This document shows, in pieces, positions 1-64,000 of a DNA stretch of 64,000 bases. Source of the stretch: Candidatus Magasanikiibacteriota bacterium. GTDB taxonomy: Bacteria; Patescibacteriota; Patescibacteriia; Magasanikbacterales; GWA2-37-8. Positions within the stretch are counted from its first letter, which is position 1. Every line of letters starts with the position of its first letter. The notes beneath the pieces are model-generated. The model saw only the letters and a program-made list of their open reading frames with translations. It was not told the origin of the DNA and did not search any database. Position numbers and translations under genes: made by a program. The stretch covers positions 29,144 to 93,143 of the forward strand of contig JAUSEN010000009.1 of NCBI GenBank assembly GCA_030650025.1. The letters run 5' to 3'.

Positions 1-320
1 AGTCTGAACAGCGTTTGCCCGGCGTAATAGCGGCCGCGCTCGATACTTTTGGCGAGATGGTAATGTATCAAGACCGCCCGGCGCTCGCTTTATATTTTGG
101 CCAGAGCCGCGGCCAAACCAAAACCTGGCCGAGTACCCAGCGCCCGCGCCCTTGGCTTAAAAGCGTTAAGACCAAATATGACTCGCCGCGCCGCGCTTCG
201 GGGCACGGCTATGGCATGAGCATGCACGATGCCAGAGAACGCGCCAGGCGCGACCTTTGGAGCTATACTGACATTCTCACTTATTACTACGCGAGTACTA
301 CGATAGAGAGGATGTATTAA
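1..320 (+). CDS. SpoIID/LytB-domain protein, C-terminal fragment; ORF is open to the window start.
   Basis: Tail motif GHGYGMSMHDA plus WSYTDILTYYY matches the SpoIID/LytB C-terminus (GHGVGMSQ, YY). There is no stop upstream in frame, and the first in-frame start in the window is TTG at 15. Confidence 0.5.
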   Translation, partial: SEQRLPGVIAAALDTFGEMVMYQDRPALALYFGQSRGQTKTWPSTQRPRPWLKSVKTKYDSPRRASGHGYGMSMHDARERARRDLWSYTDILTYYYASTTIERMY

Positions 321-370
321 TCCAGGAAGGCAGAGAGGTCTCGCAAACTAAATAAAATTATTTTTTCAAT

Positions 371-670
371 GTGAAATCTATGAATTTATTTTCCAAAAAG
401 ATCATTTTGCCGGTTGCATACAGCCTTACATTTTTTGCGGCTTTTAGCCTAAATTCGCAGTGTGCTGAAATGGGTTGTTTCATTACTTACTGGTTCATGT
501 CGTTTGTTTCCTTGCCATGGTCATTTATCACCAATTGGCTGGGTGCTTTTCACATTATTCCCTATGGGGGATTTTATGATATGGCCGACTACTACTTGGG
601 GATGTATTTACTAAACTTGATTATTTTTTTCTCTGTAGGTGTCTGGTTAGACAAAGTAGAAAAAGCGTAA
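371..670 (+). CDS. hypothetical small membrane protein
   Basis: 99-aa ORF with 3 predicted hydrophobic helices, followed by hairpin 676-720 (accgtgaaa...tttcacggt). Confidence 0.4.
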   Translation: MKSMNLFSKKIILPVAYSLTFFAAFSLNSQCAEMGCFITYWFMSFVSLPWSFITNWLGAFHIIPYGGFYDMADYYLGMYLLNLIIFFSVGVWLDKVEKA

Positions 671-775
671 TGACCGTGAAATTTACTGATTTTTTACAGA
701 TTTTCACGGTTATATTGACAAAAGAGTGAAAATAAATAGGCGTTGCGCCTAAAGAATAGCCGGAATGAAATCGTC

Positions 776-1366
776 TCAAACTTTATCGTGATGTCTTTTA
801 TCCTCGGCCGCGAGATCCATAATTGCTTGGCGGAGCATATGCGGGTCAGTTACATCTTCGCCGATCACTCGCGGCACCACATTGCCCGAAGTTTCAATGG
901 TAATATTGCCGTATTTAAAAAGGCTCGGGATAAAGCCCTTAATTTCCGAAGTCGCGTCTTGAATCTGGTATAAATCCACTTCAAAAATTGAACGGCTAAA
1001 CATACCGTGCTGGTTAATTCTAATTAAGCGGTCGTTGGTAATTACCAGAAGATCCAAATAAAAATCCACGAACCACGTGTAGAAAAATAAAATACAGAAT
1101 AAATAATATAAGCTAGCGCCCAGCACTGCCAGCGAATATACTACCGGCTCCAAAAGCAGGTTAGGAAATAAGCGGTCGAGTAGCCATTTTAAAGCTAGGG
1201 GCAAAATTAACAAGATTATTAAACCAATTACCGTGGGCACCAAAGTTATTAAGCTCCGGCGCACCATATAGACAATATGCTCGTAGGCTTTTTGGCGGAT
1301 AAGGGCGGTAAAGAGCATATTATTTGAAAGGAGAAAAAATTTGATCCGTGGTAAAAACTGTTCCAA
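776..1366 (-). CDS. membrane protein with bacterial PH-like domain (YdbT-like)
   Basis: Two N-terminal TM helices followed by a soluble domain. Overlaps the upstream YdbS-like ORF, as in ydbS-ydbT pairs. Confidence 0.4.
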   Translation of the reverse strand: MEQFLPRIKFFLLSNNMLFTALIRQKAYEHIVYMVRRSLITLVPTVIGLIILLILPLALKWLLDRLFPNLLLEPVVYSLAVLGASLYYLFCILFFYTWFVDFYLDLLVITNDRLIRINQHGMFSRSIFEVDLYQIQDATSEIKGFIPSLFKYGNITIETSGNVVPRVIGEDVTDPHMLRQAIMDLAAEDKRHHDKV

Positions 1367-1628
1367 ACCATCTATTATTCCAAATCGTTATTGGTGTCTG
1401 CCAGTCTGTGTTTAAGAGTAAATACCAAGTCAGCCAGCCAATAATAGCCACGAATGCGAAGCATAATAGCGTTACCACGAAACTTGGTAAGGTAAAAGTG
1501 CCCGTATGTATAAGATGGCCAATACTAACAAATATTAGCGTGGCAAAAAGCACCACCCCGGCTAAGTAAATAAAGAAAAATGAATATAACGCCAGCGTAA
1601 TCATGTCTATAGTATACCACTTTACCAC
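1320..1628 (-). CDS. small membrane protein (YdbS-like)
   Basis: 102 aa with 3 hydrophobic segments; overlaps the downstream gene by 47 nt. Confidence 0.35.
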   Translation of the reverse strand: MVKWYTIDMITLALYSFFFIYLAGVVLFATLIFVSIGHLIHTGTFTLPSFVVTLLCFAFVAIIGWLTWYLLLNTDWQTPITIWNNRWFGTVFTTDQIFSPFK

Positions 1629-1693
1629 CTCGCCCTCAACTTTTTTGGTTAAGAACTTGATAAATAATTAGTATGTATGTAGGTAATGTATCT

Positions 1694-1762
1694 GTCATTC
1701 CCGCGAAAGCGGGAATCTAGAAATTATCAATAAAACTGGATTCCCGCTTTCGCGGGAATGAC
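1694..1762. repeat. Double palindrome made of two inverted copies of ATTCCC-GCGAAAGC-GGGAAT (a dRS3-like ATTCCC-N8-GGGAAT unit).
   Basis: gtcattcccgcgaaagcgggaatc ... gattcccgctttcgcgggaatgac. Each arm is itself a hairpin with a GAAA loop. The element is intergenic, between two minus-strand genes. Confidence 0.6.
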
Positions 1763-1787
1763 ATGGCAGTGTTTACTCACTAAACTA

Positions 1788-2417
1788 TCAGTAAATTTTT
1801 TTGTGAATAAAAACCGTGGCCTCGCCCCACTTGAGATTGATTTTAAAACGGCCAATAATGTCGTAATACCCCGAATGTAGAGATTGCGACACGGTGATTA
1901 CCAAACTCCCTGGCCGGAGCATGGTTAAACGGCGCTTCAGCATTTCCATCATGCGTTCGTCAAAACAAGTGGTAGATACCAGCACTACATCGGCCTCCGA
2001 AAAATCCGCCCAAAAAATATTATCTCGAATAAACAATACTTCCGCTGTTGTTTTATTAACAGCGGTTTGATCACGAGGCTCTTGAGCCATCTGCAAAACT
2101 AATTTTTTCCTGGCCACCTCCGCGGCTTGGTAGAGAGCGGGGAGCAGTTCTATTCCCACTGTTTTTTTAAAATTAGCTAGCAAGGCCGCTAAAATTACGG
2201 CCTTGCCCGTGCCCGCGCCGAGATCATAAAAATTTTTGCCAGCAGTTTCGCCGAGCGCGCTGACAATTGCCTGCATGGCCTCAAAATTTATTTCGCCATA
2301 AGTGAGGGACGAATTTCGCAGGTTTAACTTTTGGCGCTCGGTAGTAGAAATTTCTGTGCCGTTAACAGCGGCATAGATATTATTAAAAATTTTTTCTGCG
2401 ACCAACTCGTTTTTCAT
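1788..2417 (-). CDS. class I SAM-dependent methyltransferase
   Basis: Gly-rich motif I DLGAGTGK and an acidic motif II downstream. Length is 209 aa. Confidence 0.6.
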   Translation of the reverse strand: MKNELVAEKIFNNIYAAVNGTEISTTERQKLNLRNSSLTYGEINFEAMQAIVSALGETAGKNFYDLGAGTGKAVILAALLANFKKTVGIELLPALYQAAEVARKKLVLQMAQEPRDQTAVNKTTAEVLFIRDNIFWADFSEADVVLVSTTCFDERMMEMLKRRLTMLRPGSLVITVSQSLHSGYYDIIGRFKINLKWGEATVFIHKKIY

Positions 2418-2560
2418 ATCGCCACGTTAGTACAACATAAATTTATGATTTCTATAGTAGCAGGGGAGAGGGGAGGGCGTCAATTTAAAAAACAAAAAAG
2501 CCGTAAGAATAAAAAAACCGTTTTTAACGGCTAAAAATATTTTAAATTTCTAGAGCCCGG

Positions 2561-2591
2561 CCCCGGCGCGCTAATCGCTAGCGCGCCGGGG
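2561..2591. terminator. GC-rich hairpin terminator of the high-GC island A gene
   Basis: ccccggcgcgcta-atcgc-tagcgcgccgggg: a 13-bp perfect stem immediately downstream of the minus-strand gene that ends at 2606. Confidence 0.6.
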
Positions 2592-2605
2592 CTTAGGCAG
2601 TGAGC

Positions 2606-3121
2606 TCACTCGAGGTACTCCCTGATCTCGATCGTGGTGATCGAGGTTCTGGCGCGGAGTTTCTGCATGATGTCGTCTACGATCAGGTGGCCGTCACCCT
2701 CCCAGCTCGCCCGCCGCGCTGGCGTGAGGCTCTGCGTGTAGTCGGCCACCACCACGTCGTGCTCATCGTGGCCGGTGTAGCCGAGCCACGGGTCCGGGTC
2801 GCCCGGCGTGTCGCCGATCTCGCCCACGGCGCCATCGATGTCGAAGTGGACCTCGACTTCAGCCACCTCGGGCGATTCGGCCACGGCGTACCAGACGAAC
2901 AGGATGCCCTCCCCCCGGCGCTCCAGGATGCCGTAGCCGTGGGCGAAGGCGCGCGCGTAGCCCTGGCGCGTCGGGTGTTCGGCAGCGAAGGCCGCCTGGT
3001 GCTCCGCGATGAAGTGCCTCTGGTGGTAGGCGTAGTGGATCACCCCGGTGAGGAGGACGACCCCGGCGAGAGCCAGGACAGCGCCGCCTGCAAGCAGAAC
3101 CAGGAACCAGTTCTTTTTCAT
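2606..3121 (-). CDS. hypothetical membrane-anchored or secreted protein (high-GC island A)
   Basis: N-terminus MKKNWFLVLLAGGAVLALAGVVLL is signal- or anchor-like. SD gaggtaatcgATG is present. The gene is about 68% GC, against the low-GC surroundings. Confidence 0.45.
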   Translation of the reverse strand: MKKNWFLVLLAGGAVLALAGVVLLTGVIHYAYHQRHFIAEHQAAFAAEHPTRQGYARAFAHGYGILERRGEGILFVWYAVAESPEVAEVEVHFDIDGAVGEIGDTPGDPDPWLGYTGHDEHDVVVADYTQSLTPARRASWEGDGHLIVDDIMQKLRARTSITTIEIREYLE

Positions 3122-3321
3122 CGATTACCTCGAGTTGAGGGAGCAGCTTTGGCCGATCTAGGCGGCCACAGCTACTCCGGTTGTTGGTGTTCAGGTCCGC
3201 CAGCCATCAATTTAGGGCCAGCGCTGAAACGCTTCATCTTAACAAGTTTTAGGCGAGCCGTCAAGGTGGCGCGGGCGGGTAAAGCTAATTATACATATTG
3301 ATAACGACCACCTGGGGATTG

Positions 3322-3356
3322 TTGACATAAAGTTAGATGTACGTTATTATGTACAT
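3322..3356 (+). promoter_or_regulatory. Sigma70-like promoter (TTGACA-17-TATTAT) with an overlapping palindromic operator ATGTAC-N8-GTACAT.
   Basis: ttgacataaagttagatgtacgttattatgtacat lies directly upstream of yefM-relE; autoregulation by the antitoxin is expected. Confidence 0.55.
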
Positions 3357-3365
3357 ATAAGACCT

Positions 3366-3725
3366 TTGCTTATGAATACCCAAACTACCATTGCTATTTC
3401 CGAAGCGCGCCGCCGGCTGTTTGACATTGCCGATGAGGTGCAACGTCCCGGCCGCTATTATACGTTTACCGATAAAGGCCGGCCAAAAACAGTTATGATG
3501 TCCGCCACCGAGTTCGAATCCTGGGCGGAAACGCTTGAGGTGATGCAGGATTTCCCGGATCTTAAAAAAGATATTGATCGCGTTAGTAAAGATATTGAAA
3601 GTGGCGCCTATCGCGATTATCCGACACTCGACGAAATATTGGCTAAACCCACTTCCAAAAAAGTTGTTACTAAAAAATATGCTATTCACCGTTCGCCTCG
3701 AGCCGCGCGCCGAAAAAGAACTTAA
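3366..3725 (+). CDS. YefM/Phd-family antitoxin
   Basis: Its N-terminus resembles the YefM fold (ISEARRRLFDIADEV...TFTDKGRPKTVMMSATEFESWAETLEV). It sits immediately upstream of and overlaps a RelE-like ORF. Confidence 0.7.
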   Translation: MLMNTQTTIAISEARRRLFDIADEVQRPGRYYTFTDKGRPKTVMMSATEFESWAETLEVMQDFPDLKKDIDRVSKDIESGAYRDYPTLDEILAKPTSKKVVTKKYAIHRSPRAARRKRT

Positions 3726-3933
3726 ACGGTTGCCATTAGATATTCAAAATCGCATTGGGGAGAACCTTCGTATTATTGCAACAAGCCCGTATTCTGGCAA
3801 AAAATTAAAGGGAGAACTCACTGGTTATTATTCTTATCGAGCGTGGCCATATCGGATAGTCTATCAAATTCTTAATCACGAATTGTTTGTCATCGTTATT
3901 CGCATCGGCCACCGACAGGGTGTTTATAAATAA
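3679..3933 (+). CDS. RelE/ParE-family toxin
   Basis: 85 aa starting MLFTVRLEPRAEKELKRLP...ILNHELFVIVIRIGHRQ, a typical RelE/ParE sequence. Start is refined to the internal ATG at 3679 of ORF 3574..3933. Confidence 0.7.
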   Translation: MLFTVRLEPRAEKELKRLPLDIQNRIGENLRIIATSPYSGKKLKGELTGYYSYRAWPYRIVYQILNHELFVIVIRIGHRQGVYK

Positions 3934-3958
3934 ATTATTTAATTTTAAAATCTAAAAT

Positions 3959-4354
3959 ATGGATGAAACAAAATCAGCTATCGATCATGAACCAGCCGAG
4001 CCGCATTTTACGTTTGGTATAAAAATAATTCAGGAAAGTTTGCCAGTGAAAAGAGGCTATAAAGATGATTTTGTTGTCTATGCAATAGATTTTAATGAAG
4101 GGTCACCGGGTACCGCCGAAGAAAAACGCCTTTTTAAGGAAGTTGTCAGGGAGTTATTTCCTAAGATATTATTACAGAGCGCACATCGGAGAAGCGGGTT
4201 ATATGATTCTCGCGCAGCCGAAGAAGCCGTTGCGGAAGCAGAAGGCAAAAAAATGGTGGCGATATTATCAGATACCGATTTTCAAAGAAAATGTATTAGT
4301 TTTTACAACGAATTATTAGCAATGCGCCGAGAGGTAGCTGGTAAATTACGGTAG
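3959..4354 (+). CDS. hypothetical protein
   Basis: 131-aa ORF followed by a bidirectional terminator. Confidence 0.35.
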   Translation: MDETKSAIDHEPAEPHFTFGIKIIQESLPVKRGYKDDFVVYAIDFNEGSPGTAEEKRLFKEVVRELFPKILLQSAHRRSGLYDSRAAEEAVAEAEGKKMVAILSDTDFQRKCISFYNELLAMRREVAGKLR

Positions 4355-4370
4355 TAATATAATTGTATTA

Positions 4371-4416
4371 AAAAACCGCTCTCATCCGCCGGCTGGCGGA
4401 GAGGGCGGTTTTTTTA
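4371..4416. terminator. rho-independent (bidirectional) terminator
   Basis: aaaaaccgctctcatccgccggctggcggagagggcggttttttt: nested GC stem flanked by A and T runs, between convergent genes. Confidence 0.7.
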
Positions 4417-4436
4417 TTAGTATCTTCGCAAGATAC

Positions 4437-5999
4437 TTACTTTTTTCGTTTCTTTCGTCGATTGTTTTTGGGCCGGTGGGTGGCTTCAGCCTGGCGAACT
4501 GCCATTTTGCGCGCTCCCAGACTCCGCAAAGCCCAAACACCGGCGCCCACTGCCGCTACGATTCCGGCAAAACCAAGTTTGCCGCAGGAATCGCGGCTTT
4601 CTTCGATGTGTAAATTTTGTTTGCCTGCCCCGGCATCGGCCGTCCGCGCTTGTTTGGTAAATGGCAGGCGCGCCTTAGACACCACTATAGATTTAAATTC
4701 TTGGCCGTGGCGAACGCGCTCTAACAATTTACGCCCCAAGTGCTCAACCTTATTGGCATCACCAGAAATTTCAACAATTTGGAACAAGGCTTGGTTGCGC
4801 GGGGTAACCGGAGTGTTGGCGCTAATTTTAATGCCGTAATAATCTGCCTCTTGCACTAATTCTTCGGCGGCCAGCTCGCGTAATTGCGCGCCTGCCATTT
4901 GGTGCCCTAAATCATCAACGTTGGCGGCATCTTCTGGCTTGGGCACATACAGCAAATCGTTGAGCGCTCCCAGTTTATCTTTGGCAAAAAGTAAATTACC
5001 AATCGCCCCGCGCGCTTCGCTCCGCCTGGCCGACAATTGCGCATACTTAGTTACTTCGGCCGAGGTTTTCATAAACGGCGGTTGTTCCCGCTCTCTAAAG
5101 TCAGGCTCAAAAGCGTGCATTAAATGCCCGGTTTCGTGGCTAATGATGTTATCAAGTTGATTAAAATTGCCGCGCAATAAATAACGGCGGTGCCTTCTCT
5201 GCGACGCGCCAATGTCAGCCCATTTGTCTTGGTCCGCCCCCTGCTTATCGGCAATATGGCCCATGATAAAGTCGTCCGTGATCATATTCAGATACTCTCG
5301 GTTAGCAACCGCCATTTGCCGTTCGGCACCGTGCTCGGCGGCCAGAGCCGGCTCATCTATAATAATATTGCCACTGTCGGTAAAGGCGGCAAAGTGCAGT
5401 AGCCGCGTATTTGTATCCGGCTGGTCAATGGCCAGGCTATTCACAAACAACACCGAACGTTCGCGCGGCTGGCCTTCAAACATTACGGTGTCCGAAGTTA
5501 TTTTATTAACATGATAAAAACCCGCTCGGGGTAATTCACTTACGATGGTGTCGCGGTCATCTTTAATTCGATCGGTACGGATAACAGTGGCAACACCAAA
5601 CGCGGCCAGCCGACGGGGAATTTCGGTAAAAAATGTTTGGTAAAATGCCGGTTCGCTGTACGCCGGCAAGTTTGGGAGTATTGTTTGGCAGGCCGCCCAA
5701 ACCCGCTGGTGATCACGGGCGTCTGGGATGCGGCCGGCCGCGACTATCGCCGGGATTGATTTTTGCAAGGCAATAATTTCCTGGACCAAGTTTTTAAGTT
5801 TTGGCGGCAGTTCGCGTTTCGCTTCCTGAAAATTAATTTTTTCATGCCTTTTGTCAAAATCGAGCTGCCGAATCAGGTTTTGTATTTCCAGACTTTGATC
5901 TTTAAATTCCTGGCCACAGGCTTCTTTTTCGCCAGCCCCGGAAATTACAGCGGCCCCAATCAGACCTATAAAATCGCGGCGGGTAATTCCTTCTCCCAT
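4437..5999 (-). CDS. secreted zinc metallopeptidase-like protein with Tat-type signal
   Basis: N-terminus TRRDFIGLIGAAV carries a twin-arginine motif. HETGH fits HExxH. The C-terminus has a hydrophobic anchor and a basic tail. Confidence 0.45.
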   Translation of the reverse strand: MGEGITRRDFIGLIGAAVISGAGEKEACGQEFKDQSLEIQNLIRQLDFDKRHEKINFQEAKRELPPKLKNLVQEIIALQKSIPAIVAAGRIPDARDHQRVWAACQTILPNLPAYSEPAFYQTFFTEIPRRLAAFGVATVIRTDRIKDDRDTIVSELPRAGFYHVNKITSDTVMFEGQPRERSVLFVNSLAIDQPDTNTRLLHFAAFTDSGNIIIDEPALAAEHGAERQMAVANREYLNMITDDFIMGHIADKQGADQDKWADIGASQRRHRRYLLRGNFNQLDNIISHETGHLMHAFEPDFREREQPPFMKTSAEVTKYAQLSARRSEARGAIGNLLFAKDKLGALNDLLYVPKPEDAANVDDLGHQMAGAQLRELAAEELVQEADYYGIKISANTPVTPRNQALFQIVEISGDANKVEHLGRKLLERVRHGQEFKSIVVSKARLPFTKQARTADAGAGKQNLHIEESRDSCGKLGFAGIVAAVGAGVWALRSLGARKMAVRQAEATHRPKNNRRKKRKK

Positions 6000-6038
6000 A
6001 TAATTGAATTGAGTTCTGACGTTTTAAATTTATAAAAT

Positions 6039-6509
6039 TTAGTGTCGGAACAAGCCACCCATCCCATGCTTTAATTTCTCCCACCAGGTGTCTTTCGTAC
6101 GCAGCTCAACTACCCCGAGGATAAACAGAATTGTCGAAGTTAAGGCCGAGCCAACGCAGTATATGCAAACAGCTTTAATAACATAGAGCTGGAGATACAC
6201 AAACCACGCCGAAGCCAAAAAGCCGAGCGGCGTCAGAATGGCCGCGGCGGTGAGCCATTTTTTATTTTGGCTTTCCAAATACGCCACGCTTAAGATCAAG
6301 ACTGCTAAATAATAAATAGCCCCGAGTAACGCCACGGGGATCTTAAATATCAGGGCGTATTTACTGGTGGTAACTAATTCACAGCCTACGATTACGGAAC
6401 ACGGCGGTACCACCCCGCGATAATGCTCAACCGCGAGGTAGCTCGCGTCCAAAAATCCTAAGAAGCTAACCAGCAAAAAAATTATTCCTAACAGTTGACG
6501 ACGAAGCAT
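6039..6509 (-). CDS. vitamin K epoxide reductase (VKOR) family membrane protein
   Basis: 4-5 TM helices with a CIYC (CxxC) motif and loop cysteines. Adjacent to DsbA-like genes. Confidence 0.7.
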   Translation of the reverse strand: MLRRQLLGIIFLLVSFLGFLDASYLAVEHYRGVVPPCSVIVGCELVTTSKYALIFKIPVALLGAIYYLAVLILSVAYLESQNKKWLTAAAILTPLGFLASAWFVYLQLYVIKAVCIYCVGSALTSTILFILGVVELRTKDTWWEKLKHGMGGLFRH

Positions 6510-6512
6510 AAG

Positions 6513-7319
6513 CTATTTGTTAAGGGCTTCTTGGACAGCCGTGCGCAAATCATTAAACGAACGAAGTTCCAGTTTGCGGCCGTTTAAGAAAAATGATGGC
6601 GTAGAGTTAACGCCGCTCGCTTCGCCGCCGCGCAATTGCGCCAGCACCGTGCTTTTTACCTCGGCGCTAGTTAAATCTTTGTTAAACCGGTCCATGTTTA
6701 ACCCCAGCTCTTGAGCAAAGCCAGTAAACATAGCGCGGGCGTTGTTGCTGTTGCTCCACGCTTGTTGGGTAGCGAATAATTTGTCATGCATCTCCCAAAA
6801 TTTGCCCTGGCGCGCGGCCGCTTCGGCTACTTCGGCGCTCAATTGGCCAAATTTGTGCGAGGGGAGAGGAAAGTAACGATAAACGAACCTCACTTCTGTT
6901 TGGAACTCGCTAATCAGATCTTTCACAAACGGTTCGGCATTGGCGCAAGCTGGGCATTGAAAATCGCTATACTCTATAAAAGTAGTGGAGGCGGCTAAGT
7001 TGCCCAGAATATTTTCCGTATTCAGAACCGGCGGCAAAGCCGCCACGCTCTCCCCGCTGTTCAGCGGCGCGCTCGGCGCGTCTGGCAGGCTGGCGCTTAG
7101 TTTAATTAAACCATATAGCACTCCGGCTACAACTACTACGACCGTGCCCCATACCAGCGCGCGCTGTTTAGATTGGGATTTAACAGCCGCGTCTTTCCGT
7201 TCTAGTTTAGCCTGCCTTTTAAGTTCACGCCTTTCTTTTTTAGTCAGATTTTTGTTTTCAATATCCATATCCATAAAAAAGTTCAATATAAAATGCGCGG
7301 AGCGCTTTAGAGAGCTCAT
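6513..7319 (-). CDS. DsbA-like thioredoxin-fold oxidoreductase, membrane anchored
   Basis: CPAC active site (FQCPACANAEP), N-terminal basic region plus TM. Confidence 0.7.
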   Translation of the reverse strand: MSSLKRSAHFILNFFMDMDIENKNLTKKERRELKRQAKLERKDAAVKSQSKQRALVWGTVVVVVAGVLYGLIKLSASLPDAPSAPLNSGESVAALPPVLNTENILGNLAASTTFIEYSDFQCPACANAEPFVKDLISEFQTEVRFVYRYFPLPSHKFGQLSAEVAEAAARQGKFWEMHDKLFATQQAWSNSNNARAMFTGFAQELGLNMDRFNKDLTSAEVKSTVLAQLRGGEASGVNSTPSFFLNGRKLELRSFNDLRTAVQEALNK

Positions 7320-7358
7320 TGCCCCCGCTCTCCGCGCACTTCGCTTAACAGTTTAATA

Positions 7359-8123
7359 TTATAATTTAGCGTCAATAGCCGCTTTGATCTGTTCGTAGGG
7401 CACGGCTCCAGAGATCAATTGCGCGTTGCCGTCCTTATCCACCAAAAACGAACCCGGTGTGCCCTGCACGCCCGCGGAGGCGCCCGCGTTCATCTGGTCT
7501 GTTACGCGGCTGGCATATTTGCCTGAATCCAAACAGGTTTGGAACTTGCTTTGGTTAACACCGACTTCGGCGGCCAAGGCGCCTAATTTGTCGAGCGCGA
7601 ACCCGTAGCCATTTGAAGTGGTGCGTTCAAAGATTTTATCAGCATACGCGTAAAATGCTTTACTTCCACCCTGTTCGCCAATACATTCCGCGGCCTCGGC
7701 TTCTTTTTGAGCGTTAGCATGGAACGAGAGCGGGTAGTGGCGGAAGACGATTTTTACTTTTCCCGCGTAATTATCCCGCACTTGTTTTACTGTGTCATGG
7801 AAACGTTTGCAGAATGGGCATTCAAAGTCCGTATAAGCGATTAACGTGAGTGGGGCATTTTTATCTCCCAAAATATAGTCATCTTTAGAGAGCGGCGGCA
7901 CAGTGCCAGTCGGGGCCGCGTCGGGGGCGGCGGTGGGCGCTCCGGTGGTTGGTACTGCCTGGTAGATGTCAGCGCTTCGGCCTTTAAGCATTATTCCCAG
8001 TAGAATAAAAAATCCAATGGCGCACAAAACTAATAGGCCACCCACGAGCCCGACTACTAATGCCGCTTTGGGCGACAGTTGGTTAAAAAAGCTAGCTTTG
8101 TTTTGGTTCTGATTTTCTTCCAT
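7359..8123 (-). CDS. DsbA-like thioredoxin-fold oxidoreductase, membrane anchored
   Basis: CPFC active site (FECPFCKRFH) and an N-terminal TM. Confidence 0.7.
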   Translation of the reverse strand: MEENQNQNKASFFNQLSPKAALVVGLVGGLLVLCAIGFFILLGIMLKGRSADIYQAVPTTGAPTAAPDAAPTGTVPPLSKDDYILGDKNAPLTLIAYTDFECPFCKRFHDTVKQVRDNYAGKVKIVFRHYPLSFHANAQKEAEAAECIGEQGGSKAFYAYADKIFERTTSNGYGFALDKLGALAAEVGVNQSKFQTCLDSGKYASRVTDQMNAGASAGVQGTPGSFLVDKDGNAQLISGAVPYEQIKAAIDAKL

Positions 8124-8212
8124 ATTTATTATGGTTAGATTAAAAGTTAATTAATTTGTTTAATAATTATAGCGGGTTGTAATTAAGACGTCAATGGGGA
8201 AAACTTGTTATT

Positions 8213-10549
8213 TTACTTCATTATTCCGGTGCTAAAACGGGCGAATTCCCAGAATAAGGCCGAGAAGAATAATGTCATGATGACAGGCGCCGCGAGTGAC
8301 ACCCAATTGCGCTTCCCGGGTTTAAACCAGCGCAACGTCAGAGAATTTGTCACGACTGAGACAGATGACAAGGCCATGGCCAGGCCGGCGAGTTCGGGTT
8401 TAAGCACGAGACCTATTCCCGCGAAAACTCGGGCCGCGATGGGGATCCCAACCACATTGTAAAACAAAGCAAAAAACAAATTTTGTTTAATTTTGTTCAT
8501 GGTTTGTTTCGAGAGTCCAATCGCTCCGACTACATCACGGAGGTCATTTTTCATGACTACCACTCCGCCTGTTTCCATCGCCACATCAGTTCCCGCGCCC
8601 ATCGCGATGCCGAGGTCTGCCTGCGCCAAAGCCGGCGCGTCATTAATTCCGTCACCCACCATCCCGACAAACATTTTTTTCTCTTGCAATTTCTTAATTT
8701 CCTCTACTTTGCCTTCTGGTAAAACTCCGGCAATAATATTACGAATTCCGGCTTGCGCTGCTATTGCTGTAGCCGTGCGTTCGTTATCCCCAGTTATCAT
8801 GTACACTTCTATTCCCATTTTCTCTAATTGTAAGACGGCTTCGCGCGATGTAGTTTTTAAGGTGTCTGCTACGGCCACTAGTCCCAATATTTTATTTTCA
8901 TCAGACACAATCATTACCGTTTTCCCCTCGCGCTCAAGGTTTATAACTGTTGTTTCGTCAGTAAGGCTTAATTTTAAGTTTTGCATTTTAAGTAACGCCC
9001 GGTTGCCGATAAAATATTTTTTCTCTCCAATCCGGCCCGCTATCCCTTGCCCGGGTATGGCTGTAAACTCACTGACCGCGATCAGTTCAACTTTATCTTC
9101 TTTAGTTTTGTTTACAATCGCTTCAGCCAAGGGGTGCTCGGATAAATTTTCAATCGATCCGGCAATCTGCAAGATATTGTCGTTATTTATTTTTAGGATG
9201 TCTGTTACTACCGGCTTTCCATTAGTAAGCGTGCCGGTTTTATCAAATACCATGGCGTTTATTTTGCAGGCCATCTCAAGTGGTTCGCCGCCTTTCACTA
9301 GTATCCCATATTCCGCGCCCTTGCCTGTGCCGACCATGAGGGCGGTGGGTGTCGCGAGGCCGAGCGCGCAAGGGCAAGCGATCACGATTACCGCGGTAAA
9401 AGTCATGAGCGCGAACGTAAGGGTACTGCCCAATACGAAGTACCAGATTATAAAAGCCAGGGCCGCCGCTACTAGCACCGTTGGCACAAAATATTGTGAG
9501 ACCCGATCCGCGAAATCTTGAATGCGGGCGCGCGAGCCTTGAGCCTCTTCCACCAGCCGAATAATTTGCGCCAAAACAGTTTCGTTACCCACTTTGGTTA
9601 CTGTAAATTCTAAACTGCCGAGTTTGTTTATAGTCGCGCCAACCACGCTGTCGCCCACCTGTTTTTCTACGGGCAAACTCTCGCCCGAGATCATGGATTC
9701 GTCCACCGACGAATGCCCGCGCGCGACCTTGCCATCCACGGGAATTTTCTCGCCTGGTTTTACGAGTACCATGTCGCCCGGTATAACTTCGTTAATTGGA
9801 ATATCAAAAGTTTTTCCGTCCCGAATGACATGCGCGATTTTTGGTTGTAGGCCCATCAACTTTTTAATCGCTTCCGAAGTTTTCCCTTTGGTCCTCGCTT
9901 CTAACCATTTGCCCATTGTTACAAACGTGATCAAGAAAGCGGCAGTTTCAAAATATAATTCGGGGATTTTGGCTCCCGCCAGCCCCAGCACGCTTTCTTT
10001 ACTAATAGCGTAAACCAAGAAATTAACCACGCTGTAAATATAAGCCGTGGTGGTCCCAATGGCAATCAAGCTATCCATGCCAAACATCTTCATGCGGATA
10101 CTGCTCCAAGTGCCTTTGTAAAACCCTCTGCCTACTATAAATTGAACTGGCGTCGCGAGTATAAAAGACACGATGCCGACATAGGGGAGTAGAACTGCGC
10201 CTCCTGGCAACCAACCAAAATAATCTAGCATCATGAAGTAAAGCATCGGCGCGGATAAAACTGCGCTCCACGCGAACAGCTTGAAGTAGTGGGCGATTTC
10301 CCGGGCGCGTTTGTGGCTTTCATGTTCCGTGTCGCTCGTATCCACGATCTCCGCGCCATAACCGGCCTTTTTCACTGCTTCTATAATTTTTTTGGTGGTA
10401 ATTTTTGCTTCGTCAAATTCCACTCGCGCTTTTTCGTTCGCAAAATTAACATTAGAGTTATTTATGCCCTCTGTTTTGCTAAGCGCCTTTTCAATTAATT
10501 TGGCACAACTGGCGCAGTGCATGCCTGATATAGTCAAATCTGTTTTCAT
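8213..10549 (-). CDS. copA: copper-translocating P1B-type ATPase
   Basis: N-terminal HMA domain GMHCASCA, a CPC motif in TM6 (ACPCALG), DKTGTLT phosphorylation site and a GDGINDAP hinge. Length is 778 aa. Confidence 0.9.
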
Positions 10550-10550
10550 A

Positions 10551-11945
10551 TTATTTAATGATTATTTTTCCTCGGTACATGCCCATGGAGCATGAGAAGG
10601 GAATTTCGCCGCTTACGGGGGCAGTAAATTCAATAATATTCTCCCCGGCGTTTAAACTGCGGCTAATCCCCAGGCTCGGCACCACAACAGAGCTGGCACA
10701 GCTAAACTGGCTGGTAGAATTGATAATCCAGCGAATTTTAGTGCCGGCTTTAACTGTTAGTATATTTGGCGAATATCCTCCGGCTGTCTGCGTCATTCTC
10801 ACTTCTTGCACGCTGTTGGCGTTAGTTTCTTGAGCTTGGGCGGTGTTGGCATTTTTAAAGCCGCCGAATAGCAATAATTGGCCATTAGATACATTGTACC
10901 AACCGAGAATTATTACGGCGATGCCCGCGGCCGCGAAGAACACTCTCGCTTTGGCGCCTTTGAAGACAGACGACAACCCGCCAAGCGAGAGCAGACCCGG
11001 AGCCGTGCCGAGCGCGAATAGGCCCATGATCAGCGCTCCTTTGGCAAGGCTACCGGTAGAGACCGCGTAGAGTTGCATCGCCTGCGTAAACCCGCACGGC
11101 AAGAAAAAGCTGGCCGCTCCGGCGTATAGAGCTGACTGGTGGCTGTATTCCTTAATATCAGTCGACATTCCGAAGAACCGCGCGAGTGATTTGGGTAGTG
11201 TCAGAGAGCTATTTTTTAGTTTCGGGAATATTTCAATCAACTTCAGACCTAAAAATAGCATCACTAACCCGACAATTATGGTAAAAAATCCTAAAAAAGT
11301 CGGCGAGGGTTTGAGGGCCGAGCCCACGGCGCCAATTACGCCACCAAGTATCGTATAGCCGAGAATTCTGCCCGCGTTAAAATATAAATGCGGTCGGAAT
11401 TTCTGCAGGCGCGTCGCTTCGGGGTGGCGTTCGGCGTGGCGCGCCGAGAGCCCCAGCACTAGTCCGCCAACGAGCGCCATACAAGTGGAGACTCCGGCCA
11501 CGAGGCCAACGATTAGAGCAATACCAACGCCTGCCTCGGCGCCGGAGTTAACTGAATAATTTAAAATTCCGAGCATTTTCGCGAGCCCATACACCACCCA
11601 GAGCGCCGCCGCGCCGAGGATTAAGTATTCGTAGTCCTTATAATTTTTGGAGATCCAGGGCAAGGGGCCGCTCGTGCCCATTGTGTACCCGGCCGCCTCC
11701 ACGGCTTGTTTTAATTTGTCTTGTAAGGAAGGCTGATCGGCGTTCCCGGCGTCAGCCGAGCGCGCCGGTTCCTCGTACGCAATGTTTGCGACACCAGTTT
11801 TATAGTTGACGTTGACCTTTGACACGCCCGGAATCTTTTTAATTTCACCCTCAATCAGGAGTTCACAGCTTTTACAGTGCATGCCCCGGATATTGATATT
11901 ACAACTAGGCATATATTTGCTAATAATAACAAAATCGCTTCTCAC
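10551..11945 (-). CDS. HMA-domain membrane protein (DsbD_2/TauE-like permease fold) with a C-terminal cupredoxin-like domain; putative metal transporter.
   Basis: N-terminal HMA domain (GMHCKSCE), then a multi-TM core with an FFLPCGF motif, then a soluble beta-rich tail. Its start abuts the copA stop. Confidence 0.5.
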
Positions 11946-11986
11946 TTAAACTGCCTACCACTTATATAAAATAGCGATAGACAAAC

Positions 11987-12424
11987 TTAACAAGAAGCGA
12001 AACTGCGTTGTTCCAAGAGTGTGAGCCAAGATAAAAAGTTTTTAGTATGGGTTTTAAATCTTTCCGCTCGGCCGTGTAACTTTAATTTTATTACATTTCT
12101 AATTCGCCACCAATTAAGTCGCTCTCGCCAGAGCGTAGCGAGCGCGCTCGCGGTAAACAAAAGGACTATTAAAGACAATATCTGTGTCCAGTCGGGCACT
12201 ACAAAAATTAGTGACCGAAAAAATGCCACGTGCGTTTGCAAGCACCCGGTCGGCGCTGTTTTTAAACTCTCGCCGCCGCTCTGGCTCATGCCCATTGGTG
12301 TTGCGCCCGCGCAGGGGGTTTTCATTCCTTGGGCCATAGTCATTTGGGGGCAAAACAGCAAAAACAGCGACGCTGTCAAAAACGCGCCTAAGGCGATCAC
12401 CGAAATAGTATTACGCAGTCGCAT
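11987..12424 (-). CDS. small membrane protein with a Met/Cys-rich loop (possible Cu-binding)
   Basis: Two TM helices flank CPQMTMAQGMKTPCAGATPMGMSQSGG. Same strand as the copper cluster. The antisense 164-aa ORF looks non-coding. Confidence 0.3.
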   Translation of the reverse strand: MRLRNTISVIALGAFLTASLFLLFCPQMTMAQGMKTPCAGATPMGMSQSGGESLKTAPTGCLQTHVAFFRSLIFVVPDWTQILSLIVLLFTASALATLWRERLNWWRIRNVIKLKLHGRAERFKTHTKNFLSWLTLLEQRSFASC

Positions 12425-12474
12425 ATATCTATATTTTTATTTTAAACCCGCTGGCTATAAAAGTCAAAGACTGT

Positions 12475-12969
12475 TTACAGAGTTTCAAACACCCCGATTT
12501 TCTCGTTTTTCTTAACATTATACCAGTCGAAGACTTTGCCGTTCATGGCGATATATACCCCGGGTGGTAGCACCTGGACAAATGCCACGGCGGTCCCCAA
12601 GTTAAACATGCTGTCCGAATTTACCAGCGAGTTCGGCATCATCGCCCCGGTCAAAACCACGGTTTTATTTTGCGTTAATTCTTTATTATCGCCGAGCATT
12701 TTAGCGGTCTCGGCCATGGTACTGGTGCCGTGGGTGATCAAGATTTTATCTTCCGGTGTGGCTAAGCAATTCTCCAAAATGGATTGTCGATCCGCGAAAG
12801 TCATTTTTAAGCTGTCAATCATCATAAGGGTGCGGATATCAAACTCGGCTTTACAGCGGGCAATCTCGAGCATCTTCGTCAGAGAAGTCTCTTTAAATTC
12901 CAGCTCCTCTTTTATTTCGTTGTAGACTTTATCAAACGACCCACCCGTCACAAAAATTTTTATAGACAT
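12475..12969 (-). CDS. asparaginase-family N-terminal-domain protein
   Basis: Has the ITHGTSTMAETA motif (asparaginase THGTDTMEETA) and an FVTGGS N-terminal turn. At 164 aa it is only half the usual length. Confidence 0.5.
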   Translation of the reverse strand: MSIKIFVTGGSFDKVYNEIKEELEFKETSLTKMLEIARCKAEFDIRTLMMIDSLKMTFADRQSILENCLATPEDKILITHGTSTMAETAKMLGDNKELTQNKTVVLTGAMMPNSLVNSDSMFNLGTAVAFVQVLPPGVYIAMNGKVFDWYNVKKNEKIGVFETL

Positions 12970-13105
12970 AGACGTAGAATTATTTAAAAGCTACCAGTAA
13001 TATACTGCTCGAACTGATTTTTGTAAAGCAGATGTATGGTACCAATGCAGCGGCTAGTGTAGAAATAAAAATATCCCGCCACAGCAGGATATTTTAAGAT
13101 TTTTT

Positions 13106-13167
13106 CAAGACCACCCTCGATATACCGGCAAGAACTTGTAAGTATATCGAGTGTGAAGGTGGTCTTG
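13106..13167. repeat. long imperfect hairpin at the left junction of high-GC island B
   Basis: caagaccaccctcgatatac ... gtatatcgagtgtgaaggtggtcttg. Confidence 0.5.
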
Positions 13168-13191
13168 TGTGTGTAGAACCGTTCGAGCGAA

Positions 13192-13222
13192 CCCTCCCTC
13201 CAGCGACACGCCGGAGGGAGGG
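13192..13222. terminator. GC-rich hairpin terminator of the island B gene
   Basis: ccctccctcc-agcgacacgcc-ggagggaggg: a 10-bp stem downstream of the minus-strand gene that ends at 13245. Confidence 0.6.
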
Positions 13223-13244
13223 TTGTACACCCAGCCGCGGCGCG

Positions 13245-13793
13245 TTACTCGTCGTCCAACTTCATCCGGGTATGAATCCGCGGCGGCGGGGCTCGCGGCG
13301 GATCCGGGGGCGGGGGCGGCGGTCGCGGAGCGACCAGGCGGGGTTCACGCTGGATCGCTTCCGCGATCGCGGCTTCGATCGCCGCGGCGAGCCCCGGCTC
13401 GCGGGGCGGCAGTCCACCGATGTCGAAGCCCAGGCTTCCCCAGCTCACGGTAGCGTCCGCGCGGAACTTGCCAGCGGATACAACCTGCCCCTGTCTGCGG
13501 TAGTCCACTTCCACCTCCTCCGCGCACTTCTCCGGGTCGCTGGCGAGTAGGGGGTGCTTTGTGTAGATGGCCACCAACCGCGCGTGCCGGTCAACGTTGC
13601 CGACCAGCAGGGTGCCGTCCGAGAGCAAGACGAGTTTCCCTACGTACTTGTGATGGTCGTACAGCCTCTCGAAAGTCGGAACTTCTGCTTCCGGGTAATT
13701 CTGGTGGCAGAATGCCACCACGTTCGTCACGTTCGTGGTGCGCATTGGTCGCCTCCTGCCCACCACCCTACGCAATTTTTTATGGGTTGTCAA
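13245..13793 (-). CDS. hypothetical protein with Pro-rich C-terminus (high-GC island B)
   Basis: 182 aa at about 66% GC with a strong SD (aggaggcgaccaATG). C-terminus reads PRPPPPPPDPPRAPPP. No recognisable family. Confidence 0.4.
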   Translation of the reverse strand: MTTHKKLRRVVGRRRPMRTTNVTNVVAFCHQNYPEAEVPTFERLYDHHKYVGKLVLLSDGTLLVGNVDRHARLVAIYTKHPLLASDPEKCAEEVEVDYRRQGQVVSAGKFRADATVSWGSLGFDIGGLPPREPGLAAAIEAAIAEAIQREPRLVAPRPPPPPPDPPRAPPPRIHTRMKLDDE

Positions 13794-13840
13794 ATAAAAA
13801 CAACAAAAAATATTTTCCGTAAAATTTTGGGTTAAACGAA

Positions 13841-13872
13841 GTAGGGAACCCCGCCAAGGCGGGGTTCCCTAC
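13841..13872. repeat. REP family-2 hairpin (GTAGGGA...TCCCTAC); also serves as the recA terminator.
   Basis: gtagggaaccccgccaaggcggggttccctac. Preceded by the conserved leader aaaaaatattttccgtaaaatttt that also sits at 18604-18630. Confidence 0.65.
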
Positions 13873-13894
13873 AAATAAATTAATTTAGATTCAA

Positions 13895-14980
13895 TTATTC
13901 TGTTCCAGCTAGCGCTGTGTCGGGTGAGGCGGCTGAAGCCGTTTCCGGTGGTTCGCCCCTGTCCACTACTTCCAGCACTTGATCACGGATTTTTTTCATT
14001 AGTTTGGGGTTGGCTTTGAGGTAAGCTTTAGCGGTTTCGCGCCCCACTCCTAATTTTTCTTCGCCCCCGTCTTTGGTGGGGTACAAATAACTATTTCCTT
14101 TTTTGTCCACTATTTTATAAAGCACTGCCGTGTCGAGCGTGTCGCCCGCGAGCGAAATGCCTTCGTTATACATGATGTCGAATTCGGTGGTGCGGAAGGG
14201 CGCGGCGACTTTATTTTTCACGATTTTAACCTTAACGCGGTTGCCGATAATTTTATCGCCCTGTTTAATTTGCGCCGCGCGGCGAATTTCAATGCGGATA
14301 GACGAATAAAATTTTAAAGCCATGCCTCCGGTGGTAGTTTCTGGGTTGCCAAACACAATGCCAATTTTCATGCGTGTTTGGTTGATAAAGATGACGATGG
14401 TTCGGGATTTACTCACAATGCCGGTGAGCTTACGCAGAGCCTGGCTCATAAGGCGAGCTTGTAACCCCATGTGCGAATCGCCCATGTCGCCATCAATTTC
14501 TTTCTGGGGTACGAGCGCCGCCACCGAATCAATTACTACCACATCCACGGCATTGCTTCGAACCAGTGTTTCCACGATTTCGAGCGCCTGTTCGCCCGTG
14601 TCTGGTTGCGAAATTAATAATTCATCAACTTTAACGCCGATTTTTTTGGCATAATCCGGGTCGAGGGCATGCTCGGCGTCCACAAACGCCGCCAGCCCGC
14701 CGAGCTTCTGTACCTCGGCTACAATGTGCTGGGCGAGCGTGGTTTTGCCGCTCGATTCTGGCCCGTAAATTTCAATGACGCGGCCGCGTGGCACGCCCTT
14801 GACGCCAAGCGCGATATCTAAGGATAGACAGCCGGTTGTTACCGCGTCTACCTGCATGGTTTTGGAGTCGCCAAATTTCATAATGGCGCCCGCGCCGAAT
14901 TTGGTTCTAATTTGTTCAATCGCCGTGGCGGCGGCCTTAGACTTTTCTGAATCCTCGTTTTTAATATTTGTTTTAGACAT
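13895..14980 (-). CDS. recA: recombinase RecA
   Basis: Walker [11 protein letters not shown]1/L2 regions and overall collinearity with RecA. Length is 361 aa. Confidence 0.95.
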
Positions 14981-15024
14981 AAAATATAACTGCGTTCCCC
15001 CAATCGCTTAGTATTAATTATAAA

Positions 15025-15738
15025 TTAATAGTTTGGTTCACTTGCTCCCAAACTAACTTTTTCGCCATATTTCGGCGCTCGTACCACCACGTGCCGCGTA
15101 ATGGTAGTTTTTTTGCCGTGCTTTTTTATAGCTTCAAAAGTTAAAGTACTCACACCTTCGGACACATCCACCTTCATGTTAAACCGGCCCGCTTCGTTTA
15201 CCATCACATCTTGGCCATTGACTTTTAAGGTTACTTCGGGTTCAGTTTGCCCCTGAATGGCGAGCGTCAGGCTGTTTACCAGCTCGCCTTCTTGCGGCGA
15301 AATTAGTGTCAGGCGCGGCGGTTGCAAAACGCCATGAATCTGCCAAAGTAAGTAGCCGGCAAATAATACCACCGCGCCTAGCAGTAAGCTGGTGCGCAGA
15401 GCGGTAGTAACGGACGCGAAGCGTGAAAACACAATTTGCCGGTGCGGGTGGACTTGCTCGGCGTCGAGGAGCCCGGCTTCGCGCGCCAATTGTTCTAAGC
15501 ATTCCTTTTCGTTAAGCCCGACTGCCTGCGCGAATTCTTTTATATAAGCGCGCCGAAATGCCACGGCTTTAGGCAATTTTTTAAATTCGCCATTTTCGAT
15601 TGCTTCCAGGTACGGCGTGGCAATGTGGGTGATTTGGCCAATATATTCGAGCGTTAACTTGGCCTCCTCGCGCGCTTCTTTTAATCTCTGGCCCAGGCGC
15701 CTGGTAGCCTCCAATTTTTTATAACAAAATATCGTCAT
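15025..15738 (-). CDS. RodZ-like HTH (XRE) membrane protein
   Basis: N-terminal HTH (RLKEAREEAKLTLEYIGQITHI), a single TM, and a C-terminal beta domain (DUF4115-like). Confidence 0.55.
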   Translation of the reverse strand: MTIFCYKKLEATRRLGQRLKEAREEAKLTLEYIGQITHIATPYLEAIENGEFKKLPKAVAFRRAYIKEFAQAVGLNEKECLEQLAREAGLLDAEQVHPHRQIVFSRFASVTTALRTSLLLGAVVLFAGYLLWQIHGVLQPPRLTLISPQEGELVNSLTLAIQGQTEPEVTLKVNGQDVMVNEAGRFNMKVDVSEGVSTLTFEAIKKHGKKTTITRHVVVRAPKYGEKVSLGASEPNY

Positions 15739-15743
15739 AATTA

Positions 15744-18188
15744 TTATTCAATCGCTTCAGGGTCATCGTTTGTTTTCTCGGCGCTATTTTCTTCAGCTGT
15801 TTTTTCTTCTAAACTCTCTTCATCGCTTGCGGTGGTAATTTTTTCTGGAGAGTCAAACACACTACCCCCCGCGTCCATGGTCTGTTTGTTTGGCTCTAAC
15901 TCTGGCTCCGCCGGTGGGCGAGAGTAACCCGCTGGCCTCGTCTGCCCCGGCGAATAAAAAGAATCACTCGGCGCGAAAACTTCACGCGGTTTCGCGCCTT
16001 CTCCTGGCCCTACTATACCATTCTCTTCGAGCTCGTCAAGGAGGCGCGCCGCTCGGGCATACCCCACTTTCATGCGCCGCTGGAGGAGCGAGGCCGAGGC
16101 CTTGCCCGATTCAATCACCAGGCGTTTGGCTTCTTCAAATAAAGGATCTTGGTCGTCGCTTGGCCCTCCAAACAGGCTCATCGTGCCGCTTACGCCGCCT
16201 TTAGATACAATCGAATCATCATATCGCGCTGGCTCATCACCCTGGAGGTAAGTAACCAGCGATTTCATTTCTTCTTCGGATACATAGGCTCCTTGCAAGC
16301 GTTTGGGTTTAGAGAGTTCCGCGGTCAAGAGGAGCATATCGCCGCGGCCAAGGAGTTTTTCCGCGCCCGGGCAGTCCAAAATAGTGCGCGAATCAATGAT
16401 GGACGCGACTGAAAACGCCAAACGCGCGGGGATATTGGCTTTCATGAGGCCGGTAATAACTTCAACGCTCGGCCGCTGGGTAGCCACAATTAGGTGGATG
16501 CCAACCGCGCGCGCCATTTGGGCAATGCGGATAATCCCGGCTTCCACTTCGGCCGGGGCCGTGGTCATTAAATCGGCCAGCTCGTCAATCACAAAAACAA
16601 TGTAAGGCAGTTTATCCGCGGTCGCTTTGTTATAAGACTGGATATCGCGTTTGCCCGCGGCCGAAAGTAAATCAAAGCGCCGATCCATTTCGCCAATCAC
16701 CCACTTTAAAGCATTGACTGTTTTGGCCGCGTCCGTGATCACGGGGGTTAGCAAATGGGGAATGCCGTTATAAAGAGTCAGTTCCACGCGCTTTGGGTCA
16801 ACCATTATTAGGCGTAATGTTTCGGGCGTATTTTGAAATAACAAACTCAAAATTACCGTATTAATACAAACTGTTTTACCGCTTCCCGTGGCACCCGCGA
16901 TTAGCATGTGCGGCATTTTGAGTAAATCTCCAAACCATACTTTGCCTGCCACATCTTTGCCGAGAGCCACCATCATGGAATGCTCGCGATTTTTATATTC
17001 CGGGCTTTCCAATAATTCGCGCAGTGTTACCATCGCCACTTTCTGATTAGGCACTTCAATGCCAACGAGGGCCTTACCCGGTATTGGCGCTTCAATGCGG
17101 ATCGGATGAGCCGCTAACGCCAAAGCCAAATCGTTTGACAGGCCAGTGATCCGGGCCAGTTTTACGCCCTTATCTGGTTTCAGCGAATATTGCGTTACCG
17201 TGGGGCCAACGCGCACTTCCCCCATCTCTACCTCAATGCCAAAATTATGCAGCATGTCTTTGATTACCGCGGCATTGCTTTTAATGTCCCCGCTGGTAGG
17301 TTTGCTTTTAGAAATATGCAGTAAGTCCAAACTCGGCAAATTTTTATAAACAATTTTTTCTTTAATGATTTCCATTTTATTTTTTTCTTCACCTTCTTCC
17401 GCGTCCCCATTTTTACCATTCTCGCGTTGCCCGGCCATTGCTTTATGCTTAAATATTCGCCGCTCTTCTTCCGCGCCGTCATCCTCGGCTTCTTCCTCGT
17501 CGGTTTTGGTGGTCGCTCTCTCTCGCTTGTTTCCTAACTCTTGGTTGGCCGTGTCGCCAATTTCATATTCGCCTTTAATTTTAAATCTAATTGGCTGGTC
17601 GGATTTTTCAAATTTACTAAACAACGCTACCACTCGCGCGCCCATCCAGCCAATGCTCGCCAAGAATTTTTTATGAATGTCCACGATATTAGCGAGCGAA
17701 GTATTAAAGAGCAAAATAATGCCAACCAGCATGAGCCCGATTAAAATCAAGAGTCCTCCCCAGTACCCGAGGTACATTAAAGCCGGCCAAGAGAGAACGA
17801 GGCCGGCGAGCCCGCCGCCAAAACCTTGGAGCGCGATCGAAACGAGCGCCTCGATCGGTTTTTGTATATGCACCAGCCCATTGAACGACAGTAAAAAAAT
17901 TACCGCTCCGATTAGGTGGGTGGGGCGGTATTTATATTCCGCGTCCTTAATTACAAAATAGATTAAAATCAAAAGCACTAATGGGAAGGCGTAGCGCACT
18001 TGGCCAAAAGTTATCGCGAGCAAAGAGTCCACAAATTTTCCGGCTACGCCCGCGCTGTCAAAAAAACTCAAAATAGATAGGCCGGCCACCACTAATAATA
18101 AAACCGCTAAAACGCCCCGATTAATGGGTGGGTTAACCTCGATTTTTTCGTACCACCTAACGCGGCTACGGCGGCGCGGTCTGTACAT
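15744..18188 (-). CDS. ftsK: DNA translocase FtsK/SpoIIIE
   Basis: N-terminal TM domain, a linker, an ATPase with Walker A GATGSGKTVCIN, and a C-terminal gamma/winged-helix domain. Length is 814 aa. Confidence 0.9.
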   Translation of the reverse strand: MYRPRRRSRVRWYEKIEVNPPINRGVLAVLLLVVAGLSILSFFDSAGVAGKFVDSLLAITFGQVRYAFPLVLLILIYFVIKDAEYKYRPTHLIGAVIFLLSFNGLVHIQKPIEALVSIALQGFGGGLAGLVLSWPALMYLGYWGGLLILIGLMLVGIILLFNTSLANIVDIHKKFLASIGWMGARVVALFSKFEKSDQPIRFKIKGEYEIGDTANQELGNKRERATTKTDEEEAEDDGAEEERRIFKHKAMAGQRENGKNGDAEEGEEKNKMEIIKEKIVYKNLPSLDLLHISKSKPTSGDIKSNAAVIKDMLHNFGIEVEMGEVRVGPTVTQYSLKPDKGVKLARITGLSNDLALALAAHPIRIEAPIPGKALVGIEVPNQKVAMVTLRELLESPEYKNREHSMMVALGKDVAGKVWFGDLLKMPHMLIAGATGSGKTVCINTVILSLLFQNTPETLRLIMVDPKRVELTLYNGIPHLLTPVITDAAKTVNALKWVIGEMDRRFDLLSAAGKRDIQSYNKATADKLPYIVFVIDELADLMTTAPAEVEAGIIRIAQMARAVGIHLIVATQRPSVEVITGLMKANIPARLAFSVASIIDSRTILDCPGAEKLLGRGDMLLLTAELSKPKRLQGAYVSEEEMKSLVTYLQGDEPARYDDSIVSKGGVSGTMSLFGGPSDDQDPLFEEAKRLVIESGKASASLLQRRMKVGYARAARLLDELEENGIVGPGEGAKPREVFAPSDSFYSPGQTRPAGYSRPPAEPELEPNKQTMDAGGSVFDSPEKITTASDEESLEEKTAEENSAEKTNDDPEAIE

Positions 18189-18348
18189 AAATAATTATAA
18201 GCATTCCGCCAAAGGCGGATTGTTAACTGACACAAAATTTTTCAAATTTTGGTCGTTAACAACAAAATTCGTGCCTTTATGCACTCGTCTCCCGTCTTTA
18301 TTATAGCACAAAAAAGCCCTCGAGCGTAGTCGAGAGGCTTGTGCACAG

Positions 18349-18510
18349 ACTCTGGCCAATTTACTGCGAGAAGAGCTGCATGTCTTAGCTAACGGACCGA
18401 ATCTAGAAAACGCTGCTAGAACACCGGAGTGTTCAAAGCAAGAGAGAGACTGTTTTTTAGCGTCCTGCCCGGTTGAGACATCAACTCTTTCGCAGTAAAC
18501 TGGCCACAGC
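18349..18510 (-). ncRNA. Candidate structured RNA or 5' leader upstream of ftsK.
   Basis: A 19/20-bp long-range helix (ggccaatttactgcgagaag pairs with cttTcgcagtaaActggcc) encloses about 120 nt with internal hairpins. It lies between the predicted ftsK promoter and the ftsK start. No family was identified. Confidence 0.3.
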
Positions 18511-18570
18511 AATTTATTTTTTTAGTTTTAGAGATGATTTAGATGTTATGAGAGTGGTTGGCAGTCTTTA

Positions 18571-18599
18571 ATTGTAGCGGAATTTAATAGTCTGTCAAG
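18571..18599 (-). promoter_or_regulatory. Sigma70-like promoter (TTGACA-17-TACAAT) reading toward ftsK.
   Basis: The reverse complement reads cacTTGACAgactattaaattccgcTACAAT. Confidence 0.5.
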
Positions 18600-18630
18600 T
18601 GTGACCAAAAAATATTGTCCGTAAAATTTT

Positions 18631-18659
18631 GTAGGGACAGGGCATTGCCCTGTCCCTAC
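18631..18659. repeat. REP family-2 hairpin
   Basis: gtagggacagggcattgccctgtccctac, with the same leader ...aatattgtccgtaaaattttg as the 13841 copy. Confidence 0.65.
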
Positions 18660-18679
18660 TTGGTTTCTCTAATTTTTTA

Positions 18680-18741
18680 GAAGTTCGCCACCCGGCTGTT
18701 TCCAAAAATTTTAGAAATAGCAGGGTAGTGGGGCGAACTTC
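18680..18741. repeat. imperfect long hairpin at the left junction of high-GC island C
   Basis: gaagttcgccacc...ggtagtggggcgaacttc. Confidence 0.45.
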
Positions 18742-18760
18742 AGCCTCTCTACCTTTCTTC

Positions 18761-19003
18761 TCACCGGCGGGCGTAGCGCCGCCTCTCCTGGTTGCAGCGC
18801 CAAGCCAGGAACCCTGCCAGGAGGCAGAGGCGCACGATGGTGAGCCAGGGGAGAGCGCTGGCCCGGGCGCTGATGAAGGCGAAGCTCATCGCCTGGCAAA
18901 CGCCCCTGACTTCTTTCCGCTTCACGATTTTCAGACCGCGCCGCAGCGCGGCCAGGTGGCAGCCCAGCGAGCAGGCTGCGATTTCGATCGTGTATCTTTT
19001 CAT
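18761..19003 (-). CDS. small (80 aa) membrane protein, high-GC island C
   Basis: MKRYTIEIAACSLGCHLAAL...LPWLTIVRLCLLAGFLAWRC with SD gaggaggctgccATG. The tool ORF runs to 19195, but the GC switch and SD favour the ATG at 19003. Confidence 0.35.
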   Translation of the reverse strand: MKRYTIEIAACSLGCHLAALRRGLKIVKRKEVRGVCQAMSFAFISARASALPWLTIVRLCLLAGFLAWRCNQERRRYARR

Positions 19004-19106
19004 GGCAGCCTCCTCAAGTTGGGGTTGACTGTTATCTAAACATGTTTTAAAAAAATAGGCAAATAAAAACCCTGTACCAGAACGGTACAGGGTTAATATA
19101 TTTTTG

Positions 19107-19172
19107 AAGTTCGTCGTCACCTTCTGGGGATAATTTAATATTTTCCCAAGAAGGTGATGCGACGACGAACTT
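19107..19172. repeat. imperfect long hairpin inside island C, between its two genes
   Basis: gaagttcgtcgtcaccttct ... agaaggtgatgcgacgacgaacttg. Confidence 0.45.
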
Positions 19173-19225
19173 GATACTGTTCGCTGTCGCACCACTTTGT
19201 GCGTGGTGCGTGTTGTCCCTTGGTG

Positions 19226-19837
19226 CTAGACGCGCGGGTGGCGCTCTCCGCGGCCGAGCAGGTTCTCGAAGAGCCCGTGCAGTTCTGCCGGGAGGTCGGC
19301 GAGCGCCTTTTCGAACGTGTCGGCCGGCTCGTGGCGGTCGATCTCGATCCTGATCCGGACCGAGAGCCCAGAGCGCGTGAAGCGCTCCTTGAGGTCGGGG
19401 CGGCTGTCGAACGCGGCCTTGAGCACCGCGCCCAGCTCCTGGGCGAGCGCCTCGGGCTCGTTGCTCTGGCTGGTCCCCGAGCCGTTGCCGCCCGCCGCCT
19501 GGTCGGTGGTGCCGCCCGTCCTGGCGGAGTTGAGCGGGTTGCCGAACATCTCGAAGAGCGAAGCGATCCCGGGCGGCATCTCGCGCGGCTGCGCGGCGAG
19601 GCCGTCGAGCTTACCTTCGTTCTGGAGACGGAGAACCTCGGCCGCGAGCGCCTTGCCCTCGGCTTTGGTGCCTCTCATGCCGAGCAGGTCGCCGACAGCG
19701 GTGTCGAGCTCGGCCCGGCTACCGAACACCACCTTCTTGCCGTCGGCGCGGTGGACCATGCCGTGCGCGCCGCAGTTGGTGCACATCTTGATCCTGGGCT
19801 TGGGCTGGTCACCCTGCCCCGTCTTCTTTCTGGTCAT
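19226..19837 (-). CDS. hypothetical protein with an N-terminal Cys cluster (high-GC island C)
   Basis: 203 aa with MCTNCGAHGMVH near the N-terminus and SD ggaaggaaggtggccaATG. Third-position GC exceeds first-position GC on this strand; the antisense ORFs show the opposite. Confidence 0.4.
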   Translation of the reverse strand: MTRKKTGQGDQPKPRIKMCTNCGAHGMVHRADGKKVVFGSRAELDTAVGDLLGMRGTKAEGKALAAEVLRLQNEGKLDGLAAQPREMPPGIASLFEMFGNPLNSARTGGTTDQAAGGNGSGTSQSNEPEALAQELGAVLKAAFDSRPDLKERFTRSGLSVRIRIEIDRHEPADTFEKALADLPAELHGLFENLLGRGERHPRV

Positions 19838-20092
19838 TGGCCACCTTCCTTCCGCTCCCTCGTGATTGAGGGGAAGAAAGTCGACAACTGTTATCGCCTA
19901 TCTTCCCATCAATACGAATCAGAAAATGACTAGGAAGTGTAGCAAAAAAAGAGATATGTGTAAAGGCTCAAAATTGAACGCTGACCTTACCCTGTGGATA
20001 ATTTTTATATAAAAAGTCGGCCAAACTATTTTTTTATCTAACTTTAGCCAAAAAATTACTGCTCTTGACAACCACTTATCCGCCAGTTCCAT

Positions 20093-20121
20093 TTGACAAA
20101 CTATTCATTATTATATATAAT
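20093..20121 (+). promoter_or_regulatory. Consensus sigma70 promoter TTGACA-17-TATAAT for rpoBC.
   Basis: tttgacaaactattcattattatataat. A second TTGACA lies 28 nt upstream. It is followed by a roughly 370-nt leader. Confidence 0.6.
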
Positions 20122-20493
20122 GCCGACACTTTCATAACTTTCGTCCGTGTACTCTGCTCGATTTTTGCTAAATTTAGCCTAAATTTGGGGAGTATGCTGC
20201 GCCCTTTGGGCGCCCTTGCCATGCGCTTTGCCATGCACTTTAGTTAGAATCAATTTCGCCAAACCCCGCCCGGGCGATTTTTTTGTTGTTAACTCTCGAA
20301 ATTTTCAAGCCTCGAGTTTATTACAGAGGCGAAGAAAATTTAGCAAGAGTTAACAATCCGCCGAAGTTCTGCGAAGCAGAACGTAGGCGGATAACTAAAT
20401 GGGCAAATAGCTGAATTGAAAAAAATTTAAGCGGCGCAAAATTTTGAAAATAAAAACAAAATTTAAATTTTTTTAAACTTAAACTCTTCCTCT

Positions 20494-23400
20494 ATGCCCA
20501 TGTTCAAACGCCAGCCTTTAAAAAAGTTTGAGCGGGTGTTTTTTGGTAACACGCAAAGTGCCATGCCGACTCCGGATTTAATTGAGATCCAAAAAAACTC
20601 TTATGACTGGTTTTTAAAATTTGGCATTAAAGAATTGTTTGAAGAAGTTTCGCCGATTACGGATTTTTCCGGGCGCGATTTAGAACTGCATTTAGACGGC
20701 TATTATTTGGACGAACCTCGTTTTGACGAAGTCACTTGCCGCCAGCGCAACATTACCTTTGAGGCTCCCCTGCGCGTTACCGCGCGCCTCCTTAATAAGC
20801 GCACTCAAGAAGTCAAGACCCAAGAAATTTATTTGGGCGATGTGCCGGTTATGACGGAACGGGGCACGTTTGTGGTTAACGGCATTGAGCGTGTGGTGGT
20901 TTCGCAATTGATTCGTTCCGCCGGCGCCTTTTTTACCGCCGAAAATGTCCGTGGCCGCCGCTACTATGGGGCCAAAATCATTCCTAATCGCGGCGCCTGG
21001 ATTGAAATTGAAACCGACCAGAGCAACGTTGTCTGGATTAAAGTAGACCGCAAGCGCAAAGTCGCGGCCACTTCTTTAATCCGCGCTTTTGGCATGAAAA
21101 GTAATGAAGATATTGCCCAGGCTTTCGCTGGTGTTAATAAACATCCGAGCCTTGATTTTGTGGAAGCCACCATTAAAAAAGACAACGCCACCAGCATGGA
21201 TGAAGGTTTAATTGAAGTGTACAAGCGCATCCGCCCGGGCGACCTCGCCACCGCCGACAATGCCAAGAGTTTGATTTACGCTATGTTCTTTAATTTTGAA
21301 CGCTATGATTTAGGTCGCGTTGGCGTTTACAAATTTAACACCAAATTCGACCTCGGTTATTCCTATGAGGATTTTGAGAAAAAAGAAAATCGTGTTTTGT
21401 CCCTCGAAAAATTATTATTAGTTCTTAAAGAAATAGTGCGCTTAAATATATCGCAAGAAGAACCGGATGATGTTGACCATCTTGGCAACCGCCGCGTGCG
21501 AGCGGTTGGCGAACTAACCCAAAACCGCTTCCGCGTGGGGTTAGCCCGCATGGAGCGCATTATCAAGGACCGCATGAGCACATATGATATTAACGACCTC
21601 TCTCCTAATAAACTCATCAACGCCCGGCCGGTCACGAGCGCCATTCGTGAATTTTTTATGAGTTCGCAGTTAAGTCAGTTCATGGACCAAACTAATCCTT
21701 TGGCCGAGCTCGAACACAAGCGCCGCCTTTCCGCCCTCGGGCCCGGTGGCTTATCGCGCGACCGCGCTGGCTTTGAAGTGCGCGACGTGCACACCACCCA
21801 CTATGGCCGCATTTGCCCGATTGCCACCCCCGAAGGCCCAAATATCGGCCTCGTTAACCACCTGTCTAGCTACGCGCGTATTAATGAATTTGGTTTTATC
21901 GAAACTCCTTACCGCAAAGTCCTGCGCGAAGTAGCGAATGACCCCAAGCTGTCCGAGGGCGAAATTGTGCGCGGCGATATTGCCGGCGCGAGTGATGGCG
22001 CGGTTATCACCGCCGACCTGGCCGCGAAACTCGCTAAAGCGAAGCTCAAAACTATTCCCGTTCGCTCCCGTCTCACCAACGAAATTATTTATCTCAATTC
22101 TTTTAAAGAAGAAAAAGTTATCACCGCCGCGGCTAGCGTGAAAACCGATGAGTCCGGCTATTTTCTCGAGCGTGAAGTGCCGGCCCGCGTTAATGGCAAA
22201 CCCAGTGTTTCTCTCACTGAAAATCTTGATTATGTTGACGTTGCCTCTAACGAAATTGTCAGCATCGCCACTTCAATGATCCCGTTTTTAGAGCATGATG
22301 ACGCCACCCGCGCCTTGATGGGCACTAACATGCAGCGCCAGGCCGTGCCTTGCATCCGCCCCGAGCCACCGCTCGTGGGCACTGGCATTGAACATGAAGG
22401 CGCCAAATATAGCGGCCAAGCTGTGATTGCCCCGGAGGATGGCGAAATCTCGGCTCTTGATGGCAGCCAAATTATTCTTAAGACCAAAAAAGGCAAGGAT
22501 ATTAAATTTGATCTCAATAAATTTGTCCGCTCCAACGCGTCTACCTGCATCAATCAGCATCCGTCCGTAAGTCTTGGCGACAAAGTTAAACGCGGTGATT
22601 TTCTCTCTGATGGGCCGAGCATCTCGCAAGGCGAGCTGGCTCTTGGCCAAAACGTGTTGGTGGCTTACATGGTGTGGGACGGTTTTAACTACGAAGACGC
22701 GGTGATCCTCTCCGAGCGCTTGGTGCAAAGCGATCGCTACAGCTCTATTCATATTGAAGACTATACTATTGATGTTTGCGAAACAAAACTTGGGCCCGAA
22801 GTTGTTACTAGCGATATCCCGAACGTCAGTGAAGAAAAACTTAAAAATCTTGATTCCGAGGGCATCATTCGCATCGGCGCCGAAGTAAAAAGCGGCGATA
22901 TTCTGGTAGGTAAAATTACTCCAAAAGGCGAGACCGAGCTCTCGGCCGAGGAAAGGCTCCTGCGCGCTATTTTTGGCGAAAAAGCCCGCGATGTGCGCGA
23001 TTCTTCGCTGTATCTCGAACATGGCGAGCATGGCAAAGTAATTGATATCAAAGTTTTCTCCGCGGAAAATGGCGATAAACTCGAACCTGGCGTTATTAAA
23101 CAAATTCAAGTCACCGTGGCGGATCTGCGCAAAATTCAAGTCGGCGACAAAATGGCTGGCCGCCACGGTAACAAAGGTGTTATTTCTCGCGTGGTGCCCG
23201 CGGCTGATATGCCGTTTTTAGAAGATGGCACTCCGGTAGACATCATTCTCTCGCCCCTCGGTGTTATTTCTCGTATGAACCTCGGCCAACTTCTCGAAAC
23301 TCACCTTGGCCTCGCGGCCAATGCTTTGGGTTACAAGGCCGCTTCTCCAGTTTTGAATGGCATAAAAGAAGAGCAGATTAAAGGTGAACTGCAAAAAGCG

Positions 23401-23931
23401 GGTATGCCTACTTCTGGCCAAGTTCAACTTTACGATGGCCGCACCGGCGAACCTTTTGACAATAAAACCACCATTGGTTACAACTACATGCTGAAATTAA
23501 ACCACATGGTAGAAGATAAAATTCACCAGCGCAGTATTGGGCCTTACAGCTTAATCACGCAACAGCCCCTTGGCGGTAAAGCGCAATTTGGCGGCCAGCG
23601 GTTTGGCGAAATGGAAGTTTGGGCGCTCGAAGCCTATGGCGCCGCGCACACTTTGCAAGAAATGCTCACTATCAAGAGCGACGATGTGCAGGGTCGCTCT
23701 AAAGCCTACGAAGCGATTATTAAGGGCGAACCAGTGAACAAAGTAAATATTCCGGAATCATTTAATGTTTTGGTTCGGGAACTTAAAGGTCTGTGTTTAG
23801 ACGTGGAACTTTTAAAGCGCTCCGAGTCTGGCGACTATCGCCCGGCCGAAGAAGTGCGCGCCGAAAACGAGCGCACCCGTCGCGCCGCTCCCTCCGCGTT
23901 GCCTGCCGGAGAGCCCGCCGCCGAGTCCTAA
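20494..23931 (+). CDS. rpoB: DNA-directed RNA polymerase subunit beta
   Basis: 1145 aa with conserved rif-region and catalytic motifs (NMQRQAVP, GDKMAGRHGNKG). Confidence 0.97.
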   Translation: MPMFKRQPLKKFERVFFGNTQSAMPTPDLIEIQKNSYDWFLKFGIKELFEEVSPITDFSGRDLELHLDGYYLDEPRFDEVTCRQRNITFEAPLRVTARLLNKRTQEVKTQEIYLGDVPVMTERGTFVVNGIERVVVSQLIRSAGAFFTAENVRGRRYYGAKIIPNRGAWIEIETDQSNVVWIKVDRKRKVAATSLIRAFGMKSNEDIAQAFAGVNKHPSLDFVEATIKKDNATSMDEGLIEVYKRIRPGDLATADNAKSLIYAMFFNFERYDLGRVGVYKFNTKFDLGYSYEDFEKKENRVLSLEKLLLVLKEIVRLNISQEEPDDVDHLGNRRVRAVGELTQNRFRVGLARMERIIKDRMSTYDINDLSPNKLINARPVTSAIREFFMSSQLSQFMDQTNPLAELEHKRRLSALGPGGLSRDRAGFEVRDVHTTHYGRICPIATPEGPNIGLVNHLSSYARINEFGFIETPYRKVLREVANDPKLSEGEIVRGDIAGASDGAVITADLAAKLAKAKLKTIPVRSRLTNEIIYLNSFKEEKVITAAASVKTDESGYFLEREVPARVNGKPSVSLTENLDYVDVASNEIVSIATSMIPFLEHDDATRALMGTNMQRQAVPCIRPEPPLVGTGIEHEGAKYSGQAVIAPEDGEISALDGSQIILKTKKGKDIKFDLNKFVRSNASTCINQHPSVSLGDKVKRGDFLSDGPSISQGELALGQNVLVAYMVWDGFNYEDAVILSERLVQSDRYSSIHIEDYTIDVCETKLGPEVVTSDIPNVSEEKLKNLDSEGIIRIGAEVKSGDILVGKITPKGETELSAEERLLRAIFGEKARDVRDSSLYLEHGEHGKVIDIKVFSAENGDKLEPGVIKQIQVTVADLRKIQVGDKMAGRHGNKGVISRVVPAADMPFLEDGTPVDIILSPLGVISRMNLGQLLETHLGLAANALGYKAASPVLNGIKEEQIKGELQKAGMPTSGQVQLYDGRTGEPFDNKTTIGYNYMLKLNHMVEDKIHQRSIGPYSLITQQPLGGKAQFGGQRFGEMEVWALEAYGAAHTLQEMLTIKSDDVQGRSKAYEAIIKGEPVNKVNIPESFNVLVRELKGLCLDVELLKRSESGDYRPAEEVRAENERTRRAAPSALPAGEPAAES

Positions 23932-23964
23932 AACCTTTTTTTCACGCACTTTTTTCTTACCCTT

Positions 23965-26900
23965 ATGACAACCAATCGCGACCAAATGCATTCCATGGAC
24001 TTTGACGCTATCCGTTTGCGTTTAGCCAGCCCCGAAGTAATAAGAGGCTGGAGCTATGGCGAAGTCTCTAAGCCCGAAACCATCAATTACCGCACCCAAA
24101 AACCGGAAAAAGGCGGCCTGTTTGCCGAAGAAATTTTTGGCCCTACCAAAGATTGGGAGTGTTATTGCGGCAAATATAAAAAAATCCGTTACAAAGGCAT
24201 TATCTGCGACAAGTGCGGCGTGGAGGTTACGCACTCGCTCGTGCGCCGCGAACGCATGGGGCATATCGAGTTGATCTCCCCGGTCACTCACATCTGGTTT
24301 TTGCGCTCGGTGCCTAGCAAAGTTGGCCTCGTTCTCGATCTTTCGGCCCAGGCTCTCGAGAAAGTTATTTATTTTGCTTCTTTTATTATTACGCACGTGG
24401 ATGATGACGGTAAAAAGCAAGCTTCGGATCAGTTGCGCCAAGAATACAAATCCAAGCGCAAACAAATCGACAGTGAGTTTGAAGCCGCCATTAAAACCGC
24501 CAATGATGAGAAGGCCAATGCCAAGGCTTTGAAGGCGATTCAAGATGAAACCGAACGCAAGCGCAAAGCTTTAGAGCAGGATTTTGTCCAAGCTGACAAA
24601 GAACTTAAAGAAATCCAGCTTCTGCGTATTGTTTCCGAAAATAAATACCAAGAGTTGTCCCTGCGTTATGGGCATTTGTTCGAAGCCTCGATTGGCGCCG
24701 AAGCGGTTTTCAATTTGCTTGCGCGCATTAATTTAGAGCAAACCATTGAGCACTTAACTACCGAACAACAGCAAGTAAAAGGGGCCAAATTGGAACGTAT
24801 TATTCGCCGGCGTAAACTTCTCAAGAGTTTGGCGCTTAACAAAATTCGCCCCGAATGGATGATTCTCAAAAATATCCCGGTTATTCCGCCGGATTTGCGC
24901 CCGATGGTCGCGCTCGATGGCGGCCGTTTTGCCACCAGCGACCTCAACGATTTATATCGCCGCGTTATTAACCGCAACAATCGTTTGCGCCGCCTGCTAG
25001 AACTTGATGCCCCCGAAGTTATCTGCCGTAACGAAAAGCGCATGCTTCAAGAAGCCGTGGACGCTCTGATTGATAATAGCGCCCGCCAAAGCAAAACTGT
25101 CACGGCTTCAACCGGTCAAAAACGGCAACTCCGTTCTTTGGCCGACATTCTCAAAGGCAAACAAGGGCGGTTCCGCCAAAATTTGCTTGGTAAACGCGTG
25201 GACTACTCTGGCCGCTCGGTGATCGTGGTTGGCCCCCAGCTTAACATTGACGAATGCGGCCTCCCGAAGCGCATGGCTCTAGAACTGTTCAAACCCTTTA
25301 TCATGGGCGAAATTATTAAACGGGAATTGGCCCATAATGTGCGTTCCGCCTCTCGCTTTATTGAAGCCGAACACGATGAGGTTTGGGACATTTTAGAAGA
25401 ACTTACCAAAAATACTCGCGTCTTATTAAATCGCGCCCCCACTTTGCATCGCCTTGGTATTCAGGCTTTTCACCCTCGCTTAGTTGAAGGTAAAGCCATT
25501 CAGCTTCACCCTTTGGTCTGCACGGCTTTTAACGCGGACTTTGACGGCGACCAAATGGCCGTGCACCTGCCCCTTACTGCCGAAGCGCGCGAGGAGGCCG
25601 ACACCTTAATGGCCGCGGAAAAAAATCTTCTTAAGCCCGCCACGGGCCAACCGGTTATTACCCCTAAGCAAGATATCGCGCTCGGCTGTTTTTACTTAAC
25701 CAAATACAACAGCGAGGATACCGCTCCGGTCACCAAGTTTTATGGCTCGGAAAAAGAAGCTAAACTCGCGTACAAAGCTCGCCAGGTAACTTTGCACGAA
25801 CGCATTAAAGTGCGTTTTGCCAACATGGAAAAATTCCCCGAGGGCACCTCGAATATGATCGAAACTTCGATTGGCCGGGTGATTTTTAATGATGTTATTC
25901 CGGGCAAATTGCCGTACTTCAACGAAACTATCAACGTCAAGCGCCTGGCCGAAATTATTAGGCTCTGCCTCGAAATTTATGGCCAGCAAGCGACCGCCTA
26001 CTTCTTGGACGAGCTTAAGAACATGGGCTACCGCTATGTGACGAAGAGCGGTTATTCGCTCGGCATGGACGATTTCCCTAGTATTGTGCAAAAGGGCGAC
26101 CTTATTAAAGCCGCCGACGAGATGATTCGCCAGACTGAAAGCGAATTTGGCGATGGTCTCTTGACGCAAGCCGAGCGCCACACCAAAATTTTAGAAGTCT
26201 GGACCACGACTAAAGACAAAATCCTCTCCCACACCAGGGGCGTGCTCGATAAAAATGGCCCGGTCTATGCCATGATCGATTCCGGCGCCCGCGGCACGTA
26301 TGGCCAGCTCGGCCAGGTTATGGGCATGAAGGGCTTGGTAGTTTCGCCTTCTGGCGATATCATCGAACTGCCGATTAAAGGCAACTTTAAAGAAGGCTTT
26401 GATGTGCTGGAATTTTTTATTTCAAGTCACGGCACCAGAAAAGGCCTCTCCGACACGGCCTTGCGCACTGCCAACGCCGGTTATTTAACCCGCCGTTTAG
26501 TGGATGTGTCCCAAGACGTGGTCGTTATTGAAGATAATTGTGGCGATACCTATGGCGAAATTTTCACGACCGAACAGTCCAAAGAAATGGGCGAGAAGTT
26601 AGCTGATCGCGTTTGGGGCCGCTATGTTCTGGCCGATGTTAAAGTTGGTCGCAAGACTATTGTTAAAGCGGACGAAGCGATTGATGACAAAGCCGCGCGC
26701 GTCATTGAAGAAGCTAACACAACTGGTAATCTCGACACTATTCACGTGCGTTCCATTATGCAGTGTAAATTGCCTAAAGGCGTTTGTCGCAAATGCTACG
26801 GGTTTGACCTCGCGACCAACGCCCCGGTTGCGACTGGCGCCGCGGTGGGCATTGTGGCCGCGCAAAGTATCGGCGAACCGGGCACCCAGCTTACCCTGCG

Positions 26901-27864
26901 CACCTTCCATACCGGTGGCGTCGCCGGCGGCGATATTACTCAAGGTTTGCCGCGCGTGGAAGAGTTGTTTGAAGTGCGCGTCCCCAAACATCAAGCCGTG
27001 CTCTCGGCCGTGGCCGGCCAGATAGAGATTGAAGATGCCGACGGCAAAATTATCACCTCCGCTTCAGGCAAAAAGATCTTCGAAGGCCGCCGCGGGCAGA
27101 AAATAATCAAGGTTCACTTTGAGGGCATGGATGAAATGAAAATTAAAACCAAATCCGAAGACGAAATTTTGATTAAAGATGGCGGTGAAGTTACCAAAGA
27201 CGACGTGGTCGTGGTGCGCGGCTCCTCGGGCGAAGAAATTCGCGCCAAGTATGACAGCGTCGTTAAAATCACCAAGAATACCGTGACGCTCTCTTACAAT
27301 GGCCCCAAAGTTCAAGAATATGTTGTCCCCCTGGGTTATAAACTTTTGGTTAAAGAGAAAGATATCGTAGTGAAGGGTCAGCAATTAACCGACGGCAGTA
27401 TCCATATGCAAGAATTGTACGAACTTAAGGATCGCTACGCCGTGCAACGCTATGTTTTGCAAGAAGTGCAAAACATTTATTCTTCGCAGGGTCAAAAAGT
27501 TAACGACAAACACGTTGAACTCCTCATCCGTCAAATGTTTAGCCGCGTGTATGTGGAAGACGCGGGCGATACTGATCTTCTCCCCGGCGAAATCGTGGAA
27601 AAAGGCCAGATGGTAATTGCCAACCGTTTGGCCAAAAAGGCTGGCGTTAAACTAGCCGCTGGCCGCGAGCTATTGCTTGGCATCTCTAAAGTCGCGCTCT
27701 CCACCCAAAGTTTCCTCTCTTCGGCCAGTTTCCAAGAAACCGCTCGCGTTCTCATCAACACCGCTTCCACCGGCAAAATCGATTATCTCGAGGGCCTTAA
27801 AGAAAATGTTATCATCGGCCGCCTAATTCCGGCTGGGACTGGGTTTAAACAGGCAGAAAAATAA
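23965..27864 (+). CDS. rpoC: DNA-directed RNA polymerase subunit beta'
   Basis: 1299 aa with zinc finger CGKYKKIRYKGIICDKCG and catalytic NADFDGDQM. Confidence 0.97.
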   Translation: MTTNRDQMHSMDFDAIRLRLASPEVIRGWSYGEVSKPETINYRTQKPEKGGLFAEEIFGPTKDWECYCGKYKKIRYKGIICDKCGVEVTHSLVRRERMGHIELISPVTHIWFLRSVPSKVGLVLDLSAQALEKVIYFASFIITHVDDDGKKQASDQLRQEYKSKRKQIDSEFEAAIKTANDEKANAKALKAIQDETERKRKALEQDFVQADKELKEIQLLRIVSENKYQELSLRYGHLFEASIGAEAVFNLLARINLEQTIEHLTTEQQQVKGAKLERIIRRRKLLKSLALNKIRPEWMILKNIPVIPPDLRPMVALDGGRFATSDLNDLYRRVINRNNRLRRLLELDAPEVICRNEKRMLQEAVDALIDNSARQSKTVTASTGQKRQLRSLADILKGKQGRFRQNLLGKRVDYSGRSVIVVGPQLNIDECGLPKRMALELFKPFIMGEIIKRELAHNVRSASRFIEAEHDEVWDILEELTKNTRVLLNRAPTLHRLGIQAFHPRLVEGKAIQLHPLVCTAFNADFDGDQMAVHLPLTAEAREEADTLMAAEKNLLKPATGQPVITPKQDIALGCFYLTKYNSEDTAPVTKFYGSEKEAKLAYKARQVTLHERIKVRFANMEKFPEGTSNMIETSIGRVIFNDVIPGKLPYFNETINVKRLAEIIRLCLEIYGQQATAYFLDELKNMGYRYVTKSGYSLGMDDFPSIVQKGDLIKAADEMIRQTESEFGDGLLTQAERHTKILEVWTTTKDKILSHTRGVLDKNGPVYAMIDSGARGTYGQLGQVMGMKGLVVSPSGDIIELPIKGNFKEGFDVLEFFISSHGTRKGLSDTALRTANAGYLTRRLVDVSQDVVVIEDNCGDTYGEIFTTEQSKEMGEKLADRVWGRYVLADVKVGRKTIVKADEAIDDKAARVIEEANTTGNLDTIHVRSIMQCKLPKGVCRKCYGFDLATNAPVATGAAVGIVAAQSIGEPGTQLTLRTFHTGGVAGGDITQGLPRVEELFEVRVPKHQAVLSAVAGQIEIEDADGKIITSASGKKIFEGRRGQKIIKVHFEGMDEMKIKTKSEDEILIKDGGEVTKDDVVVVRGSSGEEIRAKYDSVVKITKNTVTLSYNGPKVQEYVVPLGYKLLVKEKDIVVKGQQLTDGSIHMQELYELKDRYAVQRYVLQEVQNIYSSQGQKVNDKHVELLIRQMFSRVYVEDAGDTDLLPGEIVEKGQMVIANRLAKKAGVKLAAGRELLLGISKVALSTQSFLSSASFQETARVLINTASTGKIDYLEGLKENVIIGRLIPAGTGFKQAEK

Positions 27865-27882
27865 AATCGAATTTTATCAAAA

Positions 27883-27910
27883 ACACCCAGACGTAAAGCC
27901 GGGGTGTTTT
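27883..27910 (+). terminator. rho-independent terminator after rpoC
   Basis: acaccc-agacgtaaagccg-gggtgt followed by tttt. Confidence 0.55.
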
Positions 27911-27976
27911 GCTATTTGCGTTTTAATATTTTAGCGTAGAGATTTTTTTACCAAATCCGCGCTTATTTGCAAAGCA

Positions 27977-28180
27977 TTAAGCGCCATATTGTTCAAAGTA
28001 ATTTACCAACGCTAATTTTTTACCCGGATCAATATGCAGTTTTGGTAAAAATTTTTTAATCATGAGCGGATCAAGGCCGCGCAACTCCCCATAATTAATT
28101 TTACGTTCTAAAAACCACCGCCATTCGGGCGCTGTTTTTGGCCTCCAATTTTTGGTTATTTTATAATCCCACAGCTTCAT
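27977..28180 (-). CDS. hypothetical small protein (67 aa)
   Basis: Trp/Lys-rich ORF with no recognisable family. Confidence 0.25.
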   Translation of the reverse strand: MKLWDYKITKNWRPKTAPEWRWFLERKINYGELRGLDPLMIKKFLPKLHIDPGKKLALVNYFEQYGA

Positions 28181-28325
28181 AGTATTTGACGTTAATAGTG
28201 TATAGTATATGTTTCACCGTCACAGATGTCAATTTGACATTTGACTTGATATTTTTGACATTCAGACCCAAAAAAGCTAAACTACCATCAATTAAGTTAT
28301 TTATTTATATATTTAATTAACCACT

Positions 28326-28913
28326 ATGAATATGAAGAAATATCTCGTCGAAGGGTTTGGGGCGTTTTTGTTAACGCTCGTCGTGGGTTTTTCGCTCGCG
28401 GGCGACTTCTCGGTCGCGACCCCCATTTTAGCTGGCTTAACGCTCGGACTTTTTGTGTATACGGCGGGCGGCTTCTCGGGCGCCCATATTAACCCCGCAG
28501 TTACGATTGGCGTTTGGAGCCTCAAAAAAATTAGTACCAAAGACGCCCTTAGCTATATCATTGCCCAGTTTGTGGGCGCGGGCTTTGCTATGCTCGTGGT
28601 AGGCGCTTTTGCTATGCCAGCTCCTCTCGCTATCGCTAACACTTGGGCCGTGGGGTTGGCCGAAGCGCTCGGCACCATGGTCTTTACTTTTGGCATTGCG
28701 GCTGTGGTTTACGAAAGAGTTCCGGTGGATGCCCGCGGCCTGGTCATTGGTGGCTCGCTTCTTCTTGGCATCTCTATTGCCGCCGTGGCTTCTAACGGCG
28801 TATTAAATCCGGCCGTGGCATTTGGCATTGGTTCGTTTTCTTGGGTTTACGTTCTCTCTCCCATAGTCGGCTCTCTTCTCGGCATGAATTTATATCGGTG
28901 GTTTAACAAATAA
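28326..28913 (+). CDS. MIP/aquaporin-family channel
   Basis: Two NPA boxes (SGAHINPAVT and NPAVAFG) and 6 TM segments. At 195 aa it is shorter than canonical. Confidence 0.75.
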   Translation: MNMKKYLVEGFGAFLLTLVVGFSLAGDFSVATPILAGLTLGLFVYTAGGFSGAHINPAVTIGVWSLKKISTKDALSYIIAQFVGAGFAMLVVGAFAMPAPLAIANTWAVGLAEALGTMVFTFGIAAVVYERVPVDARGLVIGGSLLLGISIAAVASNGVLNPAVAFGIGSFSWVYVLSPIVGSLLGMNLYRWFNK

Positions 28914-28944
28914 TCATACGCCGTAAAAGCCTGCCGGATATTTT

Positions 28945-30021
28945 ATGAAATTCAAAAATTTATCAATTGGATTATTTTTTTCCGTTGTTTCGGCCGCGCT
29001 TATTTGTCTGATTTTTTATTTTTTCTCTAGCTCAGAGGCAACGCCAAACCAAGCTGGCACCCCAAGCCCTAACCAAAATAATTCGGTAACCAGTTATAGC
29101 GATGCGGCGTTTGGAATCTCTTTTTCCTATCCGTCCGCGGTGTTTAATTTAATACCAGCGAACAGCACTATTTGGCTGGAATCGCCTTATTATGTCCTAG
29201 AAAATTTTAAAGGCACGCCCGATGGCGAATTTAAACATGGCTTTACTATGCGGTTTGACTGGAAAGAGGAGCCGCTCGCCGCGTTGCTCCAAAAGGCTAA
29301 CGCCGAGGGCGCCAGCGCTATCACCACTTCCCGCGCCTTGTCTGGGTTTATGTTCGAACAGGGTATTGAGGGCATTAATATACGCACTTATTTCTTTCCA
29401 AAAAATGACCAAGAAACATTGGTAGTAGAAGTCAGCTATTTTACGGATTTTTTGAAGAGTAACGTGCGGCCTACCGCGTTTTCCGAAGCCGCTGTTATGT
29501 CTGCTATAGATACTGTGCTTAATTCGTTAGAATTTTTTAATTCTAAGAACGCCGCTAAAGTCCCGGCTGATTGGCCCACCTACCAGAATCGGGCTTTTCA
29601 CTACACCATTCAGTACCCGCCCGAGTTTTCTGCCTTGGAAGGAATCGATCCGGTAACGCAAAGCGGTATTCCGGCCGAGACTTCAAGCGCTTACGTCATA
29701 ATTAGCGACATGCCAAAAGTTGGCGAGATCCCGGGCCGCGAATATGCTGGCGTTCGGATTACAGTTTACTTTAATACCAATTTAGAATCTTGGCTTAAAA
29801 CTGATTTAGATAATTTTTCTGATTCCGCCGAGATAATTTCTAATCGTTCCACTACTTTTTCCGGCGCGCCGGCGCGCGAGGTGATCGGCTCGGGGAATTT
29901 AAGCTCGGTCTACCGGTTACTCGCAATCCCGCGCGAGCCGCATTTATTAATTATTTCGCAGGATTTAGAAACCCCGGAATTAAATCAAGTTCTTGAGTCC
30001 TTTGTTTTTCTAAATAGTTAA
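28945..30021 (+). CDS. hypothetical N-terminally anchored exported protein
   Basis: 358 aa with N-terminal TM FFSVVSAALICLIFYFF and a low-complexity linker. Confidence 0.4.
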   Translation: MKFKNLSIGLFFSVVSAALICLIFYFFSSSEATPNQAGTPSPNQNNSVTSYSDAAFGISFSYPSAVFNLIPANSTIWLESPYYVLENFKGTPDGEFKHGFTMRFDWKEEPLAALLQKANAEGASAITTSRALSGFMFEQGIEGINIRTYFFPKNDQETLVVEVSYFTDFLKSNVRPTAFSEAAVMSAIDTVLNSLEFFNSKNAAKVPADWPTYQNRAFHYTIQYPPEFSALEGIDPVTQSGIPAETSSAYVIISDMPKVGEIPGREYAGVRITVYFNTNLESWLKTDLDNFSDSAEIISNRSTTFSGAPAREVIGSGNLSSVYRLLAIPREPHLLIISQDLETPELNQVLESFVFLNS

Positions 30022-30310
30022 AGGAAATATTTTTGTAACCACTGATTCTGATTCACAGGAGGAGCGCCGCCAAAAAGGATTTGCTCGACTTTACATTGAC
30101 CACCACATCGCTCATGACGCCGCGTCTCATTATCCCGATCTTGAACGCGCCGTCTCTAAGTACGCCGCTGATCCTGAAAGTTTGGCAAAAATAGTGAGAG
30201 GCATGGAAATCATCAGCGCGGCAAAGCAGAAGTTCTATCAAAGTTTGGAGCCAATACAAGGCCAAAAATAAGCGGAGTATTTTTTCCAGTTAATTAATAA
30301 ATTCCTCACT

Positions 30311-30898
30311 ATGCTATATACAGCCAAAAATTACGACGCTCTCCTCGGCACGCCCGGGTTTAGCGACCAATTATTAAAAAATCATTTTACATTATATCAA
30401 GGGTACGTTACCAACGTAAATAAATTGTCCGAAATTTTAACGGCGATGTTAAACGATGGCCGTAGCAACACGCCGGAATTTGCCGAAACCAAACGCCGGT
30501 TTGGCTGGGAGTTTAACGGTATGCGCCTGCACGAACTGTACTTTGGCAATATGTCCAAAAACGGTTCAGAGCCAATAGCCAGTGGTTCAAAGTTGTACGA
30601 AAAAATAATCGCGGATTTTGGCTCCTTTGAGTCGTGGGAAAAAGATTTTAAAGCCGTGGGAATGATGCGCGGCATTGGCTGGGCGATTTTGTATCATGAT
30701 AAAGAAGCCGACCGCCTTTTTAACGTTTGGATTAATGAGCACGACGTGGGTCACTTTGCCGGTTGCGTTCCGCTTCTCGTTTTAGATGTTTTTGAACATG
30801 CCTTTATGCTGGACTATGGCACCAAACGGGCGGATTATATTACGGCGTTTATGAAGGCGATTGATTGGGGGGTTTCCGAGGGTAGATTGACAGCCTAG
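30311..30898 (+). CDS. sod: Fe/Mn-family superoxide dismutase
   Basis: Collinear with SodA/SodB: HFTLYQGYVTNVNKL (SodB HHQTYVTNLNNL) and LDVFEHAFMLDY (SodB VDVWEHAYYIDY), with His, Asp and His ligands retained. Confidence 0.8.
   Translation: MLYTAKNYDALLGTPGFSDQLLKNHFTLYQGYVTNVNKLSEILTAMLNDGRSNTPEFAETKRRFGWEFNGMRLHELYFGNMSKNGSEPIASGSKLYEKIIADFGSFESWEKDFKAVGMMRGIGWAILYHDKEADRLFNVWINEHDVGHFAGCVPLLVLDVFEHAFMLDYGTKRADYITAFMKAIDWGVSEGRLTA
30816..30898 (+). repeat. DR1: native sod 3' end. The last 27 codons are repeated twice downstream.
   Basis: atgctggactatggcaccaaacgggcggattatattacggcgtttatgaaggcgattgattggggggtttccgagggtagattgacagcctag. Confidence 0.8.
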
Positions 30899-30921
30899 CC
30901 AAGAATTGGTAGCATTGGTGT

Positions 30922-31209
30922 ATGACAAAAGCACTGCAGAATTTAAAAAAGCAAATTACCCCCACCTTGCGAAAATATTCGGTGGGACGGTCTTTTATTT
31001 TTGGCTCTACGGCTCGAGGCACGGCCAAAAAAACCAGCGATGTTGATCTAGTTGTTGATCTTCCAAAAAATGCCACTTTGCTGACTCTTATCTCTCTTCA
31101 GCAGGAGTTAGAAGATCGCCTCGGCCGTTCTTTCGACGTCACCACCTCTGCCGCGCTTTCACCGCGCCTGAAAAAAAATATCGCGCGTGATGCTGTTCGC
31201 GTGTTATGA
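30922..31209 (+). CDS. MNT-type nucleotidyltransferase (HepT-MNT antitoxin component)
   Basis: Minimal nucleotidyltransferase fold motifs GSTARG and DVDLVVDL. Length is 95 aa. Confidence 0.75.
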   Translation: MTKALQNLKKQITPTLRKYSVGRSFIFGSTARGTAKKTSDVDLVVDLPKNATLLTLISLQQELEDRLGRSFDVTTSAALSPRLKKNIARDAVRVL

Positions 31210-31538
31210 AAGATCAACAGGAATATATTGATCATATTTTAGCCAGCATCGCCGCGATAAAGACGTATGTGGAGCCGCACACTAAGCAATCATTTTTTAG
31301 AGATGCGCAAGCCCAAGACGCGGTAATCCGGCGGCTCGAAATTATTGGCGAAGCCGCCCGCCACTTGTCTGACGCGCTCACCAGCCGAACTTCGCATATA
31401 GAATGGCGAGCGGTAAAAGCAATGCGCAATTTTTTGATTCACGAATATTTTAATGTCGATCTGAATTTAGTTTGGAATGTGGCGCAAAAAGATTTGCCGG
31501 TGATGAAGAAAGTATTAAGTGAATTAAAAGGTATCTAA
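31206..31538 (+). CDS. HepT/DUF86 HEPN-domain toxin
   Basis: R-x4-HxY motif (RNFLIHEY) in the C-terminal helix. Overlaps the MNT gene by 4 nt (ATGA). Confidence 0.75.
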   Translation: MKDQQEYIDHILASIAAIKTYVEPHTKQSFFRDAQAQDAVIRRLEIIGEAARHLSDALTSRTSHIEWRAVKAMRNFLIHEYFNVDLNLVWNVAQKDLPVMKKVLSELKGI

Positions 31539-31542
31539 TTTT

Positions 31543-31632
31543 ATGCTTGACTATGGCACCAAGCGGGCCGATTATATTGAGGCGTTTATGAAAGCGATTG
31601 ATTGGGGGGTGGTAGAAAGTCGGTTAGAGTAA
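31543..31632 (+). repeat. DR2: diverged copy of the sod 3' end (about 85% identity).
   Basis: atgcttgactatggcaccaagcgggccgattatattgaggcgtttatgaaagcgattgattggggggtggtagaaagtcggttagagtaa, which translates to MLDYGTKRADYIEAFMKAIDWGV... Confidence 0.8.
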
Positions 31633-31640
31633 AAATTATT

Positions 31641-32342
31641 ATGGTAGAGACAAAAGATCCCGGGAGAAATGACGCATATTGGCCTCCAGGCCAACCAATC
31701 GAATACCCGTCCCAGCCAGCCACCGAGCCGGGGGAATTAAATATTGGATTGCCAAATACTACCGAGGACATTAGAAAATTGAAAAGTATTAATGGTATTC
31801 CCATTGATCAACTCGAACTTCGCATGCGGCCGTATGATCAAACCAAAGATTTTTTTACTCCGGTTGATCCCGCGCCTATTCCCGGAGCGGAGGAACATTT
31901 GCCTCGTTTCAGTCGGTCGCAGTATGGATTTTTAGGCGAGAAAGAGTCATTAATTGAAGTCTTAGCTGATGATAACGATGAAATCGGGGCTTATGGTATG
32001 ACTCACCAAAAAGTCGGGCGTTTATTATTTGATTTAATGGAGGCCGCAGGACATGGCACCACAGAATTTGCATGTCTTGGTAATAAAATTGTCCATGTTG
32101 CCGCGGGGTTTCCTAATGGTGTTCAGGATTCGCCTTTTGGCGATGGGGTAATGGTAAATGCTGGCGCTTTAAAATTTACTAATCAAACTACCGGGCGGAC
32201 TCTCTCCTTTGATCGTTTACTGCCGCATCTTATTTATCGCTATGGTTTTTATGAAGGGCACAGCACGCAGTACCGGCTTGAACCGAAAACGATTATGGAT
32301 TTTTTTGGAATAAAGAAAAAGGGAAAAGAGCCAAACAGTTGA
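31641..32342 (+). CDS. hypothetical protein (cassette 2)
   Basis: 233 aa from the internal ATG (MVETKDPG...). The first 13 codons of the tool ORF lie within the sod-tail repeat. Confidence 0.4.
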   Translation: MVETKDPGRNDAYWPPGQPIEYPSQPATEPGELNIGLPNTTEDIRKLKSINGIPIDQLELRMRPYDQTKDFFTPVDPAPIPGAEEHLPRFSRSQYGFLGEKESLIEVLADDNDEIGAYGMTHQKVGRLLFDLMEAAGHGTTEFACLGNKIVHVAAGFPNGVQDSPFGDGVMVNAGALKFTNQTTGRTLSFDRLLPHLIYRYGFYEGHSTQYRLEPKTIMDFFGIKKKGKEPNS

Positions 32343-32392
32343 TGGCGCTTTTTAAGGCGATTGATTGGGTGGTTTCCGAGGGAAGATTTTAA
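32341..32392 (+). repeat. DR3: third, partial copy of the sod 3' end.
   Basis: gatggcgctttttaaggcgattgattgggtggtttccgagggaagattttaa. Confidence 0.75.
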
Positions 32393-32437
32393 AATTTTCT
32401 ATGGTAGATGGGGAACGGGTATAAGTTTTAGTTTTTT

Positions 32438-32992
32438 ATGCGTCGGCCAAGTTCTAAAGAATTACTATTAGCCAGCACGTTGGCGGCGGCAGTTGGAGCC
32501 GACCACTATGGCCGCGGCCGGGCGGACAGTCCGCCGATAGCGGCATCAGCGCCATCTGCCAGCGAACCGGCGCCTAAACCGCCGGAGGTTTGTGGCGTGC
32601 CAGCGCCGTCTGCCGAGCCAGATTCCGAGCCGCGGCTGGCGTCAGTGTTGCCGCCGCCTTCGTTTGAGCGGCCAAAAAATCCCTCAGAAATACTTATGGA
32701 AAAAATACGATTGCTTAAACAATTAGTAAGCTGGGCGGTGCCGATTGATGATGTCCAGTCCCCGGGCGCGGCTAAGCCGAGCATTACCCAGCGGCAAGCG
32801 GCCGACCAAGAAATTTTAACGCTAACCAGGGACGCTCTGGAATTTACTTCGGCTAATAAACTTACAACGGACGATTGGATAGTGGCCGAATGGCGCGGCG
32901 TGGCGATAAACGCACACCTTAACCAGTTTCACCTCACGGGCGCCGAAATAGAAGCCGCTTTGCGGCGTTGGGATAGGAGAAATAAAAAATAA
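32438..32992 (+). CDS. hypothetical protein with Pro/Ala/Ser-rich N-terminal half
   Basis: 184 aa with a low-complexity GC-rich first 90 codons and a structured C-terminal half. Confidence 0.35.
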   Translation: MRRPSSKELLLASTLAAAVGADHYGRGRADSPPIAASAPSASEPAPKPPEVCGVPAPSAEPDSEPRLASVLPPPSFERPKNPSEILMEKIRLLKQLVSWAVPIDDVQSPGAAKPSITQRQAADQEILTLTRDALEFTSANKLTTDDWIVAEWRGVAINAHLNQFHLTGAEIEAALRRWDRRNKK

Positions 32993-32994
32993 TT

Positions 32995-34698
32995 ATGAAT
33001 AAGACCACCTGGCTCGTTCTCGGCGCTGTCGCCGCGGTTGTGATTATCGGTTTGGCTAGTTATTCAATTGGTTTGCAAGTGGCCAAAACAAGGATTTCCG
33101 CTGTCGCAGGTCCGGTCAAACTTGCGCCAGTTGTTACGAATACCCCAATGGATACGGCAATCACCGCGGTTACTACGCCCCCGCCCGAACCAACACCCAA
33201 AGAAAAGTATCCGCCATTTTCCGCGACCGAAATAATCAGTGGCGGTAAAATTGTCTGGCACGAACCACGTCCGATTGATTCCCTCAAGTTATTTGCTGTG
33301 GCGCAACCCGTTGACGGTTACTATGGATCAATCGAAAGCTCCGTTACCTATTATGAGGTTGGCGACATTACATATCAGGGCCAGTCGGGGAAGTTGGCTT
33401 TTATACTGGCCTATGCGGATGGTCTCGGACCGGCCGGGTATTATTTGGTGGCCAAGTATTCCACCGGCAAAGTTTTGCTAAAAAATTATTCGGATGAATT
33501 AGCGGAAGCCGCCGGGGAAATTGGGCCCGAAGGCCTCATCCGATCAGCCGTAACTCTGGACTCGGCCCTGGTAATTCCGTCTTTGACGTTTCCGGAAAAA
33601 ATTTACGGCCCCCAACCGCGGCAGACGCTGACATTTGTTCAACGCTATCACTGGCAGTGGATTCCCAATGATTTGATTAAATTATTTGACGATAAACAAG
33701 TGGGTACGGTATATACGGCTACGTCCACTAATGGCTTTTATCTCAAATCAGCCGGCCCGCTCGGCGGCGTTTACCGATTTAAGGCTGATTTTTTTGATGC
33801 CGACGAGTTAGTGCCGCAAATTATTTTTAATGATGGTACGAAAAATAAAAGCGAGTATGTTTATACGAATTTAAGCGGTTGCGGCAGTAGAGATTATGCC
33901 GCGGTCGTATCCACCGAAATTAATCGCGCTATTGATTTGCGATCGGTAGGTAAAAATGTTCACGGCGATGTCATTTATGAACTTAGGGATAATAATAGTC
34001 TGCGCTTAAAAGAACTTTATGAGCACGCTTATGTTCCGGATGGCCAGCTATCGTATGAACAATTTTTACAAATGCGTCCGCTTTTGTATTGGGTTGACCC
34101 TTTCGATCGGTTGATTGAATTAAAGAGCAGTAAATTACAGCCGGCCGCCGAATGCGGCAAGCCTGTCATTTATTTGTATCCAACAAAAACGACTCCAGTG
34201 TCGGTTAAGCTCGCGCCGCAGGGCGGCTTTACTTACAGTGAACCAGCCTATCAGGGTGGCTGGAGTGTCATCGCTGAACCAAATGGGCGGCTTACCGAAG
34301 TAAAATCCGGCCAACACTATCCCTATCTATTTTGGGAAGGCCGCGGCGGCCTTTACCAGACGCCGGATAAAGGCTGGGTGGTGCGACAGGCCGAAGTAGC
34401 TAATTTTTTAAGCGCCAAATTATCAGCTTTGGGATTAAATAGCGCCGAAATCGCCGACTTTAAAGATTTTTGGCTGCCGCGGATGCAGACTAAACCATAT
34501 TACTTTATCACCTTTATGGGCAACCGCACCATGGATCTGCTCGCGCCGCTCACGATAACGCCGCCGCCAGAAACCGTTATCCGCGTACTAATGGACTTTA
34601 CTCCGCTTGATGAGCCAAGAGCCGCAGCTGGCTTCAAAATTCGCACGCCCGAGCGCAAGGGTTTTACGGTAGTGGAATGGGGCGGAGTGTTGCGATAG
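32995..34698 (+). CDS. hypothetical N-terminally anchored large protein
   Basis: 567 aa with N-terminal TM WLVLGAVAAVVIIGLASY and a Thr/Pro linker. No known motif. Confidence 0.4.
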   Translation: MNKTTWLVLGAVAAVVIIGLASYSIGLQVAKTRISAVAGPVKLAPVVTNTPMDTAITAVTTPPPEPTPKEKYPPFSATEIISGGKIVWHEPRPIDSLKLFAVAQPVDGYYGSIESSVTYYEVGDITYQGQSGKLAFILAYADGLGPAGYYLVAKYSTGKVLLKNYSDELAEAAGEIGPEGLIRSAVTLDSALVIPSLTFPEKIYGPQPRQTLTFVQRYHWQWIPNDLIKLFDDKQVGTVYTATSTNGFYLKSAGPLGGVYRFKADFFDADELVPQIIFNDGTKNKSEYVYTNLSGCGSRDYAAVVSTEINRAIDLRSVGKNVHGDVIYELRDNNSLRLKELYEHAYVPDGQLSYEQFLQMRPLLYWVDPFDRLIELKSSKLQPAAECGKPVIYLYPTKTTPVSVKLAPQGGFTYSEPAYQGGWSVIAEPNGRLTEVKSGQHYPYLFWEGRGGLYQTPDKGWVVRQAEVANFLSAKLSALGLNSAEIADFKDFWLPRMQTKPYYFITFMGNRTMDLLAPLTITPPPETVIRVLMDFTPLDEPRAAAGFKIRTPERKGFTVVEWGGVLR

Positions 34699-34717
34699 CC
34701 GATAGAATTATCCCTCT

Positions 34718-36538
34718 ATGCCAGGGCGCAGGATTATTATTTTTTTTCTCGGCCTCGCCGTTTTAGTCGGTGCGAGTTCGTTTTGGTATGGCGCCAATAC
34801 CGCGCGCTTGACCGCGGCCCTGGCGGACAGTAGCCCGGAATTTTTAGCGTTACCCACGCACCGCGCCACCAGTCTCGACCGAAGTATGTTTGAGGCTTTT
34901 GGCGCGAGCGCCGGAGAAACTGTGGTGGAGCCGGAATTGGTCCGGAGCGGAGTTATTCCGCACCATTTAATTGCCGGAAAATATATTGCGGATTTTTTTA
35001 ATAAATTAAAAATCCAAAATCCGTCCGTGGTGGCGCTGATTGGGCCTAATCATTCCAACAGCGGTGGCAATAAATTGGCAACCAGCCAGTACGCCTGGCG
35101 CACACCCTACGGCGAGCTGGCGCCGGCCGCTGATATTATCGCCAGTCTGGCGGCGAGTAAATTGGTTGTGGTTGATGAAAAAGTTATTGCTACCGAACAT
35201 AGTATCGGCGCGCTCGTGCCTTTTATCAAGCGCGCCTGGCCTAAGGCCGCGTTCCTGCCGATAATTGTTAAGAGTACGGCGTCGACCTCAACCATCAAAG
35301 AATTAGCGGTCGCGCTCAATAATATTCTCCCTAAAAACAGTCTGGTGTTGGCGAGCGTTGATTTTTCCCACTATCTTCCCCAAACAGCCGCCAATTTTCA
35401 TGACGCGCTAGCGCTCAATGTTTTGGAAACCGGGGACGCGGAGCGCGTCAATAAGATGGAAATAGACAGCCCGCCCAGCCTTTATTTTTTATTACAATAT
35501 AATAAGCTAATTGGCGCGGAAAATTTTCGGTCGGTGTTCCATACCAACAGCGCCGCTATTGTCGGCCGCCCCGATCTGGCCGAGACCACCAGCCATATTG
35601 GCGGTTACTTTGTTTCGGGCGCTCCATCGGCCGATCACGTAGTTACTCTGCAATTTTTTGGCGACATTATGCTTGATCGCAATGTGGCCAAAGCCATGGG
35701 CAAAGAAGGCTTGGATTATATATTCGCGCCCTGGCAAGCCTCGGAATACAGATTCCTCCAGGGTATGGATGTTTTATTGGCCAACCTCGAAGGCCCGTTT
35801 GCTGTTAAGCGCGTTCCCACTAGCAAATCAATCGCTTTCCGGTTCGATCCAGTGTTTGCCAGTGAATTAAAAAAATATAATTTTTCAGCTTTTAGTTTGG
35901 CCAATAATCACAGCTATGACATGGGCAGGAAAAATGTTGAGTTCACTCGTCAAACTTTGGACGCGTCGGGGTTGGGATATTTTGGCGATGAGTTAAAAGA
36001 GGGCGTGGAGCTAACGTGGTTAGCGACTTCCACCCCCGAACCGGTCGCTTTCATCGGCCTGCACAACACCTATCACGAACCAGATTTAAAAAAAGTAGAG
36101 GAGGTTCTAAGCGTTGCCAAACAAACCGCCAAATATGTTATTGTTAACATTCATTGGGGCGAAGAATATAAACAAATTTCCAATCAAAAACAGCGTAAAC
36201 TCGCCCATTGGCTTGTTGACCACGGCGCCACGGTTATAGTCGGACACCACCCGCACGTCGTTCAGGAAATGGAGTTGTATAAAGATAAGCCAATTTTCTA
36301 TTCGCTCGGCAATTTTATTTTTGATCAATATTTTTCCGCGCCCACGCAAGAAGGCCTTTCGGTGGGGTTGACTTTAGAGGGCGGGGGAGTAAAATCCATT
36401 TATCTCTTCCCGTTCTATAGCGTCAAGTCGCAGGTGTTTATGATGGAAGGGGAGCGGCGGAAGAAGTTTTTAGAGTGGTTTGGAGAAAGCAGCCAGATTG
36501 ATGGTAAGAAAATTGAAGCTGGTAGAATTGAATTATGA
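34718..36538 (+). CDS. fusion protein: Memo/AmmeMemoRadiSam-B-like N-domain plus CapA/PgsA metallophosphatase-like C-domain.
   Basis: N-half has GVIPHHLIAGKY, GPNHS and SVDFSHY (Memo-like). C-half has LANNHSYDMG, GHHPHVVQ and YSLGNFIFDQ (PGA_cap/CapA). Confidence 0.55.
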   Translation: MPGRRIIIFFLGLAVLVGASSFWYGANTARLTAALADSSPEFLALPTHRATSLDRSMFEAFGASAGETVVEPELVRSGVIPHHLIAGKYIADFFNKLKIQNPSVVALIGPNHSNSGGNKLATSQYAWRTPYGELAPAADIIASLAASKLVVVDEKVIATEHSIGALVPFIKRAWPKAAFLPIIVKSTASTSTIKELAVALNNILPKNSLVLASVDFSHYLPQTAANFHDALALNVLETGDAERVNKMEIDSPPSLYFLLQYNKLIGAENFRSVFHTNSAAIVGRPDLAETTSHIGGYFVSGAPSADHVVTLQFFGDIMLDRNVAKAMGKEGLDYIFAPWQASEYRFLQGMDVLLANLEGPFAVKRVPTSKSIAFRFDPVFASELKKYNFSAFSLANNHSYDMGRKNVEFTRQTLDASGLGYFGDELKEGVELTWLATSTPEPVAFIGLHNTYHEPDLKKVEEVLSVAKQTAKYVIVNIHWGEEYKQISNQKQRKLAHWLVDHGATVIVGHHPHVVQEMELYKDKPIFYSLGNFIFDQYFSAPTQEGLSVGLTLEGGGVKSIYLFPFYSVKSQVFMMEGERRKKFLEWFGESSQIDGKKIEAGRIEL

Positions 36539-36562
36539 CTCGCATCCTCGCAAGGCCGCTCT

Positions 36563-36591
36563 TGACACTATATTCCAGTTATGATACAATA
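36563..36591 (+). promoter_or_regulatory. Sigma70-like promoter TTGACA-17-TACAAT for abiEi-abiEii.
   Basis: cttgacactatattccagttatgatacaat. Confidence 0.55.
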
Positions 36592-36602
36592 TCGTCATAA
36601 AT

Positions 36603-37217
36603 ATGGATTATAGAGTAATACTTATAAATCAGCTAAAATTATTGCCTTATTTTAGCAAAAAAGACATCCTGGCGCTAAGCCGCCAGTTTGGCATAAAGGC
36701 CGAAACAGTCGCCACTTACGTCAGCCGTTCTTTAGCGCGCAAGGACATTATTTCCCTTAGAAATGGTATGTATGTGACTACTGATTTTTATAACCGGCAC
36801 GCTGGGGATATTTCGTACACTTTTTATCTGGCCAATGTACTTCGTTCGCCATCGTATGTTAGCTCATGGTCAGCTTTGCAGTATTATAATTTAGCCACCG
36901 AAGCCATCGGTACGGTTACCTCGGTTACGACAAAGCATACCAGCGCGCACAATAATAAGGCCGGCAGTTTTGCGTATCAGTCGATTAAAAAGGATTTGTT
37001 TTCGAGCTTTACCGCGGTAAATGGCAAGTTTAATTTTTTTATTGCGAGCCCCGCTAAAGCACTTTTTGATCTAGTGTATCTTAAGACGAATCATTTTCGC
37101 TGGATTAATTTTAAGACGGTGGTTGGTCTGGTAGAAGATCTACGGGTTGATATTGATGAAATGGAAATTAAAGAGCGAGATAGTTTTTATGCGTTAGTTA
37201 AAAAGTATTTAAAATAG
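36603..37217 (+). CDS. AbiEi-family antitoxin / transcriptional regulator
   Basis: 204 aa immediately upstream of the NTase toxin with a 3-nt gap, as in the AbiE type IV TA architecture. Confidence 0.6.
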   Translation: MDYRVILINQLKLLPYFSKKDILALSRQFGIKAETVATYVSRSLARKDIISLRNGMYVTTDFYNRHAGDISYTFYLANVLRSPSYVSSWSALQYYNLATEAIGTVTSVTTKHTSAHNNKAGSFAYQSIKKDLFSSFTAVNGKFNFFIASPAKALFDLVYLKTNHFRWINFKTVVGLVEDLRVDIDEMEIKERDSFYALVKKYLK

Positions 37218-37219
37218 TT

Positions 37220-38500
37220 ATGGCTAACCAGCTGACCGCTATTCTTAAAAGTAAACTTGATGGTTTGTCCGCCTATGGTCCGGTGGATGCCGAAGTTAAA
37301 CGCAATGTTCTTAAAGAAGAATTACAGTTTTATGTTTTAAATTTTATTTTCCATCATCCCGTGTATGGCCAGTGGATTATGTATGGCGGGTCGGCCCTGC
37401 GAATTTGCCACAAGCTCAACCGGATGTCGGTGGATTTGGATTTTGAGATACCGCATTCGTGCGACGATAATTTTTTACGCACTTTAGCCAGCGATATTCA
37501 GAATCATTTTGTTAGCACTTACGCGGCCGGGGCGGAGTTTTTAGGCGGGTTAAAAATAACATCCGGGCGCGGTGTTACTTTAAAGTTTGTTTTGGACGGA
37601 GAATTAGACACCGGACACCACTCCAAGCAGTTGCATATTAAAATTGACCTTAATCATTTTGTTCCGCAAAAGTTAGTGATTGAAAGAATCCCCATCAACC
37701 ATGATCAGCTTTCGTTTGTCATCACTACGTATAATATGTCGGCCTTGATGGCCAGCAAAATTGCGGCAATTTTTTCGCGCAAAAAGCGCGGCGTAAATCA
37801 GGAAATATACGATGAAAAAGGCCGCGATATTTATGATTTATTGTGGTACATGGACAAAAAAATCATTCCTGATTTGGATTATTTAAAAGAGAAGGTTCCG
37901 GAAATCGCCGATTTTAAAGTATTATTTAACAAGCTCACTGTTAAAATGAATACCGTGAGCGATAAGAATTTGCGCGCTGATTTAACGCCGCTGTTTGTGG
38001 AGCAGTCATTTATCCAGAACTGGCTTAATAATTGGCGCAATAATTTTTTACGACTGGTTGAGTCTTATGATATTAGAACGGTTGTTAAATTAAAAAATAT
38101 AACAATCGGGAAGGAATTTAGGACAGATATTTTTTTCTTTCATTTCAGCTATGCGGCAAAAGAAGGACGTTTAGTTACATTCACCTATTCTTTAAGTGAT
38201 CATTGGCTAAAATTTCGAGAAGGGAATCTGTCTGAGCTAGATGTAATAGATATAAATAAAATAATTTCGTTGGTAGAGCTGATGCCAGGTCTGAAATTAG
38301 ATGACGGTCTTAAACAGTATATTTTTTTATTCTATAAAAAAATCGAAGAATATCTTAAAAAATCAAACCATGTGATTCTGGGTGATGGAATTAAAACGAA
38401 AACTATTCGTATGACTGCCGATAATCTAAATCAGGCAGAACAAATTGTACTTAATAAGTCGGCCTTACTTTCGTGTGAGTTAGAAGATTTATTAAAATAA
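37220..38500 (+). CDS. AbiEii/AbiGii-family nucleotidyltransferase toxin (DUF1814) with extended C-terminus
   Basis: Has the GGSAL...R.S.DLDFE NTase core. At 426 aa it is about 130 aa longer than typical. Confidence 0.65.
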   Translation: MANQLTAILKSKLDGLSAYGPVDAEVKRNVLKEELQFYVLNFIFHHPVYGQWIMYGGSALRICHKLNRMSVDLDFEIPHSCDDNFLRTLASDIQNHFVSTYAAGAEFLGGLKITSGRGVTLKFVLDGELDTGHHSKQLHIKIDLNHFVPQKLVIERIPINHDQLSFVITTYNMSALMASKIAAIFSRKKRGVNQEIYDEKGRDIYDLLWYMDKKIIPDLDYLKEKVPEIADFKVLFNKLTVKMNTVSDKNLRADLTPLFVEQSFIQNWLNNWRNNFLRLVESYDIRTVVKLKNITIGKEFRTDIFFFHFSYAAKEGRLVTFTYSLSDHWLKFREGNLSELDVIDINKIISLVELMPGLKLDDGLKQYIFLFYKKIEEYLKKSNHVILGDGIKTKTIRMTADNLNQAEQIVLNKSALLSCELEDLLK

Positions 38501-38501
38501 G

Positions 38502-38591
38502 GCCGCGCTTCAATGGAATGCGAGCCGAGCTTCAAAGGACACTGCTCGGCACGATTCTGTTGAATCGGGCATGATTTCGTCAAATCATATG
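38502..38591 (+). promoter_or_regulatory. Conserved upstream element, copy A: GCCGCGCTTCAAWGG ... hairpin ... GACACTGC ... palindrome ATGATTT-cgtca-AAATCAT, then ATG.
   Basis: Shares its 5' 15-mer, a GACACTGC box and a terminal 7-bp-arm palindrome with copy B at 42855-42923. The palindrome arms covary (ATGATTT/AAATCAT here, ATGAATT/AATTCAT in B). Confidence 0.55.
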
Positions 38592-39083
38592 CGAATCCTC
38601 GGCATTGACCCCGGTTTTGGCCGCCTTGGCTACGGCGTGATTGAACAAAAGAAATCCGGCCAAGATTGGCAGGCTCTTACTTACGGCTGTATTTCCACCA
38701 ACCCCAAAGCCACGTTCGTGGAGCGTCTTAAAGATATCCACGAAGAGCTGGTAGATTTAATTAAAGAATATCAGCCCACCCGCGTGGCCGTGGAACAAAT
38801 TTTTTATTTCAAAAACGCCAAGACGGTTATTGACGTGGCGCAGGCGCGCGGAGTAGTAATTCTGACGGCTGTGGAAGCCGGCCTCCCGGTAGACGAATTC
38901 ACGCCCCTCCAAGTTAAACAAGCCATCACCGGCTATGGCCGAGCCGAAAAAGGCCAGATGCAAAAAATGGTGGGAGTAATTTTAAAAATTAAAGAACCAA
39001 TTAAATCCGACGACGCGGCCGATGCCTTGGCCGTGGCATTGACGGCTGGGCAAACTTTATGGCTCAAAAAATTCTTGAAATAA
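38589..39083 (+). CDS. ruvC: Holliday junction resolvase RuvC
   Basis: MRILGIDPGFGRLGYGV matches the RuvC N-terminus with its catalytic Asp. The ATG at 38589 right after the palindrome is preferred over 38571. Confidence 0.85.
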   Translation: MRILGIDPGFGRLGYGVIEQKKSGQDWQALTYGCISTNPKATFVERLKDIHEELVDLIKEYQPTRVAVEQIFYFKNAKTVIDVAQARGVVILTAVEAGLPVDEFTPLQVKQAITGYGRAEKGQMQKMVGVILKIKEPIKSDDAADALAVALTAGQTLWLKKFLK

Positions 39084-39601
39084 ACCCTAAAAAATACCCG
39101 TTTGTTTTAACCGTGCCTAACATTAGGAGCGGCCACAATGTGGGTGCTATGTTTAGGACGGCCGACGGCGCGGGCGTAGATAAAATTTATCTCTGTGGCT
39201 ATAGCCCGCGCCCGCCGCACCATCAAGTTGACAAAGTATCGCTCGGCGCCGAAAAATCCGTGCCGTGGGTAGGGGCAAGGTATGCCTTGCCCCTACTTAA
39301 GAAACTCAAAATTGCGGGTTACCACCTGGTTGCCTTGGAGCAAACCCCAAATAGTGTTAGTATATATAGGTGGAGGCCTGCCCGACTGAATGGCAGTCGT
39401 TCGGGCGGGCCACAGTTTCCACTCGCGCTTATTGTCGGCAACGAGAAGACTGGCGTTCCCCCGCCAATTTTAAAACTTTGTGACACGGTTGTGCATTTGC
39501 CCATGCGTGGCGCCAAAAATAGTTTAAATGTCAGTGTCGCCGCCGGTATTGCTCTGTATTATATTTCCGCAAAATTAATCCACGGGCATTCCCACGCCTA
39601 G
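39059..39601 (+). CDS. SpoU/TrmH-family RNA 2'-O-methyltransferase
   Basis: SPOUT motifs GNEKTGVP and SLNVSVAAGIALY. A GC-rich in-frame palindromic insert at about 39380-39425 encodes RPARLNGSRSGGP. Confidence 0.65.
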   Translation: MAQKILEINPKKYPFVLTVPNIRSGHNVGAMFRTADGAGVDKIYLCGYSPRPPHHQVDKVSLGAEKSVPWVGARYALPLLKKLKIAGYHLVALEQTPNSVSIYRWRPARLNGSRSGGPQFPLALIVGNEKTGVPPPILKLCDTVVHLPMRGAKNSLNVSVAAGIALYYISAKLIHGHSHA

Positions 39602-39693
39602 CCGCGCTGTCCTCGCCCAGAGGACAAGCGGCGTGCGAACTAAAATTTATTGTCAGCGACAGCGTCCAATCAAATATAATCCTGGTTAAATTT

Positions 39694-40416
39694 ATGCAAT
39701 CCACTGTTGAACTTTTTCGTCATTTTATAAAATCACTTCCGCCTCTAGTGCCGGAGTCGCTATTCGCGCGCGCGAACCACGCCCTTGAGCATGTTGAGAA
39801 CGACCCCAGTGTTACCTTGCCCGAAGTGGAAGACACTATGATAGAATTTGGTTATGAGCTTTGGCCGTATATCCGGGCCTATCGAGAGTTTTTGTCGCTT
39901 TACGAGGCTAAGCTGGGCGAGCATTTTTTATTGCCGCGGCTTTCTCCGGCGCTAGCCGAGCGCTACCATAATTTTAAAGTTTGCGGCGGCACGCTTCGTG
40001 ATTTGCATAGTGGCAATGGAGCTCAATTTTTTTCCGACGAAGAAAGAGGCGAGCTGTGCGCCGCGCTGGTAGGCTTAACGGCCGACACCCGCCGTTATAC
40101 CGACCACCAGCTTAAGTCTGCCGATCGCCAAAAGTTTTTAGAGCGCGTGGCCGAGTTCAAAATTTTAATTTCTGACGTGGCTAATAGGCTAGGGAGCCTC
40201 CTGGCCCTGGCGGACAGCGAACAAGACCACCCTACCTTAGCCAGCGAAATTAGGCAGCGCGTGCGCGCTTTTGAGTATGGTCTCTGCTACTTAGGCCCCG
40301 CCCTCGATTACGCCGCTGTTTGCCAGGCTCCCGAGTTTTTTCATGGCCGCCGGCACGAACTGAATCGCTTGCGCGGCATTCACCAGCCGAGGGTGGCGAG
40401 TTTTAGCCAAAATTAG
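39694..40416 (+). CDS. hypothetical protein
   Basis: 240 aa with moderately elevated GC and no family recognised. Confidence 0.35.
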   Translation: MQSTVELFRHFIKSLPPLVPESLFARANHALEHVENDPSVTLPEVEDTMIEFGYELWPYIRAYREFLSLYEAKLGEHFLLPRLSPALAERYHNFKVCGGTLRDLHSGNGAQFFSDEERGELCAALVGLTADTRRYTDHQLKSADRQKFLERVAEFKILISDVANRLGSLLALADSEQDHPTLASEIRQRVRAFEYGLCYLGPALDYAAVCQAPEFFHGRRHELNRLRGIHQPRVASFSQN

Positions 40417-40427
40417 CGGCCTTTATC

Positions 40428-40456
40428 TTGACAAAGGCTAATTTTTCTGCTATAGT
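40428..40456 (+). promoter_or_regulatory. Sigma70-like promoter TTGACA-17-TATAGT ahead of the decarboxylase operon, followed by a structured leader of about 175 nt.
   Basis: cttgacaaaggctaatttttctgctatagt. Confidence 0.5.
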
Positions 40457-40630
40457 ATCTACGTTTTTTACAATTTTTCAAATCTGCCCCGTTGCCGCCC
40501 GTCGGCACGCTGGCTTTTATTCTTAACCTGCTAAGTCCTAACAATTCCCCTAAGTGAACCCGAGGATTTCTGCCGCCAAGGCAGAAGCCGAGGGTGAGCG
40601 ACAAGATAGTTGTAGGATGATAAAAGCGTC

Positions 40631-42022
40631 ATGGCCAATACCAAGAAAAATAATTTTAAGAAATTTTGGAAACTAGGAAAAAAAGAAAATAATACCCAGT
40701 ATTTTGACATCGATAAAAACGGCGATCTCATAATCTTCGAAGGCAATTATCAATACAATGTGCGGGAGCTAGCGGCGCGTTTTGGCACGCCGCTCAAAAT
40801 CATGTTGCCTTATATCATTGAACAGCGCGTCGAGGACATGATGGACCTGTTCGAGGATTGTATTCGCGAAAACAAATATCGCGGCCAGTTTTATTACCAC
40901 TACCCCATGAAAGTAAACCAAAGCCGCGAATTCGTCCTGCCCCTTATTTCCGAAGGCGCCAATTTGGAAACCACCTCGGCCAACGAACTTTGGGTGGTTA
41001 AGCGCATGTGGCAGCAGAACCGTTTTAACAGCCGCATTAAAGTGATTTGCAATGGTCCCAAAACCGAGCAATATGTTAGCTTAATCGCCGAACTTAAAGA
41101 CAACGGCCTCGATATTGTGCCGATTATTGAGGATTTAGAAGAAGCGGAAACACTTAAAGATTTTCGAGGGCAAGTAGGCGTGCGTTTTGACAACGATTTA
41201 AAAGTAGAGTCGCATTGGGACAAAAAGGTAGAGCGGTTTGGACTAAGTCTGGAAGAGCTCTATTCGCTCGGCAAAATCAAAAACCTCACCATGCTTCATT
41301 ACCACTTGGGCTGTGAAGTTAAGCGGGAGAAATATTTCGTGCAATCCCTTAAAAAGGCCATGGAGGTATATGTGCGCCTTAAAAAAATTAACCCTTCGCT
41401 CGACACCATTAATATGGGCGGCGGGTTTCGGGCTAATTACTATGTTGACCCGCGCGGTGGCTACACCTATTCCATGAATTCCGTGGTGCGGGCCATTATT
41501 AAATTTTTAAGCAAGTTTTGCGCTGAAAATAACATTCCCCACCCAAACATTATCAACGAATGGGGGTCCTACATTGCCGCCCCGGCGCAAATAACTGTTT
41601 ATTCGGTAATTTCCACCAAACGGCTCCCGCGTTCGGCCGCCAAACAGTGGTATATTATTGACGGCAGTCTGCAAACCCAGCTCCTCGACACTTGGGCGAT
41701 TCATAAACAATGGCATGTGGTGCCGGTAAACAACGCTCGAGCGCCGAAATTAACGCGCACCTGGCTGGCTGGCCTCTCTTGCGACGCGGATGATAAATAT
41801 ACTGCCGGCGGTGGGTATCTTCTTTTACCGCGCGTGGAGGATTTAGAAGAAAAGGAAAAACAGTATATTGCTTTTCTTGACACGGGTAATTATCAGGATG
41901 GTTTTACCAATCACCACTGCCTCAATGCCGCGCCCGCGAAAGTTATCTGCCAAAATGGCGATGTCAAATTAATCAAGAAGCGCGAAAGCCCGGAAGATAT
42001 TGGTAAATTATTTGGGTGGTAA
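40631..42022 (+). CDS. PLP-dependent (fold-type III) arginine/ornithine decarboxylase
   Basis: HYPMKVNQ (PLP lysine), GGGF Gly-rich loop, and a substrate-site CDADD motif. Operon neighbours are a DHS-like gene and agmatinase. Confidence 0.65.
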   Translation: MANTKKNNFKKFWKLGKKENNTQYFDIDKNGDLIIFEGNYQYNVRELAARFGTPLKIMLPYIIEQRVEDMMDLFEDCIRENKYRGQFYYHYPMKVNQSREFVLPLISEGANLETTSANELWVVKRMWQQNRFNSRIKVICNGPKTEQYVSLIAELKDNGLDIVPIIEDLEEAETLKDFRGQVGVRFDNDLKVESHWDKKVERFGLSLEELYSLGKIKNLTMLHYHLGCEVKREKYFVQSLKKAMEVYVRLKKINPSLDTINMGGGFRANYYVDPRGGYTYSMNSVVRAIIKFLSKFCAENNIPHPNIINEWGSYIAAPAQITVYSVISTKRLPRSAAKQWYIIDGSLQTQLLDTWAIHKQWHVVPVNNARAPKLTRTWLAGLSCDADDKYTAGGGYLLLPRVEDLEEKEKQYIAFLDTGNYQDGFTNHHCLNAAPAKVICQNGDVKLIKKRESPEDIGKLFGW

Positions 42023-42043
42023 GATTCTAAATTAAAGAAAATC

Positions 42044-42128
42044 ACGTAGAGACGTTGCACTGCAACGTCTCTTTGCACTGCAACGTCTCTTTGCACTGCA
42101 ACGTCTCTTTGCACTGCAACGTCTCTTT
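42044..42128. repeat. REP family-1 array: four tandem 18-nt units forming GAGACGTTGCA-c-TGCAACGTCTC hairpins.
   Basis: cacgtagagacgttgcactgcaacgtctctttgcactgcaacgtctcttt..., immediately 5' of the RAYT-1 start. Confidence 0.8.
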
Positions 42129-42135
42129 AAAAATT

Positions 42136-42780
42136 ATGATAGAAAAATTTAAAAATAAATATCGAATACCATCGGCACGTTTGCCTGATTGGGATTACAG
42201 CAATGCCGGTTTATATTTTGTAACAATTTGCACAAAAAATAGATTTTGTTATTTTGGCGATATTATTAAAAATAAGATGTGGTTATCTAAAATGGGTAAA
42301 ATTGCACAGCAATATTGGTCGGAAATTCCCAATCATTTTTCACATGTCTATCTGGATGAATATGTAATAATGCCTAATCATATTCACGGTATTATCAGAA
42401 TCACGGAAAACAATGTAAATCATAATCACGTAGAGACGTTGCACTGCAACGTCTCTTTGCACTGCAACGTCTCCGAAACAACATCGCCAAAAACGCCAGA
42501 GACGTTGCACTGCAACGTCTCTACGCAAACGATGATGCAGAAATCGCTAATGTCAAAAATTTCGCCTCGGACTGGTTCGCTAGGCACCATTATTCGTTCG
42601 TTTAAATCAATTTTTACCAGAACAATCAATCAAGACCCTACATTGCAATATTTTGGTTGGCAAGAACGCTACTACGAATCGATCATCCGCGATCAAAAAT
42701 CTCTGGAACACATTCGCGGATACATTCGTGATAATCCAAAGAATTGGGAAAAAGATGAATTATTCCCGCATATTAAATAA
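42136..42780 (+). CDS. IS200/IS605-family Y1 (HuH) transposase, REP-associated (RAYT-1)
   Basis: DWDYSNAGLYFVTICTKNR and HuH YVIMPNHIHGII, with YY in ...FGWQERYYESIIRD... at the presumptive catalytic Tyr. Start refined to MIEKF...; the first 27 tool-ORF codons are REP translation. Confidence 0.7.
   Translation: MIEKFKNKYRIPSARLPDWDYSNAGLYFVTICTKNRFCYFGDIIKNKMWLSKMGKIAQQYWSEIPNHFSHVYLDEYVIMPNHIHGIIRITENNVNHNHVETLHCNVSLHCNVSETTSPKTPETLHCNVSTQTMMQKSLMSKISPRTGSLGTIIRSFKSIFTRTINQDPTLQYFGWQERYYESIIRDQKSLEHIRGYIRDNPKNWEKDELFPHIK
42428..42523 (+). repeat. REP family-1 copies (2.5 units) inserted in-frame inside RAYT-1.
   Basis: cgtagagacgttgcactgcaacgtctctttgcactgcaacgtctcc ... cagagacgttgcactgcaacgtctcta, encoding ETLHCNVSLHCNVS...ETLHCNVST. 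Confidence 0.75.
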
Positions 42781-42854
42781 ATATTTTTAAACAAAACATT
42801 CGGCCTTGCATTTTCTCGCTATTTTGTTAAAATAAGCTAGTATTTTGTAATTGC

Positions 42855-42923
42855 GCCGCGCTTCAAAGGTCGTTCGCGACATCGCGAGAGACACTGCGCG
42901 GCATGAATTTGTCAATTCATATG
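42855..42923 (+). promoter_or_regulatory. Conserved upstream element, copy B (see 38502-38591), ending in palindrome ATGAATT-tgtca-AATTCAT, then ATG.
   Basis: gccgcgcttcaaagg...gagacactgcgcggcatgaatttgtcaattcatATG. The outer stem is GCCGCGC/GCGCGGC. Confidence 0.55.
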
Positions 42924-44030
42924 AATTCTAAACAACTCTCCAAACTTTCTCCCAAACTGCGCGGGCTGATTATTGCCGAGAATAGCGCTGGTTCCAAGCG
43001 CACGGGGGGCCTCGCGGCGCACATTGCCAAAGCGCGACGGCCGGTAACGCAGTTTGCCGAAGAGACTCTCAACCACCTCAATGCCGGCTCCACACTGCAG
43101 TCTGCGCTTTGGTTAAAAAAGCATTTAGATAATGGTGGTAAACTTGTAGTAACTTTAGCTGGGGCGCTAAGCAGTTTTGAAATCGGCGTGATGCTCGCGG
43201 ATTTAATTCGCGCTGGCAAAGTACATTTGGTTTCCGCGACCGGCGCTAACCACGAAGAATCGTATTATCGCTATGTGGCTTATTCGCACTACGCCTATAT
43301 CCCGCGCTATACAGAATTGACGCCGGAGCAAGAGGCCGAATTGCGCGACGCCGGCCTGCGCCGCATTACCGACACTTTTTTGCCAGAAGACGAGAGCGTG
43401 CGCCTTATGGAGCCGCATTTACTAAAGATGTGGAGAGAGGCCGAGAAAAAAGGGGAGAGTTATTACCCCCACGAATATTTTCGGAGACTGTTTAAAAAGA
43501 ATTTAATCAAGCCAGACAAGGGCGCTAACCAAGCCGATTGCTGGGCCTATGCCGCTTATCAAAAAAATATTCCCATCGTGATTCCGGGCTTTGAAGATTC
43601 AACAATGGGCAATATTTTTGCGAGTTATGTTTATAATGGCCCGCATAAGCCAACCGGGGACACGGTTTTGAGTGGTCGCGTTATGAAAACCGGTCTCGAC
43701 TATTTTGGCTTCATGTATGACTGGTATATGAAAGAATCCAAAAATACCCCCATCGCTTTTCTCCAGCTCGGTGGCGGCATCGCGGCCGACTTCCCAATTT
43801 GCGTAGTGCCTTCACTTAAACATGATCTAAAATTACATAATAAAGTCCGCGACTGGGCTGGGTTTATCGAAATTGGCTCTTCGCCCATGTCGTACGGTTC
43901 CTATTCCGGCGCCGGCGGCAAAGAAAAAATTACGTGGGACAAATTATCTACCAAAAGTTATTATCAAATTATCCAGAGCGATGTGACCGTGGTGTTTCCA
44001 TGGATGGCGGCGATTTTGCTTGGGTTGTAA
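42921..44030 (+). CDS. deoxyhypusine synthase-like / homospermidine synthase-like protein
   Basis: DHS-like blocks VSATGANHEES, IPIVIPGFEDSTMGN and LQLGGGIAADF. Start is placed at the ATG after the palindrome; the upstream ATG at 42903 is an alternative. Confidence 0.65.
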   Translation: MNSKQLSKLSPKLRGLIIAENSAGSKRTGGLAAHIAKARRPVTQFAEETLNHLNAGSTLQSALWLKKHLDNGGKLVVTLAGALSSFEIGVMLADLIRAGKVHLVSATGANHEESYYRYVAYSHYAYIPRYTELTPEQEAELRDAGLRRITDTFLPEDESVRLMEPHLLKMWREAEKKGESYYPHEYFRRLFKKNLIKPDKGANQADCWAYAAYQKNIPIVIPGFEDSTMGNIFASYVYNGPHKPTGDTVLSGRVMKTGLDYFGFMYDWYMKESKNTPIAFLQLGGGIAADFPICVVPSLKHDLKLHNKVRDWAGFIEIGSSPMSYGSYSGAGGKEKITWDKLSTKSYYQIIQSDVTVVFPWMAAILLGL

Positions 44031-45117
44031 TTTTATGAAGAGAAACAAGCTTAACAAACAACAAAAAATCGCCAGCTACGACCCCGGCATGATTTATGCC
44101 GAGCATGGCTTGTTTGGTTTGCCGTTTACTAACGAGGAGTCCGATGTGGTTTTAATTCCGATGCCCTGGGAGGTAACCACGTCATATCGGGATGGCACTG
44201 CCCAAGGTCCAGAATTTATGACTAAGTCTTCATATCAAGTAGATCTCTATGACGAGGATATAAAAAATGCTTGGCACGCTGGCATTGCCATGGAGTCTAT
44301 TTCTAAATATTGGTTAAAGAAGAACAAAGAATTGCGCCCGCTGGCCGAGAAATGTATTGCAAATATCGAGAAGGGTGGCACGCCTCAAGATAAAAAAGTT
44401 ATTAAATTCTACGAAAAAATTAACGCCGCCAGCCACGAGCTAAATACCTGGATGAAAGCTGAATCCGCCCGGCTGTTAAATGCCGGTAAGTTGGTAGGGG
44501 TAGTGGGCGGTGAGCATAGCGTTCCGTATGGCCTTATGCAAGCTCTTGGCGAAAAATATAATAAATATTCTATTTTACACATCGACGCTCACGCCGATTA
44601 CCGCCAAGCGTACGAAGGGTTTGCCCACTCGCACGCCTCTATCCAATACAACGCGGGGTTACTGCCGTGTGTAGAAAATCAGGTTTTGTTGTCTATTCGA
44701 GATTATTCCGAAGAAGAGGCTGGTTATATTGCCAAATCAAGAGGCAAGATTATCGCTTTTTCCGACCGTATTTTAAAACGCAACAGCTATACCGGCACGA
44801 CTTGGCAAAAGCAGTGTGAACAAATTATTAAGCCCCTCGGTGAGAATGTTTATATTAGTTTTGATATTGACGCGCTGGATCCGAGCCTCTGCCCGCATAC
44901 CGGCACGCCCGTACCAGGGGGCCTGGAGTTTGAACAAGTTTTTTATCTTCTAGAGTCACTCCTCAAAGCCGGTAAAAAAATAATAGGCTTTGATCTGTGC
45001 GAAGTCGCTCCCGGCGCCGGAAGTAATGGCGAGTGGGACGCCATCGTCGGCGCCCGAGCGTTGTATCGGTTGAGCCTGCTTCTTGCCAAGTCGCATGGTA
45101 AAAAAGTAGGGCAGTAG
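44020..45117 (+). CDS. agmatinase (ureohydrolase family)
   Basis: Mn-binding motifs GGEHS, HIDAHADY and SFDIDALDPSLCPHTGTPVPGG. Confidence 0.8.
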   Translation: MGCNFMKRNKLNKQQKIASYDPGMIYAEHGLFGLPFTNEESDVVLIPMPWEVTTSYRDGTAQGPEFMTKSSYQVDLYDEDIKNAWHAGIAMESISKYWLKKNKELRPLAEKCIANIEKGGTPQDKKVIKFYEKINAASHELNTWMKAESARLLNAGKLVGVVGGEHSVPYGLMQALGEKYNKYSILHIDAHADYRQAYEGFAHSHASIQYNAGLLPCVENQVLLSIRDYSEEEAGYIAKSRGKIIAFSDRILKRNSYTGTTWQKQCEQIIKPLGENVYISFDIDALDPSLCPHTGTPVPGGLEFEQVFYLLESLLKAGKKIIGFDLCEVAPGAGSNGEWDAIVGARALYRLSLLLAKSHGKKVGQ

Positions 45118-45133
45118 CTTTTTAGCTTTAGCT

Positions 45134-45667
45134 ATGCCCAAAAAAGTTCTCCTTATCATCGCCCACGAAGGTTTTCAGCCCATGGAATACAGCGCGCCGA
45201 AAAAAGTTTTGGCTGATGCCGGGGTAACGGTAGTAACCGCGAGCGACGCGTCCGGGATTGCAACGTCCGCCCACACTGGCGAGCGGGTTATGGTAGATTT
45301 GACGCTCCTCGAAGTCCGAGCGGTTGATTATGACGGTATTTTTTTTATCGGCGGCCAGGGAGCCTTGGATCATTTAGATAACGAAGATTCGTACCGAGTA
45401 GCGCGCGAGGCCGCCGCTTCCGGCAAACTCTGGGGCGCGATTTGCGTTTCACCCCGCATTCTGGCTAACGCCGGGGTGCTCAAAAACAAAATCGCCACTG
45501 GTTGGGATGGCGATAATGAGCTGGCCGGAATTTTAGCGGCCGCCGGCGCCACTTACCAGCGGGAATCAGTAGTCCAAGATGGTCAATTAATTACGGGGAG
45601 CGGCCCGGCCGCGGCCGAGGAATTTGGGAAAACAATTTTGGCGGTGTTGACTATGGTATTGGCTTGA
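45134..45667 (+). CDS. DJ-1/PfpI-family protein
   Basis: Nucleophile elbow AICVSP and a class I glutamine-amidotransferase-like fold. Length is 177 aa. Confidence 0.8.
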   Translation: MPKKVLLIIAHEGFQPMEYSAPKKVLADAGVTVVTASDASGIATSAHTGERVMVDLTLLEVRAVDYDGIFFIGGQGALDHLDNEDSYRVAREAAASGKLWGAICVSPRILANAGVLKNKIATGWDGDNELAGILAAAGATYQRESVVQDGQLITGSGPAAAEEFGKTILAVLTMVLA

Positions 45668-46457
45668 GCTGAACTGTTGGTTTGATTTTAATAGTTTTGA
45701 TAATCGCGTCCATTATTTTGGTATTTGTTTCCGCAAATATCTGCCGCGCGCGATTACAATCCGCGTCATCGGTCGCACACCCTTGGGTCGCGATTCCGTA
45801 GGTAAACTGGAAAGTAAACACATAATCATTTTGCTCGAGATTTATATAGTAATCGTGCGTTTGCCCTCCTTCCGCGTAGCCAGTAACGTATTCTTTACGT
45901 GGCCGTGTTAGGCCCGAAATAGTTACCGTATCAATTTTCGGCTTGACTATTTTTGAATCATCGCCAGCATAATCATCAACCACGACTTCAGTTCGATAAT
46001 CGTCTTTGGGTACAACCGTAACGGAAAGTTGTAATGGAAAAGGACTGCCCGGATCCCCGGCAAAAAATGGCCGCCCCATACTCAAATTAAAATATCCCGG
46101 CCGGGAATAGATCACTTCTTTTTTAATCTTCCATGACAAGGGGTGAAAAAAATAAAAAGAATAATTTTTAAGGCTGGTCCTGGAGGTGAACTTTGGCCAA
46201 GTGGCTGCTTGGTTCAATTCTGTCTGAAGAATAACCAGATCGTTCCCAGAACTATCCTGATAAAATTCGTTTGTAGTTTCCGGTATTAAAGAAACTGGCT
46301 TGAGAGCAGTACTCGTGGGCATTTGTGATTCAAGCGGTGGTGAGCTGGTAACAACCATTCGGATAGATTGTTTGGCAGAACAGCCAATGCCAGTTAGCAA
46401 AAGCAAAGCAATGCCTACCCAAGCAAGTCCATATTGCCTACGGGGTGGTAGATACAT
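45651..46457 (-). CDS. hypothetical exported protein or lipoprotein
   Basis: N-terminal signal with ...LLLLTGIGCSAK. Confidence 0.4.
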   Translation of the reverse strand: MYLPPRRQYGLAWVGIALLLLTGIGCSAKQSIRMVVTSSPPLESQMPTSTALKPVSLIPETTNEFYQDSSGNDLVILQTELNQAATWPKFTSRTSLKNYSFYFFHPLSWKIKKEVIYSRPGYFNLSMGRPFFAGDPGSPFPLQLSVTVVPKDDYRTEVVVDDYAGDDSKIVKPKIDTVTISGLTRPRKEYVTGYAEGGQTHDYYINLEQNDYVFTFQFTYGIATQGCATDDADCNRARQIFAETNTKIMDAIIKTIKIKPTVQLKPIP

Positions 46458-46495
46458 ACAATTATGGCAGGAAGTTTTTATACAGCTAACGAAGG

Positions 46496-47491
46496 TCAGT
46501 TAAGTTTTTCTGGTTTAACAGTTGGAAATCGCTCGATCATTTTTTCAATCTCGGTTTGATTTAACAACAGCCCCGCGTGCGGCCCGTGCGCCGAAATAAC
46601 CCCCGTGCTGTTCGCTGTTCCCCATTCTAGGGCGTGAGGCAGGTCATGCCGCGCCAGGCGCGCCGCGAGGTACCCGGCCGAGAAAGCGTCGCCCGCGCCG
46701 GTTTTGGACACTACCTTTACCGGGTAACTGCCAATTTGCCAAACCTCTTCTTTACTGCCCGCGAAGGCTCCGCGCGGGCCGTTTGTCAATATTACTTCTT
46801 TAGCGCCCAACAGAAGTAACGCTTCAATTAAGGCTTTTTCCGATTTTGCCGCGGCGAGACTCTGGCCGCTAATTTTTTCCGCCTCTTCTAAATTAACAAT
46901 TAAAATATCGGCGTGGCGGGCGGCTTCGCGCAAGTCCTCCCGCGCGTTTTTTAGCATGTATGACCCCGGGTTGACGGCCAAGCGCACGCTTTTGTGAGTG
47001 TCTAGAAAGGCTAGCAAATTTTTTTGAATGTTCTCAAAACCTTCAGATAATCCGCTATAAAATATCCACGAACATTCCGGAATCGGCTCGGGCCAGATAT
47101 AATTTTTCTTTTCCGCGTAAGATAAAATTGTGCGCTCCGCTTTGTAGTTTAAAACAATTGAGTAGCGCGTGTCGGCCCCGGCTTCTTTAGTTATTAAGCT
47201 CGTGTCGACTTTGAATTTTTTAAATAAGTCTATCACTAGCTGGCCATTAGAATCATCGCCGACGGTTGAGATAAAAGCGGTTTTGAGGCCAAGTCGACTT
47301 AAGGCCACAGTGGTGTTGGCGGCGTTACCCCCCAGTGTCTGGAAGCTGTCTGCAATTGATATTTTAGCGCCATACTCTAAACACAGCTGCTTTCTTCCGG
47401 CAATTTCCTTTAATTCTACCTCGTTGGTTTTATCGCCAATCTGAACGTGGGTATCAATAATCGGGTCGCCGATTCCAAGGACATCAAACAT
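46496..47491 (-). CDS. PfkB-family carbohydrate/nucleoside kinase
   Basis: GG motif GGNAANT and the C-terminal anion hole TGAGDAFSAGYL. Confidence 0.8.
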   Translation of the reverse strand: MFDVLGIGDPIIDTHVQIGDKTNEVELKEIAGRKQLCLEYGAKISIADSFQTLGGNAANTTVALSRLGLKTAFISTVGDDSNGQLVIDLFKKFKVDTSLITKEAGADTRYSIVLNYKAERTILSYAEKKNYIWPEPIPECSWIFYSGLSEGFENIQKNLLAFLDTHKSVRLAVNPGSYMLKNAREDLREAARHADILIVNLEEAEKISGQSLAAAKSEKALIEALLLLGAKEVILTNGPRGAFAGSKEEVWQIGSYPVKVVSKTGAGDAFSAGYLAARLARHDLPHALEWGTANSTGVISAHGPHAGLLLNQTEIEKMIERFPTVKPEKLN

Positions 47492-47521
47492 ATGATTTAT
47501 TCGAAATCATGCCGCGCAACG

Positions 47522-47869
47522 TCAGTTGAAGCGCGGCGACATCTTTCCGTCGTTATGTTCGTATTTTTCCGTATTAGCTACCGTATGGTGGTGCTTGCCG
47601 CGCCAAATTTGTATTAACTCGCGGCCCGCCACCAGAATCATGCCAACTGTGGCGAACATTATTACGTAATCCTGGCGCACTAGGGCGTATACAAACAGCG
47701 ACGCCGCCCCAACCACGAACACGGCATCCTGCCGCCGCTCGGCTTCGAGGAGGATGGCGTACATTAAGGCCAAGCCTCCCATGAATCCAATTACTATAAC
47801 CGCCAGGTTAACATAGCTAAAGTCCATTCCCGGCACCGAGTTTACAACGAAGTTAAGAAATTTATCCAT
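47522..47869 (-). CDS. hypothetical small membrane protein
   Basis: 115 aa with 3 TM segments. Confidence 0.3.
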   Translation of the reverse strand: MDKFLNFVVNSVPGMDFSYVNLAVIVIGFMGGLALMYAILLEAERRQDAVFVVGAASLFVYALVRQDYVIMFATVGMILVAGRELIQIWRGKHHHTVANTEKYEHNDGKMSPRFN

Positions 47870-47914
47870 AGCAATTAAAATTTTAAAAATTAATTAGTTA
47901 ATTTAAATTTTATT

Positions 47915-48169
47915 TCACTTAAAAATCGCTATTAATTTCCCCCGCCAGCTTATTTTTTGATGCCAGTGGTACCAAGTAACCACAATGTACACGCTCTGCA
48001 AAATTATAAATATTAAGTCTTTTAGATAAACACTATAGATTAAGAGGAACAAACCGCCAAAAATAAACCAGCGGTCGCGCTTCTCGCTGGCGCGTATCAG
48101 CACCCCGCGGCTAATAGCGAGCAAGCCTAAAACTCCGCAAGTCTTAAAAATAATTGGTGTGAGTAACAT
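47915..48169 (-). CDS. hypothetical small membrane protein
   Basis: 84 aa with 2-3 TM segments. Confidence 0.3.
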   Translation of the reverse strand: MLLTPIIFKTCGVLGLLAISRGVLIRASEKRDRWFIFGGLFLLIYSVYLKDLIFIILQSVYIVVTWYHWHQKISWRGKLIAIFK

Positions 48170-48224
48170 GATATTGATTAAGTCTATAATATACCGTATT
48201 TATACTGTTTCGACAATAAAATTT

Positions 48225-49172
48225 TTAGGGTTTCCACGTATTCACATACCCAATCGCTTCGAGCGCGGCCACCACCCCGGTGCCCGCGGCAATCGCGATT
48301 TGTTTATGAGGAATATTGGTAACGTCGCCCGCCGCGAAGATGCCCGGGACGCTGGTATGGCAGAGCTGGTCAGTCACAATTTCGCCGAGCGAATTTTTTT
48401 TGAGCTTACTAGCGAATTGAGAATTAGGAATCATGCCAATATGAACCATGACGCCTTGCACGACAATAGTTTTATTTTCGCCCGCGGCGGTTTTATATTT
48501 TAACGCCTCTACTTTAGTGTCACCCACAATTTCGGTCGTATCCGCTTCGTAAATTATTTCGATATTATTTAACGCTTTTACTTTTTCAATCAAAATCGCG
48601 TCTCCCTTCGGGAAGCCGCCTTGGAATTCGGGCGTATTTTTAAATTTGGTTAAGAGGTATTCTTTTTCCGCGAGGCTACCCATCATAAGAGCGCTCTCGA
48701 GCGCCGAGTTTCCCGCGCCAATCGTGGCCGTGATCTTCTTTTTATAAAGCGGGCCATCGCAAACCGTGCAATACGTCACACCCTTGCGGTCGAGCTTGTC
48801 TTCTCCGGGCACGCCAAGGCGCTTGGGGTGGATGCCAGTGCCGATAATTACGGTTTTGGTTTCGAGCGCTACGGCTTCGCCGTTCGATTTTTCAGCGCGA
48901 ACTACGTGGTAATTTTTTGTGGGGACAATGTCCGTCACGCGCCAACCTTCTTCTATATTAACATCATAGCTTTTGGCGTGCTCGGCGAATTTTTGCGCCA
49001 AATCAAAGCCATCGATGCTGATGATGCCCGGCCAGTTATTGGTTTCGCCGCTCAAAGCCACTTCGCCGCCGATATTTTCGGTAATTAAGCGAAAATTTAA
49101 TTTGCGCCGCGCCGCGTAAATGGCCGCGCTACAGCCTACCGCCGCGCCGCCGATAATCACTAAATCCAGCAT
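48225..49172 (-). CDS. trxB: thioredoxin-disulfide reductase
   Basis: FAD site IIGGAAVGCSAAIYAAR, redox-active CTVCDG, and an NADPH GxGxxA motif. Confidence 0.85.
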   Translation of the reverse strand: MLDLVIIGGAAVGCSAAIYAARRKLNFRLITENIGGEVALSGETNNWPGIISIDGFDLAQKFAEHAKSYDVNIEEGWRVTDIVPTKNYHVVRAEKSNGEAVALETKTVIIGTGIHPKRLGVPGEDKLDRKGVTYCTVCDGPLYKKKITATIGAGNSALESALMMGSLAEKEYLLTKFKNTPEFQGGFPKGDAILIEKVKALNNIEIIYEADTTEIVGDTKVEALKYKTAAGENKTIVVQGVMVHIGMIPNSQFASKLKKNSLGEIVTDQLCHTSVPGIFAAGDVTNIPHKQIAIAAGTGVVAALEAIGYVNTWKP

Positions 49173-49188
49173 ATGATTTATTCGAGAT

Positions 49189-49593
49189 TTAACTGATCTG
49201 TGATAAAATTTCTTCTAGGCCAAGCCTCTTGGTTTTAGAATAATCCCTCATTTCTTTAATTGTCAGTTGGAACATTTCCACGGCTCTTCTCCGGCCTTCT
49301 ATATCGGTCGCTTGAGCAAAATGTCCGGCTTGGACATCAGCGTCGCGCATTGAATCTGCCATAAAAGCATCAGATAAAATTTTTGTTTGGGTTGAATTGA
49401 TTTCATTTTTCGCATCTCTTTTATTAATGGCATCTCTTAAGGCGTTATGCCTATTGGCTAAAAACAATGGCGGCAGTTTTAAAGGATCATTCTTTACTGC
49501 TGAGGCTAAGCTATGTCCAAAATTAATTTCCGGTTCTTCTTGTTTCTTCTTGGCTTCCTTCCGGCCTCCTCCTTCCATTGCTCTTAATACCAT
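49189..49593 (-). CDS. hypothetical protein
   Basis: 134-aa charged ORF with no family recognised. Confidence 0.3.
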   Translation of the reverse strand: MVLRAMEGGGRKEAKKKQEEPEINFGHSLASAVKNDPLKLPPLFLANRHNALRDAINKRDAKNEINSTQTKILSDAFMADSMRDADVQAGHFAQATDIEGRRRAVEMFQLTIKEMRDYSKTKRLGLEEILSQIS

Positions 49594-49598
49594 ACAAT

Positions 49599-50246
49599 CT
49601 AAATTAATGTTTTAACTAATTCATTATACGCCGCTTCCATATCCGCGGCTTTAGTAAAAAAACTACCCACATTTAAAATTTCCGCGCCGGCCGCCACCAA
49701 CTGGGGCGCAGTCTCCAAATTTACCCCGCCATCTACCGCGCAAAGCGGCCGTGTCGCCCCATTCTCTTTTGTAAACTCTTTAATTTTTTCTAGCACTGCT
49801 GGCACAAATGGCGCGCCTTGGGCTCCGGGGTGCACGGTCATGAATAATAGCACTTCGATATCAGACCAATATTTTTTTACTTTATTTAAATCTGTTTCCG
49901 GGTTAATAACGATGCCAACGCTCCAACCTTGGTTCTTGGCAAAAGCAACGCAATCCGTTGGGTTGTCCTCTGCCTCGATTGGGAAGATCACCCGAAAAAC
50001 ATTTTTCACGTGCGCCCAGGTTTTCATCTCGGCCAAGGGGTGCGCCACCATCAAATGCAATTCATATTTTAAATTTAGTTTTAGACTGTTTATTTCAATT
50101 CGCTCCGCGAATGACGTACCGGGCACAAATTGGCCGTCCATCACGTCTATTTGGATATAGGGCAAAAAATTCTGCGCTATCTCGGCTTGTTTTTTAAATT
50201 CCTCAAAATTATTTGTTAGAATTGTCAGAGTAACAACTGGCGGCAT
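49599..50246 (-). CDS. rpe: ribulose-phosphate 3-epimerase
   Basis: IDVMDGQFVP, MTVHPGAQG and VDGGV motifs. Confidence 0.85.
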   Translation of the reverse strand: MPPVVTLTILTNNFEEFKKQAEIAQNFLPYIQIDVMDGQFVPGTSFAERIEINSLKLNLKYELHLMVAHPLAEMKTWAHVKNVFRVIFPIEAEDNPTDCVAFAKNQGWSVGIVINPETDLNKVKKYWSDIEVLLFMTVHPGAQGAPFVPAVLEKIKEFTKENGATRPLCAVDGGVNLETAPQLVAAGAEILNVGSFFTKAADMEAAYNELVKTLI

Positions 50247-50260
50247 AGTTTAGTCTTGGG

Positions 50261-50725
50261 TTATTTTTCTAAACTCTCAATTTTTTTAAGCCTTCGCAAA
50301 AATCTGGGGTCATTATCGTATTTTTCGTTTAAAAATGTTTTCACCATTTGGGCCGCGTGTTCGCTGGAACAATATTCCGCCGCCAAGCACAGCACATTGG
50401 CATGGTCGTCGCGCACTGTCCATTTTACGTTTTCAATGCTAAAACCCATCATCGCCCGGATGCCCGCGATTTTATTGGCCGTCATCGCCATGCCCTGCCC
50501 GCCGCGGCAAATTAAAATTCCGCGGTTCCCGCCTTCGCGGCGGGCAGGATTTTTATTTTTTACGACTTTTTTGGCGAGGAGCGCGGCAAAATCCTGTAAA
50601 TCATCGGTAGCTACATATTTTTTTGGCCCTAAATCTACCGCCTTAATCTTGAGTTGGTTTTTAAAATAGCGCAGTAAATATTTTTTTAGCTGGTAACCGC
50701 CGTGATCCGAAGCAATATAGAGCAT
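50261..50725 (-). CDS. rpiB: ribose-5-phosphate isomerase B
   Basis: RpiB/LacAB family ILICRGGQGMAMTANK plus the N-terminal SDHGG. Confidence 0.85.
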   Translation of the reverse strand: MLYIASDHGGYQLKKYLLRYFKNQLKIKAVDLGPKKYVATDDLQDFAALLAKKVVKNKNPARREGGNRGILICRGGQGMAMTANKIAGIRAMMGFSIENVKWTVRDDHANVLCLAAEYCSSEHAAQMVKTFLNEKYDNDPRFLRRLKKIESLEK

Positions 50726-50848
50726 AATTTAGCAAAAAAACAAAAATCCAACAATTTTATTCCTCATGATTATTCACTATTATACCGCCAATCGCACTTT
50801 CTTGGCAAGGCTTAAAAAGCCGCAATTTAGCGAAATATAGCGAAATCC

Positions 50849-50877
50849 TTGACAAAAACCGTGATTTTGTATATGAT
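50849..50877 (+). promoter_or_regulatory. Sigma70-like promoter TTGACA-17-TATGAT, AT-rich, driving the high-GC island D gene.
   Basis: cttgacaaaaaccgtgattttgtatatgat, preceded by the direct repeat tagcgaaat x2. Confidence 0.5.
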
Positions 50878-50979
50878 TATTTGTTCAGAGCGGTGGCCAT
50901 GCCCAGCGCCGCTTTGGTTATTCGTTCCCTGGGCTAAAACAAAGGAAAAAAGAAGTACGATACGAAAGGTAGGCAAGAA

Positions 50980-51729
50980 ATGGGATCGAGGAATCTGAAG
51001 AGTGGAAGCCTGGTTCTCCAGGAGGACGTCAGGAAGGACTTCCGCGGGTCGGAAGGCATGCTGGAGCTCCTCATGACCGTTCTCACCGGTCTCCTGACGG
51101 GAACCGTGATCATCCGCTACATGGACCGGGTGAAGGGTGGCCCCGGACATCAGAGCCAGGTGCGAGCCGTCCGGTTCGATAACGTTCGCCACCAGATCAT
51201 CCTGACGGCCCAGCCGGGCGACAACAAGACCCACTGGCGGCTGTCACTCACTCTGGCGCGAACAACCGACTTAAGCAAGGTGTACGCCGCGCTCGTCGCA
51301 AGGCTCGGTGTTACTCCGGCAGAAGTAGTCGGTAACAACGGCTCACCGGGCGACCAAGCCGCTCTGCGCGTCGAGCTGGCGCGGCTCGAACAGCTTCATG
51401 GCGAGCAGAAGGCCGAGCATGATCGTCATCAGGCGGCCGAAGCCGAGCGCGCAGTTCAGCGTGAGGGGCTCGTAAATGATCGCAGGGCGCTCGAAGAGCT
51501 CATCGTCGAGGTCGACGAGGAGAGTCGGCGCGCCACTGCCGCCCGGGCCGCGGCCGAAGAAGCCCTCGAACAGACCGAGCTTGAGCTCGACGAGGTCAGG
51601 GACAAGCTCGAGGCCATCAGGAAGAAGGCCGATGCCCTCGCTGCCGCGCGTCAGCTCCTGGCCGAGGCCAACCTCGACCTCGCTGACCCGGGCGTGCTCG
51701 CGGCCCTGCGCGGAGAGCCGGCCAAGTAG
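50980..51729 (+). CDS. hypothetical TM plus coiled-coil protein (high-GC island D)
   Basis: 249 aa with TM LLMTVLTGLLTGTVII and a long Ala/Glu/Arg-rich coiled coil. The gene is about 68% GC, and the composition switch falls within about 15 nt of the start codon. Confidence 0.4.
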   Translation: MGSRNLKSGSLVLQEDVRKDFRGSEGMLELLMTVLTGLLTGTVIIRYMDRVKGGPGHQSQVRAVRFDNVRHQIILTAQPGDNKTHWRLSLTLARTTDLSKVYAALVARLGVTPAEVVGNNGSPGDQAALRVELARLEQLHGEQKAEHDRHQAAEAERAVQREGLVNDRRALEELIVEVDEESRRATAARAAAEEALEQTELELDEVRDKLEAIRKKADALAAARQLLAEANLDLADPGVLAALRGEPAK

Positions 51730-51765
51730 GGTTCCGCCACCCCAACGTACTTCCATTTCCAACCC

Positions 51766-51790
51766 CTGCCGGTCCCGAGGCGACCGGCAG
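51766..51790 (+). terminator. GC-rich hairpin terminator of the island D gene
   Basis: ctgccggtc-ccgaggc-gaccggcag. Confidence 0.55.
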
Positions 51791-52104
51791 TACTCACAAA
51801 ACATCACTATTCAAGTGGTGTTTTTTGATGCCACAGATTTTGAAATACAAATAATTGACAAAATTTAGCATTTTTAGTACTCTTAAATTAAGACGTTTTG
51901 CCCATTATCGACGGGCAGAGCTCGTCCGCCGCGGCGGGCGGGATCGCGTTAAGAGCAGAAATCCTGCGACCATCAGTCGTTGGAGAGTAGACCTCTTCGG
52001 GAATGCCCGTTACAGCTCAAAATTAAGCGAAAGCACAAGATGGTACCGTCCAGTCATTCGACCGGACTCTTGGCACGAATATTTTCGTGTTTTTTTATTG
52101 AAAA

Positions 52105-52518
52105 TTAGCAATGAGCAACTAACAATTAACAAGTGAGTATGAACGAAAAGCAGAATCCGTTGTTTGTAAAGGCAGATTTATTGGCAAAAGAGGCATATCA
52201 AATTGCCCAAAAATTTCCTAAACATGAGATGTACGGGCTAACGTCTCAATTGAGACGTGCGGGATTGTCGGTTATTCTAAATATTGTTGAAGGTTTTGCC
52301 AGGCAGAGCAAAGCTGAATTTCGTAGGTTTTTAATAATATCCTTTGGCTCATTAAAAGAAACAAAATATTTATTGAATTTTGCCAAAGAACAAAAATATT
52401 TAACAGATAAAAAATACAGCGAGGTTTTAGGAATGACGGAGGAAGTAGCTCGCATATTATGGTCATCAATAAAGTCTCTAAAATAGGTTTGTTAATTGTT
52501 CATTGCTAATTGTTAATT
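52105..52518 (+). mobile_element. Small TIR-flanked insertion (IVS-like element) carrying a four-helix-bundle gene, inserted at the ileS start.
   Basis: Left TIR attagcaatgagcaactaacaattaacaa. Right TIR ttgttaattgttcattgctaattgttaatt is its near-perfect reverse complement. Confidence 0.55.
52133..52486 (+). CDS. four-helix-bundle protein (23S rRNA intervening-sequence protein family)
   Basis: 117 aa of all-helical pattern with PKHEMYGLTSQLRRAGLSVILNIVEGFAR, typical of the PF05635/TIGR02436 family. Confidence 0.65.
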   Translation: MSMNEKQNPLFVKADLLAKEAYQIAQKFPKHEMYGLTSQLRRAGLSVILNIVEGFARQSKAEFRRFLIISFGSLKETKYLLNFAKEQKYLTDKKYSEVLGMTEEVARILWSSIKSLK

Positions 52519-52523
52519 CGTGT

Positions 52524-55500
52524 ATGTACGACGCCAATTCCGAAGAACAAAAAATTTTAGAATTCTGGGAAAAGGACAAAACGTTTGCCAAATCCGTCAA
52601 TGAACGTCCGGAAAATAAGCCCTATGTCTTTTACGACGGCCCGCCGTTTGCCACGGGCCTCCCGCACTACGGGCATATTTTAGCGTCCGTTATTAAAGAC
52701 GTGGTGCCGCGCTACTTTACTATGAAGGGGTTTAGCGTGCGCCGCCGTTGGGGGTGGGATTGCCACGGCCTCCCAATTGAAAGCCTCGTTGAAAAAGAAC
52801 TAAATATTTCCGGTAAAAAAGACATCGCGGATAAATTAGGCGTTGATAAATTTAACAACGCTTGTCGTTCTAAAGTTTTGCAGTATACCGAGGAGTGGAA
52901 AAAGATGGTGGCGCGCGTGGGCCGCTGGGTGGAATTTGATAATTCGTATAAAACCATGGATCCCACCTATATGGAGAGTGTCTGGTGGGCCCTCAAAACC
53001 ATTTGGGATAAAAATTTAATTTACGAAGGCCGCAAAGTTTTAATGTACTGCCCGCACTGCGAAACGCCAGTCAGTAAAGCCGAAATCGCCATGGACAACA
53101 GCTATAAAGATATTACCGAAGAAGCGGTAACGGCACGGTTTAAAGTAATTGAACCAGCTAAGCATGGTCTGCCTAAAAATTCTTTTATTTTGGCCTGGAC
53201 TACCACTCCGTGGACACTACCGGGCAATGTGGCGCTCGCGGTCGGCGAAAAAATACTTTATTCGGCCGTAGAGTTAAACGGTGAAGTTTTAATTGTGGCG
53301 GACGATTTGGTTGAGAAAATTTTTGTCGGGCAACCTGCCCGCAATGCTGCGCATAGCGCTGCAGGCGGGGAGTTTAAAAAAATAAAATCATTTCCCGGCA
53401 ACAGTTTAGTTGGCATTAAATACGAGCCGCTTTTTGATATGCCGGCTATGCGAGAGGCCGAGAGTAAAAAAGTTTACGAAGTGGTAGCCGCTGATTTTGT
53501 GAATACCGATGAGGGCACCGGCGTGGTGCACACGGCCGTAGTGTATGGCGAAGATGATTATAATTTGGGAATGGCCGAGGGGCTCCCAGCCGTGCCCATG
53601 TTAAATGATAAGGGTGAGTATAATAAAGTCGCTCCCGCCTTCCTGCAGGGCAAGTTTATTAAACAAGCCGAAAAAGAAATTAAAAAATATTTAGATGAAA
53701 AAGGGTTTTTATTTGCTAAAAATCAGAACACACATTCGTATCCACACTGCTGGCGTTGTGATACGCCGCTTATTTATAACGCTATTTCGGCCTGGTTTAT
53801 TAATATCCAAACCATTAAACCGCGTTTAATAGAATTAAACGAAAAAATTAATTGGTACCCCGAGCACCTAAAACATGGCCGTTTTAAAAATATTTTAGAA
53901 ACCGCGCCGGATTGGAACATCTCCCGCAACCGCTATTGGGCCACGCCCCTGCCGTTTTGGAAGTGTGCAAATCAAGAAAGCAAAAAAACAAAAAAACAAA
54001 AAAACAATTCCCAGTGCGACAATGTGGTGTGTGTGGGGAGTGTAGCGGAGTTGAAAGAGAAGGCAATTAATTTCTCCGAGGTTTTTTCTTCTGATAAAGT
54101 TGTCGAATTGGATTTGCACAAACACATCGTGGATAAAATTAAATTAAAATGCGATCAGTGCGGCGGTAGTATGGAGCGCATTCCAGAAGTGATTGATTGC
54201 TGGGTAGAATCGGGGAGCATGCCTTTTGCCGAATATCATTACCCGTTTGAAAACAAAGCCGTCTTTCACAAACGTTTTCCCGGGCAATACATTGCCGAAT
54301 ACATTAACCAAACTCGGGCTTGGTTTTATTATATGCATGCCATGGCGGGGTTACTTTTTGATAGCAACAGTTTTGAAAATTGCGTTACCACCGGCGAAAT
54401 TCAAAACGAAAAAGGCGAGAAATTGTCTAAATCAAAGAAAAATTATCCGGACCCTTGGATTATCATAGAAAAGTACGGCGTTGACGCTCTGCGTTATTAT
54501 TTAATGACCAGCCCGGTGATGGAAGCGGAAAATTTATTATTTAACGAGCGCGAAATACGCGAAATTTACAACAAGGTCGTCAACATTTTATGGAACGTGG
54601 TAGAGTTTTATAAATTGTACGCGTCCGAAAGTCCATGGTCCGAAGTCCCTGCCTCACCGGCAGGCAGGCAGGGTCCAGAGTCTAAACATGTTTTAGACCA
54701 GTGGATTCTCGCTAAGCTCCAAATTCTAGTCAAAGAAGCAACCGAACAAATGGACATTTACAATACCGTCAAAGCCGCCCGGCCGATCCGCGAATTTATT
54801 GATGAGTTATCCACCTGGTACGTGCGCCGCTCGCGCGATCGGTTTAAGAGTGAGAACAAGGCAGACCAGGCCGCGGCCCTTGCGACTCTAAAGTTAGTAT
54901 TAGAGACACTGGCTAAACTTATGGCTCCGTTTACTCCGTTTCTTGCCGAGAAAATCTGGTACATCGTAACTGGCGCAAAAACGAGCGTGCATTTGGAGAT
55001 GTGGCCGGTAGTAGACGAAAAATATTTAAACACAGAACTTATCGGGTCAATGTCGACTGTCCGTAAACTAATTGAAACGGCTCTCTCATTGCGCGCCGAG
55101 CATAAAATTAAGGTAAGACAACCACTGGCCTCGTTACAATTTTTTGGGTTTACGCCCTCAAAGATTATCGGCACATCTGAGTGGTATAAAATAATGGAAG
55201 AAGAGTTGAATGTAAAGAAAGTTTCTTCTCTAGAAATGGAAAGTGGTGATTATAGCAATGTTTCGCCGGGTGAAAACAAGGTAATGAAGGAAGCTGACGG
55301 AGTCAAAGTGATATTAGATATTAATATTACCCCCGAGCTTAAACAAGAAGGCCTGACGCGCGAAATTATCCGCACTATCAACCAGATGCGCAAAGAACAA
55401 AAACTTACTATTCAAGATGAAGTGATAGTAAAATATGCGACCGAAGACGCCCTGCTTAAAAAAGTTTTGGCTAATTTTAGCCAAGAAATTTTACGCGCCA

Positions 55501-55595
55501 CCTTAGCCAAAAAAATTATTGAAAGTCCGGAAGCTAGCCAAAAAATCGCTATTGATGGCGCGGAAATAAATTTTTCAGTGGAAAAAAACGGTTGA
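52524..55595 (+). CDS. ileS: isoleucyl-tRNA synthetase (type 2, eukaryote/archaeal-like)
   Basis: HIGH region PHYGHIL, GWDCHGLPIE, KMSKS as KLSKSKKN, and a CP1 editing domain. Start set at MYDANSEEQ...; the first 7 tool-ORF codons lie in the element's right TIR. Confidence 0.85.
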   Translation: MYDANSEEQKILEFWEKDKTFAKSVNERPENKPYVFYDGPPFATGLPHYGHILASVIKDVVPRYFTMKGFSVRRRWGWDCHGLPIESLVEKELNISGKKDIADKLGVDKFNNACRSKVLQYTEEWKKMVARVGRWVEFDNSYKTMDPTYMESVWWALKTIWDKNLIYEGRKVLMYCPHCETPVSKAEIAMDNSYKDITEEAVTARFKVIEPAKHGLPKNSFILAWTTTPWTLPGNVALAVGEKILYSAVELNGEVLIVADDLVEKIFVGQPARNAAHSAAGGEFKKIKSFPGNSLVGIKYEPLFDMPAMREAESKKVYEVVAADFVNTDEGTGVVHTAVVYGEDDYNLGMAEGLPAVPMLNDKGEYNKVAPAFLQGKFIKQAEKEIKKYLDEKGFLFAKNQNTHSYPHCWRCDTPLIYNAISAWFINIQTIKPRLIELNEKINWYPEHLKHGRFKNILETAPDWNISRNRYWATPLPFWKCANQESKKTKKQKNNSQCDNVVCVGSVAELKEKAINFSEVFSSDKVVELDLHKHIVDKIKLKCDQCGGSMERIPEVIDCWVESGSMPFAEYHYPFENKAVFHKRFPGQYIAEYINQTRAWFYYMHAMAGLLFDSNSFENCVTTGEIQNEKGEKLSKSKKNYPDPWIIIEKYGVDALRYYLMTSPVMEAENLLFNEREIREIYNKVVNILWNVVEFYKLYASESPWSEVPASPAGRQGPESKHVLDQWILAKLQILVKEATEQMDIYNTVKAARPIREFIDELSTWYVRRSRDRFKSENKADQAAALATLKLVLETLAKLMAPFTPFLAEKIWYIVTGAKTSVHLEMWPVVDEKYLNTELIGSMSTVRKLIETALSLRAEHKIKVRQPLASLQFFGFTPSKIIGTSEWYKIMEEELNVKKVSSLEMESGDYSNVSPGENKVMKEADGVKVILDINITPELKQEGLTREIIRTINQMRKEQKLTIQDEVIVKYATEDALLKKVLANFSQEILRATLAKKIIESPEASQKIAIDGAEINFSVEKNG

Positions 55596-55620
55596 CAAAA
55601 CAAGGGCAAACCGGTATACT
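55592..55620 (+). promoter_or_regulatory. Sigma70-like promoter TTGACA-17-TATACT overlapping the ileS stop.
   Basis: gttgacaaaacaagggcaaaccggtatact. Confidence 0.45.
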
Positions 55621-55763
55621 GGATTAGTTAAAAATTCCAAATATTATTTATGGAATTGACTAGTTCGAAAGACGACGCAGATCCTGTACCGGCCAATTTG
55701 CTAAAAATTTGCAACAAAACTATTAACCCAAACGGGCGCAAGCTCCTTTGGGTTTTTTAATTT

Positions 55764-57314
55764 ATGGAAGCAATTGATTCGCCAGCTCGTCAGTCATCCA
55801 TCAAAGATTTTGAGAGGTTACGAGAAAAAGTTTTTGTTGAGCGTCCAGTATTAGCCGATATTATAACCAAGCATGGAGAGATGAGTTTGTATGAGTATGC
55901 CTTAGATTATTTAGATGTTAACGAAACCGCGCTATATAAATCTCGTCGGCCGGAATTTTTATCATCATTTTCTGCTCTGGCTGGAAAATTTTTACCGCCC
56001 GCAGTGGCGCAATCCGCATGTCAGCAATTAGAAAAATATTTTTTTGTTTCCACGTCTGACCATCATGGACCTCTCACGCATCCATTTTTTTTAAGTTCCA
56101 ACCTTCTCAACGCAGTCGTAGCTCTGGAAGCAAACGACCCGGTGCTGGAAAATATTATCGTCTTGGCTTGCGGGAGCGTTTCATTAGATAACAGTAGCTT
56201 TCCGCGCGGTTTGGTATTTAATTCGCCGCTCAACAGCACCAATCAATTACTGCGTTCCGCTTTTTTTTCCAGTCACGAGCGCCCGTCATTAGTGCACTTA
56301 TTGCGTCCGTATAGTAAGGCAGAATTAGATAAAGGTAAAAGTAGCTTAGATCACTATGTTAAACAAAAAGTTATTAGTCCACAGGTAGTAGAGATGGTAG
56401 GCGCGATTATTGATGAAATTTATGCCCCGTTAATTACCAAGGGCCTCCCTAGTTATGCGGCGCAAGTTACCGCGTCCAACTATAATCTTTGGCGCAAATT
56501 TTTTTCTCACGCTGATTTTAAAAAAATTCCTAATTTAGTCTACCTAGAGTTGGAAGATATGGTAAGCCGACTGCTTGTTGATTATCACCTAAAAAGTGGT
56601 TCTTATATTTACGATTTGTTATTTAATGACGATTTTCAGAATTCCGTTATTAAATATTTAGATGGCAAACTTGGATCTTTTTGTTTGGACCACAAAACCG
56701 ACACCTTTTTATTTTGGGCGGTGCCCAATGGGGAGCGTTATCGTAAACAGTTGTGGAAGAATGGCAATAGACTGTGCTCTGATGATGGTCAGTACAGCAT
56801 AGACTTAACGCCTGAGGCCATAAAAAAAGCTTTAGAAAAAAAAGAAATTATGCCTAGTTTGCTGTTAGATTTTGTTGTTTTAGCTTTGTACTATGGGCTT
56901 AAATGTCTAGGCGGCTTTAGCCAGGTCAACTATCTTACTGGCATGAAGCAAGGGTTTATTCAAGTTTTGACTGAACTTGGAAAAAGCGAGGAAATTTCGT
57001 CCTTAGAAGTAGTGCAGACCAAAGAGTTGGTTGGAGACATTACTTTAGCTTTTATAAAAACGCAAGATGGCCAAACGATACCTGCGACTGGTTTAGACTT
57101 GGCGCTGTATGCTAATGGAAATTTATGGAGCACGCTTATTAGCCAATCAAAAATAATTACATTGAAAGAAGCAATGAGTCCGATGATGCCGGAGTTTTAT
57201 CGGATGATTTATTTTGAAACAGAACGCGAACCGGCATTATCCGCTGTAACTTCGGAAACGATAGCCCGCTTGATACAACTAGATAAAAAAATTAAACCGT
57301 GTATAGTTTTTTAA
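55764..57314 (+). CDS. hypothetical protein (516 aa)
   Basis: No recognisable motif. Followed directly by DapF-like and M15 peptidase genes. Confidence 0.4.
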   Translation: MEAIDSPARQSSIKDFERLREKVFVERPVLADIITKHGEMSLYEYALDYLDVNETALYKSRRPEFLSSFSALAGKFLPPAVAQSACQQLEKYFFVSTSDHHGPLTHPFFLSSNLLNAVVALEANDPVLENIIVLACGSVSLDNSSFPRGLVFNSPLNSTNQLLRSAFFSSHERPSLVHLLRPYSKAELDKGKSSLDHYVKQKVISPQVVEMVGAIIDEIYAPLITKGLPSYAAQVTASNYNLWRKFFSHADFKKIPNLVYLELEDMVSRLLVDYHLKSGSYIYDLLFNDDFQNSVIKYLDGKLGSFCLDHKTDTFLFWAVPNGERYRKQLWKNGNRLCSDDGQYSIDLTPEAIKKALEKKEIMPSLLLDFVVLALYYGLKCLGGFSQVNYLTGMKQGFIQVLTELGKSEEISSLEVVQTKELVGDITLAFIKTQDGQTIPATGLDLALYANGNLWSTLISQSKIITLKEAMSPMMPEFYRMIYFETEREPALSAVTSETIARLIQLDKKIKPCIVF

Positions 57315-57315
57315 T

Positions 57316-58101
57316 ATGCAGAAGATTTTTTACAATAAATTATGGCCAGGCGGCAATATTACAGCTTTAGTAGAAGGCATTTCTGATAGGAGTAAGTATG
57401 CCACCATTTCGAATGAGATAATGGCGACAGATACGGAGGTCGAGCAAGTTGGATTTATTGAGGTAGCAAGTTCAAAAGAGTCCCAGATTCGCCTTCAAAT
57501 GATGGGGGGCGAATTTTGTGGCAATGCCGCGCGTTCCGCGGGCTTTCTATTTGCAAAACGGACTAATTGTGATAAGGTTACACTTGAGGTTTCTGGTTTG
57601 CCATGTGGGTTAGGGTTTGTGGTAAAAGAAGATGGGAATACCACGTTGGAAATTCCAGGAAATTTTTTTCGTAAAGTAAATACTATTCCAGGTGGCTACC
57701 TCGTTGATTTAATTGGTATTAGGCACCTAATAATTTTACAAAAAAATAACGACGCAGTAATGACGTTGGTTGATACGTATAAAGAAGATTTCCCAGCACT
57801 TGGTGTAATATATGCTAAGGAAATGAACGGAGAAATAGTTATTGATCCTACGGTCTGGGTAAGAAATACCAACACGCTAATTGCCGAAACCGGATGCGGT
57901 TCTGGAAGTATCGCCGTGGCCATCGTGTGGAGCCTGTTCGCTAAAGCAAAAGAGTCTTTTACCATATTGCAACCGAGTGGTGAAAAATATACTATAAACT
58001 TAATAAGTCAAGACGGCGGTGAATCGCAATATCAAACGATAGAGTTGTGTGGTACGATAAAAATTTTAGGTAACAAATTTGTTGAGATAAAGAACGCCTA
58101 G
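57316..58101 (+). CDS. diaminopimelate-epimerase-like (DapF/PhzF fold) protein
   Basis: Two catalytic-Cys contexts, GGEFCGNAARS and ETGCGSGSIAVA, at the spacing expected for DapF. Length is 261 aa. Confidence 0.5.
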   Translation: MQKIFYNKLWPGGNITALVEGISDRSKYATISNEIMATDTEVEQVGFIEVASSKESQIRLQMMGGEFCGNAARSAGFLFAKRTNCDKVTLEVSGLPCGLGFVVKEDGNTTLEIPGNFFRKVNTIPGGYLVDLIGIRHLIILQKNNDAVMTLVDTYKEDFPALGVIYAKEMNGEIVIDPTVWVRNTNTLIAETGCGSGSIAVAIVWSLFAKAKESFTILQPSGEKYTINLISQDGGESQYQTIELCGTIKILGNKFVEIKNA

Positions 58102-58112
58102 TTAAAAAATTT

Positions 58113-59258
58113 ATGAATCCTGAACTTTTCAACCAGGAGCATCTTCAAGAACAGCTACCCCCGATACCACAAGAATCCGTTGAAGGTTGGAAAGAAAAAC
58201 GTATTAAGGGCCTAAACGAAGACATGGTGGCTATAGGAGCTTTTACGGAATTTTCTGACTGTGACACCTCTGGAATTTATTTTGGAGAAAGAGGCCCTGG
58301 CCCTGAACTAAGTTTTGCAGGACCGAACAATTTTGTTAATAGAAATATAGACCGTGATAAAAGCCTGCTCTCTAATTTTGTGCGTCGAGGAGTTCTGGAG
58401 AAGTTAAAACGCGCCCAGGAGTTGTTGCCAAAAGGATATTATTTTAGATTTTTTGATACATTTAGACCACTTTCTGTCCAAGGGGAGTTATTTTATGCTC
58501 AAAAAATTAAGGTTGAGAAAGAGCACCCTGAGTGGGATGCGGTAAAAGATAAAGAGAAAATTGAAGCTGAAACGCACAAATTCGTTGCCCTTCCTCCCGC
58601 GGACGCAGAATCAATTAAAGATCGTCCGTCCCCTCATCTTACAGGCGCCGCTATTGATTTAGGGCTTATAAAATTAAGCGCTGAGGGTTTGGGAATGTTA
58701 CAAGATTTAGAAAATAGAAAAGTGTCTGGAAAATTAAATTATGCAGTGAAACCGAAGGATCAGGAATTTTTTTCACAGGCGAATGAGTGGGTGGAGAAGC
58801 TTAAATTACCCGATAAAATGAAGAAGAATTGGTTAGCCGAGTACCGCTATGGATTCGAGAAAGCCCTTATCTTCAGAAAACATAGCAAGACAGTAGATAT
58901 GGGTACGCCCTTTGATTATTTTGGTCCAGAAGCAACCACCAATTTTTATGAAACCAAGTCTGAAGCTAATTTTGGCACGAAAGATTACGAAATAAAAAAT
59001 AACCGGCGACTTTTTTTTAAGGTTTTAAAAGATGCTGGCTTTTCAAATTACCCCGATGAATGGTGGCATTGGAGTTATGGCGATCAAGAATGGGCAGCAA
59101 ATCTCAAAAAAGACGAAGCTCTATATGGTAAAATAGATTTAAATGAAGGTAATATGGCGCTTGAGAAAGCTAGGAGAATGGTATACTTAAAAACGATTCG
59201 CGACGTGAGAAAAAATCAAAATGCTATTTTTATAGATTCAGAAGATAAAAAAGACTAA
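58113..59258 (+). CDS. M15-family zinc D-Ala-D-Ala dipeptidase-like (VanX-like) protein with N-terminal extension
   Basis: SPHLTGAAIDL (SxHxxGxAxD) and a C-terminal DEWWHW. Confidence 0.5.
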   Translation: MNPELFNQEHLQEQLPPIPQESVEGWKEKRIKGLNEDMVAIGAFTEFSDCDTSGIYFGERGPGPELSFAGPNNFVNRNIDRDKSLLSNFVRRGVLEKLKRAQELLPKGYYFRFFDTFRPLSVQGELFYAQKIKVEKEHPEWDAVKDKEKIEAETHKFVALPPADAESIKDRPSPHLTGAAIDLGLIKLSAEGLGMLQDLENRKVSGKLNYAVKPKDQEFFSQANEWVEKLKLPDKMKKNWLAEYRYGFEKALIFRKHSKTVDMGTPFDYFGPEATTNFYETKSEANFGTKDYEIKNNRRLFFKVLKDAGFSNYPDEWWHWSYGDQEWAANLKKDEALYGKIDLNEGNMALEKARRMVYLKTIRDVRKNQNAIFIDSEDKKD

Positions 59259-59308
59259 CTTAGTCAATTTTTAACAGGCAAATTTATATTTATTTATTTT
59301 AAAAAAAT

Positions 59309-60280
59309 ATGCTTACCGTAAAACAAATTTTTGATCTCGGAATTAAAATCGGAATCGCGTCCGATCCGCGCGGAGTTCAAGGAATAAAAAAATATCTGGC
59401 GCGGCAGAAAAAAGAATACGACGATCTCAAGCCGAAAGACAAGGGATTTTTTGATCGCGAGACTCTCACCAATCCATTTCCCGACAGCGGCATCCACGTT
59501 GACGACGGCAAAAGCAATGTAAAAATGGTAATGGCTGGCATCGATATTAATGCTCCGGAAATTTTGCTTGCCAGCCAGCTTAATGAGAGAGGGAAAAAAA
59601 TTGGCTTAGTCATTGCCCATCACCCCGAAGGTAAGGCGCTTGGCAAACTGCACGAAGTGATGGAGATGGGCGTGGATATTGGCATGGCGCTGGGTCTGCC
59701 GGTACATTTGGCGGAAAAAATTATGGAGGAGCGGATGCGCGAAGTGGCGCGTAGCTTGAGCGCGGCAAACCTCTACCAGGCAGTGAATGTGGCCGAACAC
59801 TTGGGCATTAATTTTATAAATGCTCACACTATTACCGATAATTTGGTGCACACCTTTATCGCTAATCTCATTGCCAAACGCCAGCCGGAAACGATTGCTG
59901 ATCTAATGGATCTTCTGATGGAAATTCCCGAGTACCAGATGGCTAAACGGCTTGGTTTTGGGCCGGTAATTTTTGCCGGCACTCCAAGAAATCGCGTTGG
60001 CAAAATAATGATAGAAATGACCGGCGGAACCGAACCGTCGCCAAAGGTGTATCCGGAACTTTCACGTATTGGCATTAGCACCATCGTTGGCATGCATATG
60101 CGTAAGGAGACTTTGGAAAAATCTAATGAGGCGCAATTAAATGTAGTGGTTGCCGGGCATATGTCTTCGGATTCCCTCGGTATGAATTTATTTTTGGATG
60201 AACTGGAGAAAAAAGGCATCGAAATTGTCCCCTGCGGTGGCCTAATTCGCGTGAGCCGGGTGAAGAAAGGGAAAAAATAG
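59309..60280 (+). CDS. Nif3-family (YqfO-like) dinuclear metal centre protein
   Basis: GLVIAHHPEG in the N-domain and VVVAGHMSSDS at the C-terminus. Confidence 0.45.
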   Translation: MLTVKQIFDLGIKIGIASDPRGVQGIKKYLARQKKEYDDLKPKDKGFFDRETLTNPFPDSGIHVDDGKSNVKMVMAGIDINAPEILLASQLNERGKKIGLVIAHHPEGKALGKLHEVMEMGVDIGMALGLPVHLAEKIMEERMREVARSLSAANLYQAVNVAEHLGINFINAHTITDNLVHTFIANLIAKRQPETIADLMDLLMEIPEYQMAKRLGFGPVIFAGTPRNRVGKIMIEMTGGTEPSPKVYPELSRIGISTIVGMHMRKETLEKSNEAQLNVVVAGHMSSDSLGMNLFLDELEKKGIEIVPCGGLIRVSRVKKGKK

Positions 60281-60308
60281 GTCATAAATTATTTTATCAA
60301 TCGATTTT

Positions 60309-60341
60309 GTAGGGACCCCGACGTTACGTCGGGGTCCCTAC
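60309..60341. repeat. REP family-2 hairpin 5' of RAYT-2
   Basis: gtagggaccccgacgttacgtcggggtccctac. Confidence 0.65.
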
Positions 60342-60392
60342 GTTGTTTTCAAATTTGATTTTGTTTACATACAGTGCTAATATTACCATGTT

Positions 60393-60977
60393 ATGCCAGT
60401 TCGGCCAGCTCGTAAATTGAATCGTTGGCACAAATGGGATTATAGTAATTTTGGGTTCTATTTTGTAACAATATGCACGCAAGGTCGCCAGCAGTATTTT
60501 GGTGAAATCAGAAACGGTTTAAAGATTTTAAACAAATGCGGGAAAATTGTCGAAAATTTTTTGGGAGAAATCGAAGGCCATTTTAAAAATGTATATCTGG
60601 ATGAATTTGTGGTGATGCCAAACCACGTGCATGCGATAATTTTGGTTGATAATCAGGTGAATGGAAAAAGAACACAAACAATTGTAGGGAACGTATTCGC
60701 GCAAACGCGCGTAGGGACAGGGCAGTGCCCTGTCCCTACAAGGCGAAATAGCGCTAGATATGGGTTGTTATCTAAAATAATAAATGGTTTAAAAAACGTC
60801 GTCACAAAAGAGATCAGAAAACAATTTCGTTATAATGAATTCGGCTGGCAGCGGTCATTTCACGATCACATCATTCGCACTCCCACAGAATTAAACCGTG
60901 TTCGGCAATATATTGCGGCTAATCCAGAGAATTGGGAAGAGGACAGAAATAACCCAAAAAATTTTAAAAAATTATGA
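60393..60977 (+). CDS. IS200/IS605-family Y1 transposase homologue, REP-associated (RAYT-2), possibly catalytically degenerate.
   Basis: HKWDYSNFGFYFVTICTQGR and HuH FVVMPNHVHAII. The presumptive catalytic YY of RAYT-1 is F-H here (FGWQRSFHDHIIRT). Overlaps ruvA by 4 nt. Confidence 0.65.
   Translation: MPVRPARKLNRWHKWDYSNFGFYFVTICTQGRQQYFGEIRNGLKILNKCGKIVENFLGEIEGHFKNVYLDEFVVMPNHVHAIILVDNQVNGKRTQTIVGNVFAQTRVGTGQCPVPTRRNSARYGLLSKIINGLKNVVTKEIRKQFRYNEFGWQRSFHDHIIRTPTELNRVRQYIAANPENWEEDRNNPKNFKKL
60711..60739. repeat. REP family-2 hairpin inserted in-frame inside RAYT-2 (encodes RVGTGQCPVPT).
   Basis: gtagggacagggcagtgccctgtccctac, a 1-nt variant of the 18631 copy. A partial gtagggaac...gcgcaaacgcgc sits just upstream. 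Confidence 0.7.
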
Positions 60978-61549
60978 TCTCTCAAATTATTGGCAAAGTT
61001 ATCAGCAATAATGGATCAGATGTAGTTTTGTCCACCGCGGGTGGGGTCGGGTATAAAATTGCCGTCAGCCCTAAGGCAATCGAATTATGTTTAGTAGGTA
61101 AAGATGTATCCCTAGAAACATATTTGGTCGTGCGCGAAGATGCTCTTGACCTGTTTGGTTTTGCCAATAACTCCGAACGAGAATTATTTAAAAATTGTTT
61201 ATCGGTTTCGGGTATCGGGCCCAAGAGCGCTTTGAATATTTTAAAACTGGGAAGTGTGGAGGAAATTACGCTCGCGATCGCGCGCGGTGATATTGGTTAT
61301 CTTACCAAAGTCAGCGGCATTGGCAAAAAAACCGCCGAGCGCTTAGTGGTGGAACTCCGTGGTAAAGCGGCCAAGGGTTTGAGCGAAGAAGATTTAGTAA
61401 AACCAGCTGGAGTTTTGGGAGATGTGGTAGAAGCTTTAATGACGCTTGGCTACTCGGCCGAAGTGGCGCGCGATGTTGCTAAGAGTCTGAAGCAAGAAGG
61501 CAAGACGAGCGAACAGTTACTTCGCGAAGCGCTGAAGATGATGAAGTAG
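60974..61549 (+). CDS. ruvA: Holliday junction branch-migration protein RuvA
   Basis: OB domain, two HhH motifs (GIGPKSA and GIGKKTA), and the C-terminal domain III. Confidence 0.9.
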   Translation: MISQIIGKVISNNGSDVVLSTAGGVGYKIAVSPKAIELCLVGKDVSLETYLVVREDALDLFGFANNSERELFKNCLSVSGIGPKSALNILKLGSVEEITLAIARGDIGYLTKVSGIGKKTAERLVVELRGKAAKGLSEEDLVKPAGVLGDVVEALMTLGYSAEVARDVAKSLKQEGKTSEQLLREALKMMK

Positions 61550-61585
61550 AAAAATAATTGCGTTGATAGTATTAAAAAGTAGTGC

Positions 61586-61632
61586 GCGGCCGTCCTAATA
61601 AACATCTGGTGTGATGTCTGTCAGGACGGCCG
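61586..61632. terminator. GC-rich hairpin terminator of the island E gene
   Basis: gcggccgtcctaa...tcaggacggccg. Confidence 0.5.
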
Positions 61633-61656
61633 TTGTGGTTTTGCCGGTGAGCTCTC

Positions 61657-62112
61657 CTAGGCATGCTGTGCCAGCAGGTTTTCGAACGCCCGGGCCGACT
61701 CGGCCATGGCTTCGTCCTGCCGGTCCTGCCGATCCGCTACTTCTGCGGCGACCAGGGTCGCGAGCGCGAGCGCGTCGCTCGGCAAGATCTTCTCGCCAAG
61801 GTGCCGGCAGAGGATGCGCGCGAGCATCAGGCCTTGGTCAGTCTCGGGCGTGGCGGCCGAGACGCGCACGAGCCCATTTGCCAGCCGCGTGAGGATCACA
61901 GCCTTGATGTGCTCTCCGCTTCCGAGGCCGCGCTCCCGCGTGTACGCCGCGATAGCCGCGAGGAGCACCTTGGCCATCTTCGGGACGAGGTGCTCGAGGT
62001 GGGCGAGTTCGGTAGGCAGGGGAGAGATCTGCCCCGTAGCGCCAACCGCCATCGCTCCGAGTTCGAGAATGGTCCACGCCATCCTCTCTTTCACTTGCGG
62101 AACAGTGGTCAT
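61657..62112 (-). CDS. hypothetical protein (high-GC island E)
   Basis: 151 aa, about 66% GC, with SD aaaggagcggccATG. All-helical and Ala/Leu-rich. Confidence 0.35.
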   Translation of the reverse strand: MTTVPQVKERMAWTILELGAMAVGATGQISPLPTELAHLEHLVPKMAKVLLAAIAAYTRERGLGSGEHIKAVILTRLANGLVRVSAATPETDQGLMLARILCRHLGEKILPSDALALATLVAAEVADRQDRQDEAMAESARAFENLLAQHA

Positions 62113-62201
62113 GGCCGCTCCTTTCTTCTATCGAAGGTGGTTTTGCCCGGCCGCCACAGAGGCCAAAAAGCCACTCTGGCAAGTGGGCAAAAGTTTTAAC
62201 G

Positions 62202-63194
62202 TCATGAGCGCTCTGCTTGTTTTTTAGCTTCCGCGTTCATATACTCCGTATACCAAGAATATTCCGAACCGAGCAAATTGGAAATTAATTCAAACACCAG
62301 TTTCGCGGTTTTGGCGTCTATGTCTTTAGTCACAACCTGTTCGGCGATATCCAGCCCGACTACCGGGCAAAGTCGGCCGATATATTTCGCGATGAGCGTT
62401 ATTTCCCGATACGTTAAACCTCCTGCGGTGGACATGAGCGTTGCCGGAGCATACTCTTTATCAATGGCGTCAATATCAACGCTTACCCAGATATTTTTTA
62501 CGCGGCTGGCTAAAGCTTTAATTTTTTCTGTCACTTGGTGGAGGCCGTGCGTCGCGAGATCAAGCATGGTAACAGCCTCTAGTTTTTCGCGGCGAATCAG
62601 GTCAATTTCCGTTTGGTCCAAGTCTTTCAGGCCAATGAAAAGCCAATTAGCAGGTTTTACTTTGGCTCCTGGCCGCAGAATATTAACCAGCCGCGGGTGG
62701 CCAAAGCCCATTAAAGCCGCCGCTGGCATGCCGTGGATATTGCCCGAAAGCGTAGTTTCCGGAGTATTCATGTCGCCATGAGCGTCAATCCAAATCACAC
62801 CAAGTTCGTCTTCTGTTCCGGCCGCCGCGCCGCTAATTGTACCGAGCGACATCGAATGGTCGCCGCCGAGCGCCACTACTTTGTGGCCCGCTTTAACGCT
62901 TGAGGCTATCAGGGCGGCCACTTCTTCACTGATCTTTGCTATGGCTTCAAGGTATTTACAGTTTTTGTCGCCTTTAATAAGTGATTCGCCGTTTTGGGGG
63001 CAATCTAAGTCGCCCAAATCATTTACGTTGAAACCCAGCGCCGCGAGCATTTTTAAAAGCCCTTGGCTGCGCAAATATTTGGGAGCCTCTGCTGTTCCCG
63101 CCGCGTCTTTGCCAATGTCAATGGGGATCCCAATCACATCAACCGTGCCAGCGAGGGTTTTGGTTTCGTAAAAACTAAGTGAGTCAGAGTTCAT
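62202..63194 (-). CDS. arginase-family ureohydrolase (arginase-like)
   Basis: GGDHSMSLG, DAHGDMNTP...SGNIHGMP and SVDIDAIDKEYAPATLMSTAGGLTYRE motifs. Confidence 0.75.
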   Translation of the reverse strand: MNSDSLSFYETKTLAGTVDVIGIPIDIGKDAAGTAEAPKYLRSQGLLKMLAALGFNVNDLGDLDCPQNGESLIKGDKNCKYLEAIAKISEEVAALIASSVKAGHKVVALGGDHSMSLGTISGAAAGTEDELGVIWIDAHGDMNTPETTLSGNIHGMPAAALMGFGHPRLVNILRPGAKVKPANWLFIGLKDLDQTEIDLIRREKLEAVTMLDLATHGLHQVTEKIKALASRVKNIWVSVDIDAIDKEYAPATLMSTAGGLTYREITLIAKYIGRLCPVVGLDIAEQVVTKDIDAKTAKLVFELISNLLGSEYSWYTEYMNAEAKKQAERS

Positions 63195-63338
63195 AGTACA
63201 AAAAAACAGCCACCTTTTCGGGTGGCCGCTATGAAATGGGTAAATTAAATTGGGGTAGAAAATTTCTCATGCTTAGGCTAGTTTAGCACTACGTGAATGG
63301 TTGGTCAAAGGCGTTTATACACAGCATAGAGAAGTTGT

Positions 63339-63371
63339 CACCACTCACCGCGCTTCGCGCGGTGAGTGGTG
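63339..63371 (-). terminator. GC-rich perfect hairpin terminator after upp
   Basis: caccactcaccgcgc-ttc-gcgcggtgagtggtg. Confidence 0.55.
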
Positions 63372-63382
63372 GCTGGTGGCTC

Positions 63383-64000
63383 TCAGCCGCTCCGGATGAC
63401 GGCATCGGAGGGCCCGTTGAGCTTGTTTCCCATGTCGCCGGCGCCCGGCCAGATATAGTCGTACGCCGTGAGCCCCCCGTCAAGCGCGCCCGTAAAGAGG
63501 TGCGCGTTGGGGATGGCGTTCAAGAACCGCTCGGCGCCCTCGGGCGCCGCGATCAGGCTGAGCGCCACGTGCCAGCATGCCGTTCCCGGCAAGCTGGCGT
63601 AGTGCTCTACGGCCCTAAGCAGCGAGCCGCCGGTTGCGAGCATCGGGTCCGGGTAGACCACGATCGCACCGTTGACGGTACTCCCCGTCTTGCTTCCTTG
63701 GATTTCCACTCCGTTGACGTGGCCGGTCGCGTCGGTCGTCCGGTTCATGGTGAGGATGTCCATGCGCGCGTTCTCGAACCCGAGCGCCGTCAGCGCATCG
63801 AGCACGACATCCGAGGGGAGGAGTCCGCCGCGCGCGATCGCCGTCACCACCACGCTCGTCTGGGTGTTCGGCACCAGGCCGCGCCAAACCCCTCTCTCGC
63901 CCAACTCGGTCTGGAGCGGGGTGGGCACGCTGGCCTCACGCAGCAGGAACAGCTGGTTGATCATCTCCATCGTGAGGAGGTGGTAGAGCTCGCGCACCCA
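63383..64000 (-). CDS. upp: uracil phosphoribosyltransferase (high-GC island F); N-terminus at or beyond the window edge.
   Basis: PRPP loop DPMLATGGS, AAPEG, and a C-terminal YIWPGAGDMGNKL. About 68% GC. Confidence 0.8.
   Translation of the reverse strand, partial: WVRELYHLLTMEMINQLFLLREASVPTPLQTELGERGVWRGLVPNTQTSVVVTAIARGGLLPSDVVLDALTALGFENARMDILTMNRTTDATGHVNGVEIQGSKTGSTVNGAIVVYPDPMLATGGSLLRAVEHYASLPGTACWHVALSLIAAPEGAERFLNAIPNAHLFTGALDGGLTAYDYIWPGAGDMGNKLNGPSDAVIRSG

Follow-up and report, generated by a model that had tools for sequence, protein, structure and literature searches.

REP/BIME elements of bacteria, which are found together with RAYT (Y1) transposases, are palindromes tagged with GTAG or CGTC; they are short, GC-rich, intergenic and dispersed, vary in copy number between lineages, are often co-transcribed and can stabilise mRNA (PMC3733652). 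Typically, REPs lie 3′ of genes, in either orientation. Small co-transcribed dispersed repeats of bacteria have been reviewed (PMC3184786, PMC2229807). ERIC/IRU, pneumococcal BOX/RUP and Neisseria Correia elements are modular and RNA-foldable, have unrelated neighbours, form nested or mosaic units, are gained and lost between relatives and can alter the expression of adjacent genes; they end in terminal inverted repeats, are usually flanked by target-site duplications and occur in both orientations at variable distances from genes. Putative mobile promoters are near-identical 5′ regions that precede unrelated genes, both within and between genomes (PMC3488235). The rpsA mRNA of gamma-proteobacteria has an efficient initiation region without a canonical Shine-Dalgarno (SD) sequence, which needs a specific fold of successive hairpins (PMC10931766). 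The rpsA region is a vertically conserved, autoregulatory leader of a single gene, with AU-rich single-stranded spacers; in initiation regions of this type, S1 has to bind such AU-rich single strands. Its hairpin loops carry GGA. RNA is also looped out by structure in the split ribosome-binding site of phage T4 gene 38 and in the leader shunt of the cauliflower mosaic virus (CaMV) 35S RNA, where an entry or termination point is brought near the start codon and an SD or 40S scanning is used; both are single viral cases.

The window, i.e., the whole 64-kb stretch of DNA analysed, holds three copies of a dispersed element, located upstream of ruvC, of a deoxyhypusine synthase (DHS)-like gene and, on the minus strand, of a pfkB kinase gene, together with one decayed remnant; a covariance-model search of the window with filters off returned these three units and no others. 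The basic unit comprises about 48 nt and consists of a GC-rich hairpin followed by an AU-rich hairpin, with no spacer between them. In the family consensus, the GC hairpin has a 7-bp stem and a semi-conserved 13-nt loop (GCCGCGY-YTYAAWGGACGWT-RCGCGGC), and the AU hairpin has 7 bp (ATGATTT-CGNN(N)-AAATCAT), its final base being position -1 of the real ATG; the window copies follow the scheme GCCGCGC–loop–GCGCGGC, then ATGAWTT–N4/5–AAWTCAT flush with the true ATG. An extended form, to which copy 1 belongs, has a second unit nested inside the first, giving a three-way junction plus the terminal hairpin.

This architecture recalls that of REP/BIME repeats; however, the element has neither a GTAG nor a CGTC end tag, it is composed of two distinct hairpins in a fixed order, and it is found in sense orientation only, flush with a start codon. 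Unlike ERIC, BOX and Correia elements, it displays neither terminal inverted repeats nor target-site duplications, and its junction with the ATG is fixed. Similarly to the rpsA leader, it is SD-less, contains at least two successive hairpins and often has GGA in its first loop, but it is multi-copy, precedes unrelated genes and lacks single-stranded AU spacers, the hairpins being directly contiguous with each other and with the AUG. Putative mobile promoters differ from the element, in which no internal promoter was found and which lies between a conserved promoter-like block and the ATG. The likeness to T4 gene 38 and CaMV 35S lies in a stable local structure that is predicted to loop out RNA.

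Copy 1, on the plus strand, precedes ruvC (38589..39083; Pfam RuvC, E = 3e-50), whose true start is the ATG at 38589 (MRILGIDPG), orthologues beginning at the same residues. Its 5′ half-unit (38502..38523), delimited from the sequence and from the consensus structure of the 13 extended copies, comprises GCCGCGC, TTCAATGG and a linker; in the same consensus, the outer stem P1 is formed by GCC (38502-38504) and GGC (38568-38570). Enclosed are the inner GC hairpin P2 (GCCGAGC-TTCAAAGGACACT-GCTCGGC, 38524..38550), whose pairs covary among the extended copies, and an inner AU-type hairpin P3 (CGATTC-TGTT-GAATCG, 38552..38567), in which four out of six pairs show compensatory changes among these copies. 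The terminal AU hairpin P4 (ATGATTT-CGTC-AAATCAT, 38571..38588) reaches position -1 of the start codon. The covariance model score of this copy is 37.5 bits over 38521-38573.

Copy 2, also on the plus strand, precedes a gene of the deoxyhypusine synthase family (42921..44030, 369 aa; Pfam PF01916), which starts at ATG 42921 and to whose product an NCBI protein of 369 aa from a Candidatus Magasanikbacteria MAG is 100% identical. The GC hairpin of this copy (42855..42902) is formed by GCCGCGC (42855-42861) and GCGCGGC (42896-42902), and a 20-nt inserted hairpin (42870-42889) splits its loop, TTCAAAGG...GACACT; the terminal AU hairpin (ATGAATT-TGTC-AATTCAT) occupies 42903..42920, and the copy scores 41.5 bits. 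Copy 3 is a simple unit on the minus strand (47489..47540; 70.2 bits, E = 5e-13), located upstream of the pfkB-family kinase gene (46496..47491, minus strand; Pfam PfkB, E = 2e-41). It consists of the GC hairpin GCCGCGC (47537-47531)-TTCAACTGACGTT-GCGCGGC (47517-47511) and the AU hairpin ATGATTT (47510-47504)-CGAAT-AAATCAT (47498-47492), followed by ATG at 47491-47489. The remnant TCGAATAAATCATATG (49170..49185, minus strand), which adjoins the ATG of ORF 48225..49172, matches the 3′ end of copy 3 exactly but lacks the 5′ arm and the GC hairpin. No tRNA or tmRNA was detected in the window by ARAGORN, and a tRNA-like element was thus rejected.

The initial annotation had described a shared repeat 5′ of ruvC and of the DHS-like gene. 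The repeat is real and both regions contain the parts described; indeed, the composite palindrome ATGAWTTYGTCAAWTCATATG is found twice in the window against 0.00 expected, and the looser pattern ATGA-N8-16-TCATATG three times against 0.11. The compensated T/A difference between the arms (ATGATTT/AAATCAT and ATGAATT/AATTCAT) and the abutment to the true ATG were confirmed as well. The spacer between the arms, given as 5 nt, is instead 4 nt long (CGTC, TGTC), since one A had been counted twice. In copy 1, the 15-mer at 38502 is not the partner of GACACTGCTCGGCA; the true partner is a second near-copy, GCCGAGC at 38524-38530, which pairs with GCTCGGC at 38544-38550, and this pair covaries with GCCGCGC/GCGCGGC of copy 2. 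Taken alone with up to 3 mismatches, the 15-mer shows no excess in the window (4 found, 6.3 expected), and significance lies in the composite. Both copies reported are present, while the third, cleaner one, on the minus strand at the pfkB ATG (47540..47489), had been missed.

When 185,579 species genomes were scanned with a strict pattern, 85 stretches were returned. About 75 of them carry a GC hairpin, which the pattern did not force, together with a downstream ORF; the remaining ones, about 10, look like chance occurrences, of which a hand calculation predicts about nine. All of the approximately 75 copies derive from MAGs labelled as candidate-phyla (Patescibacteria) lineages or from unverified third-party bins, and copies within one genome share lineage signatures. 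Every one of these copies is sense-oriented and joins the ATG exactly, with 0 nt between element and ATG in nearly all; the distance to the upstream gene is variable, with 32 of 72 copies lying at most 15 nt from it and 39 lying more than 40 nt away. This fixed distance on one side and variable distance on the other indicate that the element is tied to the downstream gene. The second codons 3′ of the copies show no visible sequence preference beyond the ATG. In 32 of the 72 cases the element fills the entire spacer between co-directional genes; upstream stop codons within 15 nt were considered as evidence of coupling and set aside, because short native spacers explain the same pattern.

The 78 downstream proteins matched 116 Pfam families, among them EF-Tu (three matches), S1 (three), SecE (three), Hsp70 (two), FtsZ, RecA and L2. 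The genes include tuf, groEL, dnaK, recA, ftsZ, secE and those for ribosomal proteins, and the downstream set is rich in growth and housekeeping functions. This recurrence before unrelated genes keeps viable two proposals of the initial annotation, an RNA hairpin or translational control module and a portable cassette.

Selection on the hairpin structure, also proposed there, is borne out by compensatory changes in both stems across the approximately 75 copies. In the 56 simple units, 99.1% of stem cells pair and at four pairs both partners have changed, with C-G replaced by U-A 14 times; none of 500 shuffles reached the observed values, and slid controls dropped to 22-57% paired. In the 13 extended copies compensatory changes occur in 8 of 23 pairs, and the arms of the inner units vary freely while pairing is kept (GATTC/GAATC, CAATTT/AAATTG, GATCT/AGATC). 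The orthologous copies L066/L068 and L054/L072 also differ by compensatory changes, which points to selection on structure after insertion. Non-canonical stem cells were without strand asymmetry (9 of G.U type and 6 of A.C type), so the covariation does not prove folding of sense RNA rather than of single-stranded DNA; a sense-strand G.U bias was considered as proof of RNA folding and discarded as uninformative.

The perfect 7-bp inverted repeats with their compensated difference had also suggested a DNA operator, in which a dimeric transcription factor would bind the ATGAWTT/AAWTCAT palindrome over the start codon. This is highly improbable: the arms are spaced by 4 nt in most copies but by 5 nt in about 15 of 75, the inner-unit arms change freely with pairing kept, the palindrome is always sense-oriented and accompanied by a GC hairpin, which would be superfluous in an operator, and it is not conserved at orthologous genes.

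The same loop lengths bear on the start codon. The upstream ATG of the AU hairpin lies in frame with the start in copies 1 and 2 (18 nt) and out of frame in copy 3 (19 nt, 5-nt loop); the description of this ATG as out of frame fails for copies 1 and 2. Since 5-nt loops also push the upstream ATG out of frame in other element copies, and the N-termini match those of orthologues, the element is judged to be non-coding and the second ATG to be the true start. A short conserved peptide translated from the upstream ATG was rejected, its frame being broken by the 5-nt loops; stop codons in all three frames were also looked for and dismissed, as a reading of the consensus leaves frames 0 and +2 open. 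The in-frame decoy ATG 18 nt upstream can mislead gene callers, and recognition of the element would help to correct start-codon calls.

Loop 1 is semi-conserved across candidate phyla (AA..GACG), and the upstream decoy AUG pairs with the CAU just before the real AUG. Together with the downstream set rich in growth genes, these features would fit a regulated switch, in which loop 1 and/or the AU hairpin bind a protein, a small RNA or a small molecule to turn translation of growth genes on or off. We consider this very unlikely: the gene set differs between relatives, unlike a regulon, and an unrelated hairpin can take the place of loop 1 (L034, L046, L051). A ligand pocket would have little space in two simple hairpins. 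Mutual information, searched for tertiary pairing among loop 1, loop 2 and the flanks, retrieved only the top pair of stem 1, and no covariation joins these parts. As loop 1 is replaced or interrupted in the three loci above and in window copy 2, shared recent ancestry, and not function, may be the reason why it is conserved. GGA is frequent in this loop but not invariant (TGA, AGA and AAC variants occur), and the bases flanking the GC hairpin vary (agc, aac, acg and others). An SD mimic or CsrA site in loop 1 was accordingly rejected, GGA not being invariant and the genomes not using SD; a resemblance to sigma-54 GG-N10-GC and to boxA was treated as coincidence, as the GG is not conserved.

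As regards transcription, a consensus scan of 38300-47900 identified no sense-strand -35/-10 pair spaced by 16-18 nt inside any copy, and the best candidate hexamers read within the element have the wrong spacing. A promoter-like block (TTGCAT-N16-TAAAAT, 42806..42833, plus strand) lies 5′ of copy 2 and is kept in the element-free relative L154, suggesting that the element lies within the 5′UTR rather than being a promoter. Alignments of the sequences upstream of the copies likewise revealed neither a promoter nor a terminator. Copies sit either 3′ of a promoter-like block or directly after the upstream stop codon; thus, from the block shared with L154 and from the spacer-filling copies, we infer that the element is transcribed with its downstream gene, as part of a 5′UTR or of an intercistronic spacer. 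A mobile promoter cassette driving the downstream gene, as the initial annotation had also suggested, would agree with homologous 5′ sequences before unrelated genes, as in PMC3488235, and with the position of ruvC and the DHS-like gene, both 3′ of inserted foreign genes (AbiEii and a Y1 transposase, respectively). It is nevertheless the least probable of the explanations considered: no sigma-70-like promoter was found in any copy, the block shared with L154 precedes copy 2, such promoter-like boxes as can be seen upstream of the copies vary in their distance, and many copies begin 1-15 nt after an upstream stop codon. A fixed transcription start just before the GC hairpin, which would make this a 5′-terminal stabiliser, was rejected as -10-like hexamers show no preferred distance. 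No terminator-like site was called at the elements, which have a 13-nt loop and the tail ATGATTTCG; the distance being fixed to the downstream and not to the upstream gene also argues against an intrinsic terminator.

Comparison with related genomes bears on the origin of the copies. None of 67 ruvC orthologues carries the element, and the 284 kb of those loci hold one unit only; no unit is found at ruvC, DHS or pfkB in five syntenic loci (54 kb), and relatives with other insertions at the Y1/DHS site likewise lack it. At the DHS site, the only one with usable flanking homology, the window differs from L154 by about 57 nt that were inserted or replaced, and neither a direct repeat in the flanks nor a target-site duplication is seen. 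The absence at orthologous sites indicates that the element was gained in this lineage as a dispersed one and is not a conserved gene-specific operator. The initial annotation had proposed to test both for further copies, of which many exist, and for conservation of the palindrome at orthologous positions, which was not found; a conserved ruvC/DHS regulon is not supported.

Selfish, non-autonomous mobile DNA would account for such gains: single-stranded DNA hairpins would be moved in trans (e.g., by HUH/Y1-type enzymes) and tolerated only flush 5′ of starts, with no benefit to the host. All three window copies are lineage-specific gains, and density is patchy among close relatives (3 units in 64 kb here, one in 284 kb there); the lineage signatures common to copies of one genome, the nested copies, the decayed remnant and the missing asymmetry between G.U and A.C in the stems point in the same direction, as does the Y1_Tnp gene (42055-42780), copy 2 beginning 75 nt 3′ of it. 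This Y1/RAYT-like gene, however, is flanked and interrupted by its own GTAG-tagged GTAGAGACGTTGCACTGCAACGTCTCT repeats and not by the element; a link to it was rejected, the palindrome family there being different and unrelated. Moreover, the whole unit has no terminal inverted repeats of the MITE type (the 5′ GCCGCGC and the 3′ AAATCAT are not reverse complements, each belonging to its own hairpin), and no target-site duplication distinguishes the filled from the empty site. The sense-only orientation, the exact ATG junction in about 75 copies with second codons free of preference, the compensatory changes after insertion and the presence on essential, highly expressed genes (tuf, groEL, ribosomal-protein genes) also speak against a purely selfish nature, which appears unlikely. 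This explanation can, though, be combined with the one favoured below, in that a mobile element may also be functional.

Searches for described families were negative. With Rfam 15, nothing in the whole window reached the gathering score, and relaxing the threshold to E up to 10 for 38400-47700 yielded no hit that overlapped any of the three copies; phage, plasmid and viral sequences contained no match to the element, and no description was found in literature searched for the sequence strings, CPR leaders, SD-less initiation, structured RNAs, TSS/promoter motifs and repeats. An integron attC core (RYYYAAC ... GTTRRRY) is not present, as by reading of the sequence the sole GTT is followed by GCGC and not by RRRY; the copies precede core housekeeping genes and not integron cassettes. 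A TIGR/tigRNA or CRISPR-like unit was rejected, since there are no arrays and the loop is too short for spacers. The element is thus a dispersed leader family of Patescibacteria (Parcubacteria group) that matches no described RNA family.

GGAG or GAGG precedes at most 9% of ORFs in all groups tested, and these genomes lack SD sites; the 1.0 Mb of sequence analysed contains no 3′ end of a 16S rRNA. For several genes the promoter lies so near the start codon that their mRNAs are probably leaderless or near-leaderless. For such genomes we infer, with moderate confidence, that the element is a portable, transcribed structured leader acting on translation initiation or on mRNA insulation or stability. 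It would act after transcription as a self-contained initiation leader: the two local hairpins would lock up the upstream sequence, leaving the AUG and the early coding region unpaired whatever lies 5′, and would bring the upstream stop codon or the 5′ end beside the AUG, while the GC clamp could shield the flanking cistrons from exonucleases. New copies would arise within a lineage by copying and be kept where helpful or harmless to expression.

For initiation on mRNAs without an SD, the sequence around the start codon is expected to have to be unstructured (PMC3121790). The predicted unpaired probability from the AUG to +12 was 0.62 with the native element and 0.535 with the shuffled one (n=57, p=8e-7), a modest gain; at the start of copy 3, low accessibility is predicted (0.17). 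Ordinarily, a helix that extends to -1 should impede initiation, which runs against the leader reading.

More tentatively, the element may be a structure-based ribosome entry or hand-over module for non-SD bacteria, spreading between Patescibacteria genes as a portable expression unit. The abutting hairpins would loop out about 48 nt and bring a terminating ribosome, or the 5′ end, beside the AUG at the base of the AU helix, allowing SD-independent internal initiation akin to shunting or to an IRES. The copies that fill a whole co-directional spacer (32 of 72), the SD-less genomes with probable leaderless or near-leaderless mRNAs and the exact junction with the AUG would suit an RNA processing signal as well, where an endoribonuclease would recognise the hairpins and cut at a set position, e.g., at the hairpin foot or before the AUG, separating cistrons and producing a leaderless or hairpin-protected 5′ end. 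We regard this as quite improbable, as searches up to E = 10 matched no ribozyme or known processing motif, and cleavage upstream of the first ATG would leave copies that have 5-nt loops with starts out of frame. The hairpins are also too short for RNase III.

Much of bacterial diversity belongs to Patescibacteria, hardly any of which have been cultivated. Should the element prove chiefly selfish, the way in which it inserts, in sense orientation only and directly against the ATG, would still be without precedent for a dispersed repeat. If the leader reading is true, it would provide a practical handle for expression engineering in the few cultivable members, and would constitute a cis-acting RNA element of a new class, one that hardly varies across several candidate phyla. 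The element may thus show how Patescibacteria express their genes without ribosome-binding sites.

The initial annotation described a leader element upstream of ruvC (copy 1, 38502-38588, + strand) and of a deoxyhypusine-synthase-like (DHS) gene (copy 2, 42855-42920, +), and the parts that it reported as shared are present in both regions (38502-38591 and 42855-42923). The 64 kb hold exactly two matches to the palindrome pattern ATGAWTTYGTCAAWTCATATG, where shuffles predict 0.00; the relaxed pattern ATGA-N8-16-TCATATG gives three matches, against 0.11 expected. Both copies are thus genuine, but their number was set too low, the third match lying at 47510..47489 on the minus strand. This copy 3 (47540..47489), upstream of a pfkB-family kinase gene whose start codon is its last ATG, is cleaner than the other two and reads GCCGCGC-TTCAACTGACGTT-GCGCGGC-ATGATTT-CGAAT-AAATCAT-ATG, which gives the anatomy of the element as a 7-bp GC hairpin, a 7-bp AU hairpin and the start codon, without gaps. 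The spacer between the AU arms, first given as 5 nt, has that length only in copy 3; copies 1 and 2 have 4 nt (CGTC, TGTC). The GC hairpin proposed for copy 1 exists, but its arm is a second near-repeat, GCCGAGC (38524-38530), pairing with GCTCGGC (38544-38550); copies 2 and 3 have GCCGCGC/GCGCGGC at this place, a covarying change, and a 20-nt hairpin is inserted in the loop of copy 2. The three regions fold better than shuffles (z = -3.4, -3.5, -2.0), and a covariance model built from simple units (one GC and one AU hairpin) finds, with filters off, exactly three units in the window. A 16-nt remnant, TCGAATAAATCATATG (49170-49185, -), abuts the ATG of a fourth gene (ORF 48225..49172); it has the same sequence as the 3′ end of copy 3, 1.7 kb away, and lacks the 5′ arm and the GC hairpin. 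The ORF upstream of copy 3 (47522..47869, -) runs into it (47522-47537), so that the GC hairpin encodes its last six codons, MSPRFN, with the TGA stop inside loop 1; this loop is AACTGACG, the usual one being AAAGGACG, and the variant may have been retained for supplying the upstream stop codon.

The second ATG, already considered the probable true one, is the real start codon. RuvC read from it begins MRILGIDPG, as in its orthologues; the DHS-family protein read from it matches, at every one of 369 aa, an NCBI protein of a Candidatus Magasanikbacteria MAG; and a 5-nt loop, where present, puts the first ATG out of frame. It follows that the element does not code for protein, its first ATG being merely the complement of the CAU preceding the real AUG. 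Upstream regions in the window are AT-rich and without a Shine-Dalgarno motif: GGAG or GAGG is found at -20..-4 in 5 of 57 long ORFs, and in 0-6% in other element-bearing groups and ruvC loci. Gene starts in the window and in the fetched loci L002-L153 have AT-rich leaders with essentially no Shine-Dalgarno motifs, and just 4-12 nt separate several sigma-70-like -10 boxes from the ATG, which suggests that many leaders in these genomes may be very short or absent.

Scanning 185,579 species-representative genomes for GGCATGAWTTN{4,5}AAWTCATATG yielded 85 stretches, the chance expectation being about 9 (arithmetic, equal base frequencies). About 10 appear chance-like (Paenibacillus, Planococcus, Draconibacterium and others), having neither upstream hairpin nor ORF. 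The remaining 75 or so are further copies, such as the initial annotation had proposed to look for genome-wide; all carry the GC hairpin, though the pattern did not demand it, and each adjoins an ORF. Their sources are MAGs with the labels Magasanik-, Nomura-, Kaiser- or Adlerbacteria, Paceibacterota or Parcubacteria/Patescibacteria group, and third-party bins nominally assigned to Saccharibacteria or Gammaproteobacteria; NCBI taxonomy lists Magasanik- and Nomurabacteria as distinct candidate phyla within the Parcubacteria group. The consensus of 56 units is GCCGCGY-YTYAAWGGACGWT-RCGCGGC-ATGATTT-CGNN(N)-AAATCAT-ATG, with a mean column identity of 86%. Copies of one genome have small signatures in common (GCCGCGT/ACGCGGC within CAYWFM01 and CAYIJG01, loops starting CTC within JAHFHV01, TTTAAT..GATT within CALRAE01), the pattern of a repeat family propagating or homogenised within genomes. 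Another Magasanikbacteria MAG has, in front of a different gene, a copy (L025) almost the same as window copy 1. At L043:5417-5455 (-), a copy precedes a 20-codon, very basic ORF, MGKGNNSRRKEAKKPKKAKK, which may be an unannotated small protein.

In the fetched loci, the covariance model found further copies upstream of groES, secE, rplX, rpmE and ftsZ. The 78 downstream proteins match 116 Pfam families, with EF-Tu, S1-domain and SecE three times each, Hsp70, MreB and ArgRS twice each, besides IleRS, CTP synthase, ATP synthase beta, RecA, FtsZ, L2, PNPase and many membrane or unknown proteins. As the element stands on essential, highly expressed genes, it cannot block initiation. A ligand- or protein-controlled switch would fit the semi-conserved loop, but not a gene set that differs between relatives. 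Rfam 15 gave no match in the whole window at gathering score, and none overlapping any copy at E up to 10; no tRNA-like gene was found in the window. None of 2.9 million viral contigs contains the pattern, blastn of the unit against phage and plasmid collections gave no match, and full-text searches with sequence strings and relevant topics found no description in the literature covered.

The covariance model proposed at the outset was built from simple units, whose alignment shows compensatory changes. Among the 56 simple units 99.1% of cells pair and both partners vary in four pairs, including the top pair of stem 1 (C-G in 38, U-A in 14); none of 500 shuffles matches these values, and sliding the partner columns lowers pairing to 22-57%. 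Stem 2 is mostly fixed by the search pattern and gives little information in this alignment, but the hairpin-2-type helices inside extended copies (a second unit nested in the first, as in copy 1), unforced by the pattern, covary freely (GATTC/GAATC, CAATTT/AAATTG, GATCT/AGATC). Thirteen extended copies, copy 1 among them, have a consensus fold in which P1 surrounds P2 and P3 in a three-way junction and the terminal hairpin P4 follows; 8 of its 23 pairs show compensatory changes. A dimeric-protein operator, one of the first explanations of the palindrome, is contradicted by the variable arm spacing and this free arm covariation. Stem mismatches (9 G.U-type vs 6 A.C-type) have no sense-strand bias, and loop 1 is replaced by another hairpin in L034, L046 and L051.

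At the DHS site the window and L154, a relative without the element there, share the block CCTTGCATTTTCTC..TTTG.TAAAATA, corresponding to TTGCAT-N16-TAAAAT at 42806-42833, a putative promoter by conservation and consensus. Past the block homology ends; the window has about 57 extra bases with the GC hairpin, then an AT-rich stretch ending TCATATG in both. Copy 2 thus lies between the promoter-like block and the ATG, in the presumed 5′UTR. This location, and the fact that no sense-strand sigma-70-like or terminator-like site was called inside any copy, contradict the promoter cassette also suggested initially; across the family, promoter-like boxes have variable upstream distances and no favoured -10 position. 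In 32 of 72 copies the 5′ end lies no more than 15 nt past the end of a long same-strand ORF (at ruvC, TAA then 1 nt), and in 39 the gap to the upstream ORF exceeds 40 nt; since no base separates the element from the downstream ATG, whereas its distance from the upstream gene varies, it belongs to the downstream gene. An RNase processing site would be a speculative alternative, consistent with the copies that lie between cistrons and with leaders that are probably often short or absent.

Conservation at orthologous sites, expected under the initial annotation, was not observed. A RuvC metagenome scan gave 67 orthologous loci (44-81% identity), none with the element upstream of ruvC; their 284 kb contain one unit by the covariance model, beside another gene, and in most relatives ruvC follows yebC after a short AT-rich spacer. 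Nor is there any unit, filters off, in 54 kb of five syntenic loci of close relatives, including the DHS and pfkB sites (DHS 81-84% identical; order ruvC-spoU-hyp-decarboxylase-...-DHS-...-pfkB). The element is therefore a recent gain at ruvC, DHS and pfkB in this Magasanikbacteria genome, loss of all three copies in every sampled relative being less parsimonious.

Directly upstream of ruvC is an AbiEii nucleotidyltransferase toxin gene (Pfam PF08843; 36603-38500 region, +), preceded by a 204-aa gene without Pfam match, possibly the antitoxin; in relatives this slot holds yebC, an integrase or other genes. The polyamine gene cluster (40631-45117, +), with a PLP-dependent Orn/Arg decarboxylase, the DHS-family gene and an arginase-family (agmatinase-like) gene, is split by a transposase insertion, where relatives have other inserted genes (TrmB-family regulator, SET, CN hydrolase, PAD_porph); both ruvC and DHS received the leader downstream of inserted foreign genes. 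The Y1 transposase (IS200-like, RAYT-like; ORF 42055..42780, +, probably starting at ATG 42137), beside copy 2, is preceded by a GTAG-tagged palindrome, cacGTAGAGACGTTGCACTGCAACGTCTCT, and three tandem TTGCACTGCAACGTCTCT units (42045-42130), and is interrupted in frame, between the HxH region and the C-terminal part, by two more such palindromes (42428-42525), giving odd 'LHCNVS' repeats in translation; the gene resembles a RAYT that REP-like repeats of its own have colonised.

These palindromes are unrelated to the element, which resembles REP/BIME, ERIC, BOX and Correia, small co-transcribed dispersed repeats, in behaviour but lacks their defining features: it has no GTAG or CGTC tag as in REP/BIME (PMC3733652), and no terminal inverted repeat or target-site duplication, neither being found at the one informative filled-versus-empty site (DHS, window vs L154). 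'Putative mobile promoters' (PMC3488235) share its distribution pattern and differ in content. A purely selfish mobile element would explain gains, nesting, remnant and patchiness, but not why the orientation is strictly sense, why the junction is exact, or why the members of the orthologous pairs L066/L068 and L054/L072 differ by compensatory changes.

Of the readings considered, the one with most support is a transcribed, self-contained leader acting after transcription. Its two local hairpins, taking up 45 nt upstream, would reduce the chance that the start codon and early coding sequence pair with the variable sequence before them; the predicted unpaired probability over AUG..+12 is 0.62 for native elements vs 0.535 for shuffled ones, a modest effect (p = 8e-7; 79% of the 57 copies have the higher value with the native element), and for the three window genes it is 0.57, 0.70 and 0.17 vs a mean of 0.47 for all genes. 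Because the helices abut, the 5′ foot of the first would meet the 3′ foot of the second, so that an upstream stop codon or mRNA 5′ end would adjoin the AUG, a geometry that could support termination-reinitiation or 5′-end-dependent loading where SD sites are not used; the GC clamp might also keep exonucleases out. This leader reading is weakened by the helix ending at -1, which as a rule disfavours initiation that depends on an unstructured start region (PMC3121790), by the unbiased mismatches and replaceable loop 1, and by the need for a route that brings new copies flush with an ATG. The nearest precedent, for possible function only, is the folded SD-less rpsA initiation region (PMC10931766), which, unlike the element, is a single vertically inherited leader. 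A role in translation initiation, insulation or stability is proposed with moderate-to-low confidence, while membership of a structured dispersed leader family is assigned with high confidence; this family of two-hairpin elements ending at start codons is widespread in Patescibacteria and apparently undescribed.

Follow-up and report, generated by a model that had tools for sequence, protein, structure and literature searches.

Two probable subclass 2.4 REPtrons of a Candidatus Magasanikbacteria genome carry REP palindromes in a loop of their RAYT genes

Introduction

REPs inside the gene are already on record as the peculiarity by which TnpA-Y1 subclass 2.4 is defined; this subclass is identical with RAYT group 4 of Bertels et al. 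2017 (Quentin, Siguier, Chandler & Fichant 2018, BMC Genomics 19:475). An 8-aa insert at the end of αB is a further trait given for the subclass. The hosts named in that study are Cyanobacteria, Bacteroidetes and 'various phyla', and its Table S1 gives GTAGAGACGTTGCATGCAACGTCTCTAC for a Cyanothece subclass 2.4 gene; this sequence has the stem of the REP-1 palindrome described below and a slightly different loop.

Three other systems are close enough to be compared. TnpAREP/RAYT of Escherichia coli (YafM; PDB 4ER8; subclass 2.2) is an HUH/Y1 protein as well and goes with GTAG-footed hairpins, but its β3-αC loop is short, its gene is without a REP inside, and the REPs of E. coli are bulged, single-foot and high-copy. 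TnpA of IS200/IS605 (subclass 1.1) has the same fold and recognizes subterminal DNA hairpins; it differs in that it belongs to a true insertion sequence with identical genes in multiple copies, and in its Y motif, Y---Q, in which the RAYTs described here have Asn in place of Gln. Short palindromes that lie in frame in coding sequence are also known as Rickettsia palindromic elements and REPs in ORFs (Di Nocera et al. 2013, BMC Genomics 14:522; Ogata et al. cited there); such repeats add short peptide segments and often occur as dimers or clusters (Di Nocera et al. 2013). RPE-1 is longer and confined to Rickettsia; in the present case the REPs lie in the gene of their own presumed nuclease, at a site shared across the family.

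Here, we describe two RAYT genes in a 64-kb stretch of DNA (the window) from Candidatus Magasanikbacteria, a member of the CPR. We put the probability at about 0.8 that they form two subclass 2.4 REPtrons whose loop palindrome is old, common to the family and kept as DNA.

Results

Two paralogous RAYT genes

The features of both loci are compiled in Table 1. Both genes code for HUH/Y1 nucleases of single-stranded DNA. RAYT-1 and RAYT-2 match the Pfam family Y1_Tnp (PF01797) with 29.6 and 32.6 bits, above the gathering threshold of 23 bits, although the match covers only the C-terminal half of each protein. With NCBIfam NF047646, the equivalog for the REP-associated tyrosine transposase, they reach 59.4 and 58.8 bits and stay below the curated cut-off of 80, since the loop insert splits the match and the proteins are distant from E. 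coli-type RAYTs. NF033573 (transpos_IS200, cut-off 55 bits) gave 18 bits for RAYT-2 and no match for RAYT-1. Searches of the PDB with either single sequence returned weak, spurious matches only (influenza hemagglutinin, capsid protein), in part because the repeat-coded peptide drove them, and a family profile was required to reach 4ER8 by sequence (E 6e-6). The AlphaFold model of RAYT-1 (mean pLDDT 81.8) led to the same protein: the top PDB match in Foldseek was 4ER8_A (E 3.8e-6, TM 0.63 on target), at ~15% identity between E. coli TnpAREP and the window RAYT in the structural alignment, followed by 2XMA, 2VIH, 2A6M and 2F4F (IS608, ISDra2 and IS200 TnpA).

Table 1 Positions of the RAYT genes, their hairpins and related features in the window
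Feature	Position	Strand	Description
GTAGGG...CCCTAC double-foot hairpin	13841-13872		distinct inner stem; just 3' of recA stop
Intergenic sibling of the RAYT-2 in-gene REP	18631-18659		28/29 positions match, loop base alone differs
Double-foot palindrome	39269-39296	+	28 nt, GTAGGGGCAAGGTATGCCTTGCCCCTAC, in frame (VGARYALPL) within SpoU/TrmH methyltransferase ORF
Upstream REP-1 array	42046-42128	+	complete palindrome GTAGAGACGTTGCAcTGCAACGTCTCT (42046-42072; GTAG foot at 42046), then three extra 18-bp units TTGCACTGCAACGTCTCT
RAYT-1	42136-42780	+	intact ORF, 214 aa, HUH/Y1 nuclease
50-nt repeat	42424-42473	+	identical to 42040-42089 in the upstream array; takes in AATCAC (6 nt, codons N97-H98) on the 5' side of the GTAG foot
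In-gene REP-1 block of RAYT-1	42430-42524	+	encodes V99-T130
Palindrome A of in-gene block	42430-42456	+	5' GTAG foot only
18-bp partial unit of in-gene block	42457-42473	+	after palindrome A
Spacer of in-gene block	42474-42497	+	24 nt
Palindrome B of in-gene block	42498-42524	+	3' CTAC foot only
Hairpin upstream of RAYT-2	60309-60341	+	double-foot, GTAGGGACCCCGACGTtACGTCGGGGTCCCTAC, 16-bp stem, different subfamily from in-gene copy
RAYT-2	60393-60977	+	intact ORF, 194 aa, HUH/Y1 nuclease
In-gene REP of RAYT-2	60711-60739	+	double-foot, GTAGGGACAGGGCAgTGCCCTGTCCCTAC, 14-bp stem, encodes V107-T116 (VGTGQCPVPT)
ruvA	60974-61549	+	start ATG overlaps RAYT-2 stop (ATGA); downstream ORF is RuvA

The two proteins are paralogues with different REP types and lie less than 18 kb apart. 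Their identity is 40% (79/197) and not about 45%, as given in the first-pass annotation of this DNA, and it sets them apart from the identical gene copies of IS200/IS605. The protein database contained no homologue with more than ~53% identity to either of them. A third RAYT candidate at 36170-36397 (-), a weak tblastn match of RAYT-2, was rejected; it is antisense within a 606-aa ORF. No RNA gene was found in the window by Rfam and tRNA scans.

RAYT-2 had been taken to be coupled to ruvA. The ATGA overlap at 60974 is indeed there, but this adjacency recurs at 0 of 80 related loci. ruvA is context only and no conserved partner of the RAYT; neither ruvA nor ruvC, recA or polyamine genes were neighbours of related RAYTs at any of the 80 loci.

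Judged by motifs and features, both proteins would belong to subclass 2.4. Both carry its NH[IFV]H, WQ and Y-x-x-x-NP motifs (published length ~194 aa), its insert of variable length and sequence between β3, which carries the HuH motif, and αC, and REPs inside the gene; GT[AG]G REPs, some of them 'double-foot' with C[TC]AC at the 3' end, also lie within about 1 kb of the genes. They differ from the published subclass in the host, a member of the CPR/Patescibacteria, in the arrangement as two nearby paralogues with different REP types, one of which overlaps ruvA, and in the consensus YIxNNP, in place of which YIRDNP and YIAANP are found.

Catalytic and GTAG-recognition residues

The HuH motif is NHIH (H82/H84) in RAYT-1 and NHVH (H78/H80) in RAYT-2, and these residues are invariant in the alignment of homologues. 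W175-Q176 and R185 of RAYT-1 and W152-Q153 and R162 of RAYT-2 align with W94, Q95 and R104 of 4ER8, which serve in GTAG recognition. The Y motif reads Y196-I-R-D-N200-P201 in RAYT-1 and Y173-I-A-A-N177-P178 in RAYT-2, in agreement with the class-2 signature Y-x-x-x-N-P; the fourth residue differs from the Asn of the subclass consensus. Y196 and N200 align with the catalytic Y115 and N119 of E. coli TnpAREP, as does Y173 of RAYT-2 with Y115, and Y196, I197 and N200 are invariant among the homologues.

A Y-Y pair in RAYT-1 had been presumed to be catalytic, and RAYT-2, with F-H in its place, had been proposed as a possibly domesticated or inactive copy. However, the alignment to E. coli TnpAREP places this pair at F98-W99, within the GTAG-recognition segment, and not at Y115, and the position varies within the family (RFYD, SFHD, RYHD). 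The predicted catalytic tyrosine is the one in YIxxNP, and it is present in both RAYTs. With all checkable catalytic and GTAG-recognition residues retained in both proteins, neither looks inactivated.

REP palindromes at the two loci

The REP-1 17-mer TTGCACTGCAACGTCTC occurs ten times in the window (0.12 expected), with all copies within 42049-42125 or 42433-42521 and none outside the RAYT-1 locus. Counted in this way, for REP-1 within 64 kb, the REP copy number of the genome appears to be very low. The array upstream of RAYT-1 stops 7 nt before the ATG. It had been read as four hairpins, but only one full hairpin is present and the other three are 18-bp partial units, each made of loop and right arm (TRF: 42055-42128, period 18, 4.1 copies). 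Similarly, the REP-1 units within RAYT-1 are in frame, as first described, yet their composition had to be corrected from 2.5 units to two full palindromes and one 18-bp partial unit. Palindromes A and B form an inverted REP pair. In comparison with a REPIN, RAYT-1 has the order GTAG-REP, 24-nt spacer, REP-CTAC, and this is the single doublet within the window. As single-stranded DNA the in-gene block folds into one long composite hairpin (-33.4 kcal/mol, z -8.8). Perfect hairpins are found at 42048-42072, 42432-42456 and 42498-42522 and, at the RAYT-2 locus, at 60309-60341 and 60711-60739; their folding z-scores range from -5.5 to -8.8.

The hairpin upstream of RAYT-2 lies 29 nt past the stop of the preceding ORF and 51 nt upstream of the gene. 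According to the first-pass annotation, RAYT-2 has one and the same REP upstream and inside. The in-gene hairpin is in frame, as stated, but the two hairpins have only the 8-nt foot GTAGGGAC/GTCCCTAC in common; their inner stems differ and they represent two subfamilies. RAYT-2 has a second GTAGGGA foot at 60684 that may be a degenerate left arm.

The in-gene REPs lie in a variable loop

In both genes the REPs, perfect double-foot palindromes (GTAG...CTAC), are in frame at an equivalent site, between the HuH strand and the following helix. In the model of RAYT-1, pLDDT falls below 50 solely at residues 97-129, which is the REP-coded stretch; it is preceded by a strand (82-89) and followed by a helix from residue 133. 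Among 232 homologues, the variable segment between β3 and αC measures 34-131 aa. [quoted passage not shown]

The loop palindrome is found throughout the family

The first-pass annotation explained the in-gene REPs by recent events: each RAYT would have received, independently of the other, a copy of the REP that flanks it, and both copies would have landed at equivalent permissive sites. Such hits, private to this genome, are hard to reconcile with the homologues. Of the 120 best RAYT-1 homologues, a ranking that is biased by the REP-coded peptide in the query, 113 have the same palindrome and REP-coded peptide in the same position. A perfect hairpin with a stem of 8 bp or more lies in the loop segment of 51 of 67 related genomic genes (76%); in this segment hairpins reach a density of 4.4 per kb compared to 0.23 per kb in the flanks. 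The homologues with a palindrome at this site, more than 100 in number, are only ~40-53% identical and come from Cyanobacteria, Bacteroidota, Chlorobiota, Chloroflexota and the CPR. In addition, the in-gene and flanking hairpins of RAYT-2 are of different subfamilies, and the window holds no further REP-1 copy that could have served as source. Nevertheless, some local copying is recent, as seen from the 50-nt run that is identical in the gene and upstream of it. Recent entry would also fit the insert-free or degraded alleles within the family (e.g. L025, L036, L076, L080), in which the genes are apparently intact, an additional REP-like insert that one homologue (L029) has in another position, and a demonstrable insertion of the same REP in IscS elsewhere (see below). 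On balance, we regard recent, independent hits as quite unlikely. The loop palindrome is shown to be a long-standing possession of the whole family rather than the mark of a recent hit in this genome.

At the related loci, REPs that flank the gene in a REPtron arrangement are common, and often they belong to another subfamily than the in-gene REP. The number of REP copies and their position within the loop vary widely among homologues. A comparison of REP type with protein phylogeny gave a weak signal (r = -0.13; 168 of 2000 permutations as low), too weak to speak for or against co-divergence.

DNA, not peptide, is conserved

A different explanation is that selection acts on the peptide (ETLHCNVS or VGTGQCPVPT), for instance because its Cys and His bind metal or because it serves as an interaction motif, and that the palindromy is incidental. 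His and Cys are indeed part of the peptide, and it turns up in many homologues. However, the GTAG foot of the in-gene hairpins is read in frame 0 in 21 cases, in frame 1 in 13 and in frame 2 in none, and the absent frame is the one that creates a TAG stop. Since the foot is read in both stop-free frames, it is the DNA that is conserved and not the peptide. Indeed, the two frames of the same palindrome yield unrelated peptides (VETLHCNVST and VETLHATSL versus RRDVACNVST), and other clades have unrelated peptides as well, all of which are encoded by palindromes. The alternation of H and Q in ETL[HQ]CNVS reflects the unpaired loop base, the model predicts disorder for the stretch, and the same sequence is also found in intergenic DNA. 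Taken together, selection for the peptide is extremely improbable.

In the in-gene hairpins the inner stem positions covary and the foot is invariant; the count of covarying positions describes diversity and is no test of structure, since the hairpins were pre-selected as perfect. Identical 28-nt REPs occur in genes that are only ~50% identical.

Dispersal and entry into other genes

In metagenomes, 122 exact copies of the REP-1 palindrome were sampled, 8 of them inside RAYT genes and 112 without a RAYT gene nearby. Eight of 122 copies in a RAYT loop of ~100 nt are vastly more than a uniform distribution would give. Metagenomic IscS, PurD-PurM and ProRS contain REP-1 palindromes in frame; the IscS has a 12-residue gap against structure 4R5F and REP-1 in it is a true in-frame insertion. 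The earlier statement that REPs move into coding sequence in frame therefore holds for REP-1 in IscS elsewhere, but not in the sense of fresh hits in the two RAYTs described here.

Discussion

By analogy to E. coli TnpAREP, a subclass 2.2 enzyme, the RAYT enzyme would bind hairpins with a 5' GTAG foot, and then cut and rejoin them, which would mobilise or amplify REPs. In-gene copies persist only in the two frames in which the GTAG foot makes no TAG stop, and the loop palindrome varies as units are gained, are lost or decay locally. Such local unit turnover shows at RAYT-1, in the 18-bp right-arm units and in the 50-nt identity of in-gene and upstream arrays. The palindrome itself could be kept perfect as DNA through selection, or because copies from the REP population renew it.

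It is tempting to speculate that the in-gene REP is a selected element, either a linked master copy that seeds extragenic copies or a cis-acting hairpin that limits the expression of its own gene, via the enzyme or via mRNA structure. The in-gene stems are perfect over 12-15 bp and near-universal although the proteins have diverged to ~40-50% identity, and at 22 of 44 loci no second copy of the in-gene arm lies within ~10 kb. The over-representation of REP-1 in the RAYT loop points in the same direction, but transposition acting in cis also predicts enrichment near the gene, and most REP copies are far from any RAYT gene. The identity of the two RAYT-1 arrays runs 6 nt into the coding flank, which is compatible with an upstream array that was copied from the gene. 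On the other hand, the insert-free and decayed alleles are found in apparently intact genes, and the loops differ in the number and placement of their copies as widely as expected for tolerated turnover. We therefore consider selection of the loop REP as such to be rather unlikely. If true, the nuclease gene would never be passed on without a perfect copy of its substrate, and this would explain the identical 28-nt palindromes across phyla, the sole copies within 10 kb and the over-representation in the loop.

REPs in frame inside their own RAYT genes have been known since 2018; the present case provides new examples and not a new phenomenon, and nothing in it is surprising for REP/RAYT specialists. 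Under the reading that we prefer, an old, family-wide loop palindrome kept as DNA in two probable subclass 2.4 REPtrons, it sets right an easily made error about the catalytic tyrosine and adds a CPR (Magasanikbacteria) genome to the hosts of this subclass, with two divergent paralogues close together. It also adds a larger sample, in which most genes of the family have the loop palindrome, conserved as DNA, with both stop-free frames in use and the stop-creating frame never seen, and it documents the wide dispersal of the same REP along with its in-frame entry into housekeeping genes.

RAYT-1 and RAYT-2 are enzymes of the TnpAREP kind

RAYT-1 and RAYT-2, two REP-associated HUH/Y1 nuclease genes, are intact ORFs whose products are 40% identical, and there is no third gene of this kind in the 64-kb window. 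Both score over the threshold of Pfam Y1_Tnp, and both match NCBIfam REP_Tyr_transpos, yet under its cut-off. Across 47 aligned family members H82, H84, W175, R185, Y196, I197 and N200 (RAYT-1 numbering) are invariant, and the profile derived from it finds the E. coli TnpAREP structure 4ER8 (E 6e-6). The family motif WQxRFYDHIIR aligns to W94-Q95-P-R-F98-W99-E100-H101-A-I-R104 of 4ER8, of which W94, Q95, E100, H101 and R104 recognize GTAG, and the Tyr of YIxxNP aligns to Y115; N119, a metal ligand near the catalytic Tyr, is then also aligned (Quentin et al. 2018, BMC Genomics 19:475). The top PDB match of the AlphaFold model of RAYT-1 (mean pLDDT 81.8) is 4ER8_A, followed by TnpA of IS608, ISDra2 and IS200. 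This establishes the enzyme family, the fold and the conserved residues of both proteins.

The first-pass annotation rightly recognized two REP-carrying RAYT genes, as borne out by the intact ORFs and the hairpins, but with corrections. It took Y-Y of RAYT-1 (Y179-Y180) as the presumptive catalytic site and regarded RAYT-2, with F-H, as perhaps inactive. However, Y-Y is not catalytic: it aligns to F98-W99 of 4ER8 and varies in the family (RFYD, SFHD, RYHD); F-H is a common variant, and both proteins retain the real catalytic motif. The overlap of RAYT-2 with ruvA is real but not conserved: ruvA accompanies none of the RAYT genes at 80 related loci.

Among 5.8 billion database proteins none exceeds 53% identity to RAYT-1, whereas RAYT-2 and the SpoU protein of the same contig, a 184,627-bp MAG contig of Candidatus Magasanikbacteria (CPR), are present at 100%; RAYT-1 may be unannotated or labelled a pseudogene in the public record. 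The RAYT-1 locus is AT-rich (38% GC).

Hairpins in and around the two genes

The 17-mer TTGCACTGCAACGTCTC occurs 10 times in the window versus 0.12 expected, at the RAYT-1 locus only. TRF describes the upstream array with a period of 18, 4.1 copies and 100% match. Within RAYT-1, an additional 18-bp unit and then a 24-nt spacer separate the first palindrome from the second. The upstream and in-gene arrays have a 50-nt identical run in common that reaches 6 nt (AATCAC) 5' of the foot, and REP-1 units have thus been duplicated locally. All REP-1 and REP-2 hairpins and the one at 60309 fold far better than shuffled controls (z-scores −5.5 to −8.8).

RAYT genes and hairpins of the window
Feature	Position	Location	Remarks
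REP-2 sibling	18631-18659	intergenic	loop base is the sole difference from the copy in RAYT-2
GTAGGG...CCCTAC hairpins	13841 and 39269		other inner stems
REP-1 palindrome, complete, with GTAG foot	42046-42072	5' of RAYT-1	followed by 3 further 18-bp units
RAYT-1	42136-42780		214 aa, intact ORF
REP-1 palindrome with 5' GTAG foot	42430-42456	within RAYT-1	
Second REP-1 palindrome	42498-42524	within RAYT-1	CTAC at its end
Hairpin	60309-60341	5' of RAYT-2	only the 8-nt foot in common with the 60711 and 18631 copies
RAYT-2	60393-60977		194 aa, intact ORF
REP-2, GTAGGGACAGGGCAgTGCCCTGTCCCTAC	60711-60739	within RAYT-2	

The SpoU/TrmH methyltransferase gene (ORF 39059-39601) contains a 28-nt double-foot palindrome (GTAG and CTAC ends; GTAGGGGCAAGGTATGCCTTGCCCCTAC, 39269-39296), read in frame as VGARYALPL. 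Orthologues at 64-77% identity have EYxKQxxRL at this position and equal length, so the palindrome is not a simple insertion and looks like sequence that was overwritten, or turned into a palindrome, in place. The same gene has an 11-residue insertion, ARLNGSRSGGP (39377-39409), absent in 12 of 12 aligned orthologues; the DNA that encodes it (GCCCGACTGAATGGCAGTCGTTCGGGC) forms an imperfect hairpin lacking a GTAG foot. Six GC islands (2541-3200, 13121-13720, 19141-19900, 50981-51840, 61581-62180 and 63281-63980; ~64-66% versus a window mean of 47%) have no mutual similarity. Every island contains a single ORF of 150-250 aa (GC3 0.8-0.9); one of these encodes a uracil phosphoribosyltransferase and the remaining five have no credible Pfam match. 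Several islands adjoin long hairpins or GTAGGG hairpins. Neither tRNA genes nor Rfam families (at gathering threshold) are present anywhere in the 64-kb window.

A palindrome in the loop is a feature of the family

In the AlphaFold model of RAYT-1 the sole low-confidence part, residues 97-129, flanked by the HuH strand (82-89) and the helix from 133, is the REP-coded stretch, and the REP-coded decapeptide of RAYT-2 (V107-T116) has the same place in the alignment. As modelled, the REP site is permissive and disordered. Over 232 homologues the segment after HuH measures 34-131 aa and almost always includes a peptide whose back-translation gives a GTAG...CTAC palindrome (for example VETL[HQ]CNVST, RRDVACNVST, VETLHATSL, VGTGQCPVPT, VETPNLGVST, VETRQCLVST or VGNADLRSLQ). 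The REP-1 peptide is present in 113 of the 120 best RAYT-1 matches, a ranking biased by the query, which itself has the peptide.

Eighty genomic loci were fetched by sequence patterns confined to the HuH and WQ motifs. Of the 67 parseable genes, 51 have a perfect hairpin with a stem of 8 bp or longer in the post-HuH segment, at a density of 4.4 per kb versus 0.23 per kb in the flanks; L011, L025, L036, L047, L075, L076 and L080 hold intact-looking genes without recognisable loop hairpin. In thirty of the loop hairpins the stem reaches 12 bp or more, and the majority are 28-nt double-foot palindromes; their foot GTAG.G.C is invariant and inner positions covary, which describes diversity only, since the choice of hairpins was limited to perfect ones beforehand. 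Codon frame 0 holds the GTAG foot of 21 loop hairpins and frame 1 that of 13; it never falls in frame 2, which reads it as a TAG stop: in-gene REPs are restricted to stop-free frames. The H/Q alternation in ETL[HQ]CNVS falls on the loop base that is left unpaired. The family-wide palindromes, the two frames and this alternation together indicate that the DNA of the loop is conserved and the peptide is not.

The earlier proposal that each RAYT was hit in frame by its own REP stands in part: the loop survey and the model support REPs in frame at a permissive site, but not recent and independent hits, as this is a family-wide feature. Nor is the REP-2 copy in RAYT-2 matched by its upstream hairpin beyond the foot; flanking REPs are common in the family and often of another subfamily than the in-gene REP, a pattern also seen for RAYT-2.

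Two homologues deviate. That of L005 (Candidatus Uhrbacteria, 5137-5763) has an in-frame stop at the invariant Trp of WQ (FV*QERFWDH) and is either a pseudogene or has a recoded stop. That of L029 (Cyclobacterium MAG, 10001-10582) has the usual copy in its loop and, elsewhere, in the N-terminal beta-hairpin, a further segment of REP-like coding, GTLQCKSP.

Dispersal of REP-1

Exact GTAGAGACGTTGCANTGCAACGTCTCTAC occurs in metagenome contigs in at least 122 copies at at least 120 loci. Among the matches listed (122 copies), 8 are inside RAYT genes, 2 within 500 bp of one and 112 without RAYT gene in the fetched flanks; ~7% of these copies thus lie in one ~100-nt loop, a very large enrichment over the uniform expectation. 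Eighteen of the listed copies lie within open frames 200 codons or longer, among them PurD-PurM, an IscS homologue and a prolyl-tRNA synthetase in which the RRDVAL unit occurs eight times. The REP-coded residues of the IscS homologue correspond to a 12-residue gap versus structure 4R5F. From the metagenome copies and this gap we conclude that REP-1 is dispersed and able to occupy genes in frame. Forming tandem partial units of 18 nt is typical of REP-1 in general. On metagenome contigs L150 and L131 its right-arm unit is repeated 8-12 times in tandem (RRDVAL or RRDVAI), inside a prolyl-tRNA synthetase ORF and a long open frame, respectively.

Mechanism and relation to known RAYTs

By analogy with E. 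coli TnpAREP, RAYTs would cleave GTAG-footed hairpins in single-stranded DNA and rejoin them, and this activity, or its cis bias, may put and keep REPs beside and within the gene. The loop REP could be a selected element, such as a master copy linked to the gene or a hairpin for autoregulation, and not a tolerated passenger. Perfect stems are indeed kept in genes only ~50% identical, and at 22 of 44 loci the in-gene arm is without second copy within ~10 kb; however, insert-free alleles occur and copy number varies widely, and we consider selection rather unlikely.

REPs inside other genes have been described (Di Nocera et al. 2013, BMC Genomics 14:522). TnpA-Y1 subclass 2.4, which is Bertels's group 4, was defined with the motifs NH[IFV]H (HuH), WQ (W) and YIxNNP (Y), a median protein size of 194 aa, a variable insert that separates beta3 from alphaC, and canonical as well as 'double foot' REPs (Quentin, Siguier, Chandler & Fichant 2018, BMC Genomics 19:475). 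REPs located within the RAYT gene were already described there for this subclass. Table S1 of that study gives GTAGAGACGTTGCATGCAACGTCTCTAC for a Cyanothece gene and GTAGAGACAGGGCATTGCCCTGTCTCTAC, near REP-2, for an entry with the subclass marked '?'; the window hairpins are identical in kind to published subclass-2.4 REPs. Cyanobacteria, Chlorobia and Caldilineae commonly have group 4, and its flanking 16-mers are of low abundance (Bertels et al. 2017). Our literature search gave no later study of subclass 2.4. RAYT-1 and RAYT-2 are an instance, in a CPR genome, of the kind described in 2018.

What the first reader, a model, noticed from the sequence alone, without database searches (positions are those of the whole stretch)
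52105..52518. TIR-flanked mini-element carrying a four-helix-bundle (IVS-family) gene inserted exactly at the ileS translation start
Near-perfect 29-bp terminal inverted repeats (52105-52133 and 52489-52518) bracket a 117-aa four-helix-bundle gene. This family normally sits in rRNA intervening sequences. The right repeat lies 5 nt from the ileS ATG, so the apparent ileS N-terminus in the ORF track is repeat-derived. The element probably supplies the ileS promoter or leader. An unusual GC-rich segment with palindromes (CCGCCGCGGCGG) lies just upstream at 51870-52100 and may be part of the same unit or another RNA.
Basis: seen in the sequence. Interest (0 to 1): 0.55.

Follow-up and report, generated by a model that had tools for sequence, protein, structure and literature searches.

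The report
rRNA-type intervening cassette in ileS leader
A small gene bracketed by inverted 7-base repeats, built like the intervening sequences that interrupt ribosomal RNA genes, instead sits in a messenger RNA leader, between an isoleucine-sensing T-box riboswitch and the isoleucyl-tRNA synthetase gene it controls.

Summary
Arms 52103-52132 and 52489-52518 are 26/30 complementary. Each is a tandem array of 7-nt units. They enclose an intact 115-aa four-helix-bundle gene (PF05635/TIGR02436). The true ileS start is ATG 52524, so the seven residues upstream in the ORF track are arm-derived.

The GC-rich segment upstream is not part of the element. It is an atypical Ile T-box leader (AUC specifier in a short Stem I loop, UGGUACC bulge, terminator) that Rfam misses. 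A profile built from relatives finds it at E=9.5e-26. This leader, not the element, supplies the promoter and regulation.

Five other loci of Magasanikbacteria-like candidate phyla radiation (CPR) bacteria carry a four-helix-bundle cassette at the same T-box/ileS junction, with three arm sequence classes. Four relatives have ORF-less hairpins there, and one site is empty.

About 68 of 79 homologous loci show the same heptamer-repeat arms, mostly between co-directional protein genes. No rRNA was found in the 13 loci scanned. The anatomy matches the Coxiella 23S IVS, which RNase III excises.

Best reading: an IVS-type cassette carried in an mRNA leader. RNase III processing is inferred, not shown. 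I rate it a new variant of a known kind.

The parts
51855..51887 (+). Putative promoter of the ileS leader. The -35 is TTGACA at 51855-51860, followed by a 17-nt spacer and a weak -10 (TACTCT).
   Evidence: A TTGACA/TTGACT hexamer lies at the equivalent position in L161, L097, L003, L010, L011 and L019. The site is below the threshold of the promoter scan. This assignment is an inference.
51888..52098 (+). Atypical Ile-specific T-box leader. Stem I is 51899-51917, with specifier AUC at 51907-51909 followed by a purine. A lineage-specific GC hairpin occupies 51922-51941. Stem II follows, then Stem IIA (CGGG/CCCG, 51998-52009) with an F-box-like CCGUUA at 52007-52012. Helix A1 is CAAGA 52036-52040 paired with UCUUG 52068-52072. 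The 7-nt bulge UGGUACC is at 52041-52047, and helix A2 at 52048-52067. The terminator hairpin is 52072-52091, followed by a U-run at 52092-52098.
   Evidence: The fold has z=-3.3 and a terminator is called. Alignment with seven relatives shows compensatory changes in Stems I and II. An nhmmer profile built without the window hits 51945-52098 at E=9.5e-26, the only hit in the window. The Rfam T-box model gives no hit.
52103..52132 (+). Left arm of the cassette, made of 4.3 tandem heptamers (AATTAGC AATGAGC AACTAAC AATTAAC AA).
52139..52486 (+). Four-helix-bundle (S23p / 23S rRNA IVS protein family) gene, 115 aa and intact.
   Evidence: PF05635 at 2.7e-32 and TIGR02436 at 111.6 bits. The Avd equivalog model scores 32 bits against an 80-bit cut-off. 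The closest solved structure is 2GSC, XCC0516. The identical protein is on record as P0001. dN/dS is below 0.4 against syntenic copies, but dS is saturated.
52489..52518 (+). Right arm of the cassette, made of 4.3 tandem heptamers (TTGTTAA TTGTTCA TTGCTAA TTGTTAA TT). It ends 5 nt before the ileS ATG.
52524..55595 (+). ileS (isoleucyl-tRNA synthetase). The true start is MYDANSEEQ.
   Evidence: Pfam tRNA-synt_1, Anticodon_1 and DUF5915. Orthologue N-termini agree.

Best explanation
This is an IVS-type cassette: a four-helix-bundle (S23p-family) ORF that exactly fills the loop of a stem of about 27-30 bp. The stem is formed by two inverted arrays of 7-nt repeats. The cassette is lodged in the transcribed spacer between an Ile-specific T-box riboswitch and the ileS start codon, not in 23S rRNA.

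Proposed mechanism. (1) The leader promoter fires, and uncharged tRNA-Ile lets transcription read through the T-box terminator. The structure is shown; the function is inferred. (2) The cassette is co-transcribed with ileS. It is on the same strand and no terminator lies between them. This step is inferred. (3) The arms pair, bringing the end of the leader next to the ileS AUG. By analogy with the Coxiella and Leptospira 23S IVSs, RNase III cuts within the stem. That would release the four-helix-bundle mRNA and leave ileS mRNA with a short AU-rich leader lacking a Shine-Dalgarno sequence, similar to the spacer at the empty site in L010. This step is inferred and not tested. Excision at the RNA level would make the insertion tolerable, so the cassette can persist in any transcribed non-coding spacer, decay to an ORF-less hairpin, or be lost.

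How the cassette spreads at the DNA level, and what the protein does, remain unknown.
For: Anatomy. The arms are period-7 arrays, the ORF is PF05635/TIGR02436, and the arms pair in the MFE and centroid folds. The Coxiella 23S IVS has the same design: an S23p ORF, a 28-bp stem from terminal inverted repeats, tandem heptamers (GACAGAT) and RNase III cleavage in mid-stem (PMC4990558).

Generality. About 68 of the 79 scorable metagenome loci with homologues have arms hugging the ORF at z>4. Arm self-identity is 0.72 at shift 7 against 0.27-0.41 at other shifts, and 61 of 66 arms have a best period of 7. Arm sequences differ between loci but stay complementary. Two of the three cyanobacterial plasmid copies checked (Calothrix, Nostoc edaphicum) also have heptamer arms.

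Context. The cassettes lie in tight spacers between genes. The downstream gene is co-directional in 46 loci against 7. Neighbours are unrelated to one another: dnaJ, an ECF sigma/DUF5667 pair, T4SS genes, aaRS genes and tmRNA.

Same site. T-box, cassette, then ileS occurs in the window, L161, L097, L092, L094 and L115. Three arm classes are represented. L094 has an in-frame stop. ORF-less hairpins occupy the site in L003, L009 and L011 (z from -6 to -10) and L019 (z=-2.2). L010 is empty.

The leader is independent of the cassette.
Against: No RNA data exist, so RNase III cleavage rests only on analogy, and no rnc gene is visible in this 64-kb window. Non-Watson-Crick positions in the arms show no excess of G.U over A.C (98 against 113). 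Complementarity is therefore not demonstrably selected on the sense RNA and could be maintained at the DNA level. The window and L161 share exact 16-17-nt blocks in their arms although synonymous sites of the ORF are saturated. That points to constraint on the arm sequence itself, which a pure 'any stem will do' model does not predict. The ORF appears to be under purifying selection and has been kept at this site in divergent genomes, which fits a host-beneficial role at least as well as a selfish one. The cassette is not in rRNA, so it fails the defining location of an IVS.
Confidence: 0.6

Rival explanations
1. It is a DNA transposon or MITE-like mini-element. The 30-bp arms are terminal inverted repeats bound by a transposase supplied in trans, and the element inserted by cut-and-paste at the ileS start.
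For: Occupancy of the site is polymorphic among relatives. L161 carries a second, ORF-less copy of the same arm pair 300 nt upstream. L115 has a relic W-type heptamer tract against the ATG plus a different cassette. The window protein's nearest relatives (65-72% identity) sit at non-orthologous sites. The symmetry of G.U and A.C mismatches is compatible with complementarity at the DNA level.
Against: No target-site duplication is visible at the arm borders in the window, L161, L097 or L092. Arm sequences are not conserved across the family and are internally tandem heptamers. No transposase is associated, and the four-helix-bundle fold has no known catalytic motif. There is only one copy in 64 kb. 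The 17-mer search of viral contigs found no cassette.
Confidence: 0.15
2. It is a domesticated host module. The stem plus ORF is a regulatory device for ileS. The right arm sequesters the ileS initiation region, and translation of the four-helix-bundle ORF (stop codon 2 nt before the arm) opens it. Alternatively, the protein has a translation-related or RNA-related function linked to ileS.
For: The cassette is retained at the same junction in six divergent genomes (IleRS 52-76% identical), with an intact ORF in at least four; L094 carries an in-frame stop and the start of the L115 copy could not be placed in frame. dN/dS is low where it can be computed. The right arm or heptamer tract ends a few nt (0-5 in most of the six loci) before the ileS ATG. 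In the AAGGAAT arm class, the left arm carries AAGGAG upstream of the ORF start and the right arm carries its complement.
Against: Close relatives manage with an ORF-less hairpin or nothing (L003, L009, L010, L011, L019). L094 has a stop inside the ORF. Homologous cassettes precede many unrelated genes. In Saccharibacteria, ordinary unrelated genes occupy the same T-box/ileS interval, which suggests a permissive site rather than a dedicated device.
Confidence: 0.17
3. It is the accessory variability determinant (Avd) of a diversity-generating retroelement.
For: There are weak matches to bAvd (PF22296, 39.6 bits), phrog_3206 'Avd protein of DGR' (9.7e-12) and NF033474 (32 bits).
Against: The match is below the curated cut-offs (40 bits for PF22296, 80 bits for NF033474). 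No reverse transcriptase is among the called neighbours within about 5 kb. No template/variable repeat pair appears in 51700-52700. The strong matches are to the IVS-protein families.
Confidence: 0.03
4. The inverted repeat is a chance or low-complexity artefact flanking an ordinary small gene.
For: The arms are AT-rich and of low complexity.
Against: The arm match has z=11 against shuffles. The same design recurs in about 68 of 79 homologous loci and in Coxiella and cyanobacteria.
Confidence: 0.01

Closest known systems
23S rRNA intervening sequences carrying an S23p ORF (Coxiella burnetii, Leptospira; PMC4990558)
   Same: The protein family is the same (PF05635/TIGR02436). The size is the same, about 415-430 nt. 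The ORF fills the loop of a 28-30-bp stem made by terminal inverted repeats, and the arms are built from tandem heptamers.
   Different: It is located in an mRNA leader, between a riboswitch terminator and a start codon, not in helix 45 or 25 of 23S rRNA. RNase III excision is untested here. The ORF appears to be under purifying selection, whereas the Coxiella ORF is reported as decaying and untranslated.
ileS T-box riboswitches with ultrashort Stem I (actinobacterial translational class; reviewed in PMC7583486)
   Same: The upstream leader has the specifier AUC plus a purine in the terminal loop of a short Stem I. It has a Stem II, a Stem IIA with an F-box-like CCGUUA, a 7-nt UGGUACC bulge between helices A1 and A2, and sits upstream of ileS.
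   Different: It ends in an intrinsic-terminator-like hairpin plus U-run rather than a Shine-Dalgarno sequestrator. The terminator overlaps the antiterminator by only about 3 nt. Rfam RF00230 does not detect it. It occurs in CPR bacteria. A cassette of more than 400 nt separates it from the regulated ORF.
Cyanobacterial STRR heptanucleotide repeats (named from my own knowledge: Mazel et al. 1990)
   Same: Tandem 7-nt units occur in intergenic DNA. Four-helix-bundle genes on Calothrix and Nostoc plasmids are flanked by inverted heptamer arrays of this kind.
   Different: As far as I know, STRRs are described as repeats without a defined cargo. I found no paper in the held library that links them to four-helix-bundle genes.
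MITEs and other terminal-inverted-repeat mini-transposons
   Same: It is a short element bounded by inverted repeats, with presence/absence polymorphism and ORF-less derivatives.
   Different: There is no target-site duplication, no conserved terminal sequence and no cognate transposase. The arms are tandem heptamers that co-vary.
RNase III cleavage of the Staphylococcus aureus met-leader T-box RNA (PMC7913692, abstract seen)
   Same: It is a precedent for RNase III acting on a T-box leader transcript and setting downstream mRNA fate.
   Different: There the cut is in the riboswitch itself, with no inserted ORF cassette.
DGR Avd proteins
   Same: The protein is distantly homologous, with the same four-helix-bundle fold.
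   Different: It scores below the equivalog cut-off, and there is no reverse transcriptase or template repeat nearby.

Membership tests
rRNA intervening sequence (IVS) with S23p ORF | Encodes an S23p / 23S_rRNA_IVP four-helix-bundle protein | tested here: met
   PF05635 at 111.6 bits (cut-off 33.8) and TIGR02436 at 111.6 bits (cut-off 24).
rRNA intervening sequence (IVS) with S23p ORF | Terminal complementary sequences form a long stem that encloses the ORF | tested here: met
   The arms are 30 nt each, and 27 pairs form in the MFE and centroid folds.
rRNA intervening sequence (IVS) with S23p ORF | Tandem heptameric repeats in the terminal region, as in Coxiella | tested here: met
   TRF finds period 7 with 4.3 copies in both arms.
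rRNA intervening sequence (IVS) with S23p ORF | Inserted within a 23S (or 16S) rRNA gene | tested here: not met
   There is no rRNA in the window at Rfam gathering thresholds. The element lies between a T-box leader and ileS.
rRNA intervening sequence (IVS) with S23p ORF | Excised from the precursor RNA by RNase III | not testable with these tools
   This needs RNA end mapping or an in vitro cleavage assay.
T-box riboswitch (for the upstream segment 51888-52098) | Match to the curated covariance model Rfam RF00230 | tested here: not met
   There is no hit even at E<=10 on 226 nt, nor at gathering threshold in L161 or L097.
T-box riboswitch (for the upstream segment 51888-52098) | Specifier codon matching the regulated aaRS, followed by a purine, displayed in Stem I | tested here: met
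   AUC plus A or G lies in the Stem I loop in the window, L161, L097, L003, L009, L010, L011 and L019. Stem I shows compensatory changes.
T-box riboswitch (for the upstream segment 51888-52098) | 7-nt T-box bulge UGGN... between helices A1 and A2, with N matching the tRNA discriminator base | tested here: met
   UGGUACC at 52041-52047 is invariant in the alignment and is flanked by CAAGA/UCUUG and an A2 hairpin. The U would pair with discriminator A73 of tRNA-Ile; that pairing rests on established knowledge, not on a test here.
T-box riboswitch (for the upstream segment 51888-52098) | Stem II plus Stem IIA/B element with F-box | tested here: met
   The Stem II pairs show compensatory changes. 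CGGG/CCCG and CCGU(U/A)A are conserved. The F-box definition comes from PMC7583486.
T-box riboswitch (for the upstream segment 51888-52098) | Mutually exclusive terminator and antiterminator | tested here: inconclusive
   A terminator hairpin plus U-run is present. It overlaps the antiterminator 3' strand by only about 3 nt, and both structures form in the MFE fold.
TIR transposon / MITE | Target-site duplication flanking the inverted repeats | tested here: not met
   No direct repeat is seen at the arm borders in four loci, by inspection.
TIR transposon / MITE | Multiple copies with conserved terminal sequence | tested here: inconclusive
   There is one copy in 64 kb and two arm pairs in L161. 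Arm sequences vary across the family. The whole genome was not available.
DGR accessory protein Avd | Passes the Avd equivalog model and lies next to a reverse transcriptase with TR/VR repeats | tested here: not met
   NF033474 scores 32 bits against an 80-bit cut-off. The neighbours are rpiB, an unknown ORF and ileS.

The most novel reading that the evidence does not exclude
Four-helix-bundle genes with inverted heptamer-repeat arms may form one widespread class of 'RNA-excisable' passenger cassettes. Members would colonise any transcribed spacer: rRNA helices, tmRNA flanks, operon junctions, and here a riboswitch/ORF junction. They were seen here in CPR bacteria and Cyanobacteria, and in Coxiella from the literature. 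The classical rRNA IVS would be only the best-known special case. The conserved heptamer units (RCA at 7-nt spacing in 51 of 66 arms) would be recognition sites for the encoded pentameric protein or for the machinery that copies the cassette. The cyanobacterial STRR repeats would be their footprints.
Probability: 0.25. Interest if true: 0.8.

Novelty: new variant of a known kind. Interest (0 to 1): 0.6.

Why it matters
Bacterial intervening sequences have been known for more than 30 years, almost only as oddities of rRNA genes, and their origin, mobility and encoded protein remain unexplained. This locus shows the same cassette design living inside an mRNA leader, between a riboswitch and the gene it controls. 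The cassette is kept at that site across deeply diverged CPR genomes, and intact, pseudogenised, ORF-less and empty states are all sampled. That gives a natural series for asking how such cassettes arrive, decay and affect expression. It also suggests that 'IVS' is a property of a cassette family rather than of rRNA. As a by-product, the locus exposes an Ile T-box variant that the Rfam model misses. It combines an ultrashort Stem I with an intrinsic terminator and is widespread upstream of ileS in Magasanikbacteria and Saccharibacteria. I found no report of T-boxes in these phyla in the held library.

Tried and rejected
- Rfam on the whole window at gathering threshold, and on 51700-52620 and 51880-52105 at E<=10, gave only chance-level hits and no T-box.
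- ARAGORN found no tRNA or tmRNA in the window.
- A search for the arm in the window with up to 3 mismatches found only itself.
- The exact 17-mer of the arm in viral contigs gave 20 hits. None carried a four-helix-bundle gene. Some were solitary heptamer tracts and one was an ORF-less hairpin (L181). This was uninformative about mobility.
- The G.U versus A.C mismatch test for sense-RNA selection on the arms showed no bias, 98 against 113.
- Correlating four-helix-bundle and IleRS divergence to separate vertical from horizontal history failed. There were too few clean pairs, because L094 is a pseudogene and my reading frame for the L115 copy broke after 15 residues (a frameshift or a different start). 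The result, r=-0.11, is not interpretable.
- dN/dS: dS is saturated, so only a rough statement of purifying selection is possible.
- The DGR reading was rejected on sub-threshold scores and the absence of a reverse transcriptase.
- PADLOC gave no defence-system match for the protein.
- A motif search for RNase III in the window's ORFs found nothing. The window is only part of the genome.
- Literature searches found no paper on T-boxes in Patescibacteria/CPR. Only the Coxiella paper linked heptamer repeats with IVS proteins. The library is incomplete, so absence is weak evidence.

Full report
OBSERVATION. The inverted repeat exists as described. The arms are 52103-52132 and 52489-52518, 30 nt each, 87% complementary, 356 nt apart. 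The pair scores z=11 against shuffled flanks, and the arm sequence occurs nowhere else in the 64-kb window. In an RNA fold of 52092-52535 the two arms pair with each other in both the MFE and the centroid structure, giving 27 pairs. Tandem Repeats Finder independently reports each arm as 4.3 copies of a 7-nt unit, AATTAAC and TTGTTAA. The ORF between them is 52139-52486, 115 aa. It starts 6 nt after the left arm and stops 2 nt before the right arm. It is a full-length member of PF05635 (23S rRNA IVS protein, 2.7e-32) and TIGR02436 (four helix bundle protein, 111.6 bits). It scores far below the cut-off of the DGR Avd equivalog model. Its closest solved relative is XCC0516, PDB 2GSC.

THE ileS START. 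The mechanical ORF begins at TTG 52503, inside the right arm. IleRS orthologues from Candidatus Magasanikbacteria MAGs are 63% identical or less in the best tblastn segment, or 66-74% over the first 800 residues in my own pairwise alignment. They begin MYNAN..., aligned with MYDANSEEQ at ATG 52524, and their upstream DNA is unrelated.

THE UPSTREAM 'GC-RICH SEGMENT' IS A T-BOX LEADER. Segment 51888-52098 folds significantly (z=-3.3) and ends in a terminator hairpin (52072-52091) plus a U-run. It has the following features.
- A short hairpin (51899-51917) whose loop displays AUC followed by a purine.
- A Stem II, then CGGG-loop-CCCG followed by CCGUUA, which is F-box-like.
- The helix CAAGA/UCUUG, interrupted by the 7-nt bulge UGGUACC and an inner hairpin. 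This is the A1-bulge-A2 architecture of a T-box discriminator as described in PMC7583486.

The same leader lies upstream of ileS in L003, L009, L010, L011, L019, L161 and L097. AUC and UGGUACC are invariant there, and Stems I and II show compensatory changes. A sequence profile built from those seven loci, without the window, finds window 51945-52098 at E=9.5e-26 as its only hit. It also finds leaders upstream of ileS in about 28 Saccharibacteria loci.

Rfam's T-box model does not detect the leader at any threshold. This is consistent with TBDB needing a separate model for T-boxes with truncated Stem I. The CCGCCGCGGCGG palindrome is a lineage-specific hairpin (51922-51941) inserted between Stem I and Stem II. 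L009, L011 and L097 carry other insertions at that point.

One feature is unresolved. The terminator overlaps the antiterminator by only about 3 nt, so how the switch works is unclear.

A conserved TTGACA (51855-51860) precedes the leader. The promoter and regulatory leader of ileS therefore lie upstream of the cassette and do not depend on it.

THE SAME JUNCTION IN RELATIVES. Five further loci have T-box, then left arm, four-helix-bundle gene and right arm, then the ileS ATG.
- L161: protein 60% identical, arms of the same AAYTARC type, right arm ending 3 nt before the ATG.
- L097, L092 and L094: arms of AAGGAAT type.
- L115: arms of GATTARC type, plus a relic W-type heptamer tract directly against the ATG.

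L094's copy has an in-frame stop. L161 also has an ORF-less hairpin with the same arm sequence upstream of the leader promoter.

At the same position, L003 and L009 carry ORF-less hairpins built from heptamers (z=-9.7 and -6.2). L011 carries a non-heptamer hairpin (z=-8.5) and L019 a weak one. L010 has only 20 nt between the U-run and the ATG, and so serves as an empty site.

IleRS of the window is closer to the ORF-less and empty genomes (70-72%) than to L161 or L097 (52-55%). The occupied state is therefore scattered over the tree. That pattern fits an old insertion with repeated decay and loss, or repeated insertion into a permissive site. In Saccharibacteria the same interval often holds ordinary unrelated genes such as GNAT, HAD, cupin-like and CYTH. 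This favours a permissive site over a dedicated target.

THE CASSETTE DESIGN IS GENERAL. The protein has more than 470 homologues. Of 79 metagenome loci with scorable flanks (44-72% identity), about 68 have significant inverted repeats (z>4) hugging the ORF. The arm sequences differ from locus to locus (AACAATT, AACGAAC, AACAGAT, AACATGG, AAGGAAT and others) but remain complementary. They share a 7-nt period: identity is 0.72 at shift 7 against 0.27-0.41 at other shifts, and 61 of 66 arms have a best period of 7. RCA recurs at 7-nt spacing in 51 of 66 arms.

The cassettes sit in tight spacers between genes. The downstream gene is co-directional in 46 of 53 cases. Neighbours are unrelated to one another: dnaJ, an ECF sigma factor with a DUF5667 protein, type IV secretion ATPases, other aaRS genes, UDP-glucose dehydrogenase and a tmRNA gene. 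None of the 13 loci scanned contained rRNA.

Two of three cyanobacterial plasmid copies inspected also have inverted heptamer arrays, GGGTGTA in Calothrix and TAGGGAG in Nostoc edaphicum. The Nostoc copy is oriented against its neighbours.

COMPARISON WITH THE KNOWN IVS. The Coxiella burnetii 23S rRNA IVS is a 428-nt element with an S23p ORF, a 28-bp stem formed by terminal inverted repeats, and tandem GACAGAT heptamers upstream of the ORF. [quoted passage not shown] The element here matches in protein family, size, stem length, ORF-in-loop layout and heptamer construction. It differs in the defining location, mRNA leader against rRNA. It cannot be filed as an rRNA IVS, but it very probably works like one.

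MECHANISM AND ITS LIMITS. Shown: the anatomy, the family, the independent T-box leader, the occupied/relic/empty series, and the generality of heptamer arms. Inferred: co-transcription with ileS after T-box read-through; stem formation in vivo; RNase III cleavage that releases the four-helix-bundle mRNA and leaves ileS with a short AU-rich leader like the one at the empty site.

Three results cut against a simple RNA-stem model.
- Arm mismatches show no G.U over A.C bias, 98 against 113.
- The window and L161 share exact 16-17-nt arm blocks although synonymous sites are saturated.
- The ORF appears to be under purifying selection.

These leave room for recognition of the heptamers as sequence, at the DNA level or by a protein, and for a host-beneficial role. 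The classical TIR-transposon reading is weakened by the lack of target duplications, of conserved termini and of any transposase. Avd/DGR and chance are effectively excluded.

NOVELTY. Four-helix-bundle genes outside rRNA are known from annotation. The IVS design is known from rRNA. The held literature yielded only the Coxiella paper linking heptamer repeats to these ORFs, and nothing on such cassettes in mRNA leaders or on T-boxes in CPR bacteria. That library is incomplete. I rate this a new variant of a known kind, of moderate to good interest.

Noticed in passing
window 42045-42780: REP-like palindromes (AGAGACGTTGCACTGCAACGTCTCT; 18-nt unit x4.1 at 42055-42128, and again at 42439-42473 and 42498-42525) precede and interrupt an ORF with a Y1_Tnp (IS200-like/RAYT) domain (PF01797, 8.3e-7). 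This looks like a REP/RAYT-type system, with repeats lying inside the mechanical ORF.
   Followed up: partly
window 50980-51800: A 62-70% GC island in a 47% GC window holds a 249-aa ORF with no Pfam or NCBIfam family, directly upstream of the ileS leader promoter. It is also present in an independent Logan assembly (L182). GC-rich stretches occupy the equivalent position in L161, L010 and L001, but without detectable protein homology.
   Followed up: partly
window 51888-52098; L003, L009, L010, L011, L019, L097, L161; about 28 Saccharibacteria loci (e.g. L035 3778-3942): An Ile T-box variant with an ultrashort Stem I plus an intrinsic-terminator-like hairpin is widespread upstream of ileS in CPR bacteria and invisible to Rfam RF00230. 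Its terminator barely overlaps the antiterminator. It is absent from some close relatives, for example L008, whose IleRS is 91% identical to that of L010.
   Followed up: partly
L002 3165-4001; L074 2805-4001; L033, L034, L048, L056, L065, L073: In several CPR genomes, unrelated co-directional genes (GNAT acetyltransferase, HAD hydrolase, cupin-like, CYTH and unknown ORFs) lie between the T-box leader and ileS. The junction is a variable, permissive slot.
   Followed up: partly
L115 690-850: After a cassette with GATTARC-type arms there is a GC hairpin, then a relic heptamer tract of the window's type (ATTGCTAGTTGTTAATTGTTAATTGTTT) ending directly at the ileS ATG. This suggests successive occupancy of the site.
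   Followed up: no
L094 2501-2836: The four-helix-bundle copy at the T-box/ileS junction has an in-frame stop after codon 36 while its arms are intact. It is a likely intermediate towards the ORF-less hairpins.
   Followed up: no
L082 2039-2860 (also L083, L084): A four-helix-bundle cassette lies directly downstream of, and co-directional with, a tmRNA gene (Rfam RF00023, 140.6 bits).
   Followed up: no
L184 (Calothrix plasmid) 1330-1930; L185 (Nostoc edaphicum plasmid) 1340-1930: Cyanobacterial four-helix-bundle genes are flanked by inverted arrays of GGGTGTA or TAGGGAG heptamers, which look like the STRR heptanucleotide repeats of heterocystous cyanobacteria. In L185 the cassette sits between two ribonucleotide reductase genes on the opposite strand.
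   Followed up: partly
L174 2700-2800; L175 7350-7410; L166, L169, L179; L181 5137-5244: Viral contigs contain tracts of the same heptamer variants (AATTAGC/AATGAGC/AATTAAC) without a four-helix-bundle gene. L181 has an ORF-less hairpin of this type.
   Followed up: partly
L097 2470-2500, L092 1075-1105, L094 2465-2500: In the AAGGAAT arm class, the left arm contains AAGGAG a few to about 30 nt upstream of the four-helix-bundle start codon and the right arm contains its complement. Arm pairing would therefore mask a Shine-Dalgarno-like sequence.
   Followed up: no
window 53969-54007: An A-rich 8-nt tandem repeat (AAAACAAA x4.9) lies inside ileS and encodes a lysine-rich low-complexity insertion (KKTKKQKNN).
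   Followed up: no
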